IMG/VR virus record: IMGVR_UViG_3300034102_002786
Coordinates: 18,413 to 82,412 of that record
Strand: one strand, 5' to 3'
DNA from: a virus
Taxonomy: Duplodnaviria > Heunggongvirae > Uroviricota > Caudoviricetes
DNA: 64,000 bases
Part shown: positions 1 to 64,000 of the stretch, piece by piece
How the letters are laid out: each line of letters begins with the position of its first letter
Numbering within the stretch: the stretch's first letter is position 1
The notes under the pieces: generated by a model
What the model saw: the letters and a program-made list of their open reading frames with translations, nothing else
What the model was told of the DNA's origin: nothing
Database searches by the model: none
Program-made: the position numbers and the translations under genes

Positions 1-2
1 TC

Positions 3-671
3 CGTAGTTACGATTTAGAAAATCCTTATCCAGAGGAAGGTTACAGACAAATGATAGCACGCTTGGCAGATGTAAACTTTGCGCCAACACAACTTTCCGC
101 TGAAAACTTAGATGCGGAAAGAGTAAAAGGAGATATTCATATAGTTGGAAATACTGTATTGGATAATCTCCTAAAGTATGACAAAGGTAGTTATGGTGAT
201 ACTATCTTAGTAACAATGCATCGTAGAGAAAACTTTTATTGGATGGATGAATGGTTTAAGCAGATTAATCAGTTAGCAATTGATTATCCACAGTATAAAT
301 TTATACTACCAATGCATCCAAATCCAAACGTTCAAAAGCATAAGGGGTTATTGACAAACATAAATGTTGTTGAACCCCTTACGCACGATGAAACTATTAA
401 CATTCTAAAGGATTCTAAGTTAGTAATAACTGATAGTGGTGGATTGCAAGAGGAAGGGGCTTTCTTTAACAAAAAAGTAATAGTTTGTAGAAAAGTAACA
501 GAAAGACCAGAGGGGAAAGGTTCTGGGCATTTATTTGTTTGCGAAACCCCAGAAAAACTATCCGATTTATTTTGTGAATTAGAAAAAAATCCGTATATTT
601 GTAAACCTTGTCCATATGGAGATGGGAAAGCATCGGAAAAAATTTATAAAATATTAAAAGATGAATTATAA
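3..671 (+). CDS. UDP-N-acetylglucosamine 2-epimerase (non-hydrolysing), C-terminal ~220 aa; the gene continues upstream of the window
   Basis: Reading frame is open to the window edge. Motifs HRRENF and DSGGLQEE are typical of the WecB/epimerase_2 family. Confidence 0.7.
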   Translation, partial: RSYDLENPYPEEGYRQMIARLADVNFAPTQLSAENLDAERVKGDIHIVGNTVLDNLLKYDKGSYGDTILVTMHRRENFYWMDEWFKQINQLAIDYPQYKFILPMHPNPNVQKHKGLLTNINVVEPLTHDETINILKDSKLVITDSGGLQEEGAFFNKKVIVCRKVTERPEGKGSGHLFVCETPEKLSDLFCELEKNPYICKPCPYGDGKASEKIYKILKDEL

Positions 672-1848
672 AGTTACGTTTTTAAATCATGCATCGTTTT
701 CAATTGAAACAGACAATTCAATTACATTAGTTGACCCTTGGTATTTTGGTAGAATATTCAATAATAGTTGGTCTTTACTTAAAGATACTGATGATAGTAA
801 AATTGATTATTCAAAAGTAAAATATATTTCGGTATCACATGAACACCCAGACCATTTACATTGGCCTACATTAAAATACATTAAAACAAAAACTGATAAC
901 GAAATTACAATTATATTTCCTCGTAGAACTAATCCAAATGTAATGGATGAATGTAAAAAGCTTGGATACAGTTTTGCATACATTGACCATTATATTGAAA
1001 CTGAAATAGAAGAAGGGTTTACAATAACAGCATTTCCTGAAGGACATGATAGCGCATTGGTTTATAGAATTGGTGATGATGTGATTTGTAATCAGAATGA
1101 TGCTTATTTAGATGATGAAGTTCTTCCTCGAATGAAACAAATGTTTCCTAAAATTGATTTATGGTTATTCCAATTTAGTTTAGCTGGTTATTATGGTAAT
1201 AGTACCGAACCAAATGCAATTATTGAAAAAGGTACAAAATTTCATATAGATAAATTTATTAGATACCAAAATTATCTTCAACCAAAAATGAGTGTACCAT
1301 TTGCTAGTTATGTTTATTTTTGTAAGCAATACAATGACTACATAAATGATTACGCTGTTAGTTTGAATGACTTACTTCCACTTACAAAATATAAAACTCA
1401 AATACCATTTTACAATGAAGAAATATCATTAACATCAAATGAAAATAATGATACCAATATTGTTAAATGGAATGATGTTATAGCAAATTGTAGAAAAGAA
1501 ATAACTACTGTTAGTGATTTCCCAAGCGAAGATTCTATTATAAATGAACTTAATAAATTATATGATTCGGGTTATAGAATAGAAGGTCCTGGTATGGTAA
1601 TACTTGAATTTTTTGATTATAGTAAAAATTTACTTATTGATACAAAGAATAAACAATTTGTGTTTATAACTAAAGAAGAAACACCAACCCAATGGATAGC
1701 TGGTATTTTGCCCGGAGAAGAATTGATGGCTTATTTAAAAACTCCTTGGGGTGGTGATACACTAAACATAACCGGTGCTTTTATTAAAAAACATCAACAA
1801 TTATGGCACATTTTTTTAATGGCAAGAGAACATTTATACCATAGATAA
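661..1848 (+). CDS. MBL-fold metallo-hydrolase domain protein
   Basis: HEHPDH (HxHxDH) metal-binding motif near the N-terminus. Overlaps the upstream stop, as in a tightly packed operon. Confidence 0.5.
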   Translation: MNYKVTFLNHASFSIETDNSITLVDPWYFGRIFNNSWSLLKDTDDSKIDYSKVKYISVSHEHPDHLHWPTLKYIKTKTDNEITIIFPRRTNPNVMDECKKLGYSFAYIDHYIETEIEEGFTITAFPEGHDSALVYRIGDDVICNQNDAYLDDEVLPRMKQMFPKIDLWLFQFSLAGYYGNSTEPNAIIEKGTKFHIDKFIRYQNYLQPKMSVPFASYVYFCKQYNDYINDYAVSLNDLLPLTKYKTQIPFYNEEISLTSNENNDTNIVKWNDVIANCRKEITTVSDFPSEDSIINELNKLYDSGYRIEGPGMVILEFFDYSKNLLIDTKNKQFVFITKEETPTQWIAGILPGEELMAYLKTPWGGDTLNITGAFIKKHQQLWHIFLMAREHLYHR

Positions 1849-1849
1849 T

Positions 1850-2632
1850 ATGAGAAATAAACAATTTCAAAAAGAACTAACTTTTTTCTTAAATAAATTA
1901 AGAAATAACCAAAACTTTGCCTTCGTAAGATTTTCTGATGGTGAGCAATATATTCTTGATAACCAAGAATTAAAATTAGATGATAATCTTATTCAAATTG
2001 GTGAGCATAAGCAAGGTGGTTTATATAAATCGCAAGATTTTAAACACTTTGACCCAATAGAACATGCACATATTAGAGAATTATTATTAGAATCTGCGAA
2101 ACATAAACAATCAGAATACTATAAAGGAATCGGATGTGTTTGTTGTAATGGTAGAGAATATGTTGACAAACAAATTAAAATGTTTAATGGTGATTCTGAT
2201 GATTTAACTTGGGCAAATCTATGGGTTAATGGAAATTATCCAACATTTATAAGTTGGGTACTACCAGAACTTTATAATAAAAATTGTGTTATGGTTTGTC
2301 ATAAAGATGCCGATACATCCAAACTACCATTTGTTGTAAAAGATTTTAGAGTTGGTTACAATGCTATGGTAAATGATTTGCATGTAATTGATGAAATTGA
2401 TAATTGGATTACGGAAAATAAAATAGAAAATCACGTATTTCTTTTCTCAGCATCATCATTTACAAATATAGCTACTTATAAACTATATAAAAAACACCCA
2501 AATAACACCTTTATTGATATTGGTACTTGCTTAACACCATTAATGAAAATGCCAACAGAAAGAGATTATCTTCAAAGGTTTTGGTATTATAGAGGTGGTG
2601 GTGACCTTCAAAAAATATGTATATGGAATTAG
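1850..2632 (+). CDS. hypothetical protein in the glycan locus
   Basis: 260-aa ORF packed against its neighbours; no motif recognised. Confidence 0.5.
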   Translation: MRNKQFQKELTFFLNKLRNNQNFAFVRFSDGEQYILDNQELKLDDNLIQIGEHKQGGLYKSQDFKHFDPIEHAHIRELLLESAKHKQSEYYKGIGCVCCNGREYVDKQIKMFNGDSDDLTWANLWVNGNYPTFISWVLPELYNKNCVMVCHKDADTSKLPFVVKDFRVGYNAMVNDLHVIDEIDNWITENKIENHVFLFSASSFTNIATYKLYKKHPNNTFIDIGTCLTPLMKMPTERDYLQRFWYYRGGGDLQKICIWN

Positions 2633-3234
2633 TAGAATGTACGAAAGACTATTGGGAGTTTGTTAGAAAGCTTCGAATGGATGGTAGAGTAATTGATGGC
2701 TTTTTACAAACAACTCCAATTACCGAAGAACAACAGATAAAGTATATGACAGATAATTCACAACATTATCGTATTGCTTTATTAGATGGTAAGCCCGCAG
2801 GATATGTTGGTGTGATTGAAGATGATATTAGAGTATGTACCCATCCTGATTTTTTTGGAATGGGAGTTGGTAAGTTTATGATAAAATCAGCTATGGCTAT
2901 ATGGCCAACTGCATACGCTAAAGTAAAGCATGGTAATATTGCTAGTGATAAGTTATTCATTAGTTGTGGGTTTGAAGTAAGTGGTAGGGATGAAAACTTC
3001 ACATACTATAAACTAAAAAATAAAATGGTTAGCTTAAAAAGTTCAATTACACAAAAAGGAAAATATGTTTCTAAGATTCTACACTTTGTTGGTGGAGAAA
3101 AAAGAACATTTAATGGAGTTGATACTGATTCAATTAAGCAGGGACAGTTCACAAAGTTTGAAACAAAAGATGGTAGACTTGTTATGATAAATGATAAGAA
3201 TATCCTTTGTATAGAAATAATAAAAGAAGATTAA
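2617..3234 (+). CDS. GNAT-family N-acetyltransferase (putative)
   Basis: GMGVGK resembles the acetyl-CoA-binding motif A. Size and position in a sugar-modification operon fit. Confidence 0.45.
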   Translation: MYMELVECTKDYWEFVRKLRMDGRVIDGFLQTTPITEEQQIKYMTDNSQHYRIALLDGKPAGYVGVIEDDIRVCTHPDFFGMGVGKFMIKSAMAIWPTAYAKVKHGNIASDKLFISCGFEVSGRDENFTYYKLKNKMVSLKSSITQKGKYVSKILHFVGGEKRTFNGVDTDSIKQGQFTKFETKDGRLVMINDKNILCIEIIKED

Positions 3235-3235
3235 C

Positions 3236-3868
3236 ATGATTAAATTACACAACCCATACAAAATCGTAAAGATGTTTGAGGAAGAAGTGGCAGAGTACAC
3301 TGGAGCTCCTTTCGCTATTTCAATTGATAGTTGCACAAATGCACTATTCCTTATTTGTAAGTACTTAGAAGTTAAAGAGGTAACCATACCATCTAAAACT
3401 TATCTATCAGTACCACAATCAATCATCCACGCCGGTGGTGAAGTTATATTTGATAGGAGACCTGAAACAAATCATTGGGTTGGGGCTTATCAATTGAAAC
3501 CATATCCAATTTGGGATGCAGCTAAAAGATTTACTCAAGGTATGTATCAACCCGGAACTTATATGGGATTATCATTTCATATTAAAAAGTTACTTCCAAT
3601 TTGGAAAGGTGGTATGATTCTTACTGATGACCCTAAAGCAGCTGAATGGTTTAAGAGAGCAAGATATGAGGGTAGAAGTGAGAAGTATTATAAGGATGAT
3701 GATATTGAGTTCTTAGGTTGGAATATGTATATGACTCCACAACAAGCAGCACATGGATTGGCAATGATGCAAAACTTACCTTTACACAATTCGGACCAAG
3801 GTGAATTGAATGGCTATAGAGATTTAACCGAATTCACTGTTTTCAAAAATAATAAAGTTATACAATAA
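3236..3868 (+). CDS. DegT/DnrJ/EryC1/StrS-like sugar aminotransferase (short form)
   Basis: DSCTNALFL and WDAA...GGMILTDD segments resemble the PLP sugar-aminotransferase fold. The ORF is only 210 aa, so it may be truncated. Confidence 0.4.
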   Translation: MIKLHNPYKIVKMFEEEVAEYTGAPFAISIDSCTNALFLICKYLEVKEVTIPSKTYLSVPQSIIHAGGEVIFDRRPETNHWVGAYQLKPYPIWDAAKRFTQGMYQPGTYMGLSFHIKKLLPIWKGGMILTDDPKAAEWFKRARYEGRSEKYYKDDDIEFLGWNMYMTPQQAAHGLAMMQNLPLHNSDQGELNGYRDLTEFTVFKNNKVIQ

Positions 3869-4725
3869 TGATAACATTCCATAGATTAGGAGAAAATGGA
3901 AGATTAGGAAATCAATTATTTCAATATGCTGCTTTAAAGGGGTTGGCTACTAAGAATGGTTACCAAATGAAAATACCAAACCCACAAACTATGAGCTGGC
4001 ATGGTCAGATTTCTTTGTTGGATAAGTTTAATATTAATTGTGAATATTTGACTCAAGAAGATGCAAATAAATTACAAAACTTATATGAAGAACCAACTTG
4101 GCAAAAATATGACTCAAACTTCTTTAGTGTACCAGACAATACAACAATAGATGGGTATTATCAAAGTATATTTTACTTTGAACATATAGCTGAGGAAATT
4201 AAAAAAGAACTTACTCCAAAGAATGAATATTTGGATAAAGGAATGAACTATATTGATTTCTTAAAAGAGCAACATCAATGTGAAATTGTTAGTGTGCATG
4301 TTAGGAGAGGTGATAATATGACTAATGGGCAAACTGGATTGATTCAAGCGTATGAACCTGATGGAATGTATGAAACTTATTTCAAAGAAGCAAAGAAAGT
4401 ATTCGATGGAAAGAATGTAAAGTTCTTAGTATTCACCGGTGGGCAGAGATTCAATGAAGACAATAGTATTGATGTTGATTGGTGTAAACAATTCTTTGGC
4501 GAAGATGGATTTCTTTTTTCTGAAGGACAGGAACAAATTGATGATTATTGTAGAATAATGAGTTGTGACCATAATATACTATCACATGCAAGTAGTTTCG
4601 GATGGTGGGCAGCATATGTTAATCCAAACCCAAACAAAATAGTTGTAGCGCCAGAATGGTATCACCCCGATGAACCAACTTTAAAAAGGGAAAAATTTTA
4701 CCCAAAAGAATACATTTTAAAATAA
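3868..4725 (+). CDS. glycosyltransferase family 11 (alpha-1,2-fucosyltransferase-like)
   Basis: N-terminal GRLGNQLFQYA and internal HVRRGD are the GT11 signature motifs. Confidence 0.75.
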   Translation: MITFHRLGENGRLGNQLFQYAALKGLATKNGYQMKIPNPQTMSWHGQISLLDKFNINCEYLTQEDANKLQNLYEEPTWQKYDSNFFSVPDNTTIDGYYQSIFYFEHIAEEIKKELTPKNEYLDKGMNYIDFLKEQHQCEIVSVHVRRGDNMTNGQTGLIQAYEPDGMYETYFKEAKKVFDGKNVKFLVFTGGQRFNEDNSIDVDWCKQFFGEDGFLFSEGQEQIDDYCRIMSCDHNILSHASSFGWWAAYVNPNPNKIVVAPEWYHPDEPTLKREKFYPKEYILK

Positions 4726-4730
4726 AAACA

Positions 4731-5432
4731 ATGGAATTAATATTTGATATAGGATTTAACGTTGGTGAATTTACACAAACATGCTTTAACAAATTCCCAA
4801 ATTGCTCAGTAGTGGCAGTTGAAGCTAATCCGGATTTAGCGGCTAGAGTTTCAAATCATTTTTATACAAACTACAATTTTACACTTTTAAACAATTTAGT
4901 TTCCAATAAGGAAGGAGACATGGTTGATTTTTACATATCAAAATATGCAACAGGTGTATCAACGGCTTCAACAACCTTTATGGAGAATTCTAGATTTACA
5001 AAAGGAAGTAAAAATGTTGAAGCAAATTCAATTAAATGGGAAGCTCCTATTAAAATAGAATCTATAAGTTTGGATAGTATGCTTGAAAGATTTGGTATAC
5101 CCGATTTAATAAAAATTGATGTTGAGGGATATGAATTAAATGTGTTGCAGGGACTAACACAAAAAGCAAATGATATTTGTTTTGAGTGGCATGAAGAAGA
5201 AGCAGAACAATTATATAAAATATTAGACCATTTGGAAAGTTTGGGTTATGACCAATTTGGTGTCATTGGCTGGTTTGATGAAGGTGACGTATTTCCTAAA
5301 GCAACATTTTCAGATAAGGGAGACCCATATTTGGAATACCCAAAAAACTTTTACAAAAGAAGTGAATTGGAATTGGAAAAAATAATTAATTCAGAAAGAC
5401 GTATAAATTATGGTATGTTTTTCGTAAAATAA
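4731..5432 (+). CDS. FkbM-family methyltransferase
   Basis: DIGFNVGEF and IKIDVEGYELNVLQG are FkbM-domain motifs. Confidence 0.6.
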   Translation: MELIFDIGFNVGEFTQTCFNKFPNCSVVAVEANPDLAARVSNHFYTNYNFTLLNNLVSNKEGDMVDFYISKYATGVSTASTTFMENSRFTKGSKNVEANSIKWEAPIKIESISLDSMLERFGIPDLIKIDVEGYELNVLQGLTQKANDICFEWHEEEAEQLYKILDHLESLGYDQFGVIGWFDEGDVFPKATFSDKGDPYLEYPKNFYKRSELELEKIINSERRINYGMFFVK

Positions 5433-5439
5433 TAAATGA

Positions 5440-6366
5440 ATGAAAATAGTAGCAGAACATAGTGGAGAATATGGCGATGTCATAAATAGTTTTTATAATT
5501 TAGAAAGATTTGATGATAACTCTGAAACAGAAGTATTATTTCAAGGATATGCAACATCAATTAATTCAGAACTAAAAGAAAAATATAAAAACTTTAATAA
5601 ACGTACATATCTTAATTTAGAAGCACCTTGTGCATATTGTAGTACAACTAATTGTAATGATGAGCAAGAGTATTTTACACATGTATATACGTTATGTCCA
5701 TATACATGTGATTGGATGAATAAAAAAAGTTCTACAAAATTTATACCAATACCATTCCCATATGCTAAAGAATCTTTTGAATCAATTGATTACACTGCCG
5801 AAAAAACATATGATGTAATTTATATGGGTCATTTATTAGGACAGGAGCATTTTAAAATAATTGATATAATGAAAAATTACAATTATGTTCATGCATCCAT
5901 AAGCGGCTATCAGGCACCATATACACCAACCCATATTAATATTCAAAGTAAATTGAAATGGGATATACTTTCCAAAAGTAAAGTTTCAATAGCAATGAAC
6001 TTAGCACCAATTAATAATGGACATTCTGGTTTTATAACCAAATATGATGGTTGGCAAAACAACCAAGCATTTAAAGATTTGGAAAGTGGATATATACCAC
6101 AATTTAAACCAAGAGTGATAGAATCTATGGTTTGTAAAACTTTGGTTTTGGTAAAATATGACCAATGGAATGTTATAGAAAATTGGTTCACGCCAAACGA
6201 ACATTTTATATATTGGTATAACTTAGAAGACCTTTTTTATAAATTATATCACATTATTCATAACTATAAATCATATCAACCAATTGTAGATGCTGCATAT
6301 GAAAAAGTAAAGGAATACGAGATTGAAAAAATATATCAAAAAATGAAAAATTATGAATCACTTTAA
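5440..6366 (+). CDS. hypothetical protein in the glycan locus (possible glycosyltransferase)
   Basis: 308-aa ORF in operon context; no motif recognised. Confidence 0.45.
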   Translation: MKIVAEHSGEYGDVINSFYNLERFDDNSETEVLFQGYATSINSELKEKYKNFNKRTYLNLEAPCAYCSTTNCNDEQEYFTHVYTLCPYTCDWMNKKSSTKFIPIPFPYAKESFESIDYTAEKTYDVIYMGHLLGQEHFKIIDIMKNYNYVHASISGYQAPYTPTHINIQSKLKWDILSKSKVSIAMNLAPINNGHSGFITKYDGWQNNQAFKDLESGYIPQFKPRVIESMVCKTLVLVKYDQWNVIENWFTPNEHFIYWYNLEDLFYKLYHIIHNYKSYQPIVDAAYEKVKEYEIEKIYQKMKNYESL

Positions 6367-7081
6367 ATCAAAGTTTTTAGGAAATGAAATTTTACTATCA
6401 GATAAATGTAACTCTATATGGGGTGCTTCTCGTGGTGGTGAAATTTATGATGAGCAATTAATAGCAACTTTTTATAATAATATAATCTTTAACAGAGATA
6501 CCATTAATTTTTTTGATATAGGTGCTAATACTGGTAGTTTTATATTTTTACCAATACTTAATAAATCAATTAAATGCTATGCATTCGAACCAAATCCATT
6601 GGCATTTGAAGCATTAGAAGAAAATATTAAACTTAATGGTTTAGAAGATAATGTAAAACCATTCAACTTAGGAATGTGGTCAGAAAAAAAAGAATTGGAA
6701 TTAAAAGTTCCTTTAGATATGACAGATAGTGGTTTGGCAACGTTAGGAGATAACCCATCAAGATTTCAGTATGATAATAAATCTGGTGAATACAAAAACT
6801 TTAAAGTAAATTGTGAAACAATAGATGATTTAATGGAATCTTTACAATTAGAAAGTTTAGACCTTTTAAAAATTGATACGGAAGGTGCTGAACTTAACAT
6901 CTTAAAAGGTGCAGAAAAAACTTTAAGAGAATATCAACCATCAATTCTTTTGGAATATGATGACAAAAATACAACACAATTTGGATATAAAAAAGATGAT
7001 ATAGTTGAATTATTAAAATCATATGGATACTCAACATTCAAACTTATGGCATCTTCCGATTTATACGCAAGTGTTCTTTAA
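6353..7081 (+). CDS. FkbM-family methyltransferase
   Basis: FFDIGANTGSF, CYAFEPNP and LLKIDTEGAELNILKG are FkbM-domain motifs. Confidence 0.65.
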   Translation: MNHFKSKFLGNEILLSDKCNSIWGASRGGEIYDEQLIATFYNNIIFNRDTINFFDIGANTGSFIFLPILNKSIKCYAFEPNPLAFEALEENIKLNGLEDNVKPFNLGMWSEKKELELKVPLDMTDSGLATLGDNPSRFQYDNKSGEYKNFKVNCETIDDLMESLQLESLDLLKIDTEGAELNILKGAEKTLREYQPSILLEYDDKNTTQFGYKKDDIVELLKSYGYSTFKLMASSDLYASVL

Positions 7082-7092
7082 AAACAAAAATT

Positions 7093-8046
7093 ATGAATAT
7101 AGAACAATTTAAAAACAAAACAATTTTAGTTACTGGAGCTAGCGGCTTCGTAGGTAAAAATTTAGTAGAGGAACTACAAAGACAGGGTTTTACAAATCTT
7201 TTAACACCATCTTCATCCGAAGTGGATTTTACGAGAGAAAACGATGTAAGAGGATATTTTCAATTACATCAACCACAAATAGTGTTACATATAGCAGGTT
7301 TAGTTGGTGGTATTGCTGCAAACAAAGCAAGACCAGCTGAGTTCTTTTATAAGAACGCAATGATGAGTGTGTTGATTAATCATTATTCTTATGTTAATGG
7401 TGTTGAGAAGTTGGTATCATTAGCAGCCGGTTGTGGGTATCCAAAAGAAATACCTGTACCATTTTCAGAAGATGATTTTTGGAATGGATTACCTGATATG
7501 AATTCGTATGGTTATTCATTGGCTAAGAAAAACTTAGTAATTGGTGGGTGGGCATATAGAGAACAATATGGTTTCAATACAACGGTATTACTACCAGCTA
7601 ATCTTTACGGACCTTATGATAACTTCCATTTAGAAAATTCGCATGTAATTCCTGCATTGATTAGAAAGTTCATCGCAGCTAAAGAATCAAATTCACCTAC
7701 CGTTGAAGTATGGGGAACTGGTGTAGCAACAAGAGAATTCTTATATGTTGGTGATACTGTTAAAGCAATCATTGACGCTATGGCTTGTAATGAAACAGGT
7801 CCTTTCAATTTAGGAACTGGTGTTGAAACATCTATTAAAGAATTAAACGAAACTATCGCTAAGTTAGTAGGATACGAAGGTGAGATTGTTTGGGATACAA
7901 CTAGACCAGATGGGCAACCAAAGAGATTCTATGATATGAGTAAGTTCAAAGAAACATTTGGATATGTACCAAATACAACTTTGGAGGATGGTTTAAAACA
8001 AACTATTGAGTGGTATTCAAACAACAAAGAAAACGCAAGATTATAA
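7093..8046 (+). CDS. fcl: GDP-L-fucose synthase (GDP-4-keto-6-deoxymannose 3,5-epimerase/4-reductase)
   Basis: Matches Fcl/WcaG along the whole length: TGASGFVG NAD-binding motif, NLYGPYDNFHLENSHVIPALIRKF, VWGTG..REFLYVGD and RPDGQPKR. Confidence 0.9.
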   Translation: MNIEQFKNKTILVTGASGFVGKNLVEELQRQGFTNLLTPSSSEVDFTRENDVRGYFQLHQPQIVLHIAGLVGGIAANKARPAEFFYKNAMMSVLINHYSYVNGVEKLVSLAAGCGYPKEIPVPFSEDDFWNGLPDMNSYGYSLAKKNLVIGGWAYREQYGFNTTVLLPANLYGPYDNFHLENSHVIPALIRKFIAAKESNSPTVEVWGTGVATREFLYVGDTVKAIIDAMACNETGPFNLGTGVETSIKELNETIAKLVGYEGEIVWDTTRPDGQPKRFYDMSKFKETFGYVPNTTLEDGLKQTIEWYSNNKENARL

Positions 8047-8762
8047 TGTTAGAAAGATTTTTAAATGAAAACGGAAAATTCGATATTCCATCGGATGTAG
8101 AAAGCATCAGATTTGATATAGGATTGAGCTATTGTGCACCAAATTCATCATATTGGTTAAATAAAAATAAAAATACTTTTGTTATTGGAATTGAAGCTAA
8201 TAAATACGCTGTAGATTCTATTATAAGGAATGGTTTATATACTAATCAATATGGTATTGGTGTTTCGTTTCCAAATGATAACTTTTTATTATTAAATCTT
8301 GCACTTGATAACGTTGCCGAAAAAACAACAAAACCATTTTATCATATGTCTAATGATGTTGGTGTTTCATCTCTTTTGAAACCAACAAATCAATTAGATG
8401 ATTCGGTTAGAGAATTAAGTGATGTTGATGTTTATCCATTTTTTGAATTACTTGATAGAATAGATTGGGAAAGATTTGACCATATTGACATTGTTAAAAT
8501 AGATACTCAAGGAAAAGATTTAGATATAATCAAAAGTGCTGGAAAATATTTAGATAAAATAGTTTATTTAAATTGTGAAGTAAATACTTTTAATTATTAT
8601 GAAAATAACCCCAAACCAATTGAATTTGACGAATTTTTATTAGCAAATAATTTTGAAAAAATAGTAAATAATTCTTATGTTAATGGTGAGGTTGTTGATT
8701 CAACATATTTTAATAAAAAATATGAAACATTAAGAAATAAAATTGATTCATTCGTATTATGA
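8046..8762 (+). CDS. FkbM-like methyltransferase (putative)
   Basis: IDIVKIDTQGKDLDIIKSAG resembles the FkbM catalytic segment. Start set at the internal ATG, just past the fcl stop. Confidence 0.45.
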   Translation: MLERFLNENGKFDIPSDVESIRFDIGLSYCAPNSSYWLNKNKNTFVIGIEANKYAVDSIIRNGLYTNQYGIGVSFPNDNFLLLNLALDNVAEKTTKPFYHMSNDVGVSSLLKPTNQLDDSVRELSDVDVYPFFELLDRIDWERFDHIDIVKIDTQGKDLDIIKSAGKYLDKIVYLNCEVNTFNYYENNPKPIEFDEFLLANNFEKIVNNSYVNGEVVDSTYFNKKYETLRNKIDSFVL

Positions 8763-9730
8763 AAAAAATATTAGTTACGGGCGGAGCGGGATTTATAGGT
8801 TCTCATTTAGTTAAGAGATTAGTTGAAAGAGGACATGAAGTTACTGCTATTGATAATTTGGAAAGAGGTAAAGTTGATTTCGTTGAAAACATTAAACGAT
8901 TAAAATTGGTTGTATGTGATTTGACAGATTACGAAACAATGCAGCAATTCTTTGAAGATAAAGATGTGGTTATACATTTGGCATCTAAAGTTGGTGGTAT
9001 TGGTGTTTATTTGGATAATCCATATGGTGTTATGAAAACAAATATGGAGATGGATGCAAATGTTTTGAAAGCAATATTGCATTACAAAATAGATACATAT
9101 TTTTACGCATCATCGGCACACATTTATCCAAAGGAGTTACAAATGATTGCAGACTCTCCAATGATTAAAGAATCAGATGCATATCCAGCTAATCCCGAAC
9201 TAACATATGGTTGGGCAAAACTAATTGGTGAAAAATCAATTGAATCGGCAATAGTTGAAAACGATTGGTTAAAAGCAGCAATAGCAAGATTCATTGGTAT
9301 CTACGGACCAAATCAAGACTTTGGATTGGAAACTGGTTCAGTAATTCCTGTATTCTCACATAGAGCAATCAAATATCCTGAAGTACCATTTAGAGTATGG
9401 GGTACTGGTAAAGAAACTCGTTCTTATTGTTACATTGATGATGCTTTGGATTGTATTGAAAAGATGATTGAAGCAATGGATACTAAGCAATTAGTAGGTC
9501 CATACAATGTTGGTAAAGGTGAAAGATGTACGGTAGAAGATATAGCAAATACGGCTGTTGAAATAAGTGGAAAGGATATTGAAATAGAATGGGATACTGA
9601 TAAGAAAACAGTAATATGGGGACAGTGGTGTGATGTATCTAAAGCAAAAGAAGAATTAGATTGGGAAGCACAAACATCTCTGAGAGATGGGATGATAAAA
9701 GTATATAACGATATAAAACAAAGATTATGA
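8759..9730 (+). CDS. NAD-dependent sugar-nucleotide epimerase/dehydratase (SDR family)
   Basis: N-terminal VTGGAGFIGSHLV Rossmann motif and an SDR-type YxxxK region. 323 aa. Confidence 0.8.
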   Translation: MKKILVTGGAGFIGSHLVKRLVERGHEVTAIDNLERGKVDFVENIKRLKLVVCDLTDYETMQQFFEDKDVVIHLASKVGGIGVYLDNPYGVMKTNMEMDANVLKAILHYKIDTYFYASSAHIYPKELQMIADSPMIKESDAYPANPELTYGWAKLIGEKSIESAIVENDWLKAAIARFIGIYGPNQDFGLETGSVIPVFSHRAIKYPEVPFRVWGTGKETRSYCYIDDALDCIEKMIEAMDTKQLVGPYNVGKGERCTVEDIANTAVEISGKDIEIEWDTDKKTVIWGQWCDVSKAKEELDWEAQTSLRDGMIKVYNDIKQRL

Positions 9731-10662
9731 AAGTATTAATTACAGGTGGTGGGGGTTATTTAGGTTCAACCCTTACTAAACATTTATTAGAAGCAGGTTA
9801 CACTGTTACTGTGTTGGATAATTTGATGTATGGTCAATTATCACTATTACATTTATTTGGAAATCCTAAATTCCATTTTGAATTGGGGGATGTTAGAGAT
9901 AAAAAACTTTTGCAAGAATTAGTATCATTGAACGATGTTATTATTCCATTAGCAGCAATTGTAGGTATGCCGGCATGTAAAGCTAATCCAGAATTAACGG
10001 TAGCTGTGAACTATCAACAGATAGCAGATGTATTAGAAGTATTAAGAGATGACCAAAAGTTAATCTTACCAAATACCAATTCACAATATGGTTCATCGGA
10101 TTCAATCATTACTGAAGAATCGCCATTCAAACCATTATCATTATATGCAACAACTAAGTGTGATGCTGAAAACGCAATGTTAGCAAAAGGAAATGGTGTA
10201 TCGTTGAGATTGGCAACTGTGTTTGGTGTATCACCTCGTATGAGAACTGACCTTTTAGTAAATGACTTTACATATAAGAGTGTGGTAGATGGTTACTTAG
10301 TGTTATTTGAAGGACACTTTAAAAGAAACTACATACACGTTCAGGACATAGCTCGTACATTCCAATTTGTTATTGAAAATTATGAGAAGTGTAAGGGGCA
10401 AGCATTTAATGTTGGATTATCAACCGCTAACTTATCTAAATTAGAATTAGCAGAAAAAATTAAATCACATATCCCATCATTAGTAATTAAGCAAGATGAT
10501 TTCAAAGAAGATTTTGATAAAAGAAACTATATCGTATCAAATGAGAAATTAGAAGCGTTAGGATGGAAACCAATTTATGATTTGGATTATGGAATCAAAC
10601 AATTGATACAGGCTTACAAATTGGTAGTTAAGAAAAATAATCAAAATTTTACAAATTTATAA
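9727..10662 (+). CDS. NAD-dependent sugar-nucleotide epimerase/reductase (SDR family)
   Basis: ITGGGGYLGSTLT Rossmann motif. 311 aa. Confidence 0.7.
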   Translation: MKVLITGGGGYLGSTLTKHLLEAGYTVTVLDNLMYGQLSLLHLFGNPKFHFELGDVRDKKLLQELVSLNDVIIPLAAIVGMPACKANPELTVAVNYQQIADVLEVLRDDQKLILPNTNSQYGSSDSIITEESPFKPLSLYATTKCDAENAMLAKGNGVSLRLATVFGVSPRMRTDLLVNDFTYKSVVDGYLVLFEGHFKRNYIHVQDIARTFQFVIENYEKCKGQAFNVGLSTANLSKLELAEKIKSHIPSLVIKQDDFKEDFDKRNYIVSNEKLEALGWKPIYDLDYGIKQLIQAYKLVVKKNNQNFTNL

Positions 10663-10663
10663 T

Positions 10664-11068
10664 ATGACAGAAAGAAAGTATTTACCTACATTAAGTGAAT
10701 TAGTTGACCGTTTAAGTATCGTTCAATTAAAAGAAGTATTCATTACCGAACATAAAGAAGAATACGCGGAAGAAATAAAAGCAATTGTGCATGATATTCA
10801 ATTGTATTTGGATGAAAGTAAAGAACCAATTACAGCTGAAACAATCAGAGCGATTATAGTTTTATCACAAATGAACTTACATATTTGGCATAACGAATCA
10901 AATTATCGTAAGGGAATTAAAGATGGTAATAATTTAGAATTAACACATGGATTAAATGGAATCCGTAATGTTGCTAAAAACAAAATTCAAGAAGTAATGG
11001 GTGGTAGAAAAGATTATAAGATTGATTGCTTAGCAGCAGAATTTAAAGATTGGGAAATTAGTTGGTAG
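10664..11068 (+). CDS. hypothetical protein
   Basis: 134-aa ORF in operon context. Confidence 0.5.
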   Translation: MTERKYLPTLSELVDRLSIVQLKEVFITEHKEEYAEEIKAIVHDIQLYLDESKEPITAETIRAIIVLSQMNLHIWHNESNYRKGIKDGNNLELTHGLNGIRNVAKNKIQEVMGGRKDYKIDCLAAEFKDWEISW

Positions 11069-11069
11069 T

Positions 11070-11828
11070 ATGAAAATATTAGTTATAGGAGATAGTTGTA
11101 AAGATGTATTCATTTATGGTAAAGCAAATAGACTTTGCCCTGAAGCTCCTGTACCTGTATTCATTCCACAAAGAAAGACTGAAACAGGTGGTATGGCAGC
11201 TAACGTATATGAAAATATAGAATCATTGGGTGTTGAAGTTGATTTAGTTACGAATTCGGAAGTTATTACTAAAACAAGATATGTTGAGGAAAAAACAAAC
11301 CATCAAATCATTAGAGTAGATTCTGATTCGGCCAAATCAAAAAGAGTAGAAGGACTAGAATATATTCCTTTTGAAAATTATTGCGCAGTTATTATATCAG
11401 ATTACAATAAAGGATTTTTAGAGTATGATGATATTGAGTATATTTGTTCAAAGCATGATATTGTATTCATTGATACTAAAAAGATTATTAATGAAAAAAT
11501 GTTAGGAGCTAGGTTCATTAAAATAAATGAGCATGAGTATGAAAACAATATCGCAGCTGGACAATACTTCAAAGAATTCTACGATAAATTAATTGTAACT
11601 ATGAGTGGAAAGGGATGTAAGTATATGGATAAAGAATACAATGTGGCAGAAGTTGAAGTTAGAGATAATAGTGGCGCCGGAGATTCATTTATTTCTGCAT
11701 TGGTAATTCAATATTGTAGAACAAATGATATTCAAAGTGCAATAATTTATGGTAATGAATGTGCCACAATAGCAGTTCAACATAAAGGAGTTACTAAAGT
11801 TGGTAAACATTTAAAAGCACTTCCATGA
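11070..11828 (+). CDS. PfkB-family sugar kinase resembling HldE domain I (heptose-7-phosphate kinase-like)
   Basis: ILVIGDSCKDVFIYGKANRLCPEAPVPVF and TGGMAANV match the RfaE/HldE kinase-domain pattern. A C-terminal GAGD anion-hole motif is present. Confidence 0.6.
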   Translation: MKILVIGDSCKDVFIYGKANRLCPEAPVPVFIPQRKTETGGMAANVYENIESLGVEVDLVTNSEVITKTRYVEEKTNHQIIRVDSDSAKSKRVEGLEYIPFENYCAVIISDYNKGFLEYDDIEYICSKHDIVFIDTKKIINEKMLGARFIKINEHEYENNIAAGQYFKEFYDKLIVTMSGKGCKYMDKEYNVAEVEVRDNSGAGDSFISALVIQYCRTNDIQSAIIYGNECATIAVQHKGVTKVGKHLKALP

Positions 11829-13201
11829 CAAAATTAATAATATTTGATTTGGATGGTGTATTGGTTGAAGCAAAACAAATACATTACGATACGCTTAATC
11901 AGGCTCTTAGAGAAACTGAAATCGTAACAGGTAATGAATATGTTATTACCGAAGCTGAGCATCTTTCAATTTATGATGGATTAAAGACAACCCAAAAATT
12001 AGAACTACTTACAAAAAATAAAGGACTACATCCTGAGTTTTATGACAATATTTGGTTTAGAAAACAACACCTAACAATTCAGGCAATATCACAATTGCAA
12101 ACAAATCATATATTGGTTTATCTATTTAATGAGTTGAGGGAAAGGGGGTATCAGCTCGCATGTTGCTCAAACTCAATTAGGCGCTCGGTATTGGTAATGC
12201 TTTCAAAGATAGGTCTTATTGAGTATATGGACTTAATCCTCTCCAATGAGGATGTAAAGAACTCTAAACCGCATCCTGAAATGTATTGGAAGGCTATGAG
12301 TATGATGGGTGTATTGCCGGAAGAAACCCTAATTGTAGAAGATTCTCCACATGGGTTATTGGCAGCAAGTAGAAGTAGAGCAAGTGTATTAAGAGTAGAT
12401 AACCCGCATGATTTGACATTGGAAAAAATAACAAACAAATTAAACGAAAAGAAAAGTATGAGTACACCAAAATGGCAAGGTGGTAAGATGAATGTATTAA
12501 TTCCAATGGCAGGAGCAGGAAGTAGATTTCAACAGGCAGGTTATACATTTCCAAAACCACTAATTGATGTGGAAGGTAAACCAATGATTCAGGTTGTAGT
12601 GGATAACTTAAATATAGAAGCTACATACATTTATGTAGTACAAAAAGAACATAGAGAAAAGTATAATTTAGATACTCTCCTAAACTTAATCACTCCTAAT
12701 TGTAAGATTGTAGAAGTTGATGGTTTGACTGAGGGAGCTGCTTGTACAACCCTATTAGCAAAAGAATATATTGATAACGATGCTCCATTGGTTATGGCAA
12801 ACTCTGACCAATTTGTAGAGTGGGATTCAAATGAGTTTATGTATAAGATGATTGAACAAAAAGTTGATGGTGGTATTGTTACTTTTAAAGCAACACATCC
12901 AAAATGGTCATTCGCTAAAGTAGATGACTATGGATATGTAACAGAAGTTGCGGAGAAGAATCCAATTTCAGATATAGCAACTGTTGGTGTTTATTATTGG
13001 GCTAAAGGTTCTGACTATGTTAAATATGCGGAACAAATGATTGATAAGAACATCAGAACTAACAACGAATTTTATACTTGTCCAACATTTAATGAAGCAA
13101 TTGAAGATGGTAAGAAAGTAAAAACATTTAACATTGAAAAAATGTGGGGATTGGGAACACCTGAGGATTTAAAATATTACTTAGAAAATTATAACAAATA
13201 A
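11825..13201 (+). CDS. bifunctional protein: HAD-family phosphatase/mutase domain fused to a sugar-1-phosphate nucleotidylyltransferase domain
   Basis: N-terminal IIFDLDGVLVEA is the HAD motif I. The C-terminal half begins MNVLIPMAGAGSRFQ..PKPLIDVEGKPMIQ, a nucleotidyltransferase G-x-G-x-R signature. Confidence 0.6.
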   Translation: MTKLIIFDLDGVLVEAKQIHYDTLNQALRETEIVTGNEYVITEAEHLSIYDGLKTTQKLELLTKNKGLHPEFYDNIWFRKQHLTIQAISQLQTNHILVYLFNELRERGYQLACCSNSIRRSVLVMLSKIGLIEYMDLILSNEDVKNSKPHPEMYWKAMSMMGVLPEETLIVEDSPHGLLAASRSRASVLRVDNPHDLTLEKITNKLNEKKSMSTPKWQGGKMNVLIPMAGAGSRFQQAGYTFPKPLIDVEGKPMIQVVVDNLNIEATYIYVVQKEHREKYNLDTLLNLITPNCKIVEVDGLTEGAACTTLLAKEYIDNDAPLVMANSDQFVEWDSNEFMYKMIEQKVDGGIVTFKATHPKWSFAKVDDYGYVTEVAEKNPISDIATVGVYYWAKGSDYVKYAEQMIDKNIRTNNEFYTCPTFNEAIEDGKKVKTFNIEKMWGLGTPEDLKYYLENYNK

Positions 13202-14427
13202 TGGCACAATATCAACGTATAACATTTATTATACCTTGCCGAAATAATTTAAAATATTTAAAGCAAGCAGTTAATAGTATTGAAGATTGTTATGGGGATA
13301 CTCATAACATAGTAATATTAGATGATGCTTCTAATGATGGAACTTGGGAATGGGTAAACAACCTAAATAAACCATACATTAAAACATATAGGAATGGTTC
13401 TGATAATAGAGTAGGACATACTGTACTTTATGATATTGGTATTAGATTAGCCGAAACTCCGGTAGTAACTATATTACATTCGGATATGATTGTAACTCAA
13501 AACTATGTTGGGAATATGCTAAAACATTTAAAACCAATGAGCGTAGTTTCAGCAACTCGTATTGAACCACCATTACATCCACCTGGTCCTGAAAAGTATG
13601 TAATGGATTTTGGTATGGAGCCGGAATCATTTGATAATGGTGCATTCCAAAAGTTCGTTTATGAAACCGAATATGTGATGGAAGATAAAACAACAAAAGG
13701 TATCTTTGCACCTTGGATGTTATATAAAGAAGATTTTGTTTGTATTGGTGGACATGACCTTTTATTCGCACCAATGGAGTTGGAAGATTCTGATATATTC
13801 AATAGATTTCATTTACAGCAATATGAGTTAATACAAAGTAGAGATGCTTTTGTATATCATATGACTTGTAGAGGTTCACGTTTCAAAGATGGCATTGAAA
13901 TAGAAAAGGTAATTGATTTACCAGATGGAACAAAATGGTATAAACCAAAAGATTCTGAAGAATATACAAAACTTCGTCAAAACAAATTTAGAGAATGGTG
14001 GAGAAAATGGCATACTGATGTTTTACATGATGAACTTATGATGCCAATTGTACCAAACAGATACGATACCTCATTTGTAGTTCATAATTGTACACCTTAT
14101 TTGTTAGGTGTTTTAGAACCTTGGTGTGACCATATTTACGTTGATTGTGATTTTTCTGCTTATATAGCAAACGAAGAAAATCAATCAATGTTCAAAATAT
14201 CAGAAAAGGTTCATAACATAGGAGATTTGATGAGAGGTGATGTACAAATATTGTTTGATGGCTCTAAATTAAAAAATGAACACTATGGGCAGTTTATAAA
14301 AAACATACCATTTATAATTCAACAAACGGATTCAATTGGTAGTTTTGAATGGGATATATTCCAAATACATATACTTAATTTAAGGACAAAAGATATGGTC
14401 CCACCATTTTTCAAAAACGTATTTTAA
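13201..14427 (+). CDS. glycosyltransferase family 2
   Basis: ITFIIPCRNN...ILDDASNDGT is the GT-A fold signature. Confidence 0.65.
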   Translation: MAQYQRITFIIPCRNNLKYLKQAVNSIEDCYGDTHNIVILDDASNDGTWEWVNNLNKPYIKTYRNGSDNRVGHTVLYDIGIRLAETPVVTILHSDMIVTQNYVGNMLKHLKPMSVVSATRIEPPLHPPGPEKYVMDFGMEPESFDNGAFQKFVYETEYVMEDKTTKGIFAPWMLYKEDFVCIGGHDLLFAPMELEDSDIFNRFHLQQYELIQSRDAFVYHMTCRGSRFKDGIEIEKVIDLPDGTKWYKPKDSEEYTKLRQNKFREWWRKWHTDVLHDELMMPIVPNRYDTSFVVHNCTPYLLGVLEPWCDHIYVDCDFSAYIANEENQSMFKISEKVHNIGDLMRGDVQILFDGSKLKNEHYGQFIKNIPFIIQQTDSIGSFEWDIFQIHILNLRTKDMVPPFFKNVF

Positions 14428-14428
14428 T

Positions 14429-15277
14429 ATGAATATAATTGTAACAGGAGGAGTTGGTTTTGTTGGAACTAATTTAGTAAAAAGGTTAAAAGAAGAAGGG
14501 CACAAAGTAATTGTAATAGATGATTATTCTGTTGGAGTGGTTGATAATCAAATTGAAGGAGTAAGATACCTTCCTATGAATGTAGAGCAAATTGATTTTA
14601 TCAAAGGCGATGAAGTTGATTTATGCTTTCACTTAGCAGCATTAAGTAGAATACAACCATCATTTGAAACTCCATCGGATTTCTTTAGAGTAAACGTAAG
14701 TGGTACTGAAGCTGTATGTGATTGGGCTAGAAAGTGGAATGTAAAAGTAGTATATAGTGGTTCATCTTCACAATGGCATGACCCATTTCAATCACCTTAC
14801 GCAATGTATAAAAAGTTAGGTGAGGATGTATGTAAGATGTATCGTAAAGTATTTGGAACTAACATTGAGATTGCAAGATTTTATAATGTGTATGGTCCAT
14901 ACGAAATTACTGATGGTAAGTGGGCAGCTGTAATTGGTAAGTGGAGAGGTCAATGTATAACACAAAAAGCAATAACTATTGTTGGTGACGGTAAACAACG
15001 TAGAGATTTCACTCATATTGATGATATTGTTGATGGATTAATTAAAATAGGATTTGGAACTGAAACACATGAAGATGCATGGGAGTTGGGAACTGGTTTT
15101 AACTATTCACTTAATGAGGTTGCTGATATGTTTGTTAAAAAGTTTGGCGTTGATAAAGTTTATATGCCTAACCAAAAAGGTAATTATAGAGAAACTTGTA
15201 GAGAAAATAACGATGCTTTGGAGAGATTAAATTGGAAACCAACCGATAAATTAAAAGATTATATAAATTCATTATGA
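14429..15277 (+). CDS. NAD-dependent epimerase/dehydratase (short SDR)
   Basis: IVTGGVGFVGTNLV Rossmann motif. Confidence 0.7.
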   Translation: MNIIVTGGVGFVGTNLVKRLKEEGHKVIVIDDYSVGVVDNQIEGVRYLPMNVEQIDFIKGDEVDLCFHLAALSRIQPSFETPSDFFRVNVSGTEAVCDWARKWNVKVVYSGSSSQWHDPFQSPYAMYKKLGEDVCKMYRKVFGTNIEIARFYNVYGPYEITDGKWAAVIGKWRGQCITQKAITIVGDGKQRRDFTHIDDIVDGLIKIGFGTETHEDAWELGTGFNYSLNEVADMFVKKFGVDKVYMPNQKGNYRETCRENNDALERLNWKPTDKLKDYINSL

Positions 15278-16176
15278 AAAAAAGAACCCTAATTTGTATC
15301 CATGTAATGCCATCCGAAATGGAAATGTTTGAAAGACTTATGATTCAAATGCATAAAGCCTTTAAATATCTTAATAACGATGATGATGTTACAATTAAAG
15401 CCACACTAAACCTAAATCCAAAATTAACAGATTGGGATAATAGCGAATACAAACAATCATATTTTGTAGCCAGATTTGGTGTTCTTTTTAATGGATTAAA
15501 AAATATAAATGAAATTATATTAGATACATCTTGTTGGGGAACTACACAACAAAAGAGAGAAAGTTATAAATTGGATTATGACCAATTTATATTTTGTGAT
15601 ACTGATATTCTGTTTCACGAACATATGTTACGATACCAATTGGATGTATCTTACAAATTAGATGGTATTTATTTATTATCTCCATCTTTACCAAAATGGT
15701 GGGATACTAGTTGGGACTACTTAACACATTCTGAATATTTAGATAAACCATTTGGATATGCAATAGATTCAAAAGAAGTTATTGAAAATACATACAATCA
15801 AAAAATTAATTTTATAAGTGCAAAGCAAATTCCAACACTTAAATTTGGATGTGGAATGCATACTTTATATTCTAAATCATTTTGGGAATTAGTAGATATT
15901 CCGGAATCATTTGGGGGATATGGGCCTGAAGATACATATGGGATGGAAGCCGGAAAGATAGCAATAAAATTAGGATACAATGTACAACAATTTGTATTAG
16001 ATGGGGTTTATATAACAGAGGATTATATTAATAGGGTACCTGAATTTGCTGATAAAATAAAACCAATAGATAAGAAAAAGGAGTTTTATGATAGGGCCTA
16101 TGATATAGCAAGACAAGAAATTTCAACATTCGCTACAAAATTAATTCAAAAAAATCAACCTAATCTTCAAATCTAA
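15274..16176 (+). CDS. hypothetical protein (last gene of the glycan operon)
   Basis: 300-aa ORF; no motif recognised. Confidence 0.5.
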   Translation: MKKRTLICIHVMPSEMEMFERLMIQMHKAFKYLNNDDDVTIKATLNLNPKLTDWDNSEYKQSYFVARFGVLFNGLKNINEIILDTSCWGTTQQKRESYKLDYDQFIFCDTDILFHEHMLRYQLDVSYKLDGIYLLSPSLPKWWDTSWDYLTHSEYLDKPFGYAIDSKEVIENTYNQKINFISAKQIPTLKFGCGMHTLYSKSFWELVDIPESFGGYGPEDTYGMEAGKIAIKLGYNVQQFVLDGVYITEDYINRVPEFADKIKPIDKKKEFYDRAYDIARQEISTFATKLIQKNQPNLQI

Positions 16177-16202
16177 TATTTATTATCGTAAAATTAGATG
16201 AA

Positions 16203-16529
16203 ATGAATATAAAAGAGCAAATTAGAGCTATAATAAGAGAAAACTTCATAAAAGAGATGGGTATTAACGATACTCACCTTAAAGCTATTATGAAATACTA
16301 TGATAGAGGTACTCCATCTACAAAGAAGCAAGTAGCTATTGTAGTAACTGGAAAGAAAACATCAAATAGAGGTCAGATTCTAAATGACCTTATGGATATG
16401 GACTACCATGAAATTTTGGATACCGAAAAGAGATTGAAGTATGTAAAAGAATACTTCGATAAGAAAGGACAAGAAAGAGTTGCAGCAGCGTTACCTCAAA
16501 CTGAAGAAGAACCACAAAAAGACATCTAA
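16203..16529 (+). CDS. hypothetical protein
   Basis: 108-aa ORF. Confidence 0.45.
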   Translation: MNIKEQIRAIIRENFIKEMGINDTHLKAIMKYYDRGTPSTKKQVAIVVTGKKTSNRGQILNDLMDMDYHEILDTEKRLKYVKEYFDKKGQERVAAALPQTEEEPQKDI

Positions 16530-16841
16530 ATGGAAAACATATATTCGGTATTAATAACGGCAATCACAGTATTAAGTGGAACAACCGCATTTCGTTACTA
16601 TGAAAAGAGAGCAATGCGTAAGGAGAAAGATGATGAGTTTATCAGACATGATTGCAAAGACCGTATTACTAAATTAGAAGCACTTCTCGCCGCATCTTCC
16701 AGAGAGAAGGATGAATTACGAAAGATGGTTTTGGATATGACAGCTAAAGTAGCTGAATTGAGTGTTAAAGTGGAATTCCTTACCAAAGAGAATGATAAAT
16801 TAGTAAAGACTCCAAGAAACAAAAAATTATTAAACGGATAA
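16530..16841 (+). CDS. hypothetical protein with N-terminal transmembrane helix and coiled coil
   Basis: 103-aa ORF; hydrophobic N-terminus followed by a heptad-like region. Confidence 0.45.
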   Translation: MENIYSVLITAITVLSGTTAFRYYEKRAMRKEKDDEFIRHDCKDRITKLEALLAASSREKDELRKMVLDMTAKVAELSVKVEFLTKENDKLVKTPRNKKLLNG

Positions 16842-16844
16842 GAA

Positions 16845-17135
16845 ATGGCAAATGTATCACTTAAATCATTATTAGTAGAAGTATCTAATCCTAAATTGGA
16901 AAAGATAGTAAAACAAACTTTAGGTAGTAAAGTTCGTCTTGAGCACTTTAAGGATAAAATGTGGATTGTAGCTCCGGGTGATTTTTATTCTAAGACCAGA
17001 TTAAATCAAATGGTAGATGATTTAATTGAAGCTATACCAGCAGCAATGTTAGCAGCTCCCGTTGGTGATAGAGGACCTATACGATTAGGTACTGGTGGAG
17101 CTACTGAAGGATTTATTGTAATTAAATTAAAATAA
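16845..17135 (+). CDS. hypothetical protein
   Basis: 96-aa ORF. Confidence 0.45.
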   Translation: MANVSLKSLLVEVSNPKLEKIVKQTLGSKVRLEHFKDKMWIVAPGDFYSKTRLNQMVDDLIEAIPAAMLAAPVGDRGPIRLGTGGATEGFIVIKLK

Positions 17136-17144
17136 TAGGTTTTA

Positions 17145-17876
17145 ATGCCAATCTCAAGAACTTTATTTACTGAAGATAAGAAGTTAAGGGTATTTGATTT
17201 TGATGATACACTTGTCAAAACATCTTCTTTTATATATGTAACTCATAAAGATGGTAAGAAATCAAAATTAAGTCCTGGTCAATATGCTGTTTACAAAGAA
17301 AGACCTGGTGATGTATTTGATTATGCCGATTTTCAAAAGGTATCAAATCCAAAGTTAATTAAAGGGTATTTTGAATTATTAAAAAGAATGTCTGCATCTG
17401 ATAGCGGTAGAACTATTTACATTCTTACTGCTAGGAGTGCATATAAACCTGTTTATGACTTTATTAGAGATTTAGGAATTCGTAATTTAAATGTTGTTGC
17501 TTTAGGTGATGCTGATCCTGAAAAGAAAGCAGACTGGATTGAAGCAAAAGTAAGGGATGAGAAGTATGATGATGTTTTCTTTGTAGATGATTCAATTAAA
17601 AATGTTGAGGCAGTACGAAAAAGATTAAAAAAGTACCCAAACATAAAACAAAAGATTCAGCATGTAAAATCAAAAGAAGAATCTCAACCTAAAGTATTTA
17701 ATCCAATATCACAAAATTGGCATTCTTTTATGCAGAAATCACAAAAAGAAAAAGATACGATTTTAAATAAAAGAATTAAAAATCCTGAAACAAACAAAGA
17801 TATAAAAATTGCATCTGCTTTACGTTATGATAAAGACTCCAAAGTTTATAAAGCAGCTATACAACAAATTAAATAA
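17145..17876 (+). CDS. HAD-like phosphatase (putative, PNK-phosphatase-like)
   Basis: VFDFDDTLV is a DxDxT HAD motif I near the N-terminus. Confidence 0.4.
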   Translation: MPISRTLFTEDKKLRVFDFDDTLVKTSSFIYVTHKDGKKSKLSPGQYAVYKERPGDVFDYADFQKVSNPKLIKGYFELLKRMSASDSGRTIYILTARSAYKPVYDFIRDLGIRNLNVVALGDADPEKKADWIEAKVRDEKYDDVFFVDDSIKNVEAVRKRLKKYPNIKQKIQHVKSKEESQPKVFNPISQNWHSFMQKSQKEKDTILNKRIKNPETNKDIKIASALRYDKDSKVYKAAIQQIK

Positions 17877-17879
17877 TAT

Positions 17880-18152
17880 ATGGGAGTATCAATAGTTATA
17901 GTGGACTGTACAAAGCAGGACATAAATAAGGCTCTTAAAGAATTCAAAAGAAAGGTTATTAAGTCTGGGCATATAATAGAATTAAAAAACCGAAAGGAAT
18001 ACACTAAGCCCACAACTCAAAAGAGAGAAGAAAAACAAAAGGCTATTCGTAGAAATCAAAGAGAAGTAATTTTGGACAAAATTGCTATCGGAACACTTTC
18101 TGAATCAGCATTGGGAACTAAGAAGAAGAAAAGGGGATTTTCTCAAGATTAA
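17880..18152 (+). CDS. hypothetical protein
   Basis: 90-aa basic ORF. Confidence 0.45.
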   Translation: MGVSIVIVDCTKQDINKALKEFKRKVIKSGHIIELKNRKEYTKPTTQKREEKQKAIRRNQREVILDKIAIGTLSESALGTKKKKRGFSQD

Positions 18153-18218
18153 AATCATTTCTTTTAGTATTTGAATATATTTACTGTTATAACATTACAA
18201 AAATAACATAAAAGAACC

Positions 18219-20609
18219 ATGTCATTAATATTAAGAATTCCTAAAGGCTCTCCACTTACAGCTTCCGAAATGGATGCCAACTTTTCTTATCTTGAAAATT
18301 TGATAAATATTGGAACATCCGGTACTGGCGGTTCTGCTGGCTCAGGTGGCTCATCTGGTTCAAGCGGAAGTAGTGGTACAAGTGGGTCAAACGGAAGTAG
18401 TGGCTCAAGTGGCTCTAGCGGTACTAATGCAAGTGCAGGTTCATCTGGTTCATCTGGTAGTAGTGGTTTATCACAAAATGGTACTGATGGTTCAAGCGGT
18501 TCAAGCGGCTCATCGGGTAGTTCAGGAGAAAGTGGTAGTAGTGGTTCAAGCGGCTCAAGTGGTTCATCCGGTCAAAGTGGGACATCTGGTGTAAATGGAG
18601 AAAATGGTACATTCTTTGGAACTTCGGGAAGTTCTGGTTCATCTGGAGTGAATGGTGTACAAGGTTCACCTGGTTCTTCTGGTTCAAGCGGCTCAAGTGG
18701 AGAAAGTAGTTCAAGCGGTTCAAGCGGTTCAAGCGGTTCAAGCGGAATTTCGGGAGATTCTGGTACAAGTGGTGTAAATGGTACATCTGGTTCTTCTGGT
18801 AGTAGTGGATTACCTGGTTCATCAGGTTCTAGCGGCTCATCGGGTACAAATGGTTCACAAGGAAGTGATGGCTCAAGTGGGTCATCAGGTTCTAGCGGTG
18901 GTCCGGGATTGCCTGGTACTGATGGTTCAAGCGGAAGTAGTGGCTCAAGCGGTACAAGCGGCTCAAGCGGAAGTAGTGGGTCATCGGGTAGTAGCGGTAC
19001 TGATGGTGCTGGTACATCTGGCTCGAGCGGCTCAAGCGGTACAAGCGGAACTTCCGGTAATGGTTCGCCAGGAACTTCTGGCACAAGCGGTACATCTGGC
19101 ACAAGCGGCTCATCTGGTGAAAATGGTACAAGTGGCTCAAGCGGTAGTAGTGGTTCATCGGGTACAAGTTTACTTCCATTATCAGGCAGTACAAATAATG
19201 GTCTAATAACTTATTTACCGGCTGGAAGTGGAAGTGTTGAAACTAATCTTACATTTGATGCAGTAACAAATACTTTATCCGTTTATGGTAAAGCACATAT
19301 TAGTGAATTTGTAAGTGCATCTGGGGTTTATTTATCACAATCAGCAAATCCTGAAATTGTTTCTCCATCATCGTTAAGTTTGACAGCAGCAACTGTAGTA
19401 TTAATTTCATCATCATCACTTAGGTTGGCATCTTTTACAAACGCTCAAACCAATAGTTTAGTATTAGGTGAGGGACAGTTGATTTATAATTCAAGTGAAG
19501 CAAAAATTATGGGTTATACGGATTCTAAATGGAGACCGATAGCTTATGATGAAATAGTAACAGCTATTAATACATTTACAGGTTCAGCTAGAATTGAATT
19601 AAATAATATAGAATCTTACACTGCTTCATTAAAAGCAGTAGCTATTGTTTCATCATCAACTCAAATACAAAACTATGATGTATTTGCTTTAAACTCAAAT
19701 TTATATGAATCAACTGGTTCTATAAAAGGAGAAATTTCGGCAATAGAATTATATACTGCTTCATTAAAAGCAGTAGATATTGTATCTTCATCAACCCAAA
19801 TATCAAACTATTATAAATTTGCAGAAACCGCATCGGCAAACACTTTTTATGGTACTCAAACAATTAGTGGTTCATTTAACTTAACCGGTTCAATGATACA
19901 AAGTGGATTAAGCACACTAATTGGTAACACTATATTAAGTGGTAGTATTCAAATGAGTGGGTCAACCGTTCAAACTGGAGACAACACGCTAATTGGTAAT
20001 ACTGTATTAAGTGGTTCTGTTTTTGTAAGTGGTAGCACGCACTTCCAAAATTCAATAATGACCGTAACGGGTTCATCATACTTTACTGGTTCAATGTATG
20101 TTGATGGTGATTTTTACAAAAATAGACAGAAGCAGTTTAATTTCCTATCATTGGTAAATACGGGTTCGTTATTACTAACACAAAACCAATTGTATTCCGC
20201 ATCTTTTGTTAATGGAGTATCACCATTATATGTAAAAAGTGGTATGTATTTAAGTGGAAGCGCTGGCGCGAATACTTATACGAAAATAGTTTTTGAACAT
20301 ACTGGTATTTACAACTTCCAATATAGTATTCAAATGGATACTAACGATAATCAGATTGCAACCCTTCATACTTGGTTTGCAAAAAATGGAACTGATGTTG
20401 AGTATTCTAACTCCGTATTTGGTGTAGCTAATAACGGATATAGTATTGGTTCAATGAATTTAATATATACTATGGAATCTGGTAGTTATATGGAGTTACG
20501 ATATGCAACTTCGGATACTAATTTAGAATTAGCAAGTGTTAGTAGTTCATTGGTTCCTGTTAGACCTATAGCGCCAGCCATCATAGCAACTGTAACACAA
20601 GTAGCATAA
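18219..20609 (+). CDS. collagen-like repeat fibre protein (putative tail or virion fibre), with an N-terminal attachment-like domain, ~300 aa of G-S/T-S triplets and a C-terminal globular domain
   Basis: 796-aa ORF. The N-terminus SLILRIPKGSPLTASEMDANFSYLENL resembles conserved phage fibre N-termini. Residues ~30-310 are uninterrupted Gly-X-Y triplets in which X and Y are almost only Ser, Thr, Asn, Asp or Glu. Confidence 0.75.
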   Translation: MSLILRIPKGSPLTASEMDANFSYLENLINIGTSGTGGSAGSGGSSGSSGSSGTSGSNGSSGSSGSSGTNASAGSSGSSGSSGLSQNGTDGSSGSSGSSGSSGESGSSGSSGSSGSSGQSGTSGVNGENGTFFGTSGSSGSSGVNGVQGSPGSSGSSGSSGESSSSGSSGSSGSSGISGDSGTSGVNGTSGSSGSSGLPGSSGSSGSSGTNGSQGSDGSSGSSGSSGGPGLPGTDGSSGSSGSSGTSGSSGSSGSSGSSGTDGAGTSGSSGSSGTSGTSGNGSPGTSGTSGTSGTSGSSGENGTSGSSGSSGSSGTSLLPLSGSTNNGLITYLPAGSGSVETNLTFDAVTNTLSVYGKAHISEFVSASGVYLSQSANPEIVSPSSLSLTAATVVLISSSSLRLASFTNAQTNSLVLGEGQLIYNSSEAKIMGYTDSKWRPIAYDEIVTAINTFTGSARIELNNIESYTASLKAVAIVSSSTQIQNYDVFALNSNLYESTGSIKGEISAIELYTASLKAVDIVSSSTQISNYYKFAETASANTFYGTQTISGSFNLTGSMIQSGLSTLIGNTILSGSIQMSGSTVQTGDNTLIGNTVLSGSVFVSGSTHFQNSIMTVTGSSYFTGSMYVDGDFYKNRQKQFNFLSLVNTGSLLLTQNQLYSASFVNGVSPLYVKSGMYLSGSAGANTYTKIVFEHTGIYNFQYSIQMDTNDNQIATLHTWFAKNGTDVEYSNSVFGVANNGYSIGSMNLIYTMESGSYMELRYATSDTNLELASVSSSLVPVRPIAPAIIATVTQVA
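18300..19200 (+). repeat. coding low-complexity repeat (GGN-AGY-AGY)n encoding (Gly-Ser-Ser)n
   Basis: Repeated ggttcaagcggctcaagtgg-type units. The repeat creates spurious ORFs in all six frames of the track. Confidence 0.85.
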
Positions 20610-20656
20610 TTTATTTTAAATTATTTTAAAATAAAATACTTATGTAAAACAAAGTT

Positions 20657-21073
20657 ATGATATATTGGTTTACGGGGCAGCCGGGTACGGGCAAAACAAT
20701 ACAAGCAAACAAACTTAAAGAACTTCTCCAAACGGAAAAACGTAATTGGAGAAAGGATGTCTTTCATATTGATAACGATACGTTTGATATAAATGAAGCA
20801 CAAATAATTTCAGCCTTTTTAAATAATAATAATTGTGATGTTGTAGTTTCTATCACATCGCCTGATTTAAAACAAAGAGAGGAATTCAAAAATAAATGCG
20901 GTGATGGTATAGTAGAGATATATGTACATGCTAATAAGAAAAAATTGAAAGATAGAATGTGCGAATACGAACAACCGCAAGAAAACTTTTTTGATATGGA
21001 TACAACATCAGATAATGCAGTACAATCATTTACTAAATTAGTTCATTATTTGAGAGAAAACCAAAAGATATGA
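20657..21073 (+). CDS. P-loop NTPase, putative nucleotide/nucleoside kinase
   Basis: Walker A GQPGTGKT at the N-terminus; 138 aa. Confidence 0.5.
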   Translation: MIYWFTGQPGTGKTIQANKLKELLQTEKRNWRKDVFHIDNDTFDINEAQIISAFLNNNNCDVVVSITSPDLKQREEFKNKCGDGIVEIYVHANKKKLKDRMCEYEQPQENFFDMDTTSDNAVQSFTKLVHYLRENQKI

Positions 21074-21330
21074 ACAAAATAGAAGAAATATTTAGGGCTT
21101 GGAAAATATCATATAATCCAAATGAATGGGAAAGCGGATTGGCTATTGCTAGAATGGAAATTTGTGATAAATGCGATTCTAAAAAAGATAATCCATATAT
21201 TCATTGTGGAGAGTGTGGGTGTATGCTAAGTAAAAAAATATATACGCCTGTTATGGGTGGTTGTCCAAGAGGAAAATGGATTTCGGTAGAAATTGAATTT
21301 GAAAATAAAAAAAATAATCCGAAAAAATAA
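21070..21330 (+). CDS. Cys-rich small protein (putative zinc-binding)
   Basis: CDKCDS...CGECGC...GGCPRG cysteine clusters. Confidence 0.45.
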   Translation: MNKIEEIFRAWKISYNPNEWESGLAIARMEICDKCDSKKDNPYIHCGECGCMLSKKIYTPVMGGCPRGKWISVEIEFENKKNNPKK

Positions 21331-21378
21331 AATTGATATACTTATATAAAGAAAGCAAATAAGTCTATCAAAATTGTT

Positions 21379-21942
21379 ATGGAAGAGCAAAAAGAATTTA
21401 GGGAATTTCCTAACTTTGACCCTACAAAGAATTTATCATTGGCACCCCAACGAAGAACAAAGAGGGGATTGGGTGCTAGACCTTTATTAGAAAGTGAAAT
21501 AAAGGATATACAAAAAAAAGCCCGTTCGGCGGCTGAAGCAGCAAAATTATTAGGGGTATCATATAATACCTATAAAAAATACGCAAGAGAATATGGTGTA
21601 TTTGAGGACCTTAAAAATCCACACGGATTGGGTATAAGAAAAGGAACTCAAACCCAGGGTGGATTTCATGCATTGGACGATATTATAGCTGGTAAGTATC
21701 CAAAGTATCCTGTATGGAAACTTAAAAAAAGATTACTACTTAGTGGCTATGTTGAAGAAAAATGTTCAAATTGTGGATTTGAAGAAAGGAGAATAACAGA
21801 CCATAGAGTTCCATTAGTTTTAGACTTTTTAGATGGTAACAAAAAGAATCATCAATACGATAATTTAAGAATGTTGTGTTTCAATTGTTCGTTCTTAATA
21901 AATGGAAACCTTTCTGGACCTAAAAAAGAATATGAATATTAA
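21379..21942 (+). CDS. HNH homing-endonuclease-like protein with N-terminal helix-turn-helix
   Basis: C-terminal CSNCG...DHRVPLVL...NHQYDNLRMLCFNC is an HNH motif; AAKLLGVSYNTYKKYAREYG is HTH-like. Confidence 0.6.
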   Translation: MEEQKEFREFPNFDPTKNLSLAPQRRTKRGLGARPLLESEIKDIQKKARSAAEAAKLLGVSYNTYKKYAREYGVFEDLKNPHGLGIRKGTQTQGGFHALDDIIAGKYPKYPVWKLKKRLLLSGYVEEKCSNCGFEERRITDHRVPLVLDFLDGNKKNHQYDNLRMLCFNCSFLINGNLSGPKKEYEY

Positions 21943-21974
21943 TTTGGAAAATTCAGAAAAAAGTAGTATATTTG
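21943..21974 (+). promoter_or_regulatory. Bacteroidetes-type promoter (-33 TTTG, 20-nt spacer, -7 TATATTTG)
   Basis: aaTTTGgaaaattcagaaaaaagtagTATATTTGtaat, ~30 nt upstream of the ATG at 22001. Confidence 0.55.
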
Positions 21975-22000
21975 TAATTAAACATTAAAAACATAAAATT

Positions 22001-22222
22001 ATGGCAAAGTATTTTGAAGTTACAGTAACAGTACAACATGAGGTAGATGGCGGTAAAGGTGGTACAAAAATCAAAAAAGTGAAAGAAAACTATTTGGTTG
22101 ATGCTATGACCGTTACGGAAGCTGAAGCTAGGGTAGTTAAAGAATTCGAAAAAGCAGGTATTCAATTAGACTATGAAGTATCTGCGGCTAAAGAATCTAA
22201 AATCTTACAAGTTATTAAATAA
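22001..22222 (+). CDS. hypothetical protein
   Basis: 73-aa ORF downstream of a promoter motif. Confidence 0.45.
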   Translation: MAKYFEVTVTVQHEVDGGKGGTKIKKVKENYLVDAMTVTEAEARVVKEFEKAGIQLDYEVSAAKESKILQVIK

Positions 22223-22479
22223 TGGCTTTTGAAACTAAAATAGAAGAAGTTAAAGAAGTAGTATTAAGGAGAGTACCACCGGGTGATAGATGGCAGCCGG
22301 TAGACTCTCCTTCTACCATTTTAGAATCTCTAACCGATGGGTTGGAGTATCATTTTCAACAAACCGGACAAACGGATTTCTTCCTATCAGCTCGTAAAGG
22401 GACGGTAGAAGTAATCTATAAAGAGGAAATAAAGGTTGAGAAACCTGTTAAAAGATACTCTTTATACGATGAGGATTAA
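22222..22479 (+). CDS. hypothetical protein
   Basis: 85-aa ORF. Confidence 0.45.
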   Translation: MAFETKIEEVKEVVLRRVPPGDRWQPVDSPSTILESLTDGLEYHFQQTGQTDFFLSARKGTVEVIYKEEIKVEKPVKRYSLYDED

Positions 22480-22531
22480 GTTTGTTTACAAAAAAACTAT
22501 ATATTTATAGATAAACCTTAAAACAAAAATT

Positions 22532-22780
22532 ATGGGAACATTTTTAATTATTTTGGCAGTTCTTGCAATCGGTGGTACATTCGCATACTTCGGTATGAAG
22601 TCTGGAAAGATTGAAGATAAGAACAACAATAACATTCCAGATACTATCGAAGAAAAAATCGAAGAAGTTAAGGAAGTTGCAGTTAAAGTAAAGAAAGTAG
22701 CTGATAAGGCTAAAAAAGTTGCTAAGACTATTGTTGTTGAAAAGAAAAAGCCAGCAGCAAAGAAGAAGACTAGTAAGTAA
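22532..22780 (+). CDS. small membrane-anchored Lys-rich protein
   Basis: N-terminal TM helix followed by a KK-rich tail. Confidence 0.45.
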   Translation: MGTFLIILAVLAIGGTFAYFGMKSGKIEDKNNNNIPDTIEEKIEEVKEVAVKVKKVADKAKKVAKTIVVEKKKPAAKKKTSK

Positions 22781-22783
22781 TCA

Positions 22784-23578
22784 ATGAAAAAGCTTATATC
22801 CGAACTATCTACTATCCAAAAAGAGCTAAAGGAAATCAGAACAAACTTATTCGTAGATATTATCACCGAAGGAGTTGATGATCCTGGTATCCTTAAATGT
22901 ATCTTTTTGGCTGGTGGACCGGGTAGCGGTAAATCCTACACGGCAAAGGAAATCTTTGGTGTTGGTAGGGGAGAAATGGATTCGGTATCGGCAGGTGGAT
23001 TGAAGATAATCAATTCAGACACCGCATTTGAACAAGCTCTCAAAAAAAGAGGAATCAATCCAAAAGATTTAGCAGACATCGAAAAGAATGACCCTAACTT
23101 CTGGGCTTTTATAGCTGGGGAGACTGGTGATTCTATTCGTAATAAGGCTAAAGAGGTTACTAAGAAACAACAAGAATTTTACGAAGCAGGACGTTTAGGA
23201 ATGATAATTGACGGAACGGGAGATGAAGTTCTTAAAATCCGTAACAAAAAAGACAAAGCCGAAAAGCTTGGATATGATTGTTATATGGTATTCGTAAACA
23301 CTTCGTTGGAAGTTGCATTAAAAAGAAATGCTGAAAGAAGCAGAAGCCTACCTGAATCGTTGGTAAAAGACGTTTGGAGAAAGTGCCAAGAGAATATGGG
23401 TAAGTTTCAGGGAATATTCCACAACAATTTTATCATAGTAGATAATACGGAATACCATCCAGTTTCTAAATCAGTACAAAAGCAAGTTGATTCTTTCCTT
23501 AGAAAACCAATTGAAAACCCAATAGGAAAAAAATGGATATTGGGTGCAAGAGCTCTAAAGAAAGTTAGAAGCAAATAA
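22784..23578 (+). CDS. polynucleotide-kinase-like P-loop kinase (T4 Pnk kinase-domain-like)
   Basis: CIFLAGGPGSGKSYTAKEIFG...IINSDTAFEQ parallels T4 Pnk IILTIGCPGSGKSTWAREF...IISDTNLNPE. No fused phosphatase domain. Confidence 0.5.
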   Translation: MKKLISELSTIQKELKEIRTNLFVDIITEGVDDPGILKCIFLAGGPGSGKSYTAKEIFGVGRGEMDSVSAGGLKIINSDTAFEQALKKRGINPKDLADIEKNDPNFWAFIAGETGDSIRNKAKEVTKKQQEFYEAGRLGMIIDGTGDEVLKIRNKKDKAEKLGYDCYMVFVNTSLEVALKRNAERSRSLPESLVKDVWRKCQENMGKFQGIFHNNFIIVDNTEYHPVSKSVQKQVDSFLRKPIENPIGKKWILGARALKKVRSK

Positions 23579-23618
23579 TAGGTTACGTTACAAATTTACG
23601 TTAAAATTGTAACAACAA

Positions 23619-23744
23619 ATGGCTAAATCAGTAGGTTCGGCAAACAAAGTATCTTTTGGTAAAAGAAAGAGTAATCCAAAAGGAAAAAAATCGTATGGTC
23701 CTAAAGCACAAGCACCTAAAAAGTATAGAGGACAGGGTAGATAA
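23619..23744 (+). CDS. small basic protein (41 aa)
   Basis: Hand-translated ORF MAKSVGSANKVSFGKRKSNPKGKKSYGPKAQAPKKYRGQGR; below the ORF-track cutoff. Confidence 0.3.
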   Translation: MAKSVGSANKVSFGKRKSNPKGKKSYGPKAQAPKKYRGQGR

Positions 23745-23753
23745 AATGGGTTT

Positions 23754-23915
23754 ATGAAAAACGGAAAAGCTTACTTGAAAAAGTTTGTGTATAACGAAAT
23801 TGATGAAGAAGAATTATACATAAAAGATAAAAGCAAAGTTAAGAAACAAAAACCAAAGAAGAAGGACTCAAAACCAATTAAAGGTAAAAAGAGTTATTCT
23901 GATGATTGGGATTAA
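23754..23915 (+). CDS. small Lys-rich protein (53 aa)
   Basis: Hand-translated ORF MKNGKAYLKKFVYNEIDEEELYIKDKSKVKKQKPKKKDSKPIKGKKSYSDDWD. Confidence 0.3.
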   Translation: MKNGKAYLKKFVYNEIDEEELYIKDKSKVKKQKPKKKDSKPIKGKKSYSDDWD

Positions 23916-24337
23916 TATATAGAGTTATGAATAAATGGTTATGGAGAGCGCTCGGCTTACTTTTTGTAGGTTGTGCATACATAGGAGCTATTGTACCAGG
24001 CGTACCTATGACAACTTTTGTGGTACTAGCTGCATGGGCATTCGCTAAAAGTTCGCCAGCATTAAATCATTGGTTGCATACGCACCCAACATTCTCACCA
24101 CATCTTATCAGATGGGAAACTAAAAGAATATATCCAACAAAGGTTAAGTATATTATGCTTCTTTGTTGTTTGGTGAGCTATACATTTCTATTATTTACAT
24201 TACATAAAGTGGGAGCACTGATTGGGATAGCATTATTTATGTTATTTTGGTTAGTATGGGCTTGGAGATTTCCCGGTTCAGAAGAAGAATATGAGCGTAG
24301 AGTAAAAGCCGGTAAAAAAATTGGCTGGACAAAATAA
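23906..24337 (+). CDS. DUF454/YbaN-like inner-membrane protein
   Basis: Pattern W..LG..FVGCAYIGAIVPGVPMTTFVVLAAWAFAKSSP is typical of the YbaN family; 3-4 TM helices. Confidence 0.55.
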   Translation: MGLIYRVMNKWLWRALGLLFVGCAYIGAIVPGVPMTTFVVLAAWAFAKSSPALNHWLHTHPTFSPHLIRWETKRIYPTKVKYIMLLCCLVSYTFLLFTLHKVGALIGIALFMLFWLVWAWRFPGSEEEYERRVKAGKKIGWTK

Positions 24338-24357
24338 CATAATGTATAGTTATACGA

Positions 24358-25125
24358 ATGGAAGATGTTACTATTATTGTTCAAGGTAGAATTTCACAAG
24401 AAGCCTATGATTTTTGGTTAGAAAATTATAAGCAATATAAAGTTATTATTTCTACATGGGTTGATAATCAAATTAATTTTTTGAACATTCACGATAACTT
24501 TAGAATAATTTTATCACAAATACCATTACTATCTGGTGACCAAAATTTGAATTATCAATTAATATCCACAATTAATGCCTTAGAGTGTGTTACAACAAAA
24601 TATGTAATAAAAATAAGGGGTGATGAATATTGGTCAAATTTAGAAAATATTGTAAATACCATAAAGAAAAATGAAGATAAGATATATACATCATCCGTAT
24701 TTTTTAGACATTGGTCATTTGCAGAATATCACGTATCGGACCATTTGATGGCGGGAACAAAAGAAAATATGTCATTAATGTTTAAAGAAACTAAACATAA
24801 TTTTGATAATGGTAAGTTAAATGTTTCCAAATGGATAATAGATGGTAAATTTTGGAAGTGGGGTAATACGCATTCTCCTGAAGAGCGATTAACAAAATCT
24901 TATTTAAATGCAAAACACCCTAATAAATTTGAAAAAATTGATGGTAGAATTTTAATGAAAGAAAATTTTGATATTCTAAATATTGATGTATTAAAACCAT
25001 ATAAGATAAAAGCAAATTGTTTCAAAGTAGAATGGAGAGATAATTTTATACCAGAAAGAAATTATAGTATTTCCACAATTGACCAACTATTTAGTGATGA
25101 GCCTTATAAAATTCCAAATAAATGA
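24358..25125 (+). CDS. member 1 of a three-gene paralog family (with 25571 and 34483), function unknown
   Basis: Shares N-terminal IIVQG...ISTW and internal NYQLISTIN motifs with the proteins at 34483 and 25571. Confidence 0.5.
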   Translation: MEDVTIIVQGRISQEAYDFWLENYKQYKVIISTWVDNQINFLNIHDNFRIILSQIPLLSGDQNLNYQLISTINALECVTTKYVIKIRGDEYWSNLENIVNTIKKNEDKIYTSSVFFRHWSFAEYHVSDHLMAGTKENMSLMFKETKHNFDNGKLNVSKWIIDGKFWKWGNTHSPEERLTKSYLNAKHPNKFEKIDGRILMKENFDILNIDVLKPYKIKANCFKVEWRDNFIPERNYSISTIDQLFSDEPYKIPNK

Positions 25126-25574
25126 TATACATATCACATAGAGGAAATGTAAACGGAAGGGTAACAGATGCCGAAAATAAACCTGAATATATAGATGAAG
25201 CAATTACATTAGGATATGATGTTGAAATTGATGTTTGGTATGTTGATGGTAAATGGTCGTTAGGACACGATGAGCCACAATACGAAATAGATTTTGATTG
25301 GATGGATGATAGAAGTGATAGGTTGTGGATTCATTGTAAGAATAAACACGCAGTTGAATATTTTGCAGAAAATGATTATGAAGCCGCTAATATCAATTGG
25401 TTTTGGCATGAAGAAGATACAATGACATTGACATCATTTAATTATGTTTGGGTATATCCTGGTAAACAGCCAATTAAAAAAAGTATAGCAGTAATGCCCG
25501 AAATAAATAATGATGATGTTTCAAAGTGTAGTGGAATATGTTCAGATTACATTCAAAAATATAAAGAGCAATGA
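25122..25574 (+). CDS. hypothetical protein
   Basis: 150-aa ORF. Confidence 0.45.
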   Translation: MIYISHRGNVNGRVTDAENKPEYIDEAITLGYDVEIDVWYVDGKWSLGHDEPQYEIDFDWMDDRSDRLWIHCKNKHAVEYFAENDYEAANINWFWHEEDTMTLTSFNYVWVYPGKQPIKKSIAVMPEINNDDVSKCSGICSDYIQKYKEQ

Positions 25575-26386
25575 AAATAGCATTATGTTTTTCGGGTCAT
25601 ATGAGAGACCTAAATGAAACAAAAACTTTTTGGACTGAACTTATTGAAAAATATAAGATGGATGTATATGCTTCATTTTGGGATGAAGAAAATGAAGATA
25701 AAGGTGATACTATAAATAATTTTCTAAAAATATATACACCAAAAAAATGGGAAGTTGAAAGATATGATGTTTTTAAAGAAACAACATTAGATATTGCTTC
25801 TATGTATGTCGACCCACCATCCTTTTTCAATGATGGTTTAAAAAAAGCAGCAAAAGAATTTAGACAAATATCAATGTACTATAAAATATGGAGAGCTAAT
25901 ATGCTATCCAAACATATAGGAATTGAATATGATTTGGTAATAAGAGCAAGAACAGACATTGTATTGGATGATAATTTTGAAATTAGATATAATCAAATGC
26001 TGAATATCCCTATGGGTAGAATTAAAGCACAAATGTGGCCCGATTCGGCAAGTATTACTGATATATTTGCGTATGGTACACCAAAAATTATGGATTACTA
26101 CGCATTTGTATTTTTAAAAGCAATGGAATATCAGCAGGCTGGACATTATATGATTCCTGCAGAACATTTACTACACGTTCACTTTAAAAAGATTCATATT
26201 CAAATAAGAAGCTTTCCAAATTATCTATTGATTACAAGAGTTTGGAAAGATTCACCACATGAATATTATAACAACTACGTTTCCCCAGCGGAAGAAACTA
26301 TTGAATGTAGTGATGAAAAGGAACTAAATGTTAATCCAGCCGGCACATTTGTAAAAGATGTAAAAAAAGAGTTCAAAGTAGATTAG
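25571..26386 (+). CDS. member 2 of the paralog family
   Basis: MKIALCFSGHMRD...ASFWDEENE parallels VTIIVQGRIS...ISTWVDNQ and VVIQGTYEN...WSTWNY. Confidence 0.45.
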   Translation: MKIALCFSGHMRDLNETKTFWTELIEKYKMDVYASFWDEENEDKGDTINNFLKIYTPKKWEVERYDVFKETTLDIASMYVDPPSFFNDGLKKAAKEFRQISMYYKIWRANMLSKHIGIEYDLVIRARTDIVLDDNFEIRYNQMLNIPMGRIKAQMWPDSASITDIFAYGTPKIMDYYAFVFLKAMEYQQAGHYMIPAEHLLHVHFKKIHIQIRSFPNYLLITRVWKDSPHEYYNNYVSPAEETIECSDEKELNVNPAGTFVKDVKKEFKVD

Positions 26387-26418
26387 TTTTTCGTTTAGTT
26401 TAATATCATTATATTTAA

Positions 26419-26604
26419 ATGAAAAATATTAGCACTATGAATATTGAAAATAAAGTAAAACAGGTGATTGATATGCTAGAAGATGCTATGTCCTTTGAAG
26501 ATTGGCGTAGGGTAGAAGATGCCCACAAAGAACTGACATTCCTTTTTGAAGAAATTGAGTCATCTTTTCCTATGGATGGGTATGATGATGAGGAATTGGA
26601 TTAA
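26419..26604 (+). CDS. hypothetical acidic protein
   Basis: 61-aa ORF. Confidence 0.4.
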   Translation: MKNISTMNIENKVKQVIDMLEDAMSFEDWRRVEDAHKELTFLFEEIESSFPMDGYDDEELD

Positions 26605-26624
26605 GCATAACTGGTTGATTTTCA

Positions 26625-26635
26625 ATCACTTATAA
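26625..26635. promoter_or_regulatory. operator-like inverted repeat TTGAtttTCAA
   Basis: One of at least 11 intergenic copies of TTGA-N3-TCAA. Confidence 0.4.
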
Positions 26636-26651
26636 AAAAGATTAAAAAAGA

Positions 26652-26690
26652 TTTTGCTATATCAGGAAATCTTCGTATATTTGGGTATAA
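26652..26690 (+). promoter_or_regulatory. Bacteroidetes-type promoter (-7 TATATTTG at 26675-26682)
   Basis: gaTTTTGctatatcaggaaatcttcgTATATTTGggtat, upstream of the ATG at 26714. Confidence 0.55.
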
Positions 26691-26713
26691 TTAATCAACA
26701 AAACCCCTTTTAT

Positions 26714-28930
26714 ATGAGTTGGTATTCCGATTTTAAGACAGGTACAAAAGACCACTTAGTTAGTGGCAAATCCAAAAAAAGTAAATCATATAGTTCTTAT
26801 GGTAAATCCTCTTGGTGGATGGACGATTGGGATGTGGATTACCACTCTCCAGTTTATAGTACATACACTACAAAAGAGATTGCTACTAAGAACCTATATA
26901 AGTTGGCAGCTCATCGTAGAGCAATCGCTAACTTCGTATCTATTGTAACAGGTCAATCTATTCCTGTTAAGTTTTCAACTAAAGGCGATTCCTATACTGA
27001 TGGTAAGGTAGTAACTATTTCGGCTAACATAGCTGAACCGAAGGAGTTTGACCCGGCCGTAGGTTTGGCATTGCATGAAGGTTCACACATCAAACTTTCC
27101 AATTTCCAATTATTGAGAGATTTGGATTCGGCAATACATCGTATTGTTGGTAGTGAAGAATACAAACGATTGGATGAAGTTTCTAAAGCTAAAGGTATTC
27201 AATACTTTACAGGTATTGTGAAAGACTTACTTAACTATGTAGAAGATAGAAGGATTGATAACTTCATCTACAAATCAGCACCCGGTTATAGAGATTATTA
27301 TCGTTCAATGTATGATAAGTTTTTCAATGACCCTGCTATTGATAAGGGTATGAAATCTGATGAGTTCACCGAAGAAACGTTTGAGGCTTATATGTTCCGA
27401 TTGATTAACCTACATTCTAAATTCAGTAGGTTAGATGCCCTTAAACAATTACGTTCTATCGCTTCGGTAATTCAACTTAATCAAATCAGTAGGTTGAGAA
27501 CAACTGAAGATGCACTTAAAGTTGCTATTGAAGTTTACTCAATAATTGTGGAAGCTATTGAACCACTTAATCAGCAACAACAACAAAACGGAATTGGACA
27601 AGGTAGTGGTAATGGGCAAGCAGGTGAGGGTGAGCAAGAAGCGGGTGAAGATGATATTGATGTTCAAATGAGTGATGATGATGGTGATGATAAAAGTGGT
27701 GATACCAATGGTGATTCGGATATGAGTGGTGATTCTAATGAACCTGCTGAAGATGGTAAAGGTATGACCGGTAAGATTAGTGTTAAAGTTGGTAAAGGTG
27801 GTAAACCTTCCGATAAACCTGCTGATGGTAGATTATCACAAAGACAGATGGACATCATTCGTAAGAAGATTGAGAAACAAAAAGAGTTCTTACGTGGTAA
27901 CATTAAGAAATCTAAAATGTCTCAATCTGAATCCAAACAACTTCAATCAATTGAGGAAGCTGGCGCAGAGATGAAAGTAGTAGCACAGGATTATTATGGT
28001 ACTTCTTCTTCGTTCAAAGGTATTGAATGTGTTGTGGTTAAGAAGATGACTCGTAGCTTAATGGAGCAAGATAACTTCCCACTTACAACCAAAAGATGGA
28101 GTAGTACCGAAGATACTATGTATGAGCAGCACGCTAAAGAAGTGTTAGAAGGTATTCGTATTGGTACTTTATTGGGTAAGAAAATGCAAGTTAGAGGTGA
28201 GAGTAGAGAAACGATTTTCAATCGCCAGCTTGTAGGTAAGATGGATAAACGAATGGTATCTTCTTTGGGGTATGGTAATGAGCATGTGTTCTTTACTAGA
28301 GAGATTGATATGTTCAAAAAAGCTAACCTACATATTTCAGTAGATGCCTCTGGTTCAATGAGTGGTTCTAAGTGGAATAAAACTATGACTAATATTGTGG
28401 CATTGGCTAAGGCAGTTGATATGATTCCTAACCTTAACATTCAAATTAGTTTCCGTACAACAACTGGTGAGTTACCTTATATTGTATTGGCTTATGATAG
28501 TAGAGTGGATAAGTTTATGAAGGTTAAGCAGTTGTTTGGTTATTTACATCCAAACGGAACTACGCCTGAAGGTTTGTGTTTCGAAGCAATTTCAAAACAA
28601 ATGGTAGGTAGTAATGGCGAAGTTGATTCATACTTCTTAAACATATCAGATGGTGAACCTTACTTCCATGGCAAGGGTATGAGTTATAGTGGTAGTAATG
28701 CAGCTAAACACACTCGTAAGATGATGAAATCTATTGAGAGTATGGGTATCAAAGTATTGAGTTACTTTGTGGCAGATAATGGTTACGATATGGATGAAAC
28801 CACAAATAGTTCAGCTCGTATATTCAAAGAGTGTTATGGACCTTCAGCTAGTTATATTAATGTAACTAATGTAAACGAAGTGGCCCGTACAATGAACAAA
28901 TTGTTTATGAGTAAACCACAAAATTCATAA
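26714..28930 (+). CDS. CobT-like protein with C-terminal von Willebrand factor A (vWA) domain
   Basis: MIDAS motif DASGSMSGSKW in the C-terminal third. Start moved to the ATG downstream of the promoter, because the track's TTG start lies inside it. Paired with the downstream AAA_5 ATPase. Confidence 0.65.
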   Translation: MSWYSDFKTGTKDHLVSGKSKKSKSYSSYGKSSWWMDDWDVDYHSPVYSTYTTKEIATKNLYKLAAHRRAIANFVSIVTGQSIPVKFSTKGDSYTDGKVVTISANIAEPKEFDPAVGLALHEGSHIKLSNFQLLRDLDSAIHRIVGSEEYKRLDEVSKAKGIQYFTGIVKDLLNYVEDRRIDNFIYKSAPGYRDYYRSMYDKFFNDPAIDKGMKSDEFTEETFEAYMFRLINLHSKFSRLDALKQLRSIASVIQLNQISRLRTTEDALKVAIEVYSIIVEAIEPLNQQQQQNGIGQGSGNGQAGEGEQEAGEDDIDVQMSDDDGDDKSGDTNGDSDMSGDSNEPAEDGKGMTGKISVKVGKGGKPSDKPADGRLSQRQMDIIRKKIEKQKEFLRGNIKKSKMSQSESKQLQSIEEAGAEMKVVAQDYYGTSSSFKGIECVVVKKMTRSLMEQDNFPLTTKRWSSTEDTMYEQHAKEVLEGIRIGTLLGKKMQVRGESRETIFNRQLVGKMDKRMVSSLGYGNEHVFFTREIDMFKKANLHISVDASGSMSGSKWNKTMTNIVALAKAVDMIPNLNIQISFRTTTGELPYIVLAYDSRVDKFMKVKQLFGYLHPNGTTPEGLCFEAISKQMVGSNGEVDSYFLNISDGEPYFHGKGMSYSGSNAAKHTRKMMKSIESMGIKVLSYFVADNGYDMDETTNSSARIFKECYGPSASYINVTNVNEVARTMNKLFMSKPQNS

Positions 28931-28934
28931 CTAA

Positions 28935-28983
28935 TTGATTATCAATGAGTTAGCAAAAATACAGCTAACTCATTGATTTTCAA
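28935..28983. promoter_or_regulatory. two operator-like sites (TTGAttaTCAA at 28935-28945 and TTGAtttTCAA at 28973-28983)
   Basis: Same TTGA-N3-TCAA motif; the sites flank a 14-bp perfect hairpin. Confidence 0.4.
28941..28980 (+). terminator. hairpin terminator candidate after the vWA gene
   Basis: ATCAATGAGTTAGC-aaaaataca-GCTAACTCATTGAT is a perfect 14-bp stem followed by TTTT. Confidence 0.45.
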
Positions 28984-29014
28984 CCATTTGTAATCTCAAA
29001 AAATAATTAAAAAA

Positions 29015-29055
29015 ACATTTGGTAGTTTCAGGTATTTTTCGTATCTTTACGAAGT
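29015..29055 (+). promoter_or_regulatory. Bacteroidetes-type promoter (-33 TTTG at 29018-29021, -7 TATCTTTA at 29042-29049)
   Basis: aaacaTTTGgtagtttcaggtatttttcgTATCTTTAcgaag is nearly identical to the tRNA-array promoters. Confidence 0.55.
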
Positions 29056-29105
29056 AAGATTGATAAGAAATAACAATTATTATTTATATTTAAAACCCCT
29101 TAATT

Positions 29106-30311
29106 ATGGCAAAGTCTAATGTAGACAAAGTGAGTAAAGTAATCTTCAAAGTAGTGAAGGTAGGCTCACATTTCAAACTAGCAAATACTGCTGGTAAAAT
29201 TGTAGGTACTAACGGAATTAGTACTGGTACTCGTAAGAAAGCTTTCGAAGCTGGTAAAGCACTTCGTAAAGTAGTTGGTAGTGGTGGTAAGATTCAATAC
29301 CGCTTAACCGATATGGCTGAATTTGATAACTTAGTTGCTCCATTGAAAAGCAACGCCGAAGTTAATGTTGAGAAATTGGATAATCATAAAGAGATTACCG
29401 ATTTTATCCATAACGAATCGGTTAAACTTAAACCTGAAGGATTGGTTATTTCAGACCTTAAATGGAAATACCTTATTCGTTCAGCTGTGAGAGCTAAAAA
29501 TATTATGATGACTGGACCTGCTGGTTGTGGTAAGACATTAGCAGCTAAAGCATTAACTAAAGGTTTAAAGAGACCTGATTTCTATTTCAACTTAGGTGCT
29601 ACGCAAGATGCTAGAGCAACGTTGATTGGTAACACGCACTTTGATTCTAAGAAAGGTACTTTCTTCGCTGAATCCGCTTTCGTAAAAGCAATCACCACTC
29701 CAAACGCTGTTATCCTATTGGATGAGTTGAGTAGAGCACATCCTGATGCTTGGAATATTCTTATGACAGTGTTGGATTTGGGACAACGTTACCTTCGTTT
29801 GGATGAAGCTGTTGATTCACCAATTGTAAATGTGGCTGAAGGTGTTACCTTTATCGCTACGGCTAACATTGGTGGTGAATATACATCAACGCGTGTTCTT
29901 GACCGTGCTATCTTAGACCGTTTCACTACAATTGAAATGGATGTATTGAACGATACGCAGGAGTTTGACTTGTTAAAGTATATGTATCCAGCTGTTAATG
30001 ATGATGATTTGAAAGCAGTAGCTGAAATCGCTCACCATACTAGAGAAATAGCTAAAGGTGGTGATGGTAAATTATCAACTGGTGTATCAACTCGTGCTAG
30101 TGTAGAAACTGCTGGACTTATCTATGATGGATTCAGTTTGTTCGAAGCAGCTGAGATTAGTATGTTCCCCTTCTTCAGTAATGATGGTGGTGTGGATAGT
30201 GAACGTACCTATGTTAAGCAGTTGGTACAAAAGTATGTAAAGGATGAGAAAGCTGATGAGGCTTTATTCACCGAACCAACCGAAGATGATAGTGAAAAAA
30301 TTGTTTGGTAA
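29106..30311 (+). CDS. CobS-like AAA+ ATPase (MoxR/CbbQ/AAA_5 family)
   Basis: Walker A MMTGPAGCGKT and Walker B VILLDELSRAHPD...NILMTVLD. Confidence 0.75.
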   Translation: MAKSNVDKVSKVIFKVVKVGSHFKLANTAGKIVGTNGISTGTRKKAFEAGKALRKVVGSGGKIQYRLTDMAEFDNLVAPLKSNAEVNVEKLDNHKEITDFIHNESVKLKPEGLVISDLKWKYLIRSAVRAKNIMMTGPAGCGKTLAAKALTKGLKRPDFYFNLGATQDARATLIGNTHFDSKKGTFFAESAFVKAITTPNAVILLDELSRAHPDAWNILMTVLDLGQRYLRLDEAVDSPIVNVAEGVTFIATANIGGEYTSTRVLDRAILDRFTTIEMDVLNDTQEFDLLKYMYPAVNDDDLKAVAEIAHHTREIAKGGDGKLSTGVSTRASVETAGLIYDGFSLFEAAEISMFPFFSNDGGVDSERTYVKQLVQKYVKDEKADEALFTEPTEDDSEKIVW

Positions 30312-30403
30312 TTTAAGGGGTTAAATCCAAACATAAGGTGGGTGACTTCGGTCATCCACCATTTTTTGTAAACAAACATTTTTTTAATGGTCATTCATAG
30401 TAT

Positions 30404-31030
30404 ATGTTAAAGAAAGCAAACGAAAACGAAGTAATTGATTCCTTTGAGAAGAAGAAAAGGATTAGAGATGCGGCTAAATACTATGGCCTGTTTTTAGAAT
30501 CATTAGGATTTGATTATGAGGCTGACCCACAAACGGTAGAAACTCCTTTGAGGGTAGCTAAAGCTTGGGTAGAGGATTTGGTTAAAGGGAGTATGACACA
30601 TGCACCAAATATAACTGTATTTCCAAATGAGGAAGGTTATGATGGTATAGTAATTCAGACTGGTATTAAGGTGAACTCAATGTGCGCTCACCATAACTTA
30701 CCTTTCTATGGATATGCAGCTGTAGCTTATCTGCCCGAAAAGAATGTAATAGGATTGAGTAAGTTGAATAGAGTTGTAGATTGGTTTAGTAGAAGGCCAC
30801 AAATGCAGGAATCGCTTACACAACAAATACACAAATACCTTAGTGATAAATTGGAATGTGAGCATGTGGCGGTATCAATCAGCGGACATCACCTTTGTTG
30901 TGGTATGAGAGGTGTACAACATCCTGATTCCTTAATGACTACCAATAAATTTAGTGGTAGGTTTTTGGAAAAGGATAATTTGGTGAGAGAAGAATTTATG
31001 AACGCTATAAAAATGAATAAACTTAATTAA
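30404..31030 (+). CDS. folE: GTP cyclohydrolase I
   Basis: SMCAHHNLPFYG catalytic motif (CEHH-type) and GLSKLNRVVDWFSRRPQMQE. Confidence 0.85.
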   Translation: MLKKANENEVIDSFEKKKRIRDAAKYYGLFLESLGFDYEADPQTVETPLRVAKAWVEDLVKGSMTHAPNITVFPNEEGYDGIVIQTGIKVNSMCAHHNLPFYGYAAVAYLPEKNVIGLSKLNRVVDWFSRRPQMQESLTQQIHKYLSDKLECEHVAVSISGHHLCCGMRGVQHPDSLMTTNKFSGRFLEKDNLVREEFMNAIKMNKLN

Positions 31031-31031
31031 T

Positions 31032-31202
31032 ATGAGTAAGGATACAACAAAAGACTGGATGGATAAGTTAGTGAAGAACTATCGCATACCAGAGGAAGCA
31101 CCAAAGGAAAATAAAGAACCTGCAAGGTTATTAAAAGAGTCCCAACTTCGTATCATTATGGAGAGGGATAAAAAAGATTTAGTAAACAAAAAAAATAAAT
31201 AA
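31032..31202 (+). CDS. small hypothetical protein (56 aa)
   Basis: Hand-translated MSKDTTKDWMDKLVKNYRIPEE...; packed between folE and the next gene. Confidence 0.3.
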   Translation: MSKDTTKDWMDKLVKNYRIPEEAPKENKEPARLLKESQLRIIMERDKKDLVNKKNK

Positions 31203-31203
31203 A

Positions 31204-31548
31204 ATGATAAATTTTTTAAAAAAGTACAAAGAACAAATCTTTAATGTGATTACCATATTTTTGATTTTAGAATTCGCAATTTATCCCGGTCTTACAACTG
31301 CTAATACATTTTCAAATATAATGGCAGGTATTGGATTATTGCTATTAATTATTTGGGGTGGTTTGGCACTTTATTCTTATGTAACATCTGATAAAGGTGG
31401 GATAGTTGATAAAGAGGAATTGAAGGAAGCTGAACAAATGGTTAAAGAAAACCCAAAGAAAAGAAATCCTAAACAATTTGATGGTGTTAAGAGTGATGAA
31501 CCTTTTGTAAAGACTAGAAAAAAATCAGTAACTAAAAAAACAAAGTAA
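31204..31548 (+). CDS. membrane protein (two TM helices)
   Basis: Hydrophobic N-terminal half. Confidence 0.45.
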   Translation: MINFLKKYKEQIFNVITIFLILEFAIYPGLTTANTFSNIMAGIGLLLLIIWGGLALYSYVTSDKGGIVDKEELKEAEQMVKENPKKRNPKQFDGVKSDEPFVKTRKKSVTKKTK

Positions 31549-31549
31549 T

Positions 31550-32473
31550 ATGGAATCAATGAGTGAAAGATTTGCACGTTTGGAAAGAGAACGTGACGAA
31601 GAACTTAAACAATATAAATTAGAACAACAATTAAAAATTAAAAAGATGACAAAAATTATTGGTGGTAGTGTTATAGGATTATTCCTAATGGTATTCCTTT
31701 TCAAATCTTGTGAAAGAATTGATGCAGGACATGTGGGTGTTAAAGTAAACCTTTATGGTGATAACAAAGGTGTAAGTGATGTGACTGAAGTAACTGGTAT
31801 GGTATTCTATAATCCAATTACGCATAGCATCTATGAGTTCCCAACGTTTATTCAACACAAAGAATATACAGGTGATAATTCATTCGTAGTAAATAGTAAA
31901 GATGGTAGTGAGTTCCATGTATCACCAATCATTAACTATTCAGTAAAGAGAGAGAAAGTTCCGGCAATCTTCGCTAAATATCGTAGAAGTTTGGACCAAA
32001 TAGAAGAAGGTTTTTTAAAGACAGCTGTATTTGATGCCTTCCGTTTGGCAACTAACGTTTATACTGCTGATGAATTAATTAGTAATAGACAGAAGTTTGA
32101 AATAGAAGTTCGTAGAATATTAGAAGGACAGTTATTAGCAGAAGGATTTGTAGTTAATCAATTCACATCTAACTTAGTATATCCCGAAACATTCAAAACA
32201 GCTATTGAAGCTAAGAATAACGCAGTACAATCGGCATTGATGGCTGAGAATAAAGTTAAGCAAGCAGAAGCTGAAGCTAAGATTAAAGTAGCAACTGCAG
32301 AAGGTAATGCACAGGCACTAATTACTTCCGCTAAAGCTGAAGCTGAAGCAAATAGGATGAAACAGCAAACATTGACACCGTTACTTATTCAATTGGAATA
32401 TGTACAAAAATGGGATGGTAAATTGCCGGTATATGGCGAAGTTCCACAATTGTTCAGAAACATCCAAAAATAA
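31550..32473 (+). CDS. SPFH/band-7 (prohibitin/HflKC-like) domain protein
   Basis: N-terminal TM helix, an SPFH-like core (HVGVKVNLYG...) and a C-terminal Ala/Glu-rich coiled coil. Confidence 0.55.
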   Translation: MESMSERFARLERERDEELKQYKLEQQLKIKKMTKIIGGSVIGLFLMVFLFKSCERIDAGHVGVKVNLYGDNKGVSDVTEVTGMVFYNPITHSIYEFPTFIQHKEYTGDNSFVVNSKDGSEFHVSPIINYSVKREKVPAIFAKYRRSLDQIEEGFLKTAVFDAFRLATNVYTADELISNRQKFEIEVRRILEGQLLAEGFVVNQFTSNLVYPETFKTAIEAKNNAVQSALMAENKVKQAEAEAKIKVATAEGNAQALITSAKAEAEANRMKQQTLTPLLIQLEYVQKWDGKLPVYGEVPQLFRNIQK

Positions 32474-32483
32474 ATTTTTAGAG

Positions 32484-32510
32484 AAAGTCTTGGTAATTCC
32501 AAGACTTTTT
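32484..32510 (+). terminator. rho-independent terminator overlapping the next promoter
   Basis: AAGTCTTGG-taatt-CCAAGACTT is a 9-bp perfect stem followed by TTTTT. Confidence 0.6.
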
Positions 32511-32522
32511 CGTATATTTGTA
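32489..32522 (+). promoter_or_regulatory. Bacteroidetes-type promoter (-7 TATATTTG at 32513-32520)
   Basis: The -33 TTGG lies in the terminator stem, 20 nt upstream of TATATTTG. Confidence 0.5.
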
Positions 32523-32533
32523 TAGTTAATTAA

Positions 32534-32830
32534 TTGTTCAACCTTAAAAGGCATAAAATGAAAACCTTTAAAGATTTAGATTTTAAACCACACCCAAATA
32601 CAGGGCATCTTGGTGGGGTTCAGGCTCGTATCACATTTGATAATGGATATGGTGCATCAATTGTTCAAACCGAATTTAGTTATGGTGGTAAGGATGGTTT
32701 GTATGAGTTAGCAGTGTTCGGTAAGAATGGACATATTACATACGATACTCCAATTACAAATGATGTGTTGGGTTATCTGAAAGCAGAAGAAGTATCTAAA
32801 ATTATGGAACAAATTCAATTGTTGAAATAA
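32534..32830 (+). CDS. hypothetical protein
   Basis: 98-aa ORF downstream of the promoter. Confidence 0.5.
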   Translation: MFNLKRHKMKTFKDLDFKPHPNTGHLGGVQARITFDNGYGASIVQTEFSYGGKDGLYELAVFGKNGHITYDTPITNDVLGYLKAEEVSKIMEQIQLLK

Positions 32831-33255
32831 TGCAACCAACAAAGTATCCCGAAGCAGCAGCATTTGTACCCGGTAGAAGAAAATATTGTAGACGAAAAGT
32901 AAAGGATATGCGATTTGAAATGGCTACACGTAAATCCGGCAGAGATGGTATAAGTGATTCTCAATTCCAACACATATTAGGTAAGTTGCAGGCAGCTGGT
33001 CACTTAAAGATTGAAGGGTTTACTAACTTCAATGTTACTAAAGAAGTTTTTGAACCTATGGCGAATGTGCCGGGTAGTGGTGGACATGTTGATAAATACA
33101 CAATCAGTTTTAAGAGTAGTATGGGTGAGAATATGAAAGGTAATAGACCTCATTTAAAAGGATACTTAACTTCGGCATCTGATAATGATAAAGAGTATAA
33201 GTTAAAGGGATGGTTCAATGAAGATGGGACTATTCGATTGTTAATAACAAATTAA
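32830..33255 (+). CDS. hypothetical protein
   Basis: 141-aa ORF. Confidence 0.5.
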   Translation: MQPTKYPEAAAFVPGRRKYCRRKVKDMRFEMATRKSGRDGISDSQFQHILGKLQAAGHLKIEGFTNFNVTKEVFEPMANVPGSGGHVDKYTISFKSSMGENMKGNRPHLKGYLTSASDNDKEYKLKGWFNEDGTIRLLITN

Positions 33256-33259
33256 TTAT

Positions 33260-33751
33260 ATGGGATATAATCCATTTAGATGGTGGACTAAAGGTAGACC
33301 AAACAAACCACTTAAAGCAGATACTCCATTGTTGTTAAAGATAAGGAATGGTGACTTTGATTATTCGTATATGTTCAATGAAGCTAAAGGGATGAGAGAA
33401 ACTGCTACCAAAGCTTATGAACAAACATATAAGAACTATGGTGGAACTGACCAAAAGAATAGGGAACAGGCTGCATTGGAAGCCAGTAGAATGAAAAGAG
33501 TGAAAGCTATTAAGTTGGAGTTGGAAGCAGCTAGAGATGAGGAAATCATATTATGGAAGTTGAGGACGGAATTAAAGAAGGAATTTGGAAAGGATTTGTG
33601 GGATAAAGCTATGGAAAGACAAAGAGGAAAAGGTACATTAGAGGATTTGTATGAATGGTATAGGAAAAACAGCAAAGTGAAAAATCCGCAATCTATACAG
33701 GATATTCAGTTGAGGAAACCGAATACCAAAGGGTTGGAATATTTATTCTAA
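33260..33751 (+). CDS. hypothetical protein
   Basis: 163-aa ORF. Confidence 0.5.
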   Translation: MGYNPFRWWTKGRPNKPLKADTPLLLKIRNGDFDYSYMFNEAKGMRETATKAYEQTYKNYGGTDQKNREQAALEASRMKRVKAIKLELEAARDEEIILWKLRTELKKEFGKDLWDKAMERQRGKGTLEDLYEWYRKNSKVKNPQSIQDIQLRKPNTKGLEYLF

Positions 33752-33767
33752 CAAAAGATACCGTACT

Positions 33768-33962
33768 ATGAACAACTTAATCAAATTACAGTCCTTAAAT
33801 GTATGGGCTGACGAAACTGGAGTTTATCAATCAAATGATGATGGAACGCCAAATGTAGAAGATAAAAAATTATATAGTGATATAAATCCGGAGTGGTTTC
33901 AAAACTTATCTTCGGAAGATAAAGAGCAAATTTCAATTATTATTAAAAACAAAAACAACTAA
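33768..33962 (+). CDS. hypothetical protein
   Basis: 64-aa ORF. Confidence 0.4.
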   Translation: MNNLIKLQSLNVWADETGVYQSNDDGTPNVEDKKLYSDINPEWFQNLSSEDKEQISIIIKNKNN

Positions 33963-33971
33963 AAAACAGTT

Positions 33972-34247
33972 ATGGAAATCGTAAAGAGCAGATTCGGACA
34001 TGAGAGAAGTATTGAAAGAATCAATCTAAACAAAGTTAGAGTGTTAGGAGAATCGCAGTTTGTTCGTAAATCTCAAAATAAGAATGGGGATATGACCCTA
34101 TTTGATTTTGAAGGTGGACCGGCTTACACTTTAGGTGGTAAGTTAAACTTCGAAAAAATGTTGTGGAAGATTAGAGGCATTGAACCAAAGGATAGTGGGT
34201 ACAAAGACCTTTATGAGGTTATACTATATATAGACCCAATTTATTAA
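33972..34247 (+). CDS. hypothetical protein
   Basis: 91-aa ORF. Confidence 0.45.
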   Translation: MEIVKSRFGHERSIERINLNKVRVLGESQFVRKSQNKNGDMTLFDFEGGPAYTLGGKLNFEKMLWKIRGIEPKDSGYKDLYEVILYIDPIY

Positions 34248-34249
34248 TT

Positions 34250-34438
34250 ATGGAATTAGAACCATTACAACAAATTCAGATAGATAAGTTAAATGAACTT
34301 ATAGCATCTCAATCATTACAACCAACGCCGGAGCAATTAGGAAGAAAAGTATTTAATGCCCAAACAGGTGAATTACAATTATATGTAGATAATGGTAATG
34401 GTGGTGTAAGATTGGCATCGGTGAATTTGTTCGAATAA
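34250..34438 (+). CDS. hypothetical protein
   Basis: 62-aa ORF. Confidence 0.4.
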   Translation: MELEPLQQIQIDKLNELIASQSLQPTPEQLGRKVFNAQTGELQLYVDNGNGGVRLASVNLFE

Positions 34439-34482
34439 CGAATCCGAAGGATGAGTCGTTATGGAAAATTTCTTGATAGTTT

Positions 34483-35139
34483 ATGCCAAGACCAAATAAA
34501 TGTGTTGTTATCCAAGGAACGTATGAAAATAAAGAATCCGTAAAGAAAATAAGGAATTCTTTTTTACTATCCGGTGATTACCAAATCATTTGGTCAACTT
34601 GGAATTATATACCTAAAGATTGGTTTTATCCAAGTGAGATTGTAATTCAAAATAATCCACCATCTCACTCCGGACACGCCAACTACAATTACCAAAAGAT
34701 TTCTACAATCAATGGTATGATGAAAGCAATGGAGTTGGGATATAAAAGGGCTATAAAGTGGAGAAGTGATATGATACCAACCAATCCATTTAAATTATAT
34801 GAATTGTTTGGTGATGGGTTAAACATATATTTTTGGGTTAATTCTGAAATGGGATATGTGGCTGATTTTGTATTTGAGGGTGAATGTGAAGATATTATAA
34901 AAATATTTTCGCCGGAAGACGGACATAAAGAGAAATTAATTTTTCCGGAACATTCTATAACCCGTCAAATTTATAGGAATGAATTAAATTTTAAAACACA
35001 AACGTTTGGGCAGAATTTAACAAATGAAAATGATATATTTTGGATAAAACGAAATTATCATTTATCAGAGAATAAAAACCACCCATCTTTGTATTTTACT
35101 AGGATACCATTAAATTGGAAAGCGTATCCATTAATTTAA
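34483..35139 (+). CDS. member 3 of the paralog family (with 24358 and 25571)
   Basis: VVIQGTYENKE...IIWSTWNY and NYNYQKISTINGM match IIVQGRISQE...ISTWVDNQ and NLNYQLISTINAL of the 24358 protein. Confidence 0.5.
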   Translation: MPRPNKCVVIQGTYENKESVKKIRNSFLLSGDYQIIWSTWNYIPKDWFYPSEIVIQNNPPSHSGHANYNYQKISTINGMMKAMELGYKRAIKWRSDMIPTNPFKLYELFGDGLNIYFWVNSEMGYVADFVFEGECEDIIKIFSPEDGHKEKLIFPEHSITRQIYRNELNFKTQTFGQNLTNENDIFWIKRNYHLSENKNHPSLYFTRIPLNWKAYPLI

Positions 35140-35261
35140 ACTTTCCAATATTTAAGGGTATGAAACTTATACTCTTAAAATTAGAAGCAACATTCATAGC
35201 ATTCGGCCTTGCTATGTATGAGTATTGGAAAAATCAAAGGCCGTATTAAAAACTAAAAATT

Positions 35262-35660
35262 ATGGCATACGGAGAAAAGGTCATTGACCATTATCAAAAC
35301 CCCCGTAATGTTGGTACGTTGGATAAGAGTAAACCAACGGTGGGGACTGGGTTAGTTGGGGCGCCCGAATGTGGTGATGTAATGAGGCTCCAAATCCAAA
35401 TCGAAGATGGTATCATAACGGATGCCAAATTCAAAACTTTCGGATGTGGCTCGGCAATCGCAGCCAGTTCCTTAGCAACTGAATGGTTAAAGGGAAAGAG
35501 TGTAGATGAGGCGGCTAAGTTGGATAATATGGATTTAGTTGAGGAATTATCTCTACCACCTGTAAAGATACATTGTTCGGTATTGGCGCAGGATGCAGTT
35601 CAAGCCGCTATCAATGATTACCGAACAAAAAACGGATTAGAACCAATTAAATTTGATTAA
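35262..35660 (+). CDS. iscU: Fe-S cluster assembly scaffold IscU/NifU-like
   Basis: Full-length match to IscU: NPRNVG, GAPECGDVMRLQI, FKTFGCGSAIASSS and LPPVKIHCSVLA. Confidence 0.9.
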   Translation: MAYGEKVIDHYQNPRNVGTLDKSKPTVGTGLVGAPECGDVMRLQIQIEDGIITDAKFKTFGCGSAIAASSLATEWLKGKSVDEAAKLDNMDLVEELSLPPVKIHCSVLAQDAVQAAINDYRTKNGLEPIKFD

Positions 35661-35970
35661 TATGAAAAAGTTATTGAACTGGTTAAGGAGTATATTCGGC
35701 CAAAAAGTAGGTGCTGAGTTACACATTTATTCTATTAAGTGGGAGAAACCTTTGGATGGAACGCAGATTAGGGCGGTTATTAATACGATGATAAATTATT
35801 TCCCACCTAATTGTAAACCGAGTAGTATAACCACAACATCATCATCTACATCTTTTAATTTTTATTCAACCTGCCTAAGTGGACAGCAATTAAAAGATAT
35901 TGGTGAAAAGGCTGTAAGTGGGGCTAAGGTTCAATCGGTTTGGTTAGATGGAACTCAAATTTTACCATAA
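35653..35970 (+). CDS. hypothetical protein
   Basis: 105-aa ORF. Confidence 0.45.
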   Translation: MINMKKLLNWLRSIFGQKVGAELHIYSIKWEKPLDGTQIRAVINTMINYFPPNCKPSSITTTSSSTSFNFYSTCLSGQQLKDIGEKAVSGAKVQSVWLDGTQILP

Positions 35971-36167
35971 TGGAAGATAAGATAGAAATAAACGATGGAC
36001 ACTATTTGGAGTTATTAGATAGATTACACGTTATAATGTGTAACTTAAATGACCATTGTTTGGAACACCCATTGGCTCAATCTGATGAAGAAATAAAATT
36101 CAAAATAGAATACGCATTAGGACAAGTCTGGGATGCGTATCAAATGGTTGGAAGTAAAACAAAATAA
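35970..36167 (+). CDS. hypothetical protein
   Basis: Start moved to the internal ATG after the upstream stop. Confidence 0.4.
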   Translation: MEDKIEINDGHYLELLDRLHVIMCNLNDHCLEHPLAQSDEEIKFKIEYALGQVWDAYQMVGSKTK

Positions 36168-36168
36168 T

Positions 36169-36348
36169 ATGAAAAAATTATTTAGAAGTACAACAGATAG
36201 TAGAATAGGTGGAGTGTGTGGTGGTATCGCCGAATATACAAATAGTGACCCAACAATTTGGAGATTACTTTTTTTGGCATTAATATGTGCTCCATTCCCT
36301 ATGATTTTTATGTACTGTTTGGCGTGGATTATTATACCTAAAAAATAA
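36169..36348 (+). CDS. PspC-domain membrane protein
   Basis: RSTTDSRIGGVCGGIAEYTNSDPTIWRLLF followed by a TM helix is the PspC domain signature. Start at the internal ATG. Confidence 0.7.
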   Translation: MKKLFRSTTDSRIGGVCGGIAEYTNSDPTIWRLLFLALICAPFPMIFMYCLAWIIIPKK

Positions 36349-36352
36349 AATT

Positions 36353-36622
36353 ATGAAAGAGTTTATTGCAAAGTATCAGAAAGCAATTGTAGGAACGGGA
36401 GCCGTATCGGTACTCCTTATATGTTTCTTACAACAAAAGGAATTAAGTAAGTTAAGAGCTGAAGTTAAAGTACAAACAGCAGCTGCTGACTCACTTCATA
36501 ATGAAAACTTCCCTTGCCAAATTGAGTTAGGTAGATACCAAATTGCGTATCAAATCCTATTGGAAAGAAATCCAAAAGCGGCCAAAGAGTATGGTGATAT
36601 AATATCTGAAGAAACTGAATAA
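36353..36622 (+). CDS. hypothetical membrane-anchored protein
   Basis: 89-aa ORF with an N-terminal TM helix. Confidence 0.45.
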
Positions 36623-36624
36623 TT

Positions 36625-36954
36625 ATGGTAACACTACAACCTAAAGCATTAGAACACATAATCCAATTAATGAAGGAAGGTGGTTTAACGTCTGATACTC
36701 ATAACTTACGAGTTGGTATCAAAGGTGGTGGATGTAGTGGGTTATCTTATACAATGGATTTCGATGATAAGATAGAACCTACTGATGAAGTGGTAGAGGC
36801 TGATGGATTGAAAGTAGTAATTGATAGAAAGAGTTTACTATATCTTTATGGTACTCAATTGACATATTCAGATGGATTAAATGGTAAAGGATTTCAATGG
36901 GAGAATCCAAACGCATCTCGAACTTGTGGATGTGGTGAATCGTTTTCACTATGA
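36625..36954 (+). CDS. iscA: Fe-S cluster insertion/carrier protein, IscA/ErpA/HesB family
   Basis: GGGCSGLSY and the C-terminal [14 protein letters not shown] are the HesB signatures. Confidence 0.9.
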
Positions 36955-37315
36955 TGAAGTTCTTTCTCAAATTAGCAACTATACTTTTGTTATTGGGAGT
37001 TATAATTTTTGTAATACCATTGGCTATATTTATTAATATAGTAATGCTATTGGATTCATATATTACCCAAATATATCGTTATTATAAAAGAAAAAGATAA
37101 TTATTAGTAAAAATTTTAATATGTCATTAACTAAGAAACAAAAGAAAGTAAGAAGGCGTAATCAGTTAGCAAAAAAGACCCGTAAAATGTTGTTTAAAAA
37201 GGGGTTATTTGGAAAAAAATGCTAATCTAATATAAGAATACTCAAAGACTTGCATGCCATGCGGGAGACACCCTTAAAATTGCTCTAAAAGCGTTTTAAG
37301 ACCCACTTTAACCCA

Positions 37316-37351
37316 TTGAAAATCAACTGATTATAACTCGTTGAAAATCAA
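37316..37351. promoter_or_regulatory. two operator-like sites (TTGAaaaTCAA at 37316-37326 and 37341-37351) in a larger inverted repeat
   Basis: aacCCATTGAAAATCAActgattataactcgTTGAAAATCAATGGGtt. Confidence 0.45.
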
Positions 37352-37359
37352 TGGGTTAT

Positions 37360-37400
37360 TTATTTGATTTATTCCAAAAAAATTCGTATATTTGTATATT
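37360..37400 (+). promoter_or_regulatory. Bacteroidetes-type promoter (-33 TTTG at 37363-37366, -7 TATATTTG at 37387-37394)
   Basis: 20-nt spacer; sits immediately downstream of the operator pair. Confidence 0.55.
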
Positions 37401-37410
37401 ATAAAAAGTT

Positions 37411-37935
37411 ATGAGACGTAAAATTATATTCATAGATGTAGATGGCCCATTGGCTTGGGCAACTTGGAATGATGGCAAGGTTACTATCAAAGGTGGACCG
37501 GAAGACTTTACAATACCATACCCTTGGGTTAAAGAAGATTGTGAAGCACTACAAAAAATATGCGATGAAACAAACGCTGAGTTAGTACTTAGTTCAGATT
37601 GGAAAAAACATTTCACATTCAATCAGATGAAACACATTTTCTGGCACTATGGAATTACCGCACATTTGGTTGATATAACCACACATCAGGACTTATGGCA
37701 CAAAATGAGTAGACCATCCATAGACCACGAAAGAGCATTAGAAGTTGCTAAGTGGGCTAAAGATAATAAGATAACAAATTGGATTGCTATTGATGACCTT
37801 CGTTTAGGTGAGCAATTCAAATGGTTATCACCCAAAGTTCCAATGTGGAGGCATGTGGCAGTTGATGGTGATTGGGGGCAAGGTGGTAGATTGCGAGATA
37901 AGGTAGAAGAATGTATAACAAAACTAAACCGATAA
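37411..37935 (+). CDS. HAD-like hydrolase (putative nucleotidase/phosphatase)
   Basis: IIFIDVDGPLA is HAD motif I. Confidence 0.4.
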   Translation: MRRKIIFIDVDGPLAWATWNDGKVTIKGGPEDFTIPYPWVKEDCEALQKICDETNAELVLSSDWKKHFTFNQMKHIFWHYGITAHLVDITTHQDLWHKMSRPSIDHERALEVAKWAKDNKITNWIAIDDLRLGEQFKWLSPKVPMWRHVAVDGDWGQGGRLRDKVEECITKLNR

Positions 37936-37937
37936 AA

Positions 37938-39209
37938 ATGAGTAAAAGAGAACAAATATTAGAAAAGGAAAGACAACTTATTAAACTGTTGGAAAGTGAT
38001 ATTATGGTTGATGATGATACACCAGAAGAACTATTAGAAGCAATTAGAGAAGCTTATGATAATGATGAAATTGTAAGTGAGAGAGGCACCAGTCTTGGTG
38101 ATGTAACAACTGGACAACCATATCGTTTGAGTGATGTAGATGATTTTCCATTTGGTACATATATTCAAAACCAAACGGGAAAGATTATCACAAAGCACTT
38201 CCGAATCAGCGATGATTATCAGATTAAGCAAGCACCATTCTTTACGGCAGTTAAAGAAATGGGGTTCACTAGAATTTATGTTAGAGAATTCTATGGACAT
38301 AATAACTATGGTGCTAGTGAAGTATGGGAAAAGAGAAATGGTGGGGTAACTACTCTAATCAATATCTCAAATGTAATTCGTAAATGGAATGGTAAGGTTA
38401 AGAAATCATTCAAAGATAGTATTGGAGTAGATGTTCAGGTATATTCGAATGATGAATCGGAAATATATACCAAATTAGTTGAAAGAATTATCGGATTGGG
38501 TAAGAAACGAAAGCATGAAAGTAATAACATTGCTTTAGTTATTCAAACCCCAAGAGGATATGATACAACTTCGTTTGAATTACCTGACCAAAAGTTAGAT
38601 ATTGAATTGGGATATGGAAAAGGATTCAAACCAATTCACGAAAAGATTATCAACACACTTAACCAAAAGAATGGTAAAGGATTGGTACTCTTACACGGTA
38701 CGCCGGGTACGGGAAAGACTCACTACCTAAAGTATATAGCAAGTAAGATTAAGGATAAGAGAGTTTTATTCATCCCACCTTATTTAGCAGACTTCATTAC
38801 ATCACCTGAGATGACACCATTCCTAATTCAGAATAGTAATTCAATCCTATTCATTGAAGATGCGGAGAGAGTAATTACGGATAGAAACAATGGTGGGGCA
38901 AATGGGGTATCTAATATCCTTAATATTACCGATGGTATCCTAAGTGATATTCTAAAGATTCAGATTGTTGCAACATTCAATATGGATAAAGCTAAGATTG
39001 ATTCGGCATTACTTCGTAAAGGTAGATTGATTGCAGAACATAAGTTCGATGCATTACCTATTGATGATGCTAACAATCTATTGAAACACTTAGGTAAAGA
39101 TTATGTGACAACCAAACCAATGACACTAACTGAAATATATAACATAGGAGAGGAAGAATACAAATCAGAAGATAAGTATTCACCAATCGGATTCAATAAT
39201 AGATATTAA
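37938..39209 (+). CDS. AAA+ family ATPase
   Basis: Walker A LHGTPGTGKTH and Walker B ILFIEDAE. Start set at the ATG after the upstream stop. Confidence 0.7.
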   Translation: MSKREQILEKERQLIKLLESDIMVDDDTPEELLEAIREAYDNDEIVSERGTSLGDVTTGQPYRLSDVDDFPFGTYIQNQTGKIITKHFRISDDYQIKQAPFFTAVKEMGFTRIYVREFYGHNNYGASEVWEKRNGGVTTLINISNVIRKWNGKVKKSFKDSIGVDVQVYSNDESEIYTKLVERIIGLGKKRKHESNNIALVIQTPRGYDTTSFELPDQKLDIELGYGKGFKPIHEKIINTLNQKNGKGLVLLHGTPGTGKTHYLKYIASKIKDKRVLFIPPYLADFITSPEMTPFLIQNSNSILFIEDAERVITDRNNGGANGVSNILNITDGILSDILKIQIVATFNMDKAKIDSALLRKGRLIAEHKFDALPIDDANNLLKHLGKDYVTTKPMTLTEIYNIGEEEYKSEDKYSPIGFNNRY

Positions 39210-39210
39210 T

Positions 39211-39420
39211 ATGAAAGGTTATTACGCTATATATAATCATCGTTCAAACCAATGGCTTTCTCAAGGTGGTACTTGGATGGAAGATACCGATACCTACAAA
39301 GACGTAAATAATGTAAGAAAATTTTCAACACTATCTGATGCGGAATTCTATTTGGTAGGTGGTAGTGTGTATAAGAATGATTATAAAGATTTTTTCACAA
39401 TTCGTAAAATATATTTTTAA
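39211..39420 (+). CDS. hypothetical protein
   Basis: 69-aa ORF. Confidence 0.4.
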   Translation: MKGYYAIYNHRSNQWLSQGGTWMEDTDTYKDVNNVRKFSTLSDAEFYLVGGSVYKNDYKDFFTIRKIYF

Positions 39421-40163
39421 TGTTTGATAAATCAAAACTAATAATATTGGTTACTGGTACAAATATAGAACCTTACGATAAAAATTGGAAGGAATCTGAA
39501 AGAACTTGGATACCCGAATTAAGAAAATTAGGATATAACATAAAGATTTCGATTGGTGTCCCTAGTTTATCAAATTATTATCTTTTAGATAACGATAAAA
39601 TTTATTTTAAAACATATGATACTAAGGATGGTTTGGTTGATAAAAGTATTAAGCTGCCAATAAAATGGATACTTGCAGAAACAAAATATCAATACTATAT
39701 GAGAATTGATTCAGATTCTTTTGTAGCCCCATTAAGATTTGAAAAAATGTTAAATGAAAATTTTATCAAATATGGTGATGTTGATTATATGGGATGTTCT
39801 ATTCCGGTAGATATGTGGTGGGATAAACCACCTATGAGATTCCATATAATGAAAAAAGGAATTTATGCAAGTGGAGCTGCATATTTTCTTTCTAAAAAAG
39901 CTATGATATTGGCAGATAGGGATATGAGAATAGATGATGATAAGGAATTACAATGGGATGATTTGGTTTTGGGGAGAGCTATGTGGGAAAACAATATACC
40001 ACTTTTGCATGATGGTAGAATTTTACTACACTCAAAATATTATATGGGATTTCAATACCCTAACAACGAAGTACCCGATATATCAATACCAAATTCATAT
40101 TTAGCAATTCAACACTATATGAACGGGCATATGGATGAGGCAAAAAATAAATTAGGATTTTAA
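39420..40163 (+). CDS. DxD-motif glycosyltransferase-like protein, paralog A (fringe/beta3GalT-like?)
   Basis: About 50 percent identical to the 41043 product: LVTGTNIEPYDKNWKE vs MVTGTTIEPWDQNWKE, RIDSDSFVAP in both, and the C-terminal LAIQHYMNGHMDEA in both. Confidence 0.45.
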   Translation: MFDKSKLIILVTGTNIEPYDKNWKESERTWIPELRKLGYNIKISIGVPSLSNYYLLDNDKIYFKTYDTKDGLVDKSIKLPIKWILAETKYQYYMRIDSDSFVAPLRFEKMLNENFIKYGDVDYMGCSIPVDMWWDKPPMRFHIMKKGIYASGAAYFLSKKAMILADRDMRIDDDKELQWDDLVLGRAMWENNIPLLHDGRILLHSKYYMGFQYPNNEVPDISIPNSYLAIQHYMNGHMDEAKNKLGF

Positions 40164-40173
40164 AACAAAAAAT

Positions 40174-40545
40174 ATGAACACAATTAAACAATATGGATTA
40201 GCAATACTTTGCGTTATATTTGGAACTATTGCTTTCCTAAACTATGCCCGATTCAAAGGTAGAGAATTGGAGATAGAACAATTAAGTAGAGATAATGAAA
40301 ATCTAAGACAACATATAATTACCTTAGATGAAAAAATAACCTTATTGGATAGTTATCCATACGAACATTCAGAAATAAAAAAAGAAAACAATGACAGAGT
40401 TACTGATTTTCCTAAACATAATGATTTTGGAAATTGTACTAAGTATAGACAATGCGGCTGTACTTGCGGCGATGGTAAAGGAGTTACCAAAAGACCAGCA
40501 AAAAAAGGCGCTGACTTACGGGATAGCGGGAGCATACCTTTTTAG
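40174..40545 (+). CDS. hypothetical small membrane protein; its 3' part overlaps terC in another frame
   Basis: N-terminal TM helix plus coiled coil up to ~40390; the remainder is probably frame-overlap read-through. Confidence 0.25.
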   Translation: MNTIKQYGLAILCVIFGTIAFLNYARFKGRELEIEQLSRDNENLRQHIITLDEKITLLDSYPYEHSEIKKENNDRVTDFPKHNDFGNCTKYRQCGCTCGDGKGVTKRPAKKGADLRDSGSIPF

Positions 40546-41041
40546 AGGATTAGCTTTACTATTCGCATCCGTTCTTATCAAATTGGTATGGTTGAAAGTA
40601 GCAGGTGGATTGTATCTTATGTACTTAGCATATAAAGCCCTATCTTCAAAAGTTGAGCAGGGTGGTGAGAGTAAGATGACAATTAAGATACCATTTCTAT
40701 CAGCACTTTGGTCTACTATCGTAGCAATTGAGATGATGGATTTAGTATTCAGTATTGATAATGTATTTGCCGCTGTAGCATTCACACCTAACTTATGGTT
40801 GATATGTGGTGGGGTATTCATTGGTATCCTTGCTATGAGATTTGCAACAACAAAGTTTGTGAAAGTGTTAGAGAAAAATCCTATATTGGAGAGAGTAGCA
40901 TATTGGGTAATTGGAGCATTGGGATTGAAGTTAGTATCATCATATTGGTTGCATGATTTGAATACTGAAAGCATAGATGCAGTATTCTCAATCTTAACTT
41001 TATTAGCGTTTATTATACCTTTAATTTTGAAGAAAAAATAA
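40391..41041 (+). CDS. TerC-family integral membrane protein
   Basis: LEIVLSIDNAAVLA and a second SIDNVFAAVA repeat are the TerC signature; multiple TM helices. Confidence 0.7.
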   Translation: MTELLIFLNIMILEIVLSIDNAAVLAAMVKELPKDQQKKALTYGIAGAYLFRGLALLFASVLIKLVWLKVAGGLYLMYLAYKALSSKVEQGGESKMTIKIPFLSALWSTIVAIEMMDLVFSIDNVFAAVAFTPNLWLICGGVFIGILAMRFATTKFVKVLEKNPILERVAYWVIGALGLKLVSSYWLHDLNTESIDAVFSILTLLAFIIPLILKKK

Positions 41042-41042
41042 T

Positions 41043-41801
41043 ATGGCTTTTGATATATCTAAAATGGTAATTATGGTAACCGGCACAACAATTGAGCCGT
41101 GGGACCAAAATTGGAAAGAATGTAGAAGGACTTGGGTAACTTCTTTGAGAAATATGGGATACCATGTTTACATAGCAATTGGTAACCCTGATTTGGAACA
41201 TTACTATAAAATAGAAGAAGATATAATTTGGTTTAAAGCAGATGATACAAAGTTGGGCTTATATGATAAATCAATTAGGTTACCAATAAAATGGATATTA
41301 GAAGAAACAGGATATGAATACTATTTCAGAATTGATTCAGATTCATTCGTTGCTCCTAAGAGATTTCATAATATGCTTATTCAAAATTTTAATGAAATAT
41401 CAAATATTGATTATATGGGTTGTTGTCATCCGAATGATGGTTGGAATCCATTTCATATTAATAGATACTATGTGTTAAAAAGCGGATATATAGCTAGTGG
41501 GTGTGGATATTTGGTTAGTAAAAAAGCAATGGAAATTGCACAAAGAGATATGAGAATAGTTGAAGACCCTTTGGATTGTACAATTGATGATTGGGTTTTG
41601 GGTAGAGCGATGTATGAAAACGGAATTTATCTATTGCATGATTCAAGAATATTATTTGAATCAAAGTATAAATCATTGGCATTAGACCCATATAACATAG
41701 GATTACCAGATATAGCTGAGCCGGAATCGCATTTGGCAATACAACATTATATGAATGGTCATATGGATGAAGCATTTGAAAAATTAGGATATAAAATATA
41801 A
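41043..41801 (+). CDS. DxD-motif glycosyltransferase-like protein, paralog B
   Basis: See 39420; the two paralogs flank terC. Confidence 0.45.
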   Translation: MAFDISKMVIMVTGTTIEPWDQNWKECRRTWVTSLRNMGYHVYIAIGNPDLEHYYKIEEDIIWFKADDTKLGLYDKSIRLPIKWILEETGYEYYFRIDSDSFVAPKRFHNMLIQNFNEISNIDYMGCCHPNDGWNPFHINRYYVLKSGYIASGCGYLVSKKAMEIAQRDMRIVEDPLDCTIDDWVLGRAMYENGIYLLHDSRILFESKYKSLALDPYNIGLPDIAEPESHLAIQHYMNGHMDEAFEKLGYKI

Positions 41802-41804
41802 GTT

Positions 41805-42050
41805 ATGCACAACCCCTTTTGTTACATCGGTTGCCACAACTGGGAATACCGAAAAGAAAAACATCCAGTTACAAATCACCCAATGGGTCTACCAACTATT
41901 AGAGTAGTAGTAAGAGAATGTAAATGGTGTGGGCATAGAGAGCATCATTCCCTTCCTAGAGTTGGAAAGAAATTTACTCTATGGAAATCATTTGATGATA
42001 TAAAGAGGGATGAATGTATAGATATTAAAAGAGTTAGAGATGAAATTTAG
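41805..42050 (+). CDS. small Cys/His-rich protein
   Basis: CYIGCHNW...CKWCGHREHH. Confidence 0.4.
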   Translation: MHNPFCYIGCHNWEYRKEKHPVTNHPMGLPTIRVVVRECKWCGHREHHSLPRVGKKFTLWKSFDDIKRDECIDIKRVRDEI

Positions 42051-42399
42051 AACGAGAAAATTAATAAAGCCCGGTGACCTAAATGCTAGAGGCACACTAT
42101 TTGGCGGACAGGTATTGAAGTGGATAGATGAAGAAGCATCCATATTTACAATATGCCAATTAGGTGAGCGAAGTATTGTTACAAAGGCAATGAGTGAAAT
42201 CAACTTTGTGGCATCTGCAAAAACTGGTGACATTATTGAGATAGGATGCGAGTTAGTACAATTTGGTACAACATCAGTTACAATTTCATGCGAAGTTCGA
42301 AATAAAGATACTAAGCAAACTATCATTAAAATTGATAAGATTGTATTTGTTGCGGTAGATGAAAACGGAAGACCAAAACCACATGGTATAATAAAATGA
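42040..42399 (+). CDS. hotdog-fold acyl-CoA thioesterase (YciA-like)
   Basis: GDLNARGTLFGGQVLKWIDEEASI matches the hotdog thioesterase core. Confidence 0.8.
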   Translation: MKFRTRKLIKPGDLNARGTLFGGQVLKWIDEEASIFTICQLGERSIVTKAMSEINFVASAKTGDIIEIGCELVQFGTTSVTISCEVRNKDTKQTIIKIDKIVFVAVDENGRPKPHGIIK

Positions 42400-42941
42400 G
42401 TAAATGGATTTGCCAATACTGCGGACAAGATACATCTGATGTAGATTATGATTACTTAGTTGGTAATAATCATTTAGCATGTATATTACTGGCTAATGAT
42501 GATAAAGGTGTGAAGATAGAAAATTGGAATAAGTTAGATAATAAAGTATTTGAGATAGCTGGAGTTCCTATGAGAGTATCCGGAACTCAAATATTAGAAT
42601 CACGTTATACCATTGATGTATATGAAATGGTGGATGGTGACCAGTTTGTGAGAGTAGATTTGTGGGCTGATAATATGGAACTGAGCGTTAAGATATTTCC
42701 GCCTAAACAATTTACAACAATACCAATTCATTTGGAAAGGTATGTAGTAAAGGAACACCTAAAAGACCCAACCATTTTTTTAAGTACTGTTGAGAGTTTA
42801 GTAATAACTGATACAGAGGTGAAGAATTTTCTAACATTTCTTAGGGATAGGCTTAATTCCAAAAATGGTAAAACCGGTATTGTAAGTCATGTCATTAATA
42901 ATGGTAGTACAATGACATTTGGTTCAGCAAGTCTTTGGTAA
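42396..42941 (+). CDS. hypothetical protein
   Basis: 181-aa ORF. Confidence 0.5.
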   Translation: MSKWICQYCGQDTSDVDYDYLVGNNHLACILLANDDKGVKIENWNKLDNKVFEIAGVPMRVSGTQILESRYTIDVYEMVDGDQFVRVDLWADNMELSVKIFPPKQFTTIPIHLERYVVKEHLKDPTIFLSTVESLVITDTEVKNFLTFLRDRLNSKNGKTGIVSHVINNGSTMTFGSASLW

Positions 42942-42968
42942 TCTCAGGAATTTTTCGTATATTTGTAA
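42931..42968 (+). promoter_or_regulatory. Bacteroidetes-type promoter (-33 TTTG at 42934-42937, -7 TATATTTG at 42958-42965)
   Basis: gtcTTTGgtaatctcaggaatttttcgTATATTTGtaaaATG. Confidence 0.55.
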
Positions 42969-42969
42969 A

Positions 42970-43320
42970 ATGAATTTTATAGTTGAATTTTGTAAGGGTG
43001 CGTTATATGGATTGGTGGCCCAAATTATTACTTTTGTACAATTACAAGGTAATATTAAATGGGGATTATTATCCAAATATCCAATATTGACGCTTTTAAC
43101 ATCAATACCAATGGCTTACCTATTTATGAAATCGGTAGAGCATTTTGTTGTTGCTTATAATGGTGAAATATGGCCTAGTAGATTAATAGGATTTGCAATA
43201 GGTATAATTGTATTTGCTATAATGAGTATCTTAATGTTTAAAGAACCAATAACTATGAAAACGTTTGTGTGTTTGATGTTGGCATGTTGCATATTGGGAG
43301 TTCAAATTTTTTGGAAATGA
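42970..43320 (+). CDS. membrane protein (3-4 TM helices)
   Basis: Start moved to the ATG at 42970 just downstream of the promoter; hydrophobic throughout. Confidence 0.45.
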   Translation: MNFIVEFCKGALYGLVAQIITFVQLQGNIKWGLLSKYPILTLLTSIPMAYLFMKSVEHFVVAYNGEIWPSRLIGFAIGIIVFAIMSILMFKEPITMKTFVCLMLACCILGVQIFWK

Positions 43321-43559
43321 TAATTAATATCTTACCGGATGAGTTAGAGCCGGAATTTGTAAATAGTTGGAAGATGGGACTCTTAAGAGAACCCTCTATT
43401 GATTATGCTACAAATGCCATACATTGTTTGTTTGAAGGTAATGATGTAATCGTTTTTAGATTTGATAAATATGGTTGGATAAATGATAATAGATACAACA
43501 CATATTTTGTATCAGCTGGAAATGCTGGTATAACAATACGAATAGAAAAAACTTTATAA
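43317..43559 (+). CDS. hypothetical protein
   Basis: Start at the internal ATG, with ATGA overlap on the upstream stop. Confidence 0.35.
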   Translation: MIINILPDELEPEFVNSWKMGLLREPSIDYATNAIHCLFEGNDVIVFRFDKYGWINDNRYNTYFVSAGNAGITIRIEKTL

Positions 43560-43591
43560 AAACCCAACTTTTTTAATTAAAATTAATATAT

Positions 43592-43753
43592 ATGAGTGGA
43601 TATACAATTTTCGGAATCATTTTAGTGGTAGTATCACTTTGGATGGCCTATGAAATTTGGAGAGCACCTTTAATGCAAGAGACAGAAGATGGTGGACTTC
43701 GAACAATAAGACCAACAAAGAAGTTAAGTGACTTATTTAAAAAGAAAAAGTAA
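43592..43753 (+). CDS. small membrane protein (53 aa)
   Basis: Hand-translated MSGYTIFGIILVVVSLWMAYEIW... Confidence 0.3.
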   Translation: MSGYTIFGIILVVVSLWMAYEIWRAPLMQETEDGGLRTIRPTKKLSDLFKKKK

Positions 43754-43754
43754 T

Positions 43755-44321
43755 ATGAAAGTACAAATTACAGATTCTTTTACTAAATCACTTAAAAGAC
43801 TAATATGGCATCAGCATTGGTTATACCGAACCTATGCCACCTTCCGATATGATATTCCACTCTTTGTAAAGAATGTGTGGAGATTCAGAAGGGAGTTATG
43901 GGACCATCAATGGTGGGATTATCGTTACACTTTGAATATGATGGAACGTTCTCTTATCATAATGGAAAAGGGAATGGGTACGAAGGGAATGGAAGTGAGC
44001 GAGACTAGAGAACCAAAAGTGAAATCTATGAGAAGGGCTTTGGAGTTACTTCGTAATAATAGAGAAGATAACTTTGTAGAAAGAGCTGAAGCTGAATTAG
44101 GTCCTATTACTAGATGGGATTGGGAATTGGATGAGGAAGGTGTAATGATTGATAGAGATACACCGGAACAAAAAGAACATAATCGTAACGTATTCAAAAG
44201 AGCACGTGAGATTGAAGATAGTGAGTGGAAAGAATTGTGGGAAATTTTTAAAGGCACTAAGAACTCAAAGAAGTACGGTAAAAATTATGATGGTACTGAT
44301 ATGAGAGCTTGGTGGGATTAA
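43755..44321 (+). CDS. hypothetical protein (Trp-rich)
   Basis: Start at the ATG after the upstream stop. Confidence 0.5.
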   Translation: MKVQITDSFTKSLKRLIWHQHWLYRTYATFRYDIPLFVKNVWRFRRELWDHQWWDYRYTLNMMERSLIIMEKGMGTKGMEVSETREPKVKSMRRALELLRNNREDNFVERAEAELGPITRWDWELDEEGVMIDRDTPEQKEHNRNVFKRAREIEDSEWKELWEIFKGTKNSKKYGKNYDGTDMRAWWD

Positions 44322-44348
44322 GCAAGGAAAAAACAAAAACAATAATAT

Positions 44349-44558
44349 ATGGTAACTTTGGGCTTAGTTACATTTATTGTTCTTTCTTGCGGTTTGTTAG
44401 CGTGGAGATGGGTAAGGGGTATTGACTACATGAAAGAAAATCATCCTGATTACAAAGGAGAAGATTTTCTGAATTGGGACAATGATGCTGATGTAACCAA
44501 AATTGCTGGTAGGGATGGATGGGATGATAATCTCGTTCACACCGAAGGTGATTTCTAA
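44349..44558 (+). CDS. hypothetical protein
   Basis: 69-aa ORF with an N-terminal TM helix. Confidence 0.4.
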   Translation: MVTLGLVTFIVLSCGLLAWRWVRGIDYMKENHPDYKGEDFLNWDNDADVTKIAGRDGWDDNLVHTEGDF

Positions 44559-44569
44559 GAGTAGACAGT

Positions 44570-44845
44570 ATGATGGAAACAATCGGATTTATTGGTAGCA
44601 TACTTTTAGCAGTATGTGGTATTCCAGAAGTGGTTCGCACTATTAAAGATAACAAATGTCATTTAGGATGGAACTTTTTGTTACTTTGGTTTGGTGGCGA
44701 ACTTTTCATGCTTACATATATTATACCAATGAAAGACCTTCCATTATTATTAAACTATGTATTCAATACGGCATTAGTAGGAATAATGCTATTTTATAAA
44801 ATCAAAAACACAAAATATGTTACCATTAAAAGAAGCAATCGCTGA
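44570..44845 (+). CDS. membrane protein
   Basis: 91-aa ORF with 2-3 TM helices. Confidence 0.45.
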   Translation: MMETIGFIGSILLAVCGIPEVVRTIKDNKCHLGWNFLLLWFGGELFMLTYIIPMKDLPLLLNYVFNTALVGIMLFYKIKNTKYVTIKRSNR

Positions 44846-45362
44846 GAAGCATTCGTTAGCAGAAAAAATGACATTCAATCAAAGAATGTTAAACGGAGAA
44901 TTGAGTAAAGAAGAATATATCGCATATCTTTGCCAACAATTAGGAATATTCGATGCGATAGAAAGAGGTAGAACACTACCACACCCATCCCTTAACAGAG
45001 TTGATAATATCTTAAAAGATATTCAAGAACTGATGGAAATTGGCGATGATGCTGGGTTGGAAATTGACCTTTTAGATTCAACTGAAAAATATTTTTTATA
45101 TATTAAATCATTATCGGATGAAGAAATACTTCCGCACATTTATCTTAACTACTTAGCCCTAATGTTTGGTGGGCAGATGATGAAATCAAAAGTTCCTGGT
45201 AATGGTAAGATGTATGAGTTCGATGGTGATATGAGGGAAGTTGCTGGAAGTATTAGAGCAATTCAAAAAGATGAATGGGCAGACGAAGCAAACAAAGCAT
45301 TAGATTACAATATAGCTATTTTTGATGAACTACAACGAATATCTGAATCAGCTGGCGAATAA
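44817..45362 (+). CDS. heme oxygenase
   Basis: LKEAIAEKHSLAEKMTFNQRMLNGELSKEEYIAYLCQQLGIFDAIE follows the heme-oxygenase proximal-helix pattern (K.H...E....L.G.....Y...L.Q.Y.I..A.E). Confidence 0.7.
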   Translation: MLPLKEAIAEKHSLAEKMTFNQRMLNGELSKEEYIAYLCQQLGIFDAIERGRTLPHPSLNRVDNILKDIQELMEIGDDAGLEIDLLDSTEKYFLYIKSLSDEEILPHIYLNYLALMFGGQMMKSKVPGNGKMYEFDGDMREVAGSIRAIQKDEWADEANKALDYNIAIFDELQRISESAGE

Positions 45363-45954
45363 GTTTCAACAAATGGTGTTAGCTGCACCTAAAGTTGGGA
45401 CTGTATTTACCGAAGACTTTGGATGGGTTAATCATCGTTACGAATCTTCCACATTTCGTTTGGCCCATATCGAAAGGTATTGGGATAAGAATATAGAAGT
45501 ACTTCACTTTACTACCTTTCCACACAAATGGAGTCCAGAACCTATATTTGGGTTTGATGTAATTTGTACTGAAAACAAAGTAACAGGATGTTATATGGAT
45601 TTGAGTCCGGGTCTGAAGGATTACCCATTTGATAATGGTATTGATTTTAAGGATAGGAAACCATTACCTGAATGGGCTACTGTATTTTCTGATAAGTTTA
45701 TAATGTTGAAGCCGGAAAGTAATGAAGAATTTATTCGTTTTTGTGATTGGGTGTTGGACAGATATGATTGGTATCTTAATTCTATCTTATGGATGGAAAA
45801 GAAAGTAGAAGATATTAATAGTGTAATAGAGAAGCAGAATATTTATTGTCAAATACAGGCAACAAACCCTCGAACATTTTCAGCATTAAAAGCTAAGATT
45901 GGTGAGGAAAAAGCTCGTTATTTTATGGAAAACATACTATTCCCAAAAATATGA
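45322..45954 (+). CDS. ferredoxin-dependent bilin reductase (PcyA/PebS/PcyX-like)
   Basis: LAHIERYWDKNIEVLHFTTFPHKWSPEPIFGFDVICTENKVTGCYMDLSP matches the FDBR core (AHVERY..K.DVLH.V.FP....LPIFG.D.V......S.AI.DLSP). Overlaps the heme-oxygenase gene by 41 nt; alternative start ATG at 45373. Confidence 0.7.
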   Translation: MMNYNEYLNQLANKFQQMVLAAPKVGTVFTEDFGWVNHRYESSTFRLAHIERYWDKNIEVLHFTTFPHKWSPEPIFGFDVICTENKVTGCYMDLSPGLKDYPFDNGIDFKDRKPLPEWATVFSDKFIMLKPESNEEFIRFCDWVLDRYDWYLNSILWMEKKVEDINSVIEKQNIYCQIQATNPRTFSALKAKIGEEKARYFMENILFPKI

Positions 45955-46316
45955 CACCAAAAAAAATATACATAGATTTTGGAACTCCCATAGAAGAATG
46001 GGCTGATAATAACAAAGGAGTAATTATGGATTCCATATATTCCAATGTATTTGATTTTGTAGAATCCGAAGAAGATGATAGAGTAGTACTTCAGGTATCA
46101 CCAAAGATACCACAAAGAAGAAGACCGGCGGCACTTAAAGAACCACCTATTAATGTGGATTTTATCATATCGAAGGACGATATTGATTTAACACTACGAA
46201 AGATGATGGAATATTATATTGAGGTGGAAGAATATGAAAGGTGTGCTGAAATCCAAAAGCTACAAAACGGAGAAAAAAAACCCAAAAAGAAAAGTAAAAA
46301 AGAGGCTTACTGGTAA
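45951..46316 (+). CDS. hypothetical protein
   Basis: 121-aa ORF with a Lys-rich C-terminus. Confidence 0.45.
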   Translation: MTPKKIYIDFGTPIEEWADNNKGVIMDSIYSNVFDFVESEEDDRVVLQVSPKIPQRRRPAALKEPPINVDFIISKDDIDLTLRKMMEYYIEVEEYERCAEIQKLQNGEKKPKKKSKKEAYW

Positions 46317-46343
46317 AAACTATATTTATACAAAAAATAAATA

Positions 46344-46799
46344 ATGTTCGTACCAAATCATTTGCATCTATTGGTAAAGGGATACTTAAAATCCCCACCA
46401 CAAACAGAAAAAGTGTTAAACATATGGTTTACACAATTGGTTGACAACGTAGGAATGAAAGTTGTTGCAGGTCCTACATCGGTTTATGTTAATGAACCGG
46501 GCAACGAAGGGATAACGGGAACGGTAACATTAGCAACATCGCATGCATCTATTCACGTTTGGGATAACGAAAATCCGGCTATGTTTCAATTTGATATTTA
46601 TAGTTGTTCGGATTTTAAACCAAAAGATGTACTAAACCATATAGATGATTGGTTTGGATTAACTGAAGCACATTGGCAGTTTATAGATAGAAACGGTAAA
46701 GATTTTAAAGTGATTGATTCGGGTCATTTTAAAAAGAGTGTTGTAAGAAAAATTACCGATGTATTTAAAACGAAAAAAGTAGTTGATGAACTTGGATGA
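46344..46799 (+). CDS. speD: S-adenosylmethionine decarboxylase proenzyme (SpeH/class 1 AdoMetDC)
   Basis: GPTSVYVNEPGNEGITGTVTLATSHASIHVWDNE carries the pyruvoyl-forming Ser region typical of small AdoMetDC. Confidence 0.7.
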   Translation: MFVPNHLHLLVKGYLKSPPQTEKVLNIWFTQLVDNVGMKVVAGPTSVYVNEPGNEGITGTVTLATSHASIHVWDNENPAMFQFDIYSCSDFKPKDVLNHIDDWFGLTEAHWQFIDRNGKDFKVIDSGHFKKSVVRKITDVFKTKKVVDELG

Positions 46800-47430
46800 T
46801 ATTAAATATGGTAATACAACTAAAGAACAGGAGCAGAAGGTAAGAGAAGACCGTTCCGGTATCATCAAAGACTGCGAAGAAACTGGTATCATCAAAGATG
46901 TATTAGAAAATCATCCATTTCCCAAAAATTCATCCGAAGAAACTAAAAACGAGTTAGATTATTTGTTAAGAATTACAAAAGAAGCATCCGAAGAAGATTT
47001 AAAATTTTGTAAGTTAATAGAAACCAATCACTATGATTTCTTTGTTATAGTTGGAAAAAAGCTGGGATTAGATGTTAGCAAGGAAGAAATACTAAAATGG
47101 GTTGGTGATGTGGACCCGATTCTATTTTACCTTAAAGATAAGTTCAATAGACCAAGGCCATATCAATTGGCAAAGGAACTAAACTTACCACTTTATCCAA
47201 TAACCGCATCTGATGCAAATTCAGCAGCATATCCATCTGGTCATACTTTAGATTTTTTAGTAATATTATATCATTTTGGAAAAATGAAGCCGGAAATTGC
47301 GGATGAAGTAGATGACTTTTATCATCAAATAAAAAGAGTAAGAGAATTGAGTGGATTACATTATCCATCTGATAGAAAAGTATCTGAATATTTATTTAAG
47401 CAGTTAGTTAAGAATAAATTAATAAAATAA
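46783..47430 (+). CDS. PAP2-superfamily phosphatase
   Basis: KDKFNRPRP, PSGH and SGLHYPSD are PAP2 motifs 1-3. Confidence 0.7.
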   Translation: MMNLDDIKYGNTTKEQEQKVREDRSGIIKDCEETGIIKDVLENHPFPKNSSEETKNELDYLLRITKEASEEDLKFCKLIETNHYDFFVIVGKKLGLDVSKEEILKWVGDVDPILFYLKDKFNRPRPYQLAKELNLPLYPITASDANSAAYPSGHTLDFLVILYHFGKMKPEIADEVDDFYHQIKRVRELSGLHYPSDRKVSEYLFKQLVKNKLIK

Positions 47431-47469
47431 GTTACAAACCTTAACGAAAGAAACCATATATGGACGACG

Positions 47470-47718
47470 GTGACAGTGAAAAAAACAATCAAAAAATTAG
47501 AAAACAAAGAGAGCAGATTGATGCTCTATCGCGATACATCATTGATGCTGGCAATGTTTTTTCTACCTTTGGGGTACGATGCACTGTTCAAGCTATTGAT
47601 GGATATAACAGGCTCATATTGGGGAGCAGACGTGGTCTTTTACTCAATTTCAGGCTGCTTTTGGTTGGCATATATATTGTTTACCAAACGTTTAAATAAA
47701 TTTGGAAAATCCGAATAA
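47470..47718 (+). CDS. small membrane protein
   Basis: 82-aa ORF; an alternative-frame ORF at 47460..47699 also exists. Confidence 0.35.
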   Translation: MTVKKTIKKLENKESRLMLYRDTSLMLAMFFLPLGYDALFKLLMDITGSYWGADVVFYSISGCFWLAYILFTKRLNKFGKSE

Positions 47719-47735
47719 ATTTAGTATCTTTGTAT
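47701..47735 (+). promoter_or_regulatory. Bacteroidetes-type promoter (-33 TTTG at 47701-47704, -7 TATCTTTG at 47725-47732)
   Basis: TTTGgaaaatccgaataaatttagTATCTTTGtatag. Confidence 0.55.
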
Positions 47736-47737
47736 AG

Positions 47738-47971
47738 ATGGAAATCAACGAAAACATATTAAAACTTAAACTTAAAGAATCCGAATTAAAGGAAGAATTA
47801 GCAAGTGCTGAAGCTCACATACCTGTAAATAATATGGGTAAATGGGCTCGTCAAACTAAAATTGACCGTATTTCGGAAAGACTAAAGAAGGTGCAAGAAA
47901 AAATCCATTTTCACGATTCTATATATTTATCTAATGAAATATACAATGAATGGAAAAAGGATGTAAAGTAG
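47738..47971 (+). CDS. hypothetical coiled-coil protein
   Basis: 77-aa ORF. Confidence 0.4.
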   Translation: MEINENILKLKLKESELKEELASAEAHIPVNNMGKWARQTKIDRISERLKKVQEKIHFHDSIYLSNEIYNEWKKDVK

Positions 47972-48636
47972 TACGTTTGGATGAAGCTTCTTTAGGTAGA
48001 GTTCTCCAACACATTCAGGGCAAAAAGAGTGTGAAAAATTGGGGTATGCTTACCGCATATAGATATTCTAATACTCCAAACCAAAATAAAAAACTTAATA
48101 AAGAATTAGAAGCTGAATTAAGGCAGATGGGGCATGGATTCTTTAAAGTAGAAGGTCATTGGGTTGAGTGCCAGGATGGTAACCTATCATACGAAGATTG
48201 TCCGAAGAACTTACTAAAAGATGCTATCGAAGAATCACTTTTCGTTCCAAATATTTCAGCAAAAGATATTCACAACTTAGGTAAAAAATACGGACAGGAT
48301 GCGGTTATCTTTGGTGGTGAACAAACTAAAGGAAACGCAACTCTTATATTCAAAGATGGTAAGGTAGAAAATATTGGTAAGTTTTCTCCTGATAAAATAC
48401 AACAAGCTTATTCAAAACTAAAAGGCGGAAAAACTTTTGTATTTAAGCCAGAAGAACCTAAAGTTTCTGATGATGAAACAAAGTTAATGCATTTATTACC
48501 AAAAGATATTTTAGACAAAACTATTAAAAATCCAGCAACAGGAAATATGATTAAAGTTAAATCAGCTTTAGCATACGATGAGAAACACCCTGTATTTAAG
48601 GCAGCTCAAACATTTGTTGCACAATCTAAAAAATAA
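47950..48636 (+). CDS. hypothetical protein
   Basis: 228-aa ORF. Confidence 0.5.
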   Translation: MEKGCKVVRLDEASLGRVLQHIQGKKSVKNWGMLTAYRYSNTPNQNKKLNKELEAELRQMGHGFFKVEGHWVECQDGNLSYEDCPKNLLKDAIEESLFVPNISAKDIHNLGKKYGQDAVIFGGEQTKGNATLIFKDGKVENIGKFSPDKIQQAYSKLKGGKTFVFKPEEPKVSDDETKLMHLLPKDILDKTIKNPATGNMIKVKSALAYDEKHPVFKAAQTFVAQSKK

Positions 48637-48637
48637 A

Positions 48638-48672
48638 TTTGGCGGATTCGTATCTTTTTAGTATATTTGTAT
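48638..48672 (+). promoter_or_regulatory. Bacteroidetes-type promoter (-7 TATATTTG at 48662-48669)
   Basis: aaTTTGgcggattcgtatctttttagTATATTTGtat. Confidence 0.45.
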
Positions 48673-48748
48673 ATACTTATTAATTCTATGTGTATAACTC
48701 ATTGATTCTGAGGCATTTATGAAAGTTATCCACATTTAGAAAAAAAGA

Positions 48749-48782
48749 TTTGGTAGTTTGAAAAATTATTTGTATCTTTACA
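48749..48782 (+). promoter_or_regulatory. tandem promoter copy P1 (-33 TTTG at 48749-48752, -7 TATCTTTA at 48773-48780), immediately upstream of the first tRNA
   Basis: aaaaaagaTTTGgtagtttgaaaaattatttgTATCTTTAcaaagtt. Confidence 0.6.
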
Positions 48783-48806
48783 AAGTTCTTTTAAATAATA
48801 TAATAT

Positions 48807-48878
48807 TGTGGGGTAGAGCAGAGGTAGCTCGCAAGGCTCATAACCTTGAGGCCGTTGGTTCGAATCCTTCCCCCGCAA
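48807..48878 (+). tRNA. tRNA-Met-like (anticodon CAT), copy 1; the T-stem has two T-T mismatches
   Basis: Acceptor TGTGGGG/CCCCGCA, D-stem GAGC/GCTC, anticodon stem CAAGG/CCTTG with loop CTCATAA, T-loop TTCGAAT. The acceptor is identical to the tRNA at 52002. Confidence 0.55.
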
Positions 48879-48887
48879 CAAAAAAGA

Positions 48888-48921
48888 TTTGGTAGTTTGA
48901 AAAAATTATCGTATCTTTACA
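48888..48921 (+). promoter_or_regulatory. tandem promoter copy P2
   Basis: aaaaagaTTTGgtagtttgaaaaaattatcgTATCTTTAcaaagtt. Confidence 0.55.
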
Positions 48922-49040
48922 AAGTTAAGGTTGAAGCCATCAACTAATAAAACCGATTGAGTGACTCGTTAAACATTAGTTTCGTTAGAGTGAAAAGAAA
49001 CTACAAAGCCGGATACTTTAACTAACTAATTAAAAAAAGA

Positions 49041-49074
49041 TTTGGTAGTTTGAAAAAATTATCGTATCTTTACT
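49041..49074 (+). promoter_or_regulatory. tandem promoter copy P3
   Basis: aaaaagaTTTGgtagtttgaaaaaattatcgTATCTTTActaagatt. Confidence 0.55.
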
Positions 49075-49140
49075 AAGATTCAAAAATAAAGTAGTTGATT
49101 GGTTCGCCAGAAAACAAAATTGAGAATCTTTAAAAAAAGT

Positions 49141-49174
49141 TTTGGAAAATTGAAAAAGATTTCGTATCTTTACT
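49141..49174 (+). promoter_or_regulatory. tandem promoter copy P4
   Basis: TTTGgaaaattgaaaaagatttcgTATCTTTActctgttc. Confidence 0.5.
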
Positions 49175-50368
49175 CTGTTCTTAAAACAAAAGTTCTTTAA
49201 CATATTGAAGATACTACACATAGTAACCTTGTGTTACATAGTGTACGATGGCCGCCTATGGTCATTAAATAAACTACGAAAGTAGGATAAAGTGAATCAT
49301 TTGGTTAAATGATTTGCGGTTTGTAATCCGTTTAGGGTTATGAGCTTGAGTAGGCAAGTGAGATATTACTTGGGCTTTGTATGTGAGGGTAACACTGTAG
49401 CAGAAGAGTTTGGGTAACTGGGGGTATGTAGAACCTTCGGTTGAGTTCGGAAGAACAATAAGAATAACTCATAGAATTATTGTAAGACATAGAAAGCTAA
49501 TCCCTTTTTACTATTGCGTGATTCAATACCAAAGTGGTCTTGATAATCAAGCTATCCGAAAGGACGTAAGATAAGACTGTGTACGCGTGGTGGCGTTACT
49601 ATCCTTTAATGTGGGACACCAATCCCTATTAATGAAGATGACTTGAAGTATGGCGTTGAGATAACGCATTGGGTAGTTTAGTATTCTCTCGTTCAAAAGA
49701 TGGGGGAGCTGGTGATGGACCGCTACCTGAATCAATCTACAAACCAAAACTTTATATTTTCAATTTAGGTTTGAAAAACTATAATTAAACATAAAGCATA
49801 AGTGTCCATCAGTTGTGACCGAAAGGTGCATACATAGTTGGGAGTTGTTCCCAGCCATAAACGCCCGCAAGGTGGTTATGATTTTTACGAAAAGCTTATA
49901 GACCCGCAAGGTTGAATCAGTTCGGCAGGATTGAATAAGGGGAGTAGTAAGAGAGTAAGTTACAACTTTAAGAGTGGTTATACTTTACTAACCTGCATTG
50001 ACTGGTACATCTCAAAAGGGTGTGGAAACGAAAGGAATCAAAATAATCTTTCTAAAGCTAGTTATCCCAACGTGTATTCTCAACGTTTTTACTTTCTCAA
50101 TGGTTGTATATTGGTTCGATTCCAATAGAGAGAGCAAATTCATCCTGTAAGATGAATTATCGTGGTCTTTCTTTTACATAATGTTCACCTATTGAGAATA
50201 AAGAGTTATGTAGACCTAAAAGAACAAAACTAATGTAGACAGTATAGGCTGGTTTTTGTAAGTTTGACTGTTAATCCCTTATCAAATAGGGCTAAACGAA
50301 AATGGTTGACACGATAGATACCTGTGGTTAGGCAAGCGCTCGGAAAGTTCCCACCTTACAAAAAAACT

Positions 50369-50440
50369 TTCCATTTATGCGGTGTAAGTGTTACGGTAGC
50401 ACATTTCACATTCCAGTGAAAAGGAGAGGTTCAATTCCTT
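50369..50440 (+). ncRNA. tRNA-like element (pseudo-tRNA) with a 6-nt anticodon loop
   Basis: Acceptor TGCGGTG/CACCGCT (6 of 7 bp), T-arm AGAGG-TTCAATT-CCTTT, anticodon stem TTCAC/GTGAA with loop ATTCCA. Confidence 0.2.
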
Positions 50441-50505
50441 TCACCGCTCTACTAACAACTGAAAAGTTGTTCGTTTCATATCTTAATTTTTATTACAACT
50501 TAGAT

Positions 50506-50530
50506 GGGGGTGCTTCGGCATCCCCTATTT
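50506..50530 (+). terminator. rho-independent terminator with a UUCG tetraloop
   Basis: GGGGGTGC-TTCG-GCATCCCC is an 8-bp stem followed by TATTT. Confidence 0.55.
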
Positions 50531-50776
50531 AAGCCTGATGAAACTAACAACAATTCGGAAAAAATTATTTATATATACTTATTAATATAACAAAGTGATG
50601 AAAACTTTAACACTACATACAAATTGTTCGCAACCTACATTGAGAAATGAGTGGGCAGGCATTCGTATGTTTAGTACGATTAGTAATCCGGCAAACTTAG
50701 GCAAGGTGGATTATATTTGTACACAGTTAGAGGAAGCATCAGGTTGGTAATAGATTATACTTAAAACAACATAGAA

Positions 50777-50816
50777 AGACCTCTAACTGAATCAAATCGG
50801 TTAGAGGTTTTTTCGT
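50777..50816 (+). terminator. rho-independent terminator
   Basis: AGACCTCTAAC-(12-nt loop)-GTTAGAGGTTT followed by TTTTT; ends 6 nt before tRNA-Asn. Confidence 0.6.
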
Positions 50817-50821
50817 TTTAA

Positions 50822-50893
50822 GCTCCTTTGGCGCAGCGGTAGCGCAGCAGACTGTTAATCTGTTGGTCCTTGGTTCGAATCCAAGAGGGAGCG
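50822..50893 (+). tRNA. tRNA-Asn (GTT)
   Basis: Acceptor GCTCCTT/AGGGAGC, D GCGC/GCGC, anticodon loop CTGTTAA, T-arm CTTGG-TTCGAAT-CCAAG. Confidence 0.85.
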
Positions 50894-50926
50894 CAGTATA
50901 TGTTCTTTGACATATTGGGATAAGTT

Positions 50927-51001
50927 GGAAGTTTAGCTCAGCTGGTTTAGAGCATCACGTTTACACCGTGAGGGTCATAGGTTCGAATCCTGTAACTTCC
51001 A
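50927..51001 (+). tRNA. tRNA-Val (TAC)
   Basis: Acceptor GGAAGTT/AACTTCC, D GCTC/GAGC, anticodon arm TCACG-TTTACAC-CGTGA, T-loop TTCGAAT. Confidence 0.85.
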
Positions 51002-51106
51002 CAACATGTTCCATACACATTCCTACAATCTCTCAGTTGAAAGCTGTTGTAGGATTGAGTGAGTAGCACGATAGGGCTATCAAATGTGAGTTATATGGAA
51101 CGCCAT

Positions 51107-51188
51107 TGGGGTATCGCATAGTGGCAATTGCGGCTGACTGTAAATCAGCTCTCATTTGAGTTCGGCGGTTCGAGTCCGTCTACCCCAA
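51107..51188 (+). tRNA. tRNA-Tyr (GTA), class II with a long variable arm
   Basis: Acceptor TGGGGTA/TACCCCA, anticodon arm GCTGA-CTGTAAA-TCAGC, 14-nt variable arm, T-arm GGCGG-TTCGAGT-CCGTC. Confidence 0.8.
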
Positions 51189-51192
51189 CACC

Positions 51193-51265
51193 GGTGATGA
51201 AGCTAACTAGGTAGAAGCGAAAGACTGAAAATCTTTAGGAAGTGGTTCGATACCACTCATTACCA
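51193..51265 (+). tRNA. tRNA-Phe (GAA)
   Basis: Acceptor GGTGATG/CATTACC, anticodon arm AAAGA-CTGAAAA-TCTTT, T-arm AGTGG-TTCGATA-CCACT. Confidence 0.8.
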
Positions 51266-51287
51266 CTTAACAATTAAAAAAACAATT

Positions 51288-51497
51288 ATGGCAGATTTTA
51301 ATCATGGAGTTGGTACATTAATAAAAGAGTTGGTGACACCAAAAGGAAAAATTGAAATGGGTAGTAAAGGAATAGTAACTGCGTATCTACCAGAAGATGG
51401 TAAGTTCGCAGTAGATTTTGGAAATGGACAATGGATAACATTTGATAAAATATCATTGGACGAATATTGTAAAATAGAATTAGAAGATAACAATTAA
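51288..51497 (+). CDS. hypothetical protein embedded in the tRNA array
   Basis: 69-aa ORF between tRNA-Phe and tRNA-Lys. Confidence 0.4.
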   Translation: MADFNHGVGTLIKELVTPKGKIEMGSKGIVTAYLPEDGKFAVDFGNGQWITFDKISLDEYCKIELEDNN

Positions 51498-51537
51498 AAA
51501 CAAATACTATGGAAAGTGACAAGTATGACAAAAGTCA

Positions 51538-51611
51538 GACCTCTTAGCTCAGTTGGTTAGAGCACTATACTTTTAATATAGGAGTCAATGGTTCGAATCC
51601 ATTAGGGGTCA
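51538..51611 (+). tRNA. tRNA-Lys (TTT)
   Basis: Acceptor GACCTCT/AGGGGTC, D GCTC/GAGC, anticodon arm CTATA-CTTTTAA-TATAG, T-arm AATGG-TTCGAAT-CCATT. Confidence 0.85.
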
Positions 51612-51686
51612 CAAAAAGTTCCGAACTTAATATTGAGTTAAAATAATGATGTACACATTATACGATAGGATGGAAACCTATCACAT

Positions 51687-51760
51687 TGGAGTATAGCTCA
51701 GTTGGTTAGAGCGCTAATCTGATACGTTAGATGCCGCAGGTTCGAATCCCGCTACTCCAA
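51687..51760 (+). tRNA. tRNA-Ile (GAT)
   Basis: Acceptor TGGAGTA/TACTCCA, D GCTC/GAGC, anticodon arm CTAAT-CTGATAC-GTTAG, T-loop TTCGAAT (one A-C mismatch in the T-stem). Confidence 0.75.
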
Positions 51761-51765
51761 CACAC

Positions 51766-51836
51766 ATGGGTATAGTGAAATGGTATCATGCCGGTCTCCA
51801 AAACCGTTGTTGTGGGTTCGAATCCTACTACCCGTG
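51766..51836 (+). tRNA. tRNA-Trp (CCA)
   Basis: Acceptor ATGGGTA/TACCCGT, D GTGA/TCAT, anticodon loop CTCCAAA, T-arm GTGGG-TTCGAAT-CCTAC. Confidence 0.7.
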
Positions 51837-51841
51837 CAATT

Positions 51842-51914
51842 GGCTCTTTAGTGAAATGGATTATCACACAACGCTACGGACGTTGGGTTAAAGGTTCGAA
51901 TCCTTTAGGGGCTA
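51842..51914 (+). tRNA. tRNA-Arg (ACG)
   Basis: Acceptor GGCTCTT/AGGGGCT (three G-U pairs), D GTGA/TCAC, anticodon arm CAACG-CTACGGA-CGTTG, T-arm AAAGG-TTCGAAT-CCTTT. Confidence 0.7.
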
Positions 51915-51922
51915 CATAATAA

Positions 51923-51993
51923 GGCGAGTTGTTAGAGTGGTGATATGAAGTTCTGCAAAAACTTTTACACAGGTTCGAATCCTGTACTCGCCT
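51923..51993 (+). tRNA. tRNA-Cys (GCA)
   Basis: Acceptor GGCGAGT/ACTCGCC, anticodon arm AAGTT-CTGCAAA-AACTT, T-arm ACAGG-TTCGAAT-CCTGT; the D-arm pairs weakly. Confidence 0.75.
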
Positions 51994-52001
51994 CTTGATA
52001 T

Positions 52002-52073
52002 TGTGGGGAGATTAGGTAATCCGTTTGGTCTCATAAGCCAGATATTCAGGTTCAATTCCTGGCCCCGCAACCA
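52002..52073 (+). tRNA. tRNA-Met-like (CAT), copy 2, with a reduced D-arm and an encoded 3' CCA
   Basis: Acceptor TGTGGGG/CCCCGCA, anticodon loop CTCATAA, T-arm TCAGG-TTCAATT-CCTGG, ends A-CCA. Candidate initiator or Ile-lysidine tRNA. Confidence 0.55.
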
Positions 52074-52076
52074 AAT

Positions 52077-52151
52077 GGTGTTTGAAGCATTAAGGTGATG
52101 CGCTAGTTTGTGGAGCTAGATAAGACGGTTCGATACCGTCCTTACACCCCA
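52077..52151 (+). tRNA. tRNA-His (GTG) with the extra 5' G(-1) and an encoded CCA
   Basis: G-1 plus acceptor GTGTTTG/CTTACAC (two T-T mismatches), D GCAT/ATGC, anticodon arm CTAGT-TTGTGGA-GCTAG, T-arm GACGG-TTCGATA-CCGTC, discriminator C. Confidence 0.65.
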
Positions 52152-52153
52152 AC

Positions 52154-52243
52154 GGAGAGTTGCCTGAGTGGCCGAAAGGGCCGGTTTGCTAAACCGTTGT
52201 ACGGAGTTAATCTGTACCGAGAGTTCGAATCTCTCACTCTCCG
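52154..52243 (+). tRNA. tRNA-Ser (GCT), class II
   Basis: Acceptor GGAGAGT/ACTCTCC, anticodon loop TTGCTAA, long variable arm TGTACGGAGTTAATCTGTACC, T-arm GAGAG-TTCGAAT-CTCTC. Confidence 0.8.
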
Positions 52244-52252
52244 CATAAATAA

Positions 52253-52286
52253 TTTGGATAATTGAAAAATTATTCGTATATTTGTA
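52253..52286 (+). promoter_or_regulatory. Bacteroidetes-type promoter inside the array (-33 TTTG at 52253-52256, -7 TATATTTG at 52277-52284)
   Basis: aaTTTGgataattgaaaaattattcgTATATTTGtataac. Confidence 0.55.
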
Positions 52287-52306
52287 TAACTTAAAACATA
52301 AAAGAG

Positions 52307-52735
52307 ATGAACGTAAAACAGGCTTTAAAAGCAAAGAACAAACTTACCACTCAAATCAAAGCGTTATATGAAATCGCTAAGAATCATAACTCAATTGAGG
52401 AAGGTAACCTGCGTAGATATTCCGTAAATGGAGTATTGAATGAAGCAGAAGAATTGACCAAAGAGTTGGTTGATTTAAAAACTAAAATCCATCAGGCTAA
52501 CCAACCTGTATATGGTAAGATTTTCCTAATGGCAGAGCTAAAAGGAAAGGTAAAGCAACTTAAAGGAATGAGTTGTGAAGAAGGTAAAGTAACCGAAAGA
52601 TTTGGTTCAATCCAATCGGTGAAAGAAGTAGAAATTAATATCGCTCAAAAAGACCAAATGATAAAAGATTTGGAAAATCAAATTGAGGGATTGCAGGATG
52701 AGTTGGATGTGTATAACGCAACTACAACCATCTAA
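52307..52735 (+). CDS. hypothetical coiled-coil protein embedded in the tRNA array
   Basis: 142-aa ORF downstream of the internal promoter. Confidence 0.5.
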   Translation: MNVKQALKAKNKLTTQIKALYEIAKNHNSIEEGNLRRYSVNGVLNEAEELTKELVDLKTKIHQANQPVYGKIFLMAELKGKVKQLKGMSCEEGKVTERFGSIQSVKEVEINIAQKDQMIKDLENQIEGLQDELDVYNATTTI

Positions 52736-52947
52736 TAAAAAATTGGGAAGATGTGAGTGATGAAATTTGTTTTTATTATTATCTTGCAAATCTGACGCAT
52801 TGCCAATCAGTATTAAACGATGATGATTAAATAATTTCAACTCTCAAATCTTGATAGAGTCAACATTCGCGCAATGTCAACACACTCAAAACTCTTATTA
52901 ATTGGTAATCATATTAACTTATTGATTCACCACATCAACCCATCTAT

Positions 52948-53019
52948 GCTCGGTTCGTCTAACGGTTAGGACACCACCCTTTCACGGTGGTGATACGGGT
53001 TCGATTCCCGTACCGAGTA
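52948..53019 (+). tRNA. tRNA-Glu (TTC)
   Basis: Acceptor GCTCGGT/ACCGAGT, D GTCT/GGAC, anticodon arm CCACC-CTTTCAC-GGTGG, T-arm ACGGG-TTCGATT-CCCGT; resembles bacterial tRNA-Glu throughout. Confidence 0.85.
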
Positions 53020-53113
53020 CAATAGCATACATCACAATCAGTCAAGCCGTATTTAGCTGTTAGTGTATGTTAGATAAGAGAAAGAAACGGCTGGGACATT
53101 CTCTTATCAAAAC

Positions 53114-53185
53114 GCTTCCAAAGCATTGCAGGCGATGCGCTTGACTTGTAATCAAGATAATTCGGTTCGATTCCGGATGGAAGCT
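53114..53185 (+). tRNA. tRNA-Thr (TGT)
   Basis: Acceptor GCTTCCA/TGGAAGC, D GCAT/ATGC, anticodon arm CTTGA-CTTGTAA-TCAAG, T-arm TTCGG-TTCGATT-CCGGA. Confidence 0.85.
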
Positions 53186-53260
53186 CAAACTAATTCATTG
53201 AGGTGTTTGTCAACCAGTGCATGACATGGATGGTGCGGATAAAGGTGAATTAGTGATTAA

Positions 53261-53334
53261 GGATTGTTGGTGAAGTTGGTTATCATGCCACCCTGTCACG
53301 GTGGAGTTCACGGGTTCGAGTCCCGTACAATCCG
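53261..53334 (+). tRNA. tRNA-Asp (GTC)
   Basis: Acceptor GGATTGT/ACAATCC, D GTGA/TCAT, anticodon arm CCACC-CTGTCAC-GGTGG, T-arm ACGGG-TTCGAGT-CCCGT. Confidence 0.85.
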
Positions 53335-53582
53335 CAAAAGGTATAATTAGATTGTATATGCAATTAGCTCGGCAATCTTTAACACCTGCAGATGTGAGGT
53401 GATTATACTTTTAAGTTGTTTCATACACTTAACACACCTAGTAACAAGGTAAGGCACATAGAGTTACATAGAGGCATGGAGTAATTACCCAACGCCACAT
53501 TCGGACTACAAATGTAGATTAGGTTCAGACGTTGTAGAGAAAGAGATGTTAAGAGTAAACTTGCAAGTTGAAACAACTGTTT

Positions 53583-53659
53583 GGTTCGGTAGCTCAGTTG
53601 GATAGAGCAACAGCCTTCTAAGCTGTGGGTCAAAGGTTCGAATCCTTTCCGAATCACCA
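53583..53659 (+). tRNA. tRNA-Arg (TCT) with an encoded CCA
   Basis: Acceptor GGTTCGG/CCGAATC, D GCTC/GAGC, anticodon arm ACAGC-CTTCTAA-GCTGT, T-arm AAAGG-TTCGAAT-CCTTT, then A-CCA. Confidence 0.85.
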
Positions 53660-53674
53660 AATAAAAAGTAAGAC

Positions 53675-54121
53675 ATGAAAAATGTAACTTTAGTAACATG
53701 CTTCTTTTTGTTATTCATTCCGCATAATATAAATAACTCTGAAAGGAGTGAGGAAGAAGTTGTGGATGAAATAATAGAAAAGAAAAAGTTACCTTATGAT
53801 TTAGTGACCGTAACAACGTACACTGTATCTAAAGGTGAAACCGATTCAACTCCATTAATTACCGCAAGTGGTTACAAATTGGATAGCCTTAATCCAAAGA
53901 AACAAAAGGTAATAGCAATAAGCAGAGACCTGAAACGAAAGTATAAGTTTGGACAAAAAGTAAGAGTGAAGGGTGCTGGTAAATTAGATGGTGTATATAC
54001 CGTCAGAGATTTAATGGCGAAGAGATGGACAAAAAAGATTGATATATTAATTAACCCAGATGATAAAGGAACAAAAATCAGAAAGGTTAAGTTATATAAT
54101 GTAGCAAACATAGGGAATTAG
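53675..54121 (+). CDS. secreted 3D-domain protein (MltA/YocH-like cell-wall-binding or lytic fold)
   Basis: N-terminal signal-like segment, then VTVTTYTVSKGETDSTPLITASGYKL...VRVKGAGKLDGVYTVRD, which follows the 3D-domain pattern (TAYT..E.D..P.TASG). Its 3' end overlaps tRNA-Pro by 10 nt. Confidence 0.6.
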   Translation: MKNVTLVTCFFLLFIPHNINNSERSEEEVVDEIIEKKKLPYDLVTVTTYTVSKGETDSTPLITASGYKLDSLNPKKQKVIAISRDLKRKYKFGQKVRVKGAGKLDGVYTVRDLMAKRWTKKIDILINPDDKGTKIRKVKLYNVANIGN

Positions 54122-54185
54122 CGTAGCCCGGTATCGCGCTTGGTTTGGGACCAAGAGGTCGTCAGTTCGAATCTGGCATTCCCTA
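54112..54185 (+). tRNA. tRNA-Pro (TGG)
   Basis: Acceptor AGGGAAT/ATTCCCT, anticodon arm CTTGG-TTTGGGA-CCAAG, T-arm GTCAG-TTCGAAT-CTGGC. Confidence 0.8.
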
Positions 54186-54218
54186 CGAAAAGATTTGGAT
54201 AAGTGAAATATAAAATAA

Positions 54219-54446
54219 ATGGCAAAGTATATTAAAACCGCATTCATACGAGATTTAGAAATCAAATTGCAAAATGAAGAAATTTCATATGGTAAAGCGA
54301 TTGAACTTATTCAAGAAGAAGTTATTGAAAATTATAAAAAAGATAATACCTTATTGAAAAAAATAAAAAGATTATTAGGTGAGGTTTGGCTAGGATTTAA
54401 GATAGCTGAAGGAAACCGAAATAAATCTCAATGGGGTAAATTTTAA
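54219..54446 (+). CDS. hypothetical protein embedded in the tRNA array
   Basis: 75-aa ORF. Confidence 0.4.
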   Translation: MAKYIKTAFIRDLEIKLQNEEISYGKAIELIQEEVIENYKKDNTLLKKIKRLLGEVWLGFKIAEGNRNKSQWGKF

Positions 54447-54447
54447 A

Positions 54448-54482
54448 TTAGGATAATTAAAATATTATTCGTATCTTTGTAT
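54448..54482 (+). promoter_or_regulatory. promoter inside the array (-7 TATCTTTG at 54472-54479; degenerate -33)
   Basis: ggataattaaaatattattcgTATCTTTGtatag. Confidence 0.45.
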
Positions 54483-54504
54483 AGTTATTTGAAATAGTAT
54501 CGCC

Positions 54505-54590
54505 GCCGAGGTGATGGAATGGTAGACATGAAAGACTTAAAATCTTTTGAGCAGAAATAGCTCGTGTGGGTTCGACTCCCATCCTCGGTA
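54505..54590 (+). tRNA. tRNA-Leu (TAA), class II
   Basis: Acceptor GCCGAGG/CCTCGGT, D-arm TG-ATGG-AATGGTAG-ACAT, anticodon arm AAAGA-CTTAAAA-TCTTT, 18-nt variable arm, T-arm GTGGG-TTCGACT-CCCAT. Confidence 0.8.
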
Positions 54591-54600
54591 CGTTCAATTA

Positions 54601-54674
54601 GGGGAAGTAGCTCAGTTGGCTAGAGCATCTGCCTTGCACGCAGAGGGTCATGGGTTCGACTCCCTTCTTCTCCA
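54601..54674 (+). tRNA. tRNA-Ala (TGC) with the G3:U70 identity pair
   Basis: Acceptor GGGGAAG/CTTCTCC (G3-T70 wobble), D GCTC/GAGC, anticodon arm TCTGC-CTTGCAC-GCAGA, T-loop TTCGACT. Confidence 0.8.
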
Positions 54675-54678
54675 CATC

Positions 54679-54752
54679 GGACCTATAGCTCATTCGGTTA
54701 GAGCAACTGACTCATAATCAGTAGGTGCTTGGTTCGATTCCAAGTGGGTCCA
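54679..54752 (+). tRNA. tRNA-Met (CAT), copy 3, canonical elongator-like
   Basis: Acceptor GGACCTA/TGGGTCC, D GCTC/GAGC, anticodon arm ACTGA-CTCATAA-TCAGT, T-arm CTTGG-TTCGATT-CCAAG. Confidence 0.85.
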
Positions 54753-54760
54753 CAAAAATT

Positions 54761-54833
54761 GCGGAAGTAGCTCATTCGGTAGAGCACAACCTTGCCAAGG
54801 TTGGGGTGGCCAGTTCGAGCCTGGTCTTCCGCT
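54761..54833 (+). tRNA. tRNA-Gly (GCC)
   Basis: Acceptor GCGGAAG/CTTCCGC, D GCTC/GAGC, anticodon arm CAACC-TTGCCAA-GGTTG, T-arm GCCAG-TTCGAGC-CTGGT. Confidence 0.85.
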
Positions 54834-54893
54834 CAAAAGGACTTTAATGGTTGAAGTACAAAACCGAAGTAGGTTAGTCCCACCTACACAAAA

Positions 54894-54966
54894 GCGAGAG
54901 TAGCTCATTTGGTAGAGCGGTAGCCTTCCAAGCTTCAGGTGGCCAGTTCGAGCCTGGTCTCTCGCT
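54894..54966 (+). tRNA. tRNA-Gly (TCC)
   Basis: Acceptor GCGAGAG/CTCTCGC, D GCTC/GAGC, anticodon loop CTTCCAA (one mismatch in the stem), T-arm GCCAG-TTCGAGC-CTGGT. Confidence 0.75.
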
Positions 54967-55025
54967 CAAGTGGGCCTGTTAGTATTAGGCCGCAAGAAGA
55001 ATAGATGTTTTTCAATTACTACAAA

Positions 55026-55053
55026 CTCAAGCATTAATTTGCTTGGGTTTTAT
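55026..55053 (+). terminator. hairpin plus T-tract (weak terminator or attenuator) before tRNA-Gln
   Basis: CTCAAGCA-ttaatt-TGCTTGGG followed by TTTTATT. Confidence 0.35.
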
Positions 55054-55125
55054 TGCCCGATGATGTAATGGTTAGCATCACAGATTTTGATTCTGTTCGT
55101 ATTGGTTCGAGTCCAGTTCGGGTAA
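55054..55125 (+). tRNA. tRNA-Gln (TTG)
   Basis: Acceptor TGCCCGA/TCGGGTA, anticodon arm ACAGA-TTTTGAT-TCTGT, T-arm ATTGG-TTCGAGT-CCAGT. The track's TTG-start ORF at 55053 overlaps this tRNA and is rejected. Confidence 0.75.
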
Positions 55126-55136
55126 CAAAAAATATT

Positions 55137-55598
55137 ATGAAATATAAAATTTCATTTGAAGATATAAATAAAATAAAAGAGGTTTACAAAAATGGTAATG
55201 ATACTAGATATGTACCTAGCAATTCAGATGATATAAATAGTCCATATTTCATAAAAAGTGAAAGATTTTTTTGTGATTTAAAAAATGATGAATTACTAGA
55301 TATTATAAAAAATAATATACCAATAGATGATGTTAATGAATGTATAACATCAATTCATTATATAAATTACAAAAAAGGTGAAGGGGCAAAAGAACATAGT
55401 GATATTGGTGCATCTAATAAAACTTTTATTTTCATTCTAAACGATGAATTTGAAGGTGGTGAATTTCATTTGGATAAAAATTATGTTCCATTAGTGAAAG
55501 GAGATATAATAGCTTTTAATGGAAATCAGCTACACTTAGTTAAACCAATTAAAAAAGGAAATAGAGAGGTTTTAGTTGTCTTTCTAAAAAATAAATAA
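55137..55598 (+). CDS. 2OG-Fe(II) oxygenase superfamily protein (prolyl-4-hydroxylase/PKHD-like)
   Basis: HSD...H facial triad candidates (EHSDIG, then LHLVKP) and a C-terminal RE.LVVF strand. Start set at the ATG after tRNA-Gln. Confidence 0.65.
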   Translation: MKYKISFEDINKIKEVYKNGNDTRYVPSNSDDINSPYFIKSERFFCDLKNDELLDIIKNNIPIDDVNECITSIHYINYKKGEGAKEHSDIGASNKTFIFILNDEFEGGEFHLDKNYVPLVKGDIIAFNGNQLHLVKPIKKGNREVLVVFLKNK

Positions 55599-55625
55599 AA
55601 ATTTTAATAATTAAAAACAAATGTT

Positions 55626-55889
55626 ATGGGATTATTTTGGACGTATTATGTAATTTGTTTCATCTATTGTCTTGTAATGTCAATACGAAAATGGAATAGA
55701 GATGTAAGAGCAGGTGGTTTAGGTATATCACCTGGTTTAGATTCTTTGGCTCTATTGATTATGTGTTGGATATTAGCACCAGTAGATATATTCTTAACTT
55801 GGGTTAGGGTATATAAAGAAGCAGAAGAAGCAAGAAGAAATCAAAGTACTTTAGATACTAAAGACTTTAAAGATGAAAAAGTATTCTAA
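55626..55889 (+). CDS. small membrane protein
   Basis: 87-aa ORF with two TM helices. Confidence 0.45.
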   Translation: MGLFWTYYVICFIYCLVMSIRKWNRDVRAGGLGISPGLDSLALLIMCWILAPVDIFLTWVRVYKEAEEARRNQSTLDTKDFKDEKVF

Positions 55890-55906
55890 TTATTAGAGTA
55901 CTAAAC

Positions 55907-55991
55907 AGAGAGTTGGCCGAGTGGTTGATGGCGGCAGTCTTGAAAACTGTTTTACTGAAAGGTAACGGGGGTTCGAATCCCTCACTCTCTG
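55907..55991 (+). tRNA. tRNA-Ser (TGA), class II
   Basis: Acceptor AGAGAGT/ACTCTCT, 3-bp D-stem GCC/GGC, anticodon arm GCAGT-CTTGAAA-ACTGT, 16-nt variable arm, T-arm GGGGG-TTCGAAT-CCCTC. Confidence 0.8.
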
Positions 55992-55996
55992 CACAT

Positions 55997-56143
55997 TGTA
56001 AGGTGTTGGAATTGGCAGACAAGCCCTCCTGTCTCGGGGGTGGTGAGCACGAAATAGGTTAGTAATATGGGGTAGACCACCATCCTGCAGGAATGTGTTA
56101 CTAACTGAATCGCACTATGGTGGTTCGAATCCATCTCTTACAG
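55997..56143 (+). tRNA. 147-nt tRNA-like gene (Leu-like D-arm) carrying a ~78-nt insertion between the anticodon-arm region and the T-arm; anticodon unresolved; possibly intron-containing or disrupted
   Basis: Acceptor TGTAAGG/TCTTACA (7 bp), D-arm TG-TTGG-AATTGGCAG-ACAA is almost identical to the adjacent tRNA-Leu genes, candidate anticodon arm CCCTC-CTGTCTC-GGGGG, T-arm GGTGG-TTCGAAT-CCATC. The insert 56041-56118 contains a 9-bp hairpin GGTTAGTAA...TTACTAACT and the palindrome TCCTGCAGGA. Confidence 0.4.
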
Positions 56144-56148
56144 CAAAG

Positions 56149-56230
56149 GCCCCGTTGATGGAATTGGTAGACATGCCAGACTTAGGATCTGGTGCTGAGA
56201 AGCATAAGAGTTCGAGTCTCTTATGGGGCA
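56149..56230 (+). tRNA. tRNA-Leu (TAG), class II
   Basis: Acceptor GCCCCGT/ATGGGGC, D-arm TG-ATGG-AATTGGTAG-ACAT, anticodon arm CCAGA-CTTAGGA-TCTGG, 13-nt variable arm, T-arm AAGAG-TTCGAGT-CTCTT. Confidence 0.8.
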
Positions 56231-56246
56231 CTCAAAAACAAAATTT

Positions 56247-56702
56247 ATGAAGTACAAAAAGCTTTATGGTAGAGAAGAATTTGAACTTATCCCTTATGTT
56301 AAAAACTATTTTGAAAACAATGAAAATATTGAACTTCTTATCGGATGTGATTCGCAAAACTTTGCCGATAAAACAATATATGCCGTTGTTGTGGCTTTGT
56401 ACCATAACGGAAAAGGAGCTCATGTACTTTATAGAAGATGGAAAGCAGATAGAGAACCAACCCGTTCAGTAAGATTATTAAACGAAGTTTGGTATGCAAT
56501 TGAAGCAGCTGAATATTTAAGAGAAGCTGGTATTCCAAAACCAAAGTGGATTGATATTGATTTGAATCCAGATCCACGCTTTAAATCAAATGAAGTGTTC
56601 AGACAAGCAGTTGGTATGGTAGAAGGTATGGGGTATGAAGTACGATATAAAACATTAGGTCCAATTGCAACTTATGCAGCTGACCACTTAGTAAAAATAT
56701 AA
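56247..56702 (+). CDS. hypothetical protein
   Basis: Start moved to the ATG at 56247, because the track start at 56223 lies inside tRNA-Leu. Confidence 0.5.
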   Translation: MKYKKLYGREEFELIPYVKNYFENNENIELLIGCDSQNFADKTIYAVVVALYHNGKGAHVLYRRWKADREPTRSVRLLNEVWYAIEAAEYLREAGIPKPKWIDIDLNPDPRFKSNEVFRQAVGMVEGMGYEVRYKTLGPIATYAADHLVKI

Positions 56703-56703
56703 T

Positions 56704-57303
56704 ATGAGTTACTCATCTGTTCAAGACTTATTTATTAGTATTCCTCAAAAAGTATTACTTGTTGGAAACGGTGATATTAAAAATATGGGAAGTATAATAG
56801 ATAGTTATGAATATGTAATTCGTTTCAATGATTTCCAATTGGATGGACATGAAGAAAATGCAGGTACTAAAATATCTGCATTATCTTTGCATTGCAGTGA
56901 CTTTTCTCACAAACATACAAAGTATTTAGAAAAAAATTATATAAAGTATAGTGGTAGTGTTCCTATATTTACAACATCACCAAAGTATCCAAACAGCAAA
57001 GATGATATAATACATATACAATCTGGAACTAAACTATTGGATGTATCACTTCCTTTGATGATTAGCCCAACATTTAGACTTTCATCGGGAGGAACTTTAG
57101 CATTAAATTTATCTTTGTTCTTTAATAAAGAAGTACATTTAGTTGGGTTTAATTTTTTCTTAAAATCAGGTCATTACTACGATAAAGATTTTACAAACGA
57201 AGAATTTTGGAAAAAAATTATGGGAACTGATGTTGTTGAACATGATGGTGAGTTTGAAAAAAGAATACTAACTAATTTTAAGAACATTCACATAATTGAT
57301 TAA
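56704..57303 (+). CDS. sialyltransferase-like glycosyltransferase (GT29/GT42-like sialyl-motif L)
   Basis: VLLVGNGDIKNMGSIIDSYEYVIRFNDFQLDGHEENAGTKIS follows the sialyl-motif L pattern (V.GNG..L.....ID..D.V.R.N...). Confidence 0.5.
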   Translation: MSYSSVQDLFISIPQKVLLVGNGDIKNMGSIIDSYEYVIRFNDFQLDGHEENAGTKISALSLHCSDFSHKHTKYLEKNYIKYSGSVPIFTTSPKYPNSKDDIIHIQSGTKLLDVSLPLMISPTFRLSSGGTLALNLSLFFNKEVHLVGFNFFLKSGHYYDKDFTNEEFWKKIMGTDVVEHDGEFEKRILTNFKNIHIID

Positions 57304-58597
57304 TATGAAAATAGTTGCGTTTTTACCTGTAAAGGGAACAAGTTCAAGAATAGAAAACAAAAATATAAAATTGTTGGATGGTAAACCACTATTCTTACAT
57401 ACATTAGAAAAACTTTTACAATGTGATATTATAGACGAAGTTTATTTAGATACTGAATCCAATGAGGTAATTGGTATGGCATCTCATTTAAATCATTTTG
57501 TATTAAAGAGAGACCATTCTTTGGCTGATAATAAAACCGATGGTAATAAATTATTTATGAATGAAGTTAGGCAAGTGGATGCCGATATATACATTCAGAT
57601 TTTATGTACATCACCTTTTATAGAAACCAATACAATTAAATTAGCAATAAATCAAATAGTACATTCCAAATATGATTCGGCTGTTTTAGTTAGAGATGAA
57701 AAATTATATACGTGGACAGATGGTAAGCCTGTGTATGATATAAACAATATACCTAACAGTGTTGATTTGGAAAGTACAACAATTGAAACTATGGGATTAT
57801 ACATAGTAAAAAAAGAATGTGCTATACAAACTCAAAGAAGAATAGGTGATAATCCATTTTTAGTTAAAGCAAGTATAATCGAAGCCATTGATGTTAATTG
57901 GCCTGAAGATTTTGAATTGGCAAATCTTATAGCAGCTGGTTTGAGAGAGAAAGATAGAATCTTATTGGATAACCTAAAAAGTCAATTGAATAGTTCGATG
58001 CTATCGGATTTGTTAGATGATTTGGGATATTCAACTATAATAAACGGATTACAACCAAACATAATTGATGCTAAGATTTTTGGTAGAGCTAAAACTTTGA
58101 AGATACGAAAGTTAAAAGAAGGTGATAGTTACAAAGGAATATACAATGCATTACATAGTTATAATACAATAGTACCAAATGATGTTATAATTGTTGAAAA
58201 CGAAATATCAGATTACGCATACTTTGGTGAACTAAATGCTAACTTAGGAATACGTTCTGGTGCGGTTGGTGCAATTGTTGGTGGGGTTACTAGAGATTCA
58301 GCTGATGTAAAGAAATTAGGGTTTCCTGTATTTGCTAAAGGTAATAAATGTATTGATGTTAGAAGGCGTGCAACTTTGGATGGAATAAATGTTCCAATAC
58401 AAATAGAAGGTGTTAGGATACTACCCGGTGATTTAGTATTTGCTGATAACGAAGGTATTGTTGTTATACCAAAAGAAATTGAGAAAAAATTATTGGCTAT
58501 GGCTATGGAAGTTTGTATGAAAGAAAAAAGTGTATTGTTGGATATAGCTAATGGTATAGGAGTTGATGAACTTGTAAAACGAAATGGAGAATTCTAA
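57296..58597 (+). CDS. fusion of a CMP-N-acylneuraminate (or CMP-nonulosonate/KDO) cytidylyltransferase domain with a C-terminal RraA-family domain
   Basis: The N-terminal KIVAFLPVKGTSSRIENKNIKLLDGKPLF is the NeuA/KdsB signature. The C-terminal GIRSGAVGAIVGGVTRDSADVKKLGFPVFAKG...GDLVFADNEGIVVIPKE is the RraA/MenG-like fold. Confidence 0.7.
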   Translation: MINMKIVAFLPVKGTSSRIENKNIKLLDGKPLFLHTLEKLLQCDIIDEVYLDTESNEVIGMASHLNHFVLKRDHSLADNKTDGNKLFMNEVRQVDADIYIQILCTSPFIETNTIKLAINQIVHSKYDSAVLVRDEKLYTWTDGKPVYDINNIPNSVDLESTTIETMGLYIVKKECAIQTQRRIGDNPFLVKASIIEAIDVNWPEDFELANLIAAGLREKDRILLDNLKSQLNSSMLSDLLDDLGYSTIINGLQPNIIDAKIFGRAKTLKIRKLKEGDSYKGIYNALHSYNTIVPNDVIIVENEISDYAYFGELNANLGIRSGAVGAIVGGVTRDSADVKKLGFPVFAKGNKCIDVRRRATLDGINVPIQIEGVRILPGDLVFADNEGIVVIPKEIEKKLLAMAMEVCMKEKSVLLDIANGIGVDELVKRNGEF

Positions 58598-59020
58598 ATG
58601 GATATTACTAAAGAAGTTATAAATCATTTGGCTAATAATATAAAAACCGAAATAGCAGTTTCACCTTTAGACGGTGTTGGTGTATTTGCCATCAAAGATA
58701 TTAAGAAAGGTGAAGATGTGTTTCCAATTTGGGAAGGTGAAACTGGAATTTATGTTGTACCTAATAGTGATTTGGATAAAATACCAAAATCGGTGCAACA
58801 TTTACTTCACAAATATTTTATCAACGAAGAATGTGGATATAAGATAATACGATTATTCAAAGGATTAAATTTCTTATTCCACGGATTCAGTTATTGTAAT
58901 TCAGCACACCCTAATATAGAAAATGTAAACATTGATATAAATGGGATAGCACTACGAGATATAAAAGCAGGCGAAGAAATTTTAGAATGGTACACAGAGA
59001 ATATAAACTTAGAAAATTAA
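58598..59020 (+). CDS. SET-domain protein (putative protein-lysine methyltransferase)
   Basis: HGFSYCNSAHPN (resembling NHSC.PN) followed by IALRDIKAGEEILEWY is the SET C-terminal signature. Confidence 0.5.
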   Translation: MDITKEVINHLANNIKTEIAVSPLDGVGVFAIKDIKKGEDVFPIWEGETGIYVVPNSDLDKIPKSVQHLLHKYFINEECGYKIIRLFKGLNFLFHGFSYCNSAHPNIENVNIDINGIALRDIKAGEEILEWYTENINLEN

Positions 59021-59061
59021 AAATTAAGATATGTATATATAAACATTAAAACTTAAAAGTT

Positions 59062-59406
59062 ATGGGAACACAACATGTGCCGTTACAAATTGATGAAAAC
59101 AACAATGTAACAAAAGTAGGACACGATATGGGTGGTTCGTATGAATACACCACAATTAAAGATAACGAACAATTTGATAATTGCGTAATTTGTGGAAAAA
59201 CTACGGTGTATAGAACACAGCAACATATTGATACTAGAATCGGATATGTTGAAGGCGTTGGACAACTTTGTGGAAATTGTTATACGGGTGGTTCACCTTC
59301 AGGCAGAGAAATGATTACAATACCAAAACATTGGGTATTGGGGACACCAAATGACCAAGAATTGGGTAAAAAAGTTAGGGCCTATTATTGGGAAAATTAC
59401 GGATAA
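59062..59406 (+). CDS. hypothetical Cys-rich protein
   Basis: CVICG...CGNCYTGG. Confidence 0.45.
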   Translation: MGTQHVPLQIDENNNVTKVGHDMGGSYEYTTIKDNEQFDNCVICGKTTVYRTQQHIDTRIGYVEGVGQLCGNCYTGGSPSGREMITIPKHWVLGTPNDQELGKKVRAYYWENYG

Positions 59407-59585
59407 TCATAACTCATTGATTTTCAACAACTTATAACTCATTGATTTTCAATGGGTTATTTTTTGTCAAAAACTTTTTTATTGATAATCAACACGTTAG
59501 AATTTGTGAGACAAAAATAATCACTAAAATATTTGTTTAATTCAAATACAATTACTACCTTTACTATGTAATAAAACTTAAAAAT
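59407..59585 (+). repeat. duplicated ~180-bp intergenic regulatory module, copy A (three TTGA-N3-TCAA sites plus a conserved promoter-proximal block)
   Basis: Roughly 80-85 percent identical by eye to 63781-63972: cattgattttcaa (twice), ttattgaNaatcaacacgttag, ctaaaatatttg, tttactatgtaataaaacttaaaaat(t)atg. Confidence 0.7.
59417..59492. promoter_or_regulatory. three operator-like sites (59417-59427, 59442-59452, 59482-59492)
   Basis: TTGAtttTCAA twice and TTGAtaaTCAA; the first two extend to CATTGA-N3-TCAA(tg). Confidence 0.5.
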
Positions 59586-60062
59586 ATGAAGGTCAATTTA
59601 GGAATTGTGGTAGCATCCCACTTAAACGATGCGATGATTGAAGTAAATTTCAATACGGAATTGGCAACCAAACGTATGAAGTTTGTAAAAGCTCTTACTT
59701 TCCATAATCAGAATTTGGAATTGGGTGTAACCGATGAGTATTTGAATTGGTTATGGTCTGAATTGGATAACGGTAATTGGGGTGGTGAATATGATAATTC
59801 AACTAATTATTCAATTGTAAAAAACGAAGGTAATATCAGAAACTATTATTTAGAAGCTTTCCCAACCGATGAATTGGGTATTGAAATTAATCCTGAAGCT
59901 ACCTTTGCTGGTTTACAAAAAGTTTTGGATAACTTTGAAGATGTTTATGAATACATTGGCGTTGGTGATAGTTTGGTAAGAGAGCGTGTATTCGATAAAT
60001 TGGCAATAACAATGGGTGTAGAATATGATGTAATTTATTCACAATGGTTATTGTCCGCTTAA
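59586..60062 (+). CDS. hypothetical protein
   Basis: 158-aa ORF downstream of module A. Confidence 0.5.
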   Translation: MKVNLGIVVASHLNDAMIEVNFNTELATKRMKFVKALTFHNQNLELGVTDEYLNWLWSELDNGNWGGEYDNSTNYSIVKNEGNIRNYYLEAFPTDELGIEINPEATFAGLQKVLDNFEDVYEYIGVGDSLVRERVFDKLAITMGVEYDVIYSQWLLSA

Positions 60063-60086
60063 TTAATCAATTAAATAAAAATAAAT

Positions 60087-60365
60087 ATGAACAAGTTAGT
60101 TTTTAAAGTTAATGAGAAGGCTTGTATAGCTTTCCTTAAAAAGTATCCTTTGGTATGTAACCTTATGGAGAATTCCAATGGTAAAGATTTAATGTCCGCT
60201 TATAAGAAGTTCTTAAAGTTAAAGGAAATGAATGAATCTAAGTTGGGTGGTAGAGCTGAATGTATAGGTTCGGTTTCATTTGGTACTAAGACATTCTATA
60301 AATACGATTGGGATGCTTGTAGTGGATGGGCTGAAGTTTTTCAATTTTATAAAAATAAAAAATAA
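60087..60365 (+). CDS. hypothetical protein
   Basis: 92-aa ORF. Confidence 0.45.
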   Translation: MNKLVFKVNEKACIAFLKKYPLVCNLMENSNGKDLMSAYKKFLKLKEMNESKLGGRAECIGSVSFGTKTFYKYDWDACSGWAEVFQFYKNKK

Positions 60366-60369
60366 GAAT

Positions 60370-60582
60370 ATGAATAAAGTAAATGATTTAAAACAAGTTA
60401 TTGGGAAAGATGTTTCTCAAAACTTTTCACCAACTTGTAGAGCAAGATTGGTTAAAGTAAATAAAGTGAATTCAACATTTGAATCAGTTCCATCGCCATA
60501 CGATAAGTTCCCTAAGCCGGAGTTTGTTGGAGTTAAGTACAAAGTACCTAATTGGATTGCATGGAATAGTTTCTTTTATTAA
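60370..60582 (+). CDS. hypothetical protein
   Basis: Start at the internal ATG after the upstream stop. Confidence 0.4.
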   Translation: MNKVNDLKQVIGKDVSQNFSPTCRARLVKVNKVNSTFESVPSPYDKFPKPEFVGVKYKVPNWIAWNSFFY

Positions 60583-60602
60583 TAAAATTAAAAATTAAGT
60601 AT

Positions 60603-61244
60603 ATGATTTATAAAACAAATCAGCCGGCTATATTTACGGCACAAACGTATGGTACTAAAACTACCGTAGAGATTGACCATTGTGACTTGGACTTGGATGA
60701 AGTTATGGATGCTTTCCAAACACTTATCAAAGGTATGGGGTATCACAACGATGCTTTCAAACAATGGATATTGGAAAGAGCAGAAGAGTATAGAGAAGAT
60801 GAAACGCCCCAATATGATAGTGCCGGATTTTCTTATAACAATAGATTAGATTCTACATTGAAAAATGTATTAGGTGATGCCAATCCATTGGTAGATGAAA
60901 TTCGTTCACACTATGTAAGTAACGAAGAAGCTGATGAAGATTATCGTTCAACATTGTTGCAGGATTCTCAAAGATATGAAGATTCAAAAAAATTCAATGG
61001 TATTACACAAAAGTTATTGGATTATGTAGATAGGAGAGGTGCAGTATCTTATACTGAATTACATACTTATTACAAAATTCATTCTGGTTCGAATAGTTTC
61101 TCACACATATTGGCTAATTTGAGAATACCTTATAAGAATCGTAAAACACAAAGGTACTTAGCTAAAGAGGGTAAACGTTATTCAGATGCTAAGTATGTGA
61201 TTAAGGTAGCTAATCCATCAAATTGGGTAGAAGTAGATTATTAA
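60603..61244 (+). CDS. hypothetical protein
   Basis: 213-aa ORF. Confidence 0.5.
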   Translation: MIYKTNQPAIFTAQTYGTKTTVEIDHCDLDLDEVMDAFQTLIKGMGYHNDAFKQWILERAEEYREDETPQYDSAGFSYNNRLDSTLKNVLGDANPLVDEIRSHYVSNEEADEDYRSTLLQDSQRYEDSKKFNGITQKLLDYVDRRGAVSYTELHTYYKIHSGSNSFSHILANLRIPYKNRKTQRYLAKEGKRYSDAKYVIKVANPSNWVEVDY

Positions 61245-61262
61245 TAAATAAAAATTAAAGTT

Positions 61263-61517
61263 ATGGATATTAGAGAAAAATATAGAGAGCGAGCTATTCA
61301 ATTCGCTAAAGAGTGGAATGAAGAAAATGTAAGTGACCATATTTTTGATATTATGGTTTCTATTATGGCCACAAGAGATAAATCATCTTACGCAGGTGGT
61401 GGATTTGTTGAAGCAGTTGTAGCTAACAATTTGTATTTGGCTATGAGTAGAGCCGATTCCGATTGTAGAAAGAACATATTCTTATTAACAATGTGTAACG
61501 CTAATTGTTACGCTTAA
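61263..61517 (+). CDS. hypothetical protein
   Basis: 84-aa ORF. Confidence 0.45.
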   Translation: MDIREKYRERAIQFAKEWNEENVSDHIFDIMVSIMATRDKSSYAGGGFVEAVVANNLYLAMSRADSDCRKNIFLLTMCNANCYA

Positions 61518-61547
61518 AAACTAATTGTAAAACCTAAAAATTAAATT

Positions 61548-61790
61548 ATGGCAAGTATTGACATTGATATTGAAGAAATCATATATTCGATGACTAGTTG
61601 GGAAAAACAGGAATTAGCAGATGAACTTTATGATGATGGGTATGTTCCAAAACAAATGGGTGGAGTGCATCCTGATGATGTACCAACAGGTGACTTTGAT
61701 AAAGAAGTGAGTAAACTTATTGGTAATAGTTGGAGATTATCAAAAGAAGATGAAGAAACGATTTTACGAATCGCAAATAAATTAATCTAA
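61548..61790 (+). CDS. hypothetical protein
   Basis: 80-aa ORF. Confidence 0.45.
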   Translation: MASIDIDIEEIIYSMTSWEKQELADELYDDGYVPKQMGGVHPDDVPTGDFDKEVSKLIGNSWRLSKEDEETILRIANKLI

Positions 61791-62006
61791 ATGAAAGCAA
61801 TAGAAGCATTTTTAATTGTAATTGGATTGTTGTTATTATCAGCAATCATTTTGGCGTTTCCAACAATGTTCCTTTGGAATTGGTTAATGCCTAGAATTTT
61901 TGGTGTAACACAAATTACCTTATACGAAGCTATGGGTATTAATTTTCTTACACACATTCTTTTCAAATCAAACGTAACTATTAAAAGAGATGGCAATGAA
62001 AACTAA
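61791..62006 (+). CDS. small membrane protein
   Basis: 71-aa ORF with two TM helices. Confidence 0.4.
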   Translation: MKAIEAFLIVIGLLLLSAIILAFPTMFLWNWLMPRIFGVTQITLYEAMGINFLTHILFKSNVTIKRDGNEN

Positions 62007-62169
62007 TATTACAATAGAAGAACAAATGGATATTGAATTGATATTGGAAGAAGCAGGTGCTTGGGGACTTCGTTATGAAGTTGAAGAAACTGCTAAAAAA
62101 TATCACCATGAAGATGGACATCCTATTGTAGATGCGTATCATTTCGCTTACGAAGATTGGATTAAATAA
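61990..62169 (+). CDS. small acidic hypothetical protein (59 aa)
   Basis: Hand-translated MAMKTNITIEEQMDIELILEEAGAWGLRYEVEE... Confidence 0.3.
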   Translation: MAMKTNITIEEQMDIELILEEAGAWGLRYEVEETAKKYHHEDGHPIVDAYHFAYEDWIK

Positions 62170-62175
62170 TAAACT

Positions 62176-62484
62176 ATGTTAGTAGAAAATTGGGATAAAC
62201 TTTATGGTGAGAATTTATTCACACCTGATACAATGTATGGATTTGATAAAGATACAATGACTATAGCACCCGATGCACAAGTTGTTCGTATAGCTCCGAT
62301 GAGTGGTAAGGGTAATACTCCTTTCACTATTGTTGTAACCAAAGCCCAAAATCGTATCAAATGCGGAATCTACATTGATAGGCAATGGAATCCAATTGAG
62401 ATATTTGAAATGAGCAAATTGGATTTGAAAACAATAGATACGTTCAAAAAATTATTATCCTACAAAATAGCAAATCATGAATAA
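62176..62484 (+). CDS. hypothetical protein
   Basis: 102-aa ORF. Confidence 0.45.
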   Translation: MLVENWDKLYGENLFTPDTMYGFDKDTMTIAPDAQVVRIAPMSGKGNTPFTIVVTKAQNRIKCGIYIDRQWNPIEIFEMSKLDLKTIDTFKKLLSYKIANHE

Positions 62485-62845
62485 AAAAGAAGTAGAGAGA
62501 TTGGCTGAAATCTATTTAGATAGAACAATAGAACTTTTGGGTGAAAGTAAATACCATCCACATGCACCGTATTTAGTTGTAGAATACAGTCCGAATTCGG
62601 AAGGTATTGATAACGATTGGCATGGTGAATATGATGATGAAGAAAACGAAATTATAATCTATTCAAAAAATATAACATCAAAGAGTGATTTGGCAAAAAC
62701 AATAGTACACGAATACACTCATTATTTACAAGACCCAAAATGGATGGCACGATATTATAGTATGGGATATAAGTATCATAATCACCCATACGAAAAACAG
62801 GCATTTATAATGGAAGAACTAAATTGGTTTAAGATATGCAAATAG
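62477..62845 (+). CDS. hypothetical protein with an HExxH motif (possible SprT/WLM-like metallopeptidase)
   Basis: IVHEYTHYLQ. Confidence 0.3.
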   Translation: MNKKEVERLAEIYLDRTIELLGESKYHPHAPYLVVEYSPNSEGIDNDWHGEYDDEENEIIIYSKNITSKSDLAKTIVHEYTHYLQDPKWMARYYSMGYKYHNHPYEKQAFIMEELNWFKICK

Positions 62846-63054
62846 AAATGATAAATGCAAATAATAGTGTGTGGGTAATAAAAAGAAAATTTAAAGCAGA
62901 TAGTTGGTTTGTTCAGGGATTATTCTCTAATAAATTTACAGCTCAAGAAGCTTGTGAAGCATATCACGTTGAAAAACTATTGAGAGGACCGGATGATACA
63001 CACTATTTAGTAAACGAAGTACCTGAAGCTGAAATTGTAAACGATACTATTTAG
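62836..63054 (+). CDS. hypothetical protein
   Basis: 72-aa ORF. Confidence 0.4.
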   Translation: MQIEMINANNSVWVIKRKFKADSWFVQGLFSNKFTAQEACEAYHVEKLLRGPDDTHYLVNEVPEAEIVNDTI

Positions 63055-63058
63055 AACT

Positions 63059-63385
63059 ATGAAGTATGACCCACAAAATGAGTTGACTGATGAACAACTG
63101 AAAGAATTATCCGAAGATGATTTCTTTGAGTATTTGGATACCAAAGCAGCTTACTTAAAAGAGTTCACAGTTCCATTAGACCAATACCACACTAAGAAAT
63201 ATGCATCTGTGGCAGCCGGTGGTAATCTTTCAACTAAACAATTGAGAGAGGCTAAGAAGATTGGTAGGGAAGGTGAATGGGTTCGTAACGAGAAGATAAG
63301 AGATGCTGCTAAAAACATTACTGCCAAAGTTCCTGATTTGTATGTTAAACATCACAAAACTGACCGCTCACAATGGTTTGAATAA
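63059..63385 (+). CDS. hypothetical protein
   Basis: 108-aa ORF. Confidence 0.45.
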   Translation: MKYDPQNELTDEQLKELSEDDFFEYLDTKAAYLKEFTVPLDQYHTKKYASVAAGGNLSTKQLREAKKIGREGEWVRNEKIRDAAKNITAKVPDLYVKHHKTDRSQWFE

Positions 63386-63395
63386 TTAATAAGTT

Positions 63396-63626
63396 ATGAA
63401 AGAATTAGACCTTCACGGATTATTACATCACCAAGTTAGAGATGAAGTTGAGAACTTTGTTTTACTTAACGCCAAAGAACTACCTATCAGAATCATAATA
63501 GGTAATTCTATCCGAATGAAAAACCTTACTGAAAACATTTTATATAAACATAAATTTGAATGGTATATCCCAGCGCATAACGCCGGTGAAATTATTGTTA
63601 CCTTTGATAAAGATTATAAACTATAA
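63396..63626 (+). CDS. Smr-domain protein (small MutS-related nuclease domain)
   Basis: ELDLHGLLHHQVRDEVENFVL...IRIIIGNS follows the Smr pattern (LDLHG...A...FL.....IIHGKG). Confidence 0.6.
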   Translation: MKELDLHGLLHHQVRDEVENFVLLNAKELPIRIIIGNSIRMKNLTENILYKHKFEWYIPAHNAGEIIVTFDKDYKL

Positions 63627-63629
63627 CCT

Positions 63630-63797
63630 ATGGGCAAGTTTTATGAAAATTTGGATGACCTTAATAAGTTAATTAAGAAGCTTGAAAAAAGAGATGAAGT
63701 ATCTATATTCTTATTAAGAGCAATAGCTTACGCTAAGGATAACCCAAACTTATCAGTTCACGAAATAATAAAGAACACTAAGGACGAAAGATTCTAA
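63630..63797 (+). CDS. small hypothetical protein (55 aa)
   Basis: Hand-translated MGKFYENLDDLNKLIKKLEKRDEVSIFLLRAIAYAKDNPNLSVHEIIKNTKDERF. Confidence 0.3.
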   Translation: MGKFYENLDDLNKLIKKLEKRDEVSIFLLRAIAYAKDNPNLSVHEIIKNTKDERF

Positions 63798-63972
63798 CCC
63801 ATTGATTTTCAATGACTTATGTAACTTATTGATTTTCAATGAATTATATTAGTTAAAAAATTCTTTATTGAGAATCAACACGTTAGCATTTAGACCCCAA
63901 AAATAACCCCTAAAATATTTGGATATATCGTGCCGTTTTTGTACATTTACTATGTAATAAAACTTAAAAATT
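63781..63972 (+). repeat. duplicated ~180-bp intergenic regulatory module, copy B
   Basis: See copy A at 59407-59585. Confidence 0.7.
63802..63878. promoter_or_regulatory. three operator-like sites (63802-63812, 63829-63839, 63868-63878)
   Basis: TTGAtttTCAA twice and TTGAgaaTCAA. Confidence 0.5.
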
Positions 63973-64000
63973 ATGGCTACGAGCAATTTCCACAACGTAA
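63973..64000 (+). CDS. 5' end of a gene continuing past the window (MATSNFHNV...)
   Basis: ATG immediately after module B in the aaaattATGG context; open to the window end. Confidence 0.3.

Follow-up and report, generated by a model that had tools for sequence, protein, structure and literature searches.

A minimal GT29-like glycosyltransferase and a cytidylyltransferase–RraA fusion protein as a putative phage cassette for a CMP-activated sugar of the Kdo family

The window, by which we mean the whole 64-kb stretch of phage DNA analyzed here, carries on its plus strand a gene for a minimal GT29-family glycosyltransferase of 199 aa (56704..57303), followed by a gene for a predicted bifunctional protein of 430 aa (57305..58597 including the stop codon), in which a cytidylyltransferase (CT) domain is fused to an RraA-fold domain. 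Both genes belong to a tight block, also on the plus strand, with an upstream RNaseH_like gene (PF04308/DUF458, 56223..56702; Pfam score of 68.4 bits), separated from the GT29-like gene by 1 nt, and a downstream SET-domain gene (58598..59020, 140 aa; Pfam SET, 43 bits), which directly abuts the fusion gene at the stop-start sequence TAAATG. The synteny of the RNaseH_like gene was kept in the related phage contig L007, and the SET-domain gene was also found beside the fusion in L001, L002, and L007. The stop codon TAA of the GT29-like gene (57301-57303) is followed by a single T and then by an ATG at 57305; a TTG at 57296 is an alternative, and the ATG is probably the true start of the fusion gene; the resulting length of 430 aa is that of all homologues in the databases. 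Neither the GT29-like gene nor the fusion gene was assigned to a PHROGs family.

The 199-aa protein matched PF00777 (Glyco_transf_29) in two stretches with a score of 46.5 bits against a cut-off of 23, and the same family was present in 17/17 of its homologues. Among the sialyl-motifs, III is defined as H-Y-[YWF]-[ED] and VS as H-x4-E. In the phage protein, motif L was located at L18-G23 (LLVGNG) and V38-N42 (VIRFN), motif S from R125-G129 (RLSSG) through G148-F149, motif III at H157-Y-Y-D160, and motif VS at H180-x4-E185 (H180-DGEF-E185), and all four were invariant or near-invariant in a 17-member alignment (A2). An AF2 model of the protein (pLDDT 86.4) showed the GT-A-variant fold. In a Foldseek search with this model, the top 19 matches were all GT29 structures (E 1e-7 to 9e-4, probability 1.0, query-normalised TM 0.45-0.57), the best being the mammalian sialyltransferases ST6GALNAC2, ST3Gal-I, and ST8SiaIII (E 1e-7, probability 1.0), while the GT42 enzymes Cst-I and Cst-II ranked below the GT29 structures; small viral GT29-like proteins were matched as well. 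Type II topology, a stem, and a disulfide between the L and S motifs are typical of eukaryotic GT29 members. Inspection of the phage sequence revealed no N-terminal hydrophobic segment, i.e., no type II membrane topology or stem, and no Cys was present at the motif-L or motif-S positions in the sequence or in alignment A2. In every close relative a CMP-ulosonate synthetase gene adjoins the GT29-like gene. We propose the GT29-like enzyme as the transferase for a CMP-activated sugar; an inverting reaction with a CMP-ulosonate donor would be implied only by that adjacency. A scan of metagenomes with the GT29 alignment yielded only 4 short loci.

An earlier note on this DNA, made from its letters and open reading frames, had called a gene with sialyl-motif L next to a cytidylyltransferase fused to an RraA-family domain, and domain HMM searches confirmed these calls with Pfam matches above the cut-offs. 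The fusion protein matched PF02348 (CTP_transf_3) over residues 11-138 with 64.9 bits against a threshold of 22.6, and PF03737 (RraA-like) over residues 236-390 with 96.8 bits against a threshold of 24.5. The same note considered that a sequencing frameshift might have joined two separate genes. Of 1,506 homologues detected at E <= 0.001, however, all 120 listed shared the two-domain architecture with 60-100% identity, and an identical protein had been assembled independently in an NCBI metagenome and in a Logan run. In an AF2 model of the fusion (pLDDT 89.4), the domains were joined by one continuous helix of residues 200-225 (57902..57979, plus strand), as assigned by DSSP with a block pLDDT of 80-90 and conserved in an alignment of the fusion family (A1); split versions consisting of CT-only and RraA-only genes were not seen among 84 bacterial loci. 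A frameshift or assembly artefact was ruled out by these observations taken together. Nor could the fusion be regarded as unusual, as had been supposed, since the family to which it belongs is large, highly conserved, and represented in at least 144 species, with members in capsule loci, flagellin islands, and phages.

The CT domain (residues 1-199, 57305..57901, plus strand) has a NeuA/KdsB-type CMP-ulosonate synthetase fold according to Pfam, Foldseek, and motif alignment. It conserves the CTP-binding motifs LPxKGxSxRxxxKN and QxLxTSPF, in which P8, K10, G11, S13, R15, K19, N20, Q98, T102, S103, and P104 are invariant in alignment A1 and align with the NeuA structures. The metal motif, in contrast, reads D196-V-N198 and is invariant as such in the fusion family, whereas the mouse and Neisseria enzymes have D-I-D (D209/D211 in Neisseria) and the stand-alone CTs of contigs L012 and L067 retain D-I-D. 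This correspondence was obtained by profile search, and a short-fragment search of the PDB gave no match. An Asn at this position may still bind the metal. In Foldseek comparisons, the target-normalised TM of the CT domain was 0.82 to the CMP-Kdn synthetase 9T4Z, 0.76-0.81 to NeuA structures, and 0.60-0.66 to KdsB. The domain fell below every NCBIfam equivalog cut-off, with 60.3 bits against 205.7 for PseF, and the best KdsB model reached 38.6 bits against 193 on the fusion protein and covered its N-terminal half only. The predicted structure of the CT domain is nearer to the NeuA and CMP-Kdn synthetases than to KdsB, which weighs against a CMP-Kdo assignment.

The second domain (residues 226-430, 57980..58594, plus strand) was assigned by Pfam, Foldseek, and alignment with the HMG/CHA aldolase structure 3NOJ as an RraA-fold domain of the class II pyruvate-aldolase type. 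Its target-normalised TM was 0.82-0.86 to 3K4I and 5X15 and 0.69 to 3NOJ, and YER010C was also among the Foldseek matches. E309, R330, D331, D334, and E407 were predicted as catalytic residues: D102/R123/D124 of 3NOJ align directly with E309/R330/D331, and E407 lies one position off E199 of 3NOJ in the pairwise alignment. E309/R330/D331, the RD-x2-[DE] motif, and E407 are invariant across the fusion family and across phyla in alignment A1. A cluster of Arg residues (R268, R317, R353, and R355) is invariant as well. In HMG/CHA aldolase, Arg-123 has been described as catalytic and Asp-124 and Glu-199 as metal ligands, with an acidic residue at position 102, and the three structurally distinct class II pyruvate-aldolase folds, namely RraA, DmpG-like, and HpcH/HpaI, all have oxaloacetate decarboxylase activity (PMC5065237). 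The domain is no equivalog of RraA proper, as judged by the enterobacterial models PRK09372 (41.4 bits vs 136) and TIGR02998 (19.3 vs 241). From these residues we regard it as a candidate pyruvate-aldolase-type catalyst, which may serve either in sugar synthesis or in the remodelling of Kdo.

In the 84 bacterial loci, genes neighboring the fusion included KpsF/KdsD in 33 (usually directly upstream), KdsA in 18, and KdsC in 7. In Agathobacter ruminis all three scored above their curated cut-offs (KpsF 302, KdsA 421, and KdsC 142 bits), and the closest non-phage relatives of the phage fusion were found in a fusion-KpsF-KdsA arrangement (79% identity) and a fusion-KpsF arrangement (74%). A bona fide KdsA was present beside the fusion in 9/10 Firmicutes loci, and the genes were arranged as KpsF-KdsA-fusion-KdsC in a Mucilaginibacter operon. 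Further contexts comprised group-2-type capsule loci (KpsMT, KpsC/S, KpsD), a flagellar locus in a cell that has KdsB, and Lachnospiraceae loci with a Maf/DUF115 (MptE-like) gene directly beside the fusion. The flagellin island is present, for example, in the Lysobacteraceae strain Cognatiluteimonas weifangensis WF-2 (L022), and other bacteria with the fusion include Vibrio (e.g., V. chagasii), Caballeronia, and Pseudoalteromonas. In loci L057 and L025, a true KdsB shared an operon with the fusion, suggesting that the product may not be plain CMP-Kdo. Two other assignments were dropped: a Kdo-8-P phosphatase role for the RraA domain, because KdsC accompanies the fusion in 7 loci and no precedent for such a role exists in this fold, and phosphonate chemistry (CMP-phosphonates, HMGL-like synthases), because no PEP mutase was noticed among the annotated neighborhood genes and the transferases are ulosonate-type.

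In phages, the same GT29-like gene (48-72% identity) was found in three kinds of cassette. It adjoins the CT-RraA fusion in the window, L001, L002, and L007; a mini-HAD gene and a DmpG-like aldolase fused to KdsB in L009-L011, L098-L100, and L115; and HpcH/HpaI, mini-HAD, and a separate CT in L012 and L013. The KdsB part of the L010 fusion scored 282 bits against a cut-off of 255 and is thus a true KdsB, and the DmpG-like partner retains DCTLRDG and HTHDN. In viral contigs L014-L017, Maf/DUF115 takes the place of the GT29 next to the CT-RraA fusion, and phage contigs L119 and L120 carry a KdsA and CT set plus an aldolase-KdsB fusion. In a collection of viral contigs, a scan with a single protein returned no locus and an alignment-based scan 4; among the isolated phages of INPHARED, the CT-RraA fusion had no DNA or protein match, and the DmpG-KdsB fusion was matched only via its separate halves. 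The conserved catalytic residues and the replacement of the RraA domain by HpcH/HpaI and DmpG-type aldolases in these sister cassettes support the earlier guess that the RraA partner is aldolase-like.

The RraA domain might also stand outside the sugar pathway. In the Mucilaginibacter operon the fusion occupies the KdsB position of a complete four-step Kdo pathway, and group-2-type capsule loci pair KpsF with the fusion at the place taken in E. coli by KpsF and KpsU. The fusion would then be a capsule- or phage-specific CMP-Kdo synthetase, analogous to KpsU, with the RraA domain as an accessory that might provide a scaffold for oligomerisation, sense a metabolite, or assist at the level of the anomer or of ring opening. 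In the phage, it might instead modulate the RNase E of the host, and the RraA fold does include true RNase E regulators. We consider an accessory role unlikely. The invariance of the aldolase residues across phyla speaks against it, as does the exchange of the domain for two other catalytic pyruvate-aldolase folds and not for other scaffolds. KdsB and the fusion occur together in one operon, the match to the E. coli-type RraA model was far under its cut-off (41 vs 136 bits), and the family inhabits glycan loci of phyla with very different RNA degradosomes.

As for the sugar, the earlier note had proposed either a nonulosonic acid or a KDO-type acid, and had advised a check for NeuB/NeuC-like genes. 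No NeuB/PseI/LegI homologue was detected by a validated NeuB probe, whether in the 64-kb window, in the viral loci, or up to 8-10 kb away from the fusion in any of the 84 bacterial loci. Pfam and NCBIfam searches found no CTP_transf_3, NeuB, or NeuC in the 1-16 kb glycan locus of the window, which looks oriented toward fucose, heptose, and ManNAc and whose glycan, as the note had suggested, may or may not be the one that receives the sugar. Of the two options, the KDO type was favored by the KpsF, KdsA, and KdsC partners and by the KdsB of the sister cassettes, and the nonulosonate was disfavored by the absence of NeuB from the regions searched. The pair might nevertheless activate and transfer a sialic-acid-type sugar (Neu5Ac, Leg, Pse, or Kdn), a nine-carbon sugar supplied by genes elsewhere in the phage or host: PseF, NeuA, and CMP-Kdn synthetase gave the best profile and structure matches to the CT domain, sialyltransferases constitute the GT29 family, and at the start of the window a 2-epimerase fragment precedes GNAT and DegT-like genes. 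However, that fragment is WecB-like, of the non-hydrolysing type, the PseF and NeuA scores were far under the equivalog cut-offs, and the fusion is surrounded by Kdo-pathway genes, with a true KdsB in sister cassettes. A nine-carbon donor therefore appears highly improbable, and the cassette probably serves an eight-carbon CMP-sugar of the Kdo family.

From the domain identities, conserved catalytic motifs, gene neighborhoods, and modular replacement established here, we infer which sugar is involved, in which direction and on what substrate the aldolase works, and what kind of acceptor receives the sugar. Between them, the two genes would serve both to make and to attach a CMP-activated 3-deoxy-2-ulosonic acid of the Kdo family, with an aldolase step included, a reading to which we assign a probability of roughly 0.4. 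A huge phage would have acquired this cassette from polysaccharide loci of bacteria. The RraA-fold domain would act as a metal-dependent pyruvate-aldolase-type catalyst on the C3-C4 bond of a keto-acid sugar; in the favored direction, a Kdo-8-P-type acid would arise from arabinose-5-phosphate of the host by condensation with pyruvate, or with oxaloacetate under release of CO2. The 8-phosphate would be removed by a phosphatase, which would be a host enzyme for this phage, where no phosphatase gene adjoins the cassette, and which sister cassettes would encode as the mini-HAD. The CT domain would couple the sugar to CMP, and the minimal GT29 would transfer it from the CMP-sugar to a phage-specified acceptor, for which the collagen-like protein is one candidate. 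Within the window, tblastn and an HMM scan found no KpsF/SIS partner, and the HMM scan found no KdsA, KdsC, mini-HAD, HpcH, or DmpG-like partner.

The synthase direction is itself tentative, and we hold it at somewhat under even odds. Nearly all of the Firmicutes loci keep KdsA, which an RraA domain that made Kdo-8-P would render superfluous. With arabinose-5-phosphate as the substrate, the fused domains would catalyze non-consecutive steps, which likewise counts against a synthase, as does the lack of a phosphatase gene adjoining the cassette in this phage, and the D-to-N change at the metal motif in every fusion member counts against the cassette reading as a whole. The retained KdsA, the order of the steps, and the D-to-N change would be accommodated if the aldolase-type domain instead remodelled Kdo arising from the normal KdsD/KdsA/KdsC route, e.g., by C4 epimerisation via retro-aldol cleavage and re-addition or by dehydration, with the fused CT trapping the product as its CMP derivative; the GT29 would then transfer a not-yet-described Kdo derivative. 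Remodelling would explain why KpsF, KdsA, and in some loci KdsC are retained beside the fusion in Gram-positive loci, why KdsB and the fusion share operons (L057, L025), why the fusion occurs in the flagellar island of a KdsB-bearing cell, and why L119 and L120 carry a KdsA and CT set alongside an aldolase-KdsB fusion. The fused domains would be consecutive in function, an unfavorable equilibrium presumably being pulled by irreversible CMP activation, and both the family-specific D-to-N change and the non-KdsB character of the CT domain would fit an altered sugar. We nevertheless regard remodelling as rather unlikely. The sister-cassette CT is a high-scoring KdsB, which suggests ordinary Kdo, and an epimerase-like role for three unrelated folds is less likely than their convergence on a plain aldol condensation. 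The equilibrium of Kdo aldolase (EC 4.1.2.23) favors cleavage at cellular concentrations, so that an aldolase with access to free Kdo would be apt to break it down. To our knowledge, no natural 4-epi-Kdo or comparable product has been described. A precedent for remodelling, and for the action of an RraA-family enzyme on such a sugar acid in the cassette reading too, is nonetheless offered by FlDet of Flavobacterium, an RraA-family enzyme that dehydrates and decarboxylates a 2-keto-3-deoxy sugar acid (PMC8563752).

Whichever direction applies, the coupling of a CMP-ulosonate synthetase to a class II pyruvate aldolase, seen with three convergent folds and in fusions of either order or as neighboring genes, may represent an unrecognized step in octulosonic acid metabolism. 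It would consist either in a PEP-independent route to Kdo-8-P that draws on pyruvate or oxaloacetate, or in the formation of a novel sugar derived from Kdo, for example its C4 epimer. The product would be displayed across many phyla on capsules, on flagellins, and on the glycans of huge phages, the LPS-less Gram-positive gut Lachnospiraceae being among the bearers; this generalization is possible but doubtful. The biosynthesis of Kdo belongs to textbook chemistry and serves as a target for antibiotics. That a conserved family (60-80% identity across phyla, among the matches listed) supplements the activation step with an aldolase-type catalyst points to a part of Kdo chemistry that is still undiscovered. 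If the aldolase builds the sugar, there would be a PEP-independent way to Kdo; if it remodels Kdo, an undescribed acidic sugar would occur on bacterial capsules, flagella, and phage-specified glycans, including those of Gram-positive gut bacteria. Huge and T4-like phages, in turn, appear to possess make-activate-transfer cassettes for acidic sugars that are interchangeable and share a minimal GT29 as their core, and the 199-aa enzyme could serve as a compact scaffold for glyco-engineering. Our literature search found no relevant paper linking RraA with a cytidylyltransferase, KdsB, or Kdo, no published characterization of the CT-RraA family, and no gene identity for Kdo aldolase.

Among known systems, the bifunctional NeuA of E. 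coli K1 and group B Streptococcus carries, C-terminal to its CT domain, an SGNH-type O-acetyl esterase that edits the sugar. The phage fusion resembles it as a CMP-ulosonate synthetase with a putative second catalytic domain, and differs in that the NeuA partner is an esterase and not of an aldolase fold, and acts on a nine-carbon sugar. In comparison with the CMP-Kdo pathway that serves LPS and group 2 capsules (KpsF and KpsU, or KdsD-KdsA-KdsC-KdsB), the fusion fills the KdsB/KpsU position beside KpsF, KdsA, and KdsC in many loci and shares both the CTP_transf_3 fold and the capsule context with KpsMT, KpsC/S, and KpsD. On the other hand, its CT domain is no KdsB equivalog (39 vs 193 bits) and is structurally nearer to NeuA, it bears an extra, catalytic-looking aldolase domain, and some operons encode a true KdsB as well.

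The RraA domain shares with HMG/CHA aldolase (LigK/ProA, 3NOJ) the fold, the essential Arg-Asp pair, and the acidic metal ligands. The similarity to 3NOJ amounts to only 51 bits by sequence and 25% identity in the structural alignment, however, the LigK equivalog model scored 65 bits on the fusion against a cut-off of 304.5, and 3NOJ has no counterpart of the invariant D-V-R-x-R-A motif of the fusion family. Furthermore, the domain is fused here to a cytidylyltransferase and resides in glycan loci and not in those for aromatic degradation. FlDet combines the RraA fold with a 2-keto-3-deoxy sugar acid substrate, being a 2-keto-3-deoxy-hexarate dehydratase/decarboxylase (PMC8563752), but it is a stand-alone, catabolic enzyme of other chemistry, comparable to the fusion domain in fold and putative substrate class.

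With regard to the transferases, Maf/DUF115 flagellin transferases occupy the slot beside the fusion in L014-L017 and in Lachnospiraceae and have been reported to transfer Kdo, also to flagellin, and Neu5Ac (bioRxiv 10.1101/2020.06.03.131540), but they belong to another family than the GT29-like gene and are absent from the window. The solved GT29 enzymes have catalytic domains of ~270-320 aa, compared with 199 aa for the whole phage protein, and the eukaryotic members differ further from this phage-encoded, cytosolic protein by their membrane anchor, stem, and motif-L/S cysteines. The Pfam family, the four sialyl-motifs, and the GT-A-variant fold are nonetheless shared with the GT29 sialyltransferases, including the plant enzyme RCKT1/MGP2 of rhamnogalacturonan II, a putative CMP-beta-Kdo transferase and thus a precedent within the family for a Kdo donor in place of sialic acid (PMC11288761).

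All genes of the window were found on the plus strand, at a GC content of about 32%, and they encode MoxR-type ATPases, an SPFH protein, a collagen-repeat protein and an array of 27 tRNAs (48807-56231), in which most amino acids are represented, tRNA-Met occurs three times and one member (50378-50449) has an aberrant anticodon loop. Its best protein match was an uncultured phage of 484 kb, which identifies the window as a huge-phage fragment. Four plus-strand genes are tightly packed at the cassette site, with 0-1 nt from each stop to the next start. These encode an RNaseH_like/DUF458 protein (56223-56702; PF04308, phrog_11311), whose position upstream of the cassette is conserved, the GT29-like protein (56704-57303, 199 aa), the two-domain fusion (57305-58597, 430 aa), and, with zero gap directly 3' of it, a SET-domain protein of the lysine methyltransferase type (58598-59020, 140 aa). 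The SET-domain gene is kept directly after the fusion in the viral loci L001, L002 and L007 as well, and in L007 an FkbM-type methyltransferase lies between the RNaseH_like and GT29-like genes.

The sialyltransferase-like gene and the adjoining fusion were correctly spotted by the earlier note: Pfam returned GT29 at 46.5 bits (threshold 23) for the former, and, for the latter, CTP_transf_3 at 64.9 bits with RraA-like C-terminal to it at 96.8 bits. A frameshift joining two genes, the artifact envisaged there, was ruled out by the architecture of the homologues (1,506 at E ≤ 0.001, the same in all 120 matches listed, at 60-100% identity), by an identical protein in two independent assemblies, and by the unbroken linker helix between the domains in the structural model (pLDDT 89.4). 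Nor is the fusion unusual, as had been supposed, for an alignment-based scan located it in at least 144 species-representative genomes, with carriers among the Proteobacteria, Bacteroidota, Firmicutes, Acidobacteriota and Verrucomicrobiota. Literature searches on the fusion found no paper, PHROGs had no family for either it or the GT29-like gene, and the source names among the homologues listed were generic ("RraA family protein", "cytidylyltransferase domain-containing protein").

The fusion missed the equivalog cut-offs for KdsB, PseF, LigK and RraA, and both domains were filed at the superfamily level only. Its cytidylyltransferase (CT) domain is nearer to PseF/NeuA and a CMP-Kdn synthetase than to KdsB, while falling far under all equivalog cut-offs; taken by itself it is ambiguous as to the sugar type, which the genomic context settles. 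Every fusion member carries D-V-N (D196-V197-N198; window 57890-57898) in place of the D-x-D metal motif of NeuA-type enzymes, which, judged from the alignment, is a family-specific change at the predicted catalytic metal ligand, Asn replacing the second metal-binding Asp. Unlike the fusion family, the stand-alone CTs in L012 (viral) and L067 (Lachnospiraceae) keep D-x-D.

Scoring of neighbours in 84 bacterial loci placed KpsF/KdsD beside the fusion in 33, mostly directly upstream, KdsA in 18, KdsC in 7 and DUF115/Maf-like transferases in 9. In Agathobacter ruminis, a Gram-positive bacterium without LPS, KpsF, KdsA and KdsC each exceeded curated cut-offs and the fusion occupies the KdsB position. 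The nearest non-phage relatives of the phage fusion likewise stand in fusion-KpsF-KdsA (79% identity) and fusion-KpsF (74%) arrangements, and the fusion also occurs in group-2-type capsule loci. A NeuB probe, which was validated on the solved enzyme and also picks up pseudaminic acid synthase, had no match in the window, any of the 84 bacterial loci or the viral loci, and the fucose/heptose/ManNAc-oriented glycan locus at 1-16 kb contains no NeuB, NeuC or second CT. A nonulosonate cassette, to which the resemblance of the CT domain to PseF/NeuA and CMP-Kdn synthetase would lend itself, is very improbable against the KpsF/KdsD, KdsA and KdsC neighbours and the absence of NeuB matches from the sequences scanned. 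These observations place the sugar in the Kdo family rather than among the sialic-acid-type nonulosonates, so that of the two types proposed earlier the KDO-type stands, and we consider the two-gene unit to be a Kdo-family CMP-sugar cassette with a probability of roughly 0.7.

Several bacterial loci showed further features. In L112 (6253-11302, Lysobacteraceae), as in L020-L023, the fusion lies between flgL and a flagellin gene, likely forming a flagellin-glycosylation island that would use its sugar; in L112 the genes before the fusion encode a HAD-containing protein of 810 aa and a protein of 440 aa with a weak KpsC/KpsS-like match. Large proteins (670-1,170 aa) that carry a HAD-like motif, FDxFDTL, at the N-terminus and mostly lack a clear Pfam family flank the fusion in 17 of the 84 loci (L003 11321-13864, L113 6486-9989 and 15 more); they are candidates for polymerising or transferring the sugar and may include a phosphatase of their own. 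The Lachnospiraceae-type locus L077 (3540-6535) contains a second set, comprising a CT, a SIS isomerase, a DAHP-synthase-I-beta-like paralogue (30% identity to KdsA) and a KdsC-like phosphatase, which may serve a distinct pathway, to a heptulosonate or another ulosonate, alongside the fusion and KdsA. Two CT-aldolase pairs occur together in L067 (11272-13013), the CT-RraA fusion and a stand-alone CT whose next gene encodes a DmpG-like aldolase.

The aldolase-like step suggested for the RraA partner proved credible from residue conservation: E309, R330 and D331 align with D102, R123 and D124 of the HMG/CHA aldolase structure 3NOJ, and the invariant E407 adjoins its E199. Moreover, the module beside the GT29-like gene varies among phage contigs, being the CT-RraA fusion in the window, L001, L002 and L007, a mini-HAD phosphatase with a DmpG-like aldolase-KdsB fusion, whose KdsB part is a true one (282 bits, cut-off 255), in L009-L011, L098-L100 (146-270 kb) and L115, and HpcH/HpaI, mini-HAD and a separate CT in L012 and L013. 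In the viral contigs L014-L017, the place of GT29 beside the CT-RraA fusion is taken by a DUF115/Maf-like transferase. The DmpG-like-KdsB fusion forms a large family of its own (same architecture in 120 of 120 matches listed) and its aldolase part retains the DxTLRDG and HxH metal motifs. Class II pyruvate aldolases comprise three distinct structures, namely the RraA-fold HMG/CHA aldolase, HpaI and DmpG, all of which stabilise the pyruvate enolate and decarboxylate oxaloacetate (PMC5065237). Exchange of the aldolase type beside an orthologous transferase speaks for pyruvate-enolate-type chemistry as the selected property, and this exchange of convergent aldolases within the cassette is a new, testable observation; a merely accessory or regulatory RraA domain seems unlikely. 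We tentatively favour, at less than even odds, an aldolase domain that would build the sugar, with oxaloacetate decarboxylation as the probable driving force and the phosphatase and CT drawing the reaction forward.

An aldolase that simply converted arabinose-5-P to Kdo-8-P would leave KdsA superfluous. However, ordinary KdsA is kept beside the fusion in 9 of 10 Firmicutes loci, true KdsB and the fusion share two operons (L057, L025), and the T4-like phage contigs L119 and L120 (124-160 kb) carry two ulosonate units, one with GT2, DmpG-like-KdsB, FkbM, mini-HAD and an MptE-like transferase, the other, complete in L119, with GT29, a 2-hydroxyacid dehydrogenase, CT and a KdsA-like gene. All three argue against the simple synthase picture, and all three fit a less probable alternative, namely that the aldolase domain modifies Kdo and the CT fused to it captures the product.

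The GT29-like protein keeps all four sialyl-motifs in the family alignment (n=17; LLVGNG...VIRFN, RLSSG...GF, HYYD and H-x4-E), and its model (pLDDT 86.4) matched mammalian GT29 structures first and bacterial GT42 next. The gene is scarce, with 17 homologues from a word search and, at E ≤ 1e-30, 13 representative clusters, and all close copies lie in phage-like contigs, adjoining a CMP-ulosonate synthetase. Elsewhere on the plus strand, the 796-aa collagen-repeat protein (18219-20609) is a candidate acceptor. The 16-kb sugar-nucleotide/glycosyltransferase cluster (1-16176) encodes WecB-like, Fcl-like, GT11, three FkbM methyltransferase, HldE-kinase-like and GT2 proteins, and a bPGM-HAD gene fused to a nucleotidyltransferase. 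Its DegT-type aminotransferase ORF (3236-3868, 210 aa; family match limited to the first ~70 residues) and the WecB-like ORF with which the window opens (51-671, 206 aa; matching the C-terminal part of the profile only) could represent genes that were truncated or split, or else unusually short versions. As listed, the TTG start of the plus-strand 2OG-Fe(II) oxygenase ORF (55053-55598; 2OG-FeII_Oxy_3) overlaps tRNA-Gln (55054-55126), so the true start lies further downstream; the oxygenase called in L001 has 153 aa.

The phage pair would work in the manner of KdsB with a Kdo transferase, or NeuA with a sialyltransferase. The plant GT29 RCKT1, a putative CMP-beta-Kdo transferase, provides a precedent for a GT29 enzyme with CMP-Kdo, Maf enzymes one for Kdo attached to flagellin, and FlDet, a Flavobacterium RraA-family enzyme, one for an RraA fold acting on a 2-keto-3-deoxy sugar acid. 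Together, the collagen-repeat protein, 2OG-Fe(II) oxygenase and 16-kb sugar cluster of the phage bring to mind the glycosylated collagen-like fibres that giant viruses have.

Follow-up and report, generated by a model that had tools for sequence, protein, structure and literature searches.

A stretch of about 180 bp occurs twice between small genes in the window, i.e. the 64,000 nucleotides of phage DNA that were analysed here, which raises the question of what has been repeated and how the repeat might act. The two stretches are best described as paralogues of one composite control cassette that occupies the intergenic space between small-gene operons of a large phage with Bacteroidota-type promoters. 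As to its role, we see about an even chance that it is an operon-boundary cassette resembling the promoter/stem-loop (PeSL) cassettes of T4-type phages, in which a host-type promoter is combined with palindromes binding a putative architectural protein.

Two copies of an intergenic cassette

Cassette A (59407-59585) occupies the entire gap between the TAA at 59404-59406 on the plus strand, which ends a 114-aa gene and directly precedes the cassette, and the ATG at 59586. Cassette B (63798-63972) reaches from the TAA at 63795-63797, lying inside its first palindrome, up to the ATG at 63973; the start at 63781 that the first-pass annotation had assigned to this copy takes in 14-17 nt of the preceding gene. 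A MAFFT alignment of the intergenic parts revealed that 140 of 178 positions (79%) are identical, with 3 gaps. The duplication, which the same annotation had proposed, was confirmed for both copies, and the identity outside the three palindromic sites, for which values below 60% had been named as evidence against a duplicated module, amounts to 72% (71/99), as compared to 69/79 within the sites. Conservation is blockwise: the -33 and -7 promoter elements and the leader are conserved and the final 22-26 nt are identical, whereas the 20-nt promoter spacer is at chance level. The 26-nt block TTTACTATGTAATAAAACTTAAAAAT is the same in both copies and, like AATCAACACGTTAG, has exactly two matches in the window. 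The gene that follows copy A is not homologous to the one that follows copy B (BLASTP E = 0.48). Thus, the repeat is limited to the control region and excludes the genes.

From the stop codon to the ATG, the cassette first has two 27-bp quasi-palindromes that abut each other; about 40 bp beyond them comes a third copy, which is one-sided, and then A-tracts, a promoter and a leader. Operon A (59586-63797, plus strand) comprises about 14 tightly packed small ORFs, for which no family assignment was obtained among those tested, and ends at the TAA within the first site of copy B. Operon B extends over about 5 kb in the contig L252 (98.9% identity to the window), where its first gene (176 aa) is complete. 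Each copy thus heads its own small-gene operon, as had been suggested. All genes of the window are located on one strand, and its G+C content is 33%.

Further copies, which had been anticipated, exist as well. Palindromes are found upstream of five promoters in the window, those of copies A and B and three others, all on the plus strand. The cassette preceding a CobT-like gene (26607-26683) contains one site (26607-26633) followed by TTTG-N19-TATATTTG at 26653-26683, the one preceding a CobS/MoxR-like ATPase gene (28927-29049) contains two sites (28927-28953 and 28965-28991) followed by TTTGG-N20-TATCTTTA, and the one preceding a HAD-family gene (37308-37394) contains two abutting sites (37308-37334 and 37333-37359) followed by TTTG-N20-TATATTTG. 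Moreover, L252 contains a third related module, located about 5.1 kb beyond copy B. Both modules are present at matching positions in the related phage L098 and again in L042/L250 (a 274-kb contig).

Host-type promoters and palindromic sites

The first-pass annotation had also suggested that the conserved block TTTACTATGTAATA might define a distinct middle or late promoter class. This found no support: the TTTG of the -33 element, CTAAAATATTTG, lies exactly 20 nt upstream of a -7 element of the form TAnnTTTAC. The block itself consists of the 3' end of the -7 element (TAccTTTA or TAcaTTTA), C-N3-G with the G as predicted start, and the first leader bases. The pattern TTTG-N19-20-TANNTTTR, the published primary-sigma consensus of Bacteroidetes with TTTG at -33 and TAnnTTTG at -7 (PMC7366714, and cited therein), occurs 21 times in the window versus 4.1±1.9 expected, both modules included. 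Eighteen of the 21 matches are on the plus strand, the majority of these being intergenic, and the pattern also precedes the tRNA/GOLLD cluster. Both modules carry what is by prediction a canonical Bacteroidota primary-sigma promoter, sharing TTTG, the 20-nt spacer and TAnnTTTA with at least 14 other intergenic promoters of the window. They differ from the consensus in that the -7 element ends in A and is followed by C, a subclass to which the tRNA/GOLLD promoters of this phage also belong.

In copy A, an A-tract-rich, UP-like stretch (59501-59531, …CAAAAATAAtcaCTAAAATA) abuts the upstream side of the -33 TTTG (59532-59535); AAAATAAT…AAAATA is seen again upstream of -33 in related cassettes. 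The 20-nt spacer (59536-59555) is identical to that of copy B at 7/20 positions, as expected by chance for AT-rich DNA. It is followed by the -7 element TACCTTTA (59556-59563), a G>A variant of TAnnTTTG that matches the tRNA promoters at 48.7-49.2 kb. The predicted start, G 59568, which was placed by the TTTAC-N3-G spacing common to the promoter subclass, opens the 18-nt A-rich leader GTAATAAAACTTAAAAAT (59568-59585) lacking a Shine-Dalgarno sequence. Copy B is built alike, with an UP-like A-tract-rich stretch (63887-63917, …CCCCAAAAATAAccccTAAAATA), a promoter at 63918-63949 (TTTG at 63918-63921, 20-nt spacer, TACATTTA at 63942-63949) and a predicted start G at 63954 with a 19-nt leader (63954-63972) reaching the ATG of operon B.

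The sites upstream of these promoters follow the consensus YAA-N4-TTGA-W3-TCAA-N4-TTR, a 25-bp pattern within sites delimited at 27 bp. Its core ATTGANNNTCAA occurs 16 times in the window versus 2.1 expected, a number reached in none of 100 shuffles, and the two-sided pattern YAANNNNTTGANNNTCAANNNNTTR occurs nine times versus 0.00 expected and fits all nine two-sided sites. Site A1 (59409-59435, ATAACTCATTGA-TTT-TCAACAACTTAT) retains both the YAA/TTR ends and the TTGA/TCAA core, its middle N4 being unpaired and its sense RNA having a minimum free energy (MFE) of 0.0 kcal/mol. Site A2 (59434-59460) is a near-perfect palindrome, ATAACTCATTGA-TTT-TCAATGGGTTAT, with TTTTTG at 59461-59466; with 12 pairs, the T-run and an MFE of -11.3 kcal/mol, it is the sole canonical intrinsic-terminator-like hairpin within 56-64 kb and the only one of the sites predicted to be a credible terminator. 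The one-sided site A3 (59474-59500, tttaTTGATAATCAACACGTTAG) reads A-ATCAA-CACG-TTA on the plus strand and cannot form a hairpin; the predicted start lies about 80 nt downstream of its core centre. In copy B, site B1 (63794-63820, CTAACCCATTGA-TTT-TCAATGACTTAT, sense MFE -4.2 kcal/mol) contains the TAA that terminates the last operon A gene, site B2 (63821-63847, GTAACTTATTGA-TTT-TCAATGAATTAT) forms a weak hairpin (-4.1 kcal/mol) without T-run that was unflagged in the terminator scan, and the one-sided site B3 (63860-63886, tttaTTGAGAATCAACACGTTAG) is identical to A3 at 24/27 positions.

Protein sites, RNA hairpins or mobile repeats

The palindromes could act solely as RNA stem-loops, i.e. 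as intrinsic terminators, attenuators or 3'-end stabilisers of the upstream operon, arranged in tandem before a restart promoter as in T4-type PeSLs, with no protein involved and with degenerate copies being decayed or recombinant hairpins. Each cluster begins 0-30 nt past a stop codon, the sites at 59434-59460 and 37333-37359 form strong sense-strand hairpins (-10.9 kcal/mol for the latter) followed by U-rich runs, and neighbouring sites can pair into long joint stems, e.g. 28920-29000 at -23.9 kcal/mol. Furthermore, at least ten related loci carry ATAACTCATTGATTTTCAATG(A/G)GTTAT followed by TTTTTG. In host genomes, the palindrome lies at most 40 nt 3' of tRNA genes in 36/120 matches, the free pair is Watson-Crick in 79/120, and each of the six non-Watson-Crick cases beside tRNAs is a U·G pair when read on the tRNA sense strand; following tRNA genes, the host palindrome forms a genuine RNA hairpin. 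Since many perfect copies in relatives likewise have a T-run after them, directly past stop codons, a purely RNA-level role is conceivable. The promoter-distal arm is also much better conserved than the other one and T-rich centres dominate the sense strand, which a symmetric dimer site would not predict. However, a covariation test with 40 synteny-oriented, non-redundant sites revealed no covariation between the arms beyond the control with shuffled arms (78.5% of the cells pair versus 78.7±0.7%; score 0.085 versus 0.077), each arm being conserved on its own. Pairing is seen at the outer TAA/TTA positions in 80-85% of the sites but at the middle N4 in only 30-62%, and the sense strand has more A·C mismatches (37) than G·U pairs (21). 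Of the nine two-sided window sites, seven have folding energies of -5.5 kcal/mol or weaker and lack a T-run, yet the weak-hairpin sites, both two-sided B sites included, retain every consensus position. The unfoldable third site is kept among divergent phages, in both L098 modules, L250, L002, L249 and L251, and in inverted orientation in L088, so that it would work either way round. In other phages, the motif comes after a separate canonical GC-rich terminator and no promoter is recognisable, so that it may act independently of promoters. We consider a purely RNA-based cassette rather unlikely; the sites behave as candidate protein-binding DNA rather than as RNA hairpins.

Such DNA sites could also be classical operators, three per cassette, for a helix-turn-helix repressor or activator of the phage, with TTTACTATGTAATA as the core of a middle or late promoter class served by a phage-modified or phage-encoded polymerase. 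That the sites are conserved as DNA and not as pairs and are clustered in twos or threes upstream of genes agrees with this proposal, and so does the recurrence of TTTAC-N3-GTAA in related cassettes of other phages. Moreover, the copies within one genome agree more closely in the third site and the -7 element than orthologues do (window versus L098), which would fit co-evolution with a phage-encoded factor. It is nevertheless quite improbable, given that the block is fully accounted for by a host-type promoter and that tRNA and auxiliary-gene promoters have the same architecture. The sites overlap none of -33, -7 or +1, their distance from the promoter differs among cassettes (11-47 nt and more) and no helical phasing of these distances was found. 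No regulator gene was found near the sites or among the 40 ORFs scanned, and the sites are at most putative operators in the classical sense. Conserved 4-bp blocks 7 bp apart over 25 bp would also be atypical for a helix-turn-helix dimer, and the motif is common to many phage contigs without nucleotide similarity to the window.

This wide distribution might instead reflect a selfish or recombination repeat (REP/BIME, MITE, recombinase or transposase site) that spreads among Bacteroidota phages and some hosts, the likeness of the modules being a by-product of little regulatory meaning. The exact 18-mer TAACTCATTGATTTTCAA is present in at least 116 viral contigs versus 10 for a composition-matched control hairpin, one Microscillaceae MAG contributes seven loci, some relatives show small inversions, of the third site in L088 and of a 12-mer in L098 A, and the genes downstream of the cassette differ among relatives. 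However, the sites are retained at orthologous positions in phages with no more than 50-70% identity between the flanking proteins, and all of them are intergenic and precede genes. No neighbour resembling a transposase or recombinase was found, and the conservation includes the promoter and the leader, whose functional nature is plain. Such an origin is very improbable.

Known systems and proposed mechanism

The site pattern coincides with a symmetrised IHF consensus, and the leading candidate for a binder is therefore a DNA-bending HU/IHF (DNABII) protein; the consensus is that of E. coli and may not suit the DNABII proteins of Bacteroidota. The pattern WATCAANNNNTTR occurs 29 times in the window versus 11.7±3.6 expected, 14 of the 29 being within the five clusters. 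The TT and AA steps have a distance of 9 bp and WATCAA-N4-TTR begins at the site centre, both as known for canonical IHF sites (PMC1874591; 10.1101/382655). HU/IHF paralogues are numerous in Bacteroidetes, an IHF-like host factor being among them (PMC5499826; PMC6606824). Neither a DNABII nor a helix-turn-helix gene was found in the window (signature scan; Pfam on 40 ORFs) or in about 1.1 Mb of viral loci, nor was a protein family that co-occurs with the motif. Further similarities are the location 10-120 bp upstream of promoters and at operon 3' ends and the existence of one-sided and two-sided versions. The IHF-site-bearing palindromic repeats of E. coli (RIP or RIB type BIMEs) are comparable to the present sites. 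Unlike IHF sites, both halves of the sites described here carry the consensus, the promoter-distal N4 itself is conserved (CTCA), the A-tract is off the canonical distance, and no characterised sequence-specific IHF site is known from the host phylum. Phage SPO1 encodes the HU-type protein TF1, which prefers sites at early promoters. It illustrates that a phage DNABII protein can be used for control at specific sites near host-type early promoters; however, TF1 requires hydroxymethyluracil DNA and represses, and no DNABII gene turned up in the phage DNA analysed here. TF1 is given as a phage nucleoid-associated protein in PMC6606824.

The PeSLs of T4-type phages extend from stop codon to ATG and comprise a stem-loop, an AT-rich stretch and a host-type early promoter, flanked by ORFans (PMC2839356; PMC4122927). 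The present cassettes share with them the combination of palindromic element, AT-rich stretch, host-sigma early-type promoter and leader, the many repeats in regions rich in small ORFans, copies within a genome that are more alike than neutral drift allows, and intervening genes that vary among relatives. They differ in having a Bacteroidota -33/-7 promoter instead of a sigma-70 promoter, no Shine-Dalgarno sequence and two or three sites per cassette. Their palindromes are AT-rich and follow an IHF-like consensus, mostly without stable hairpins and without covariation, and T4 core genes were not seen in the window. The recombination between PeSL cassettes (mini-circles, indel breakpoints at cassettes) is not part of the likeness.

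The sequence itself establishes the layout of the cassette, the class of its promoter, its recurrence in the genome and its conserved position in a related phage. In the proposed mechanism, host RNA polymerase would start each small-gene operon from the cassette promoter, and the palindromes would be DNA sites for a dimeric DNA-binding protein. A host- or phage-encoded DNABII (HU/IHF) protein may thereby shape the DNA upstream of the promoter and tune its activity. Together with its T-run, the second palindrome of copy A would also stop transcription from upstream and insulate the operon. The copies may be kept alike by selection on the functional blocks, probably together with some gene conversion, in favour of which speaks the closer likeness of the third site and the -7 element within a genome than between orthologues. 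By analogy, the cassette would be a functional counterpart, in Bacteroidota phages, of the T4-type PeSL cassettes.

Extent of the duplicated module and its promoter

Module A fills the complete gap between a TAA (59404-59406) and the ATG at 59586 (59407-59585), and module B extends from a TAA (63795-63797) to the ATG at 63973, with an intergenic part of 63798-63972. When aligned with MAFFT, the two modules are identical at 140 of 178 positions, with 3 gaps: 69 of 79 positions within the three sites that the first-pass annotation had termed operators, and 71 of 99 (72%) elsewhere. The proposed duplication thus holds with these sites masked, the identity being above the 60% that had been set as the refutation threshold. 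The similarity is blockwise, and the 20 nt separating two conserved blocks are identical at only 7 positions, which is chance level. The final 26 nt, TTTACTATGTAATAAAACTTAAAAAT, are the same in both modules and have no further occurrence in the window. The first genes downstream of A and B are unrelated (E = 0.48); the repeated unit is the control region, and the gene block is not repeated. Further copies, for which a search had been suggested, were also found: the window contains three more site-plus-promoter cassettes, and a third A/B-like module is present in the related contig L252. Judged from their sequence, the modules can be regarded as copies of an operon-boundary cassette with a promoter part that is unremarkable in the host phylum, and this cassette and promoter anatomy is very probably correct.

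All substantial ORFs of the window (G+C 33%) are located on the + strand. In the repeat families D4, D6 and D8, the signal TTTG(G)-N19-20-TAnnTTT(G/A) recurs between genes. It corresponds to the published consensus of the primary sigma factor of Bacteroidetes, TTTG near -33 and TAnnTTTG near -7 (PMC7366714). A promoter pattern of this type occurs 21 times in the window versus 4.1 ± 1.9 expected, 18 times on the + strand, and precedes the CobT-like, CobS-like and HAD genes, several groups of ORFans and, in tandem, the tRNA/GOLLD cluster. In both modules, the block CTAAAATATTTG, already noted in the first-pass annotation, has the -33 TTTG as its end, a consensus match on the + strand (A, 59532-59535; B, 63918-63921). 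Exactly 20 nt after TTTG, the -7 element reads TACCTTTA in A (59556-59563, +) and TACATTTA in B (63942-63949, +), in both cases with a final A where the consensus has G. The whole core promoter, TTTG-N20-TAnnTTTA with A-tracts upstream, spans 59532-59563 in A and 63918-63949 in B (+). With TTTG/TAnnTTTG elements at the fixed spacing, A and B are both predicted to be primary-sigma promoters.

The poorly conserved stretch of the alignment coincides precisely with the promoter spacer, and therefore the block TTTACTATGTAATA corresponds to the end of the -7 element, C-N3-G and the first leader bases. C-N3-G after the -7 element is common to this promoter subclass and the tRNA promoters, and the conserved TTTAC-N3-G suggests that transcription starts at G 59568 in A and at G 63954 in B. 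The leader comprises 18-19 nt, is A-rich and has no Shine-Dalgarno sequence in either module. A distinct middle or late promoter class, for which TTTACTATGTAATA had been put forward, becomes superfluous, as the block is accounted for by a host-type -7 element, the predicted start and the leader. Matches to sigma-70 promoters are not above chance (53 versus 45.7 expected). A mini-ORF made of a start and a stop codon (ATG TAA) as a device for ribosome loading on the leader was rejected because related cassettes retain (A/T)GTAA and not ATG. Pairing of site 3 with the -33 element to form a hairpin (GTGA…TCAC in A, AGGG…CCCT in module A of the related contig L098) was likewise rejected, being absent from copy B and from L098 B; the pairing in L098 A is explained by a 12-nt inversion.

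An Rfam scan of the whole window yielded tRNAs and GOLLD only, and no family fitted the module at a useful score. The tRNA cluster (48807-56230, +) comprises 26 tRNA genes according to Rfam, with few small ORFs interspersed. It encloses a full-length GOLLD RNA (RF02032; 49669-50086, +; 295.9 bits versus a gathering score of 150), which is located downstream of four tandem host-type promoters (48749-49172). Directly before the first of these, at 48689-48734, the half-site ATAACTCATTGATT (48694-48707) is found alongside the DnaA-box-like TGTGTATAA and a perfect TTATCCACA. The same site-plus-DnaA-box layout occurs in the fetched locus L079, and the viral locus L002 has tandem DnaA boxes beside the motif; the region 48689-48734 could be origin-like or DnaA-controlled. 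At 32487-32520, the hairpin AGTCTTGG-taatt-CCAAGACT precedes a TTTTT run and overlaps with the -33 element of a promoter that has its -7 element beginning at 32513; a terminator and a promoter may share common bases here.

Palindromic sites, relatives and cassette evolution

The pattern ATTGANNNTCAA has 16 matches in the window versus 2.1 expected, and these are grouped in five clusters: one site at 26607, two at 28927 and 28965, two at 37308 and 37333, the sites of copy A at 59409 and 59434 with a one-sided site at 59474, and those of copy B at 63794 and 63821 with a one-sided site at 63860. Every cluster starts 0-30 nt past a stop codon and stops 11-40 nt short of a -33 element, and in copy B the TAA of the first site doubles as the stop codon of the upstream gene. 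All sites are located upstream of the -33 element at a distance of 11 to >47 nt, and no helical phasing of the site-to-promoter distance was seen. The CobT-like (738 aa) and CobS/MoxR-type AAA ATPase (401 aa) genes (26714-30311, +) are each preceded by their own palindrome-plus-promoter cassette. A classical repressor operator overlaps the core promoter or the start and usually has its regulator nearby; the placement of the palindromes does not suggest such a function. No DNA-binding domain was detected by Pfam in the 40 ORFs scanned, and no protein family co-occurs with the motif, the largest cluster being PhoH-like and covering 11 of about 120 loci. On inspection, an FNR/CRP box was rejected because of the wrong half-site spacing (TTGAT-N4-ATCAA has 14 bp versus an 11-bp core here). 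Literature searches with the core sequences returned unrelated matches only, such as the FabT box and primers, and those on Bacteroidetes terminators and Flavobacterium phage palindromes nothing relevant.

There is no close relative of this phage among annotated phages, and there are many in IMG/VR. In the annotated phage collection, megablast with 57-64 kb and tblastn with the 158-aa first gene gave no match, and the CobS-like protein had distant matches only. The exact 18-mer TAACTCATTGATTTTCAA is present in at least 116 viral contigs versus 10 for a composition-matched control hairpin, and 27 of the fetched loci have other DNA in common with the window. In the 89.5-kb contig that contains L098 and in the 274-kb contig that contains L042 and L250, both modules are located between the same genes as in the window, and the pair is therefore older than the split of these phages; the proteins of the flanking genes share 50-92% identity with their counterparts in the window. 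The 27.5-kb NCBI contig L252, with 98.9% identity to window positions 54717-64000, reaches 9.4 kb past the window. There, operon B has about 13 small ORFs, and the third related module follows about 5.1 kb beyond copy B; it has two one-sided sites, which are inverted, as well as A-tracts and TTTGG-N20-TACTTTTAC.

The genes downstream of the cassettes are small and without family assignment, and the gene content behind the cassette varies among the relatives (L040/L075, L006, L105 and L018 differ); an 84-aa protein (window 61263-61517) is encoded behind cassettes in four different neighbourhoods. Sites 1 and 2 are 93% alike between orthologues versus 75% between paralogues. Site 3 and the -7 element show greater likeness within a genome than between orthologues: in L098, both third sites are the same over 32 nt and both -7 elements agree at 8 of 8 positions. 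This likeness is indicative of gene conversion, or else of co-evolution with a factor specific to the genome.

The same 25-bp motif was also observed in two groups of unrelated viral contigs (L024/L059/L094/L106 and L054/L090/L103), where it follows a capsid-like gene and a canonical GC-rich terminator and ends up 31-32 nt before the next ATG. Its orientation is opposite in the two groups, and a host-type promoter is visible in neither. The loci L002 (6540-7950), L249 (11220-11430) and L251 (4260-4470) carry cassettes in tandem: about 60 nt after a host-type promoter comes the motif, and then the next promoter. Short non-coding transcripts that share a conserved start (…AAGGGTTGAGGGTATTC…) may be produced from these cassettes. 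Moreover, seven separate contigs (L119, L126, L146, L157, L162, L167 and L168) of a single Microscillaceae MAG (Prado074) carry the strict palindrome, L126 in three copies, which may be due to amplification in the manner of REP elements or to phage DNA having been assigned to the MAG during binning.

Several further features of the window were recorded. A run of sugar-modification genes (1-16176, +) includes a HAD/nucleotidyltransferase fusion and a family 2 glycosyltransferase, and L252 further on has a sialyltransferase-like gene (weak match) and a CMP-sugar synthetase, which suggests that the phage produces or modifies a surface glycan. The phage encodes a homologue of ribosomal protein S21 (17880-18152, +; PF01165, E = 3e-11), IscU/NifU-like and IscA-like proteins of iron-sulphur cluster assembly (35262-35660, +, E = 7e-51; 36625-36954, +, E = 3e-18) and, within 42040-46799 (+), a 4HBT thioesterase (42040-42399), a heme oxygenase (44817-45362) and an S-adenosylmethionine decarboxylase (46344-46799). 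A 796-aa ORF (18219-20609, +) contains collagen-like repeats at about 18319-19180 with 9-nt periodicity (Gly-X-Y, Ser/Thr-rich), and two paralogous genes (39420-40163, 247 aa; 41043-41801, 252 aa) with about 70% DNA identity are located 1.6 kb apart.

RNA hairpin or protein-binding site

When one genome per bacterial species was scanned with the pattern AACNCATTGANNNTCAATGNGTT, which fixes the core, at least 120 host loci were matched, nearly all of them in Bacteroidota. Among the 120 host matches listed, 36 are located at most 40 nt 3' of tRNA genes and 79 have a Watson-Crick free pair; the non-Watson-Crick cases of the tRNA-adjacent matches are all U·G on the tRNA sense strand (6/6). These host copies of the palindrome are real RNA hairpins. 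Since they are found after eleven different tRNA species and have T-runs, they are terminators; an attP or tRNA-linked attachment site was rejected on these grounds. The matches give no basis for claiming a phylum-wide conserved host terminator sequence or an enrichment of the motif in hosts, because the pattern forced the core and the matches cluster in orthologous tRNA loci.

It appears unlikely that the phage palindromes, too, function solely as RNA hairpins. The intrinsic terminator pattern of a stem-loop followed by a U-run would apply solely to 59434-59460, the only site flagged by a terminator scan of 56-64 kb, and probably also to 37333-37359. These two sites fold well (59434, -11.3 kcal/mol, then TTTTTG; 37333, -10.9 kcal/mol), the remaining 7 of the 9 window sites are weak, and both two-sided sites of copy B have about -4 kcal/mol and no T-run. 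In 40 non-redundant, synteny-oriented 27-mers from phages, 78.5% of the cells are paired versus 78.7 ± 0.7% with the 3' arms shuffled among sequences, and the pairing therefore does not exceed what is expected of two arms that are each conserved on their own. The covariation score of the 40 sites is 0.085 versus 0.077 when shuffled. The outer TAA/TTA pairs in 80-85% of the sites, the three or four positions between the ends and the core in 30-62%, and on the sense strand 37 A·C mismatches were counted along with 21 G·U pairs. The stable stem, U-run and compensatory change of an intrinsic terminator thus do not seem to characterise the site family as a whole. Furthermore, site 3 is unable to fold and is conserved in A and B of the window, A and B of L098, L250, L002, L249 and L251; in the fetched locus L088 it has the same place and the opposite orientation. 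The lack of covariation beyond that of shuffled arms, the less frequently paired mid-stem, the weak folds, the conserved unfoldable site 3 and the occurrence of the motif after separate terminators favour recognition as double-stranded DNA, and we give the palindromes an even or slightly better chance of being protein sites.

The conserved positions of the palindromes are YAA-N4-TTGA-W3-TCAA-N4-TTR, which fits 9 of 9 two-sided window sites versus 0.00 expected, and a single half, WATCAA-N4-TTR, is the IHF consensus. The reverse complement of ATAACTCATTGATTTTCAA includes A-ATCAA-TGAG-TTA, and the third sites read A-ATCAA-CACG-TTA. In the window, the IHF consensus has 29 matches versus 11.7 ± 3.6 expected, 14 of which lie within the five clusters. 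In canonical IHF sites, WATCAA begins near the centre, TTR follows 4 bp beyond, and the DNA is kinked at two AA steps 9 bp apart (PMC1874591; 10.1101/382655). As read from the sequence, T1T2GAWWWTCA10A11 separates the TT step from the AA step by 9 bp in all sites, and the central WATCAA, the TTR 4 bp on and the 9-bp kink steps are all present on both halves. The A-tract canonically precedes WATCAA by about 8 nt, as in the lambda H' site. In the third sites, AAAAA(A) is found 12-13 nt ahead of WATCAA, which is not this distance, and in the two-sided sites the second half-site occupies the place of the A-tract.

In Bacteroidetes, the HU/IHF family is greatly expanded, and BHFa is a host factor resembling IHF (PMC5499826, PMC6606824). 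Neither the window nor about 1.1 Mb of viral loci yielded a DNABII gene with a signature scan, Pfam (40 ORFs) and an HMM derived from five HU/IHF sequences. The single HU/IHF-family gene in all fetched DNA is the host gene hup in L165 (2349-2671), with a palindrome about 25 nt past its stop codon that is probably the hup terminator. Moreover, the promoter-distal arm is the better conserved of the two, and T-rich centres are in excess on the sense strand; an HU/IHF reading accounts for neither feature. A binding protein of the HU/IHF type is thus a tentative lead, possible but doubtful. It is a speculative and rather improbable proposal that the motif represents the specific site of an uncharacterised DNA-bending protein of the HU/IHF superfamily, host- or phage-encoded, and a portable architectural element that many unrelated Bacteroidota phages have recruited and placed upstream of early promoters, beside DnaA boxes and between capsid and tail genes. 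In that case, the duplicated module would be one visible case of a phylum-wide architectural code exploited by phages.

Comparison with PeSL cassettes and implications

The closest described analogue of the cassette appears to be the PeSL of T4-type phages, a unit that fills the space between a stop codon and an ATG, combines a stem-loop, an AT-rich stretch and an early promoter, and has ORFans alongside (PMC2839356, PMC4122927). At the sequence level, both have an early-type promoter for host sigma and an AT-rich upstream stretch, here TTTG-N20-TAnnTTTA after A-tracts. With regard to the stem-loop, site 2 of copy A (-11.3 kcal/mol plus T-run) is comparable, whereas copy B has hairpins of -4 kcal/mol and no T-run. 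The cassette also differs from PeSL in its promoter grammar, in having two or three sites each and in palindromes that behave like protein sites. PeSLs are recombination points amid ORFans; here, the gene content behind the cassette is variable and site 3 and the -7 element are homogenised within the genome.

To our knowledge, gene regulation in Bacteroidota phages is almost unexplored. The cassette offers a concrete anatomy for how the ORFan-rich regions of a large Bacteroidota phage may be split into operons for the host polymerase, and would extend the PeSL idea from T4-type coliphages to another host phylum with a different promoter grammar. If the palindromes are merely hairpins, the finding would be an ordinary terminator-promoter junction. 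Their interest lies in their conservation as DNA, their agreement with the IHF consensus and their presence in numerous unrelated viral contigs. Should an HU/IHF-type protein of Bacteroidota bind them, this expanded family would gain its first defined specific site, which would also be a useful marker of regulatory regions in metagenomic phage contigs.
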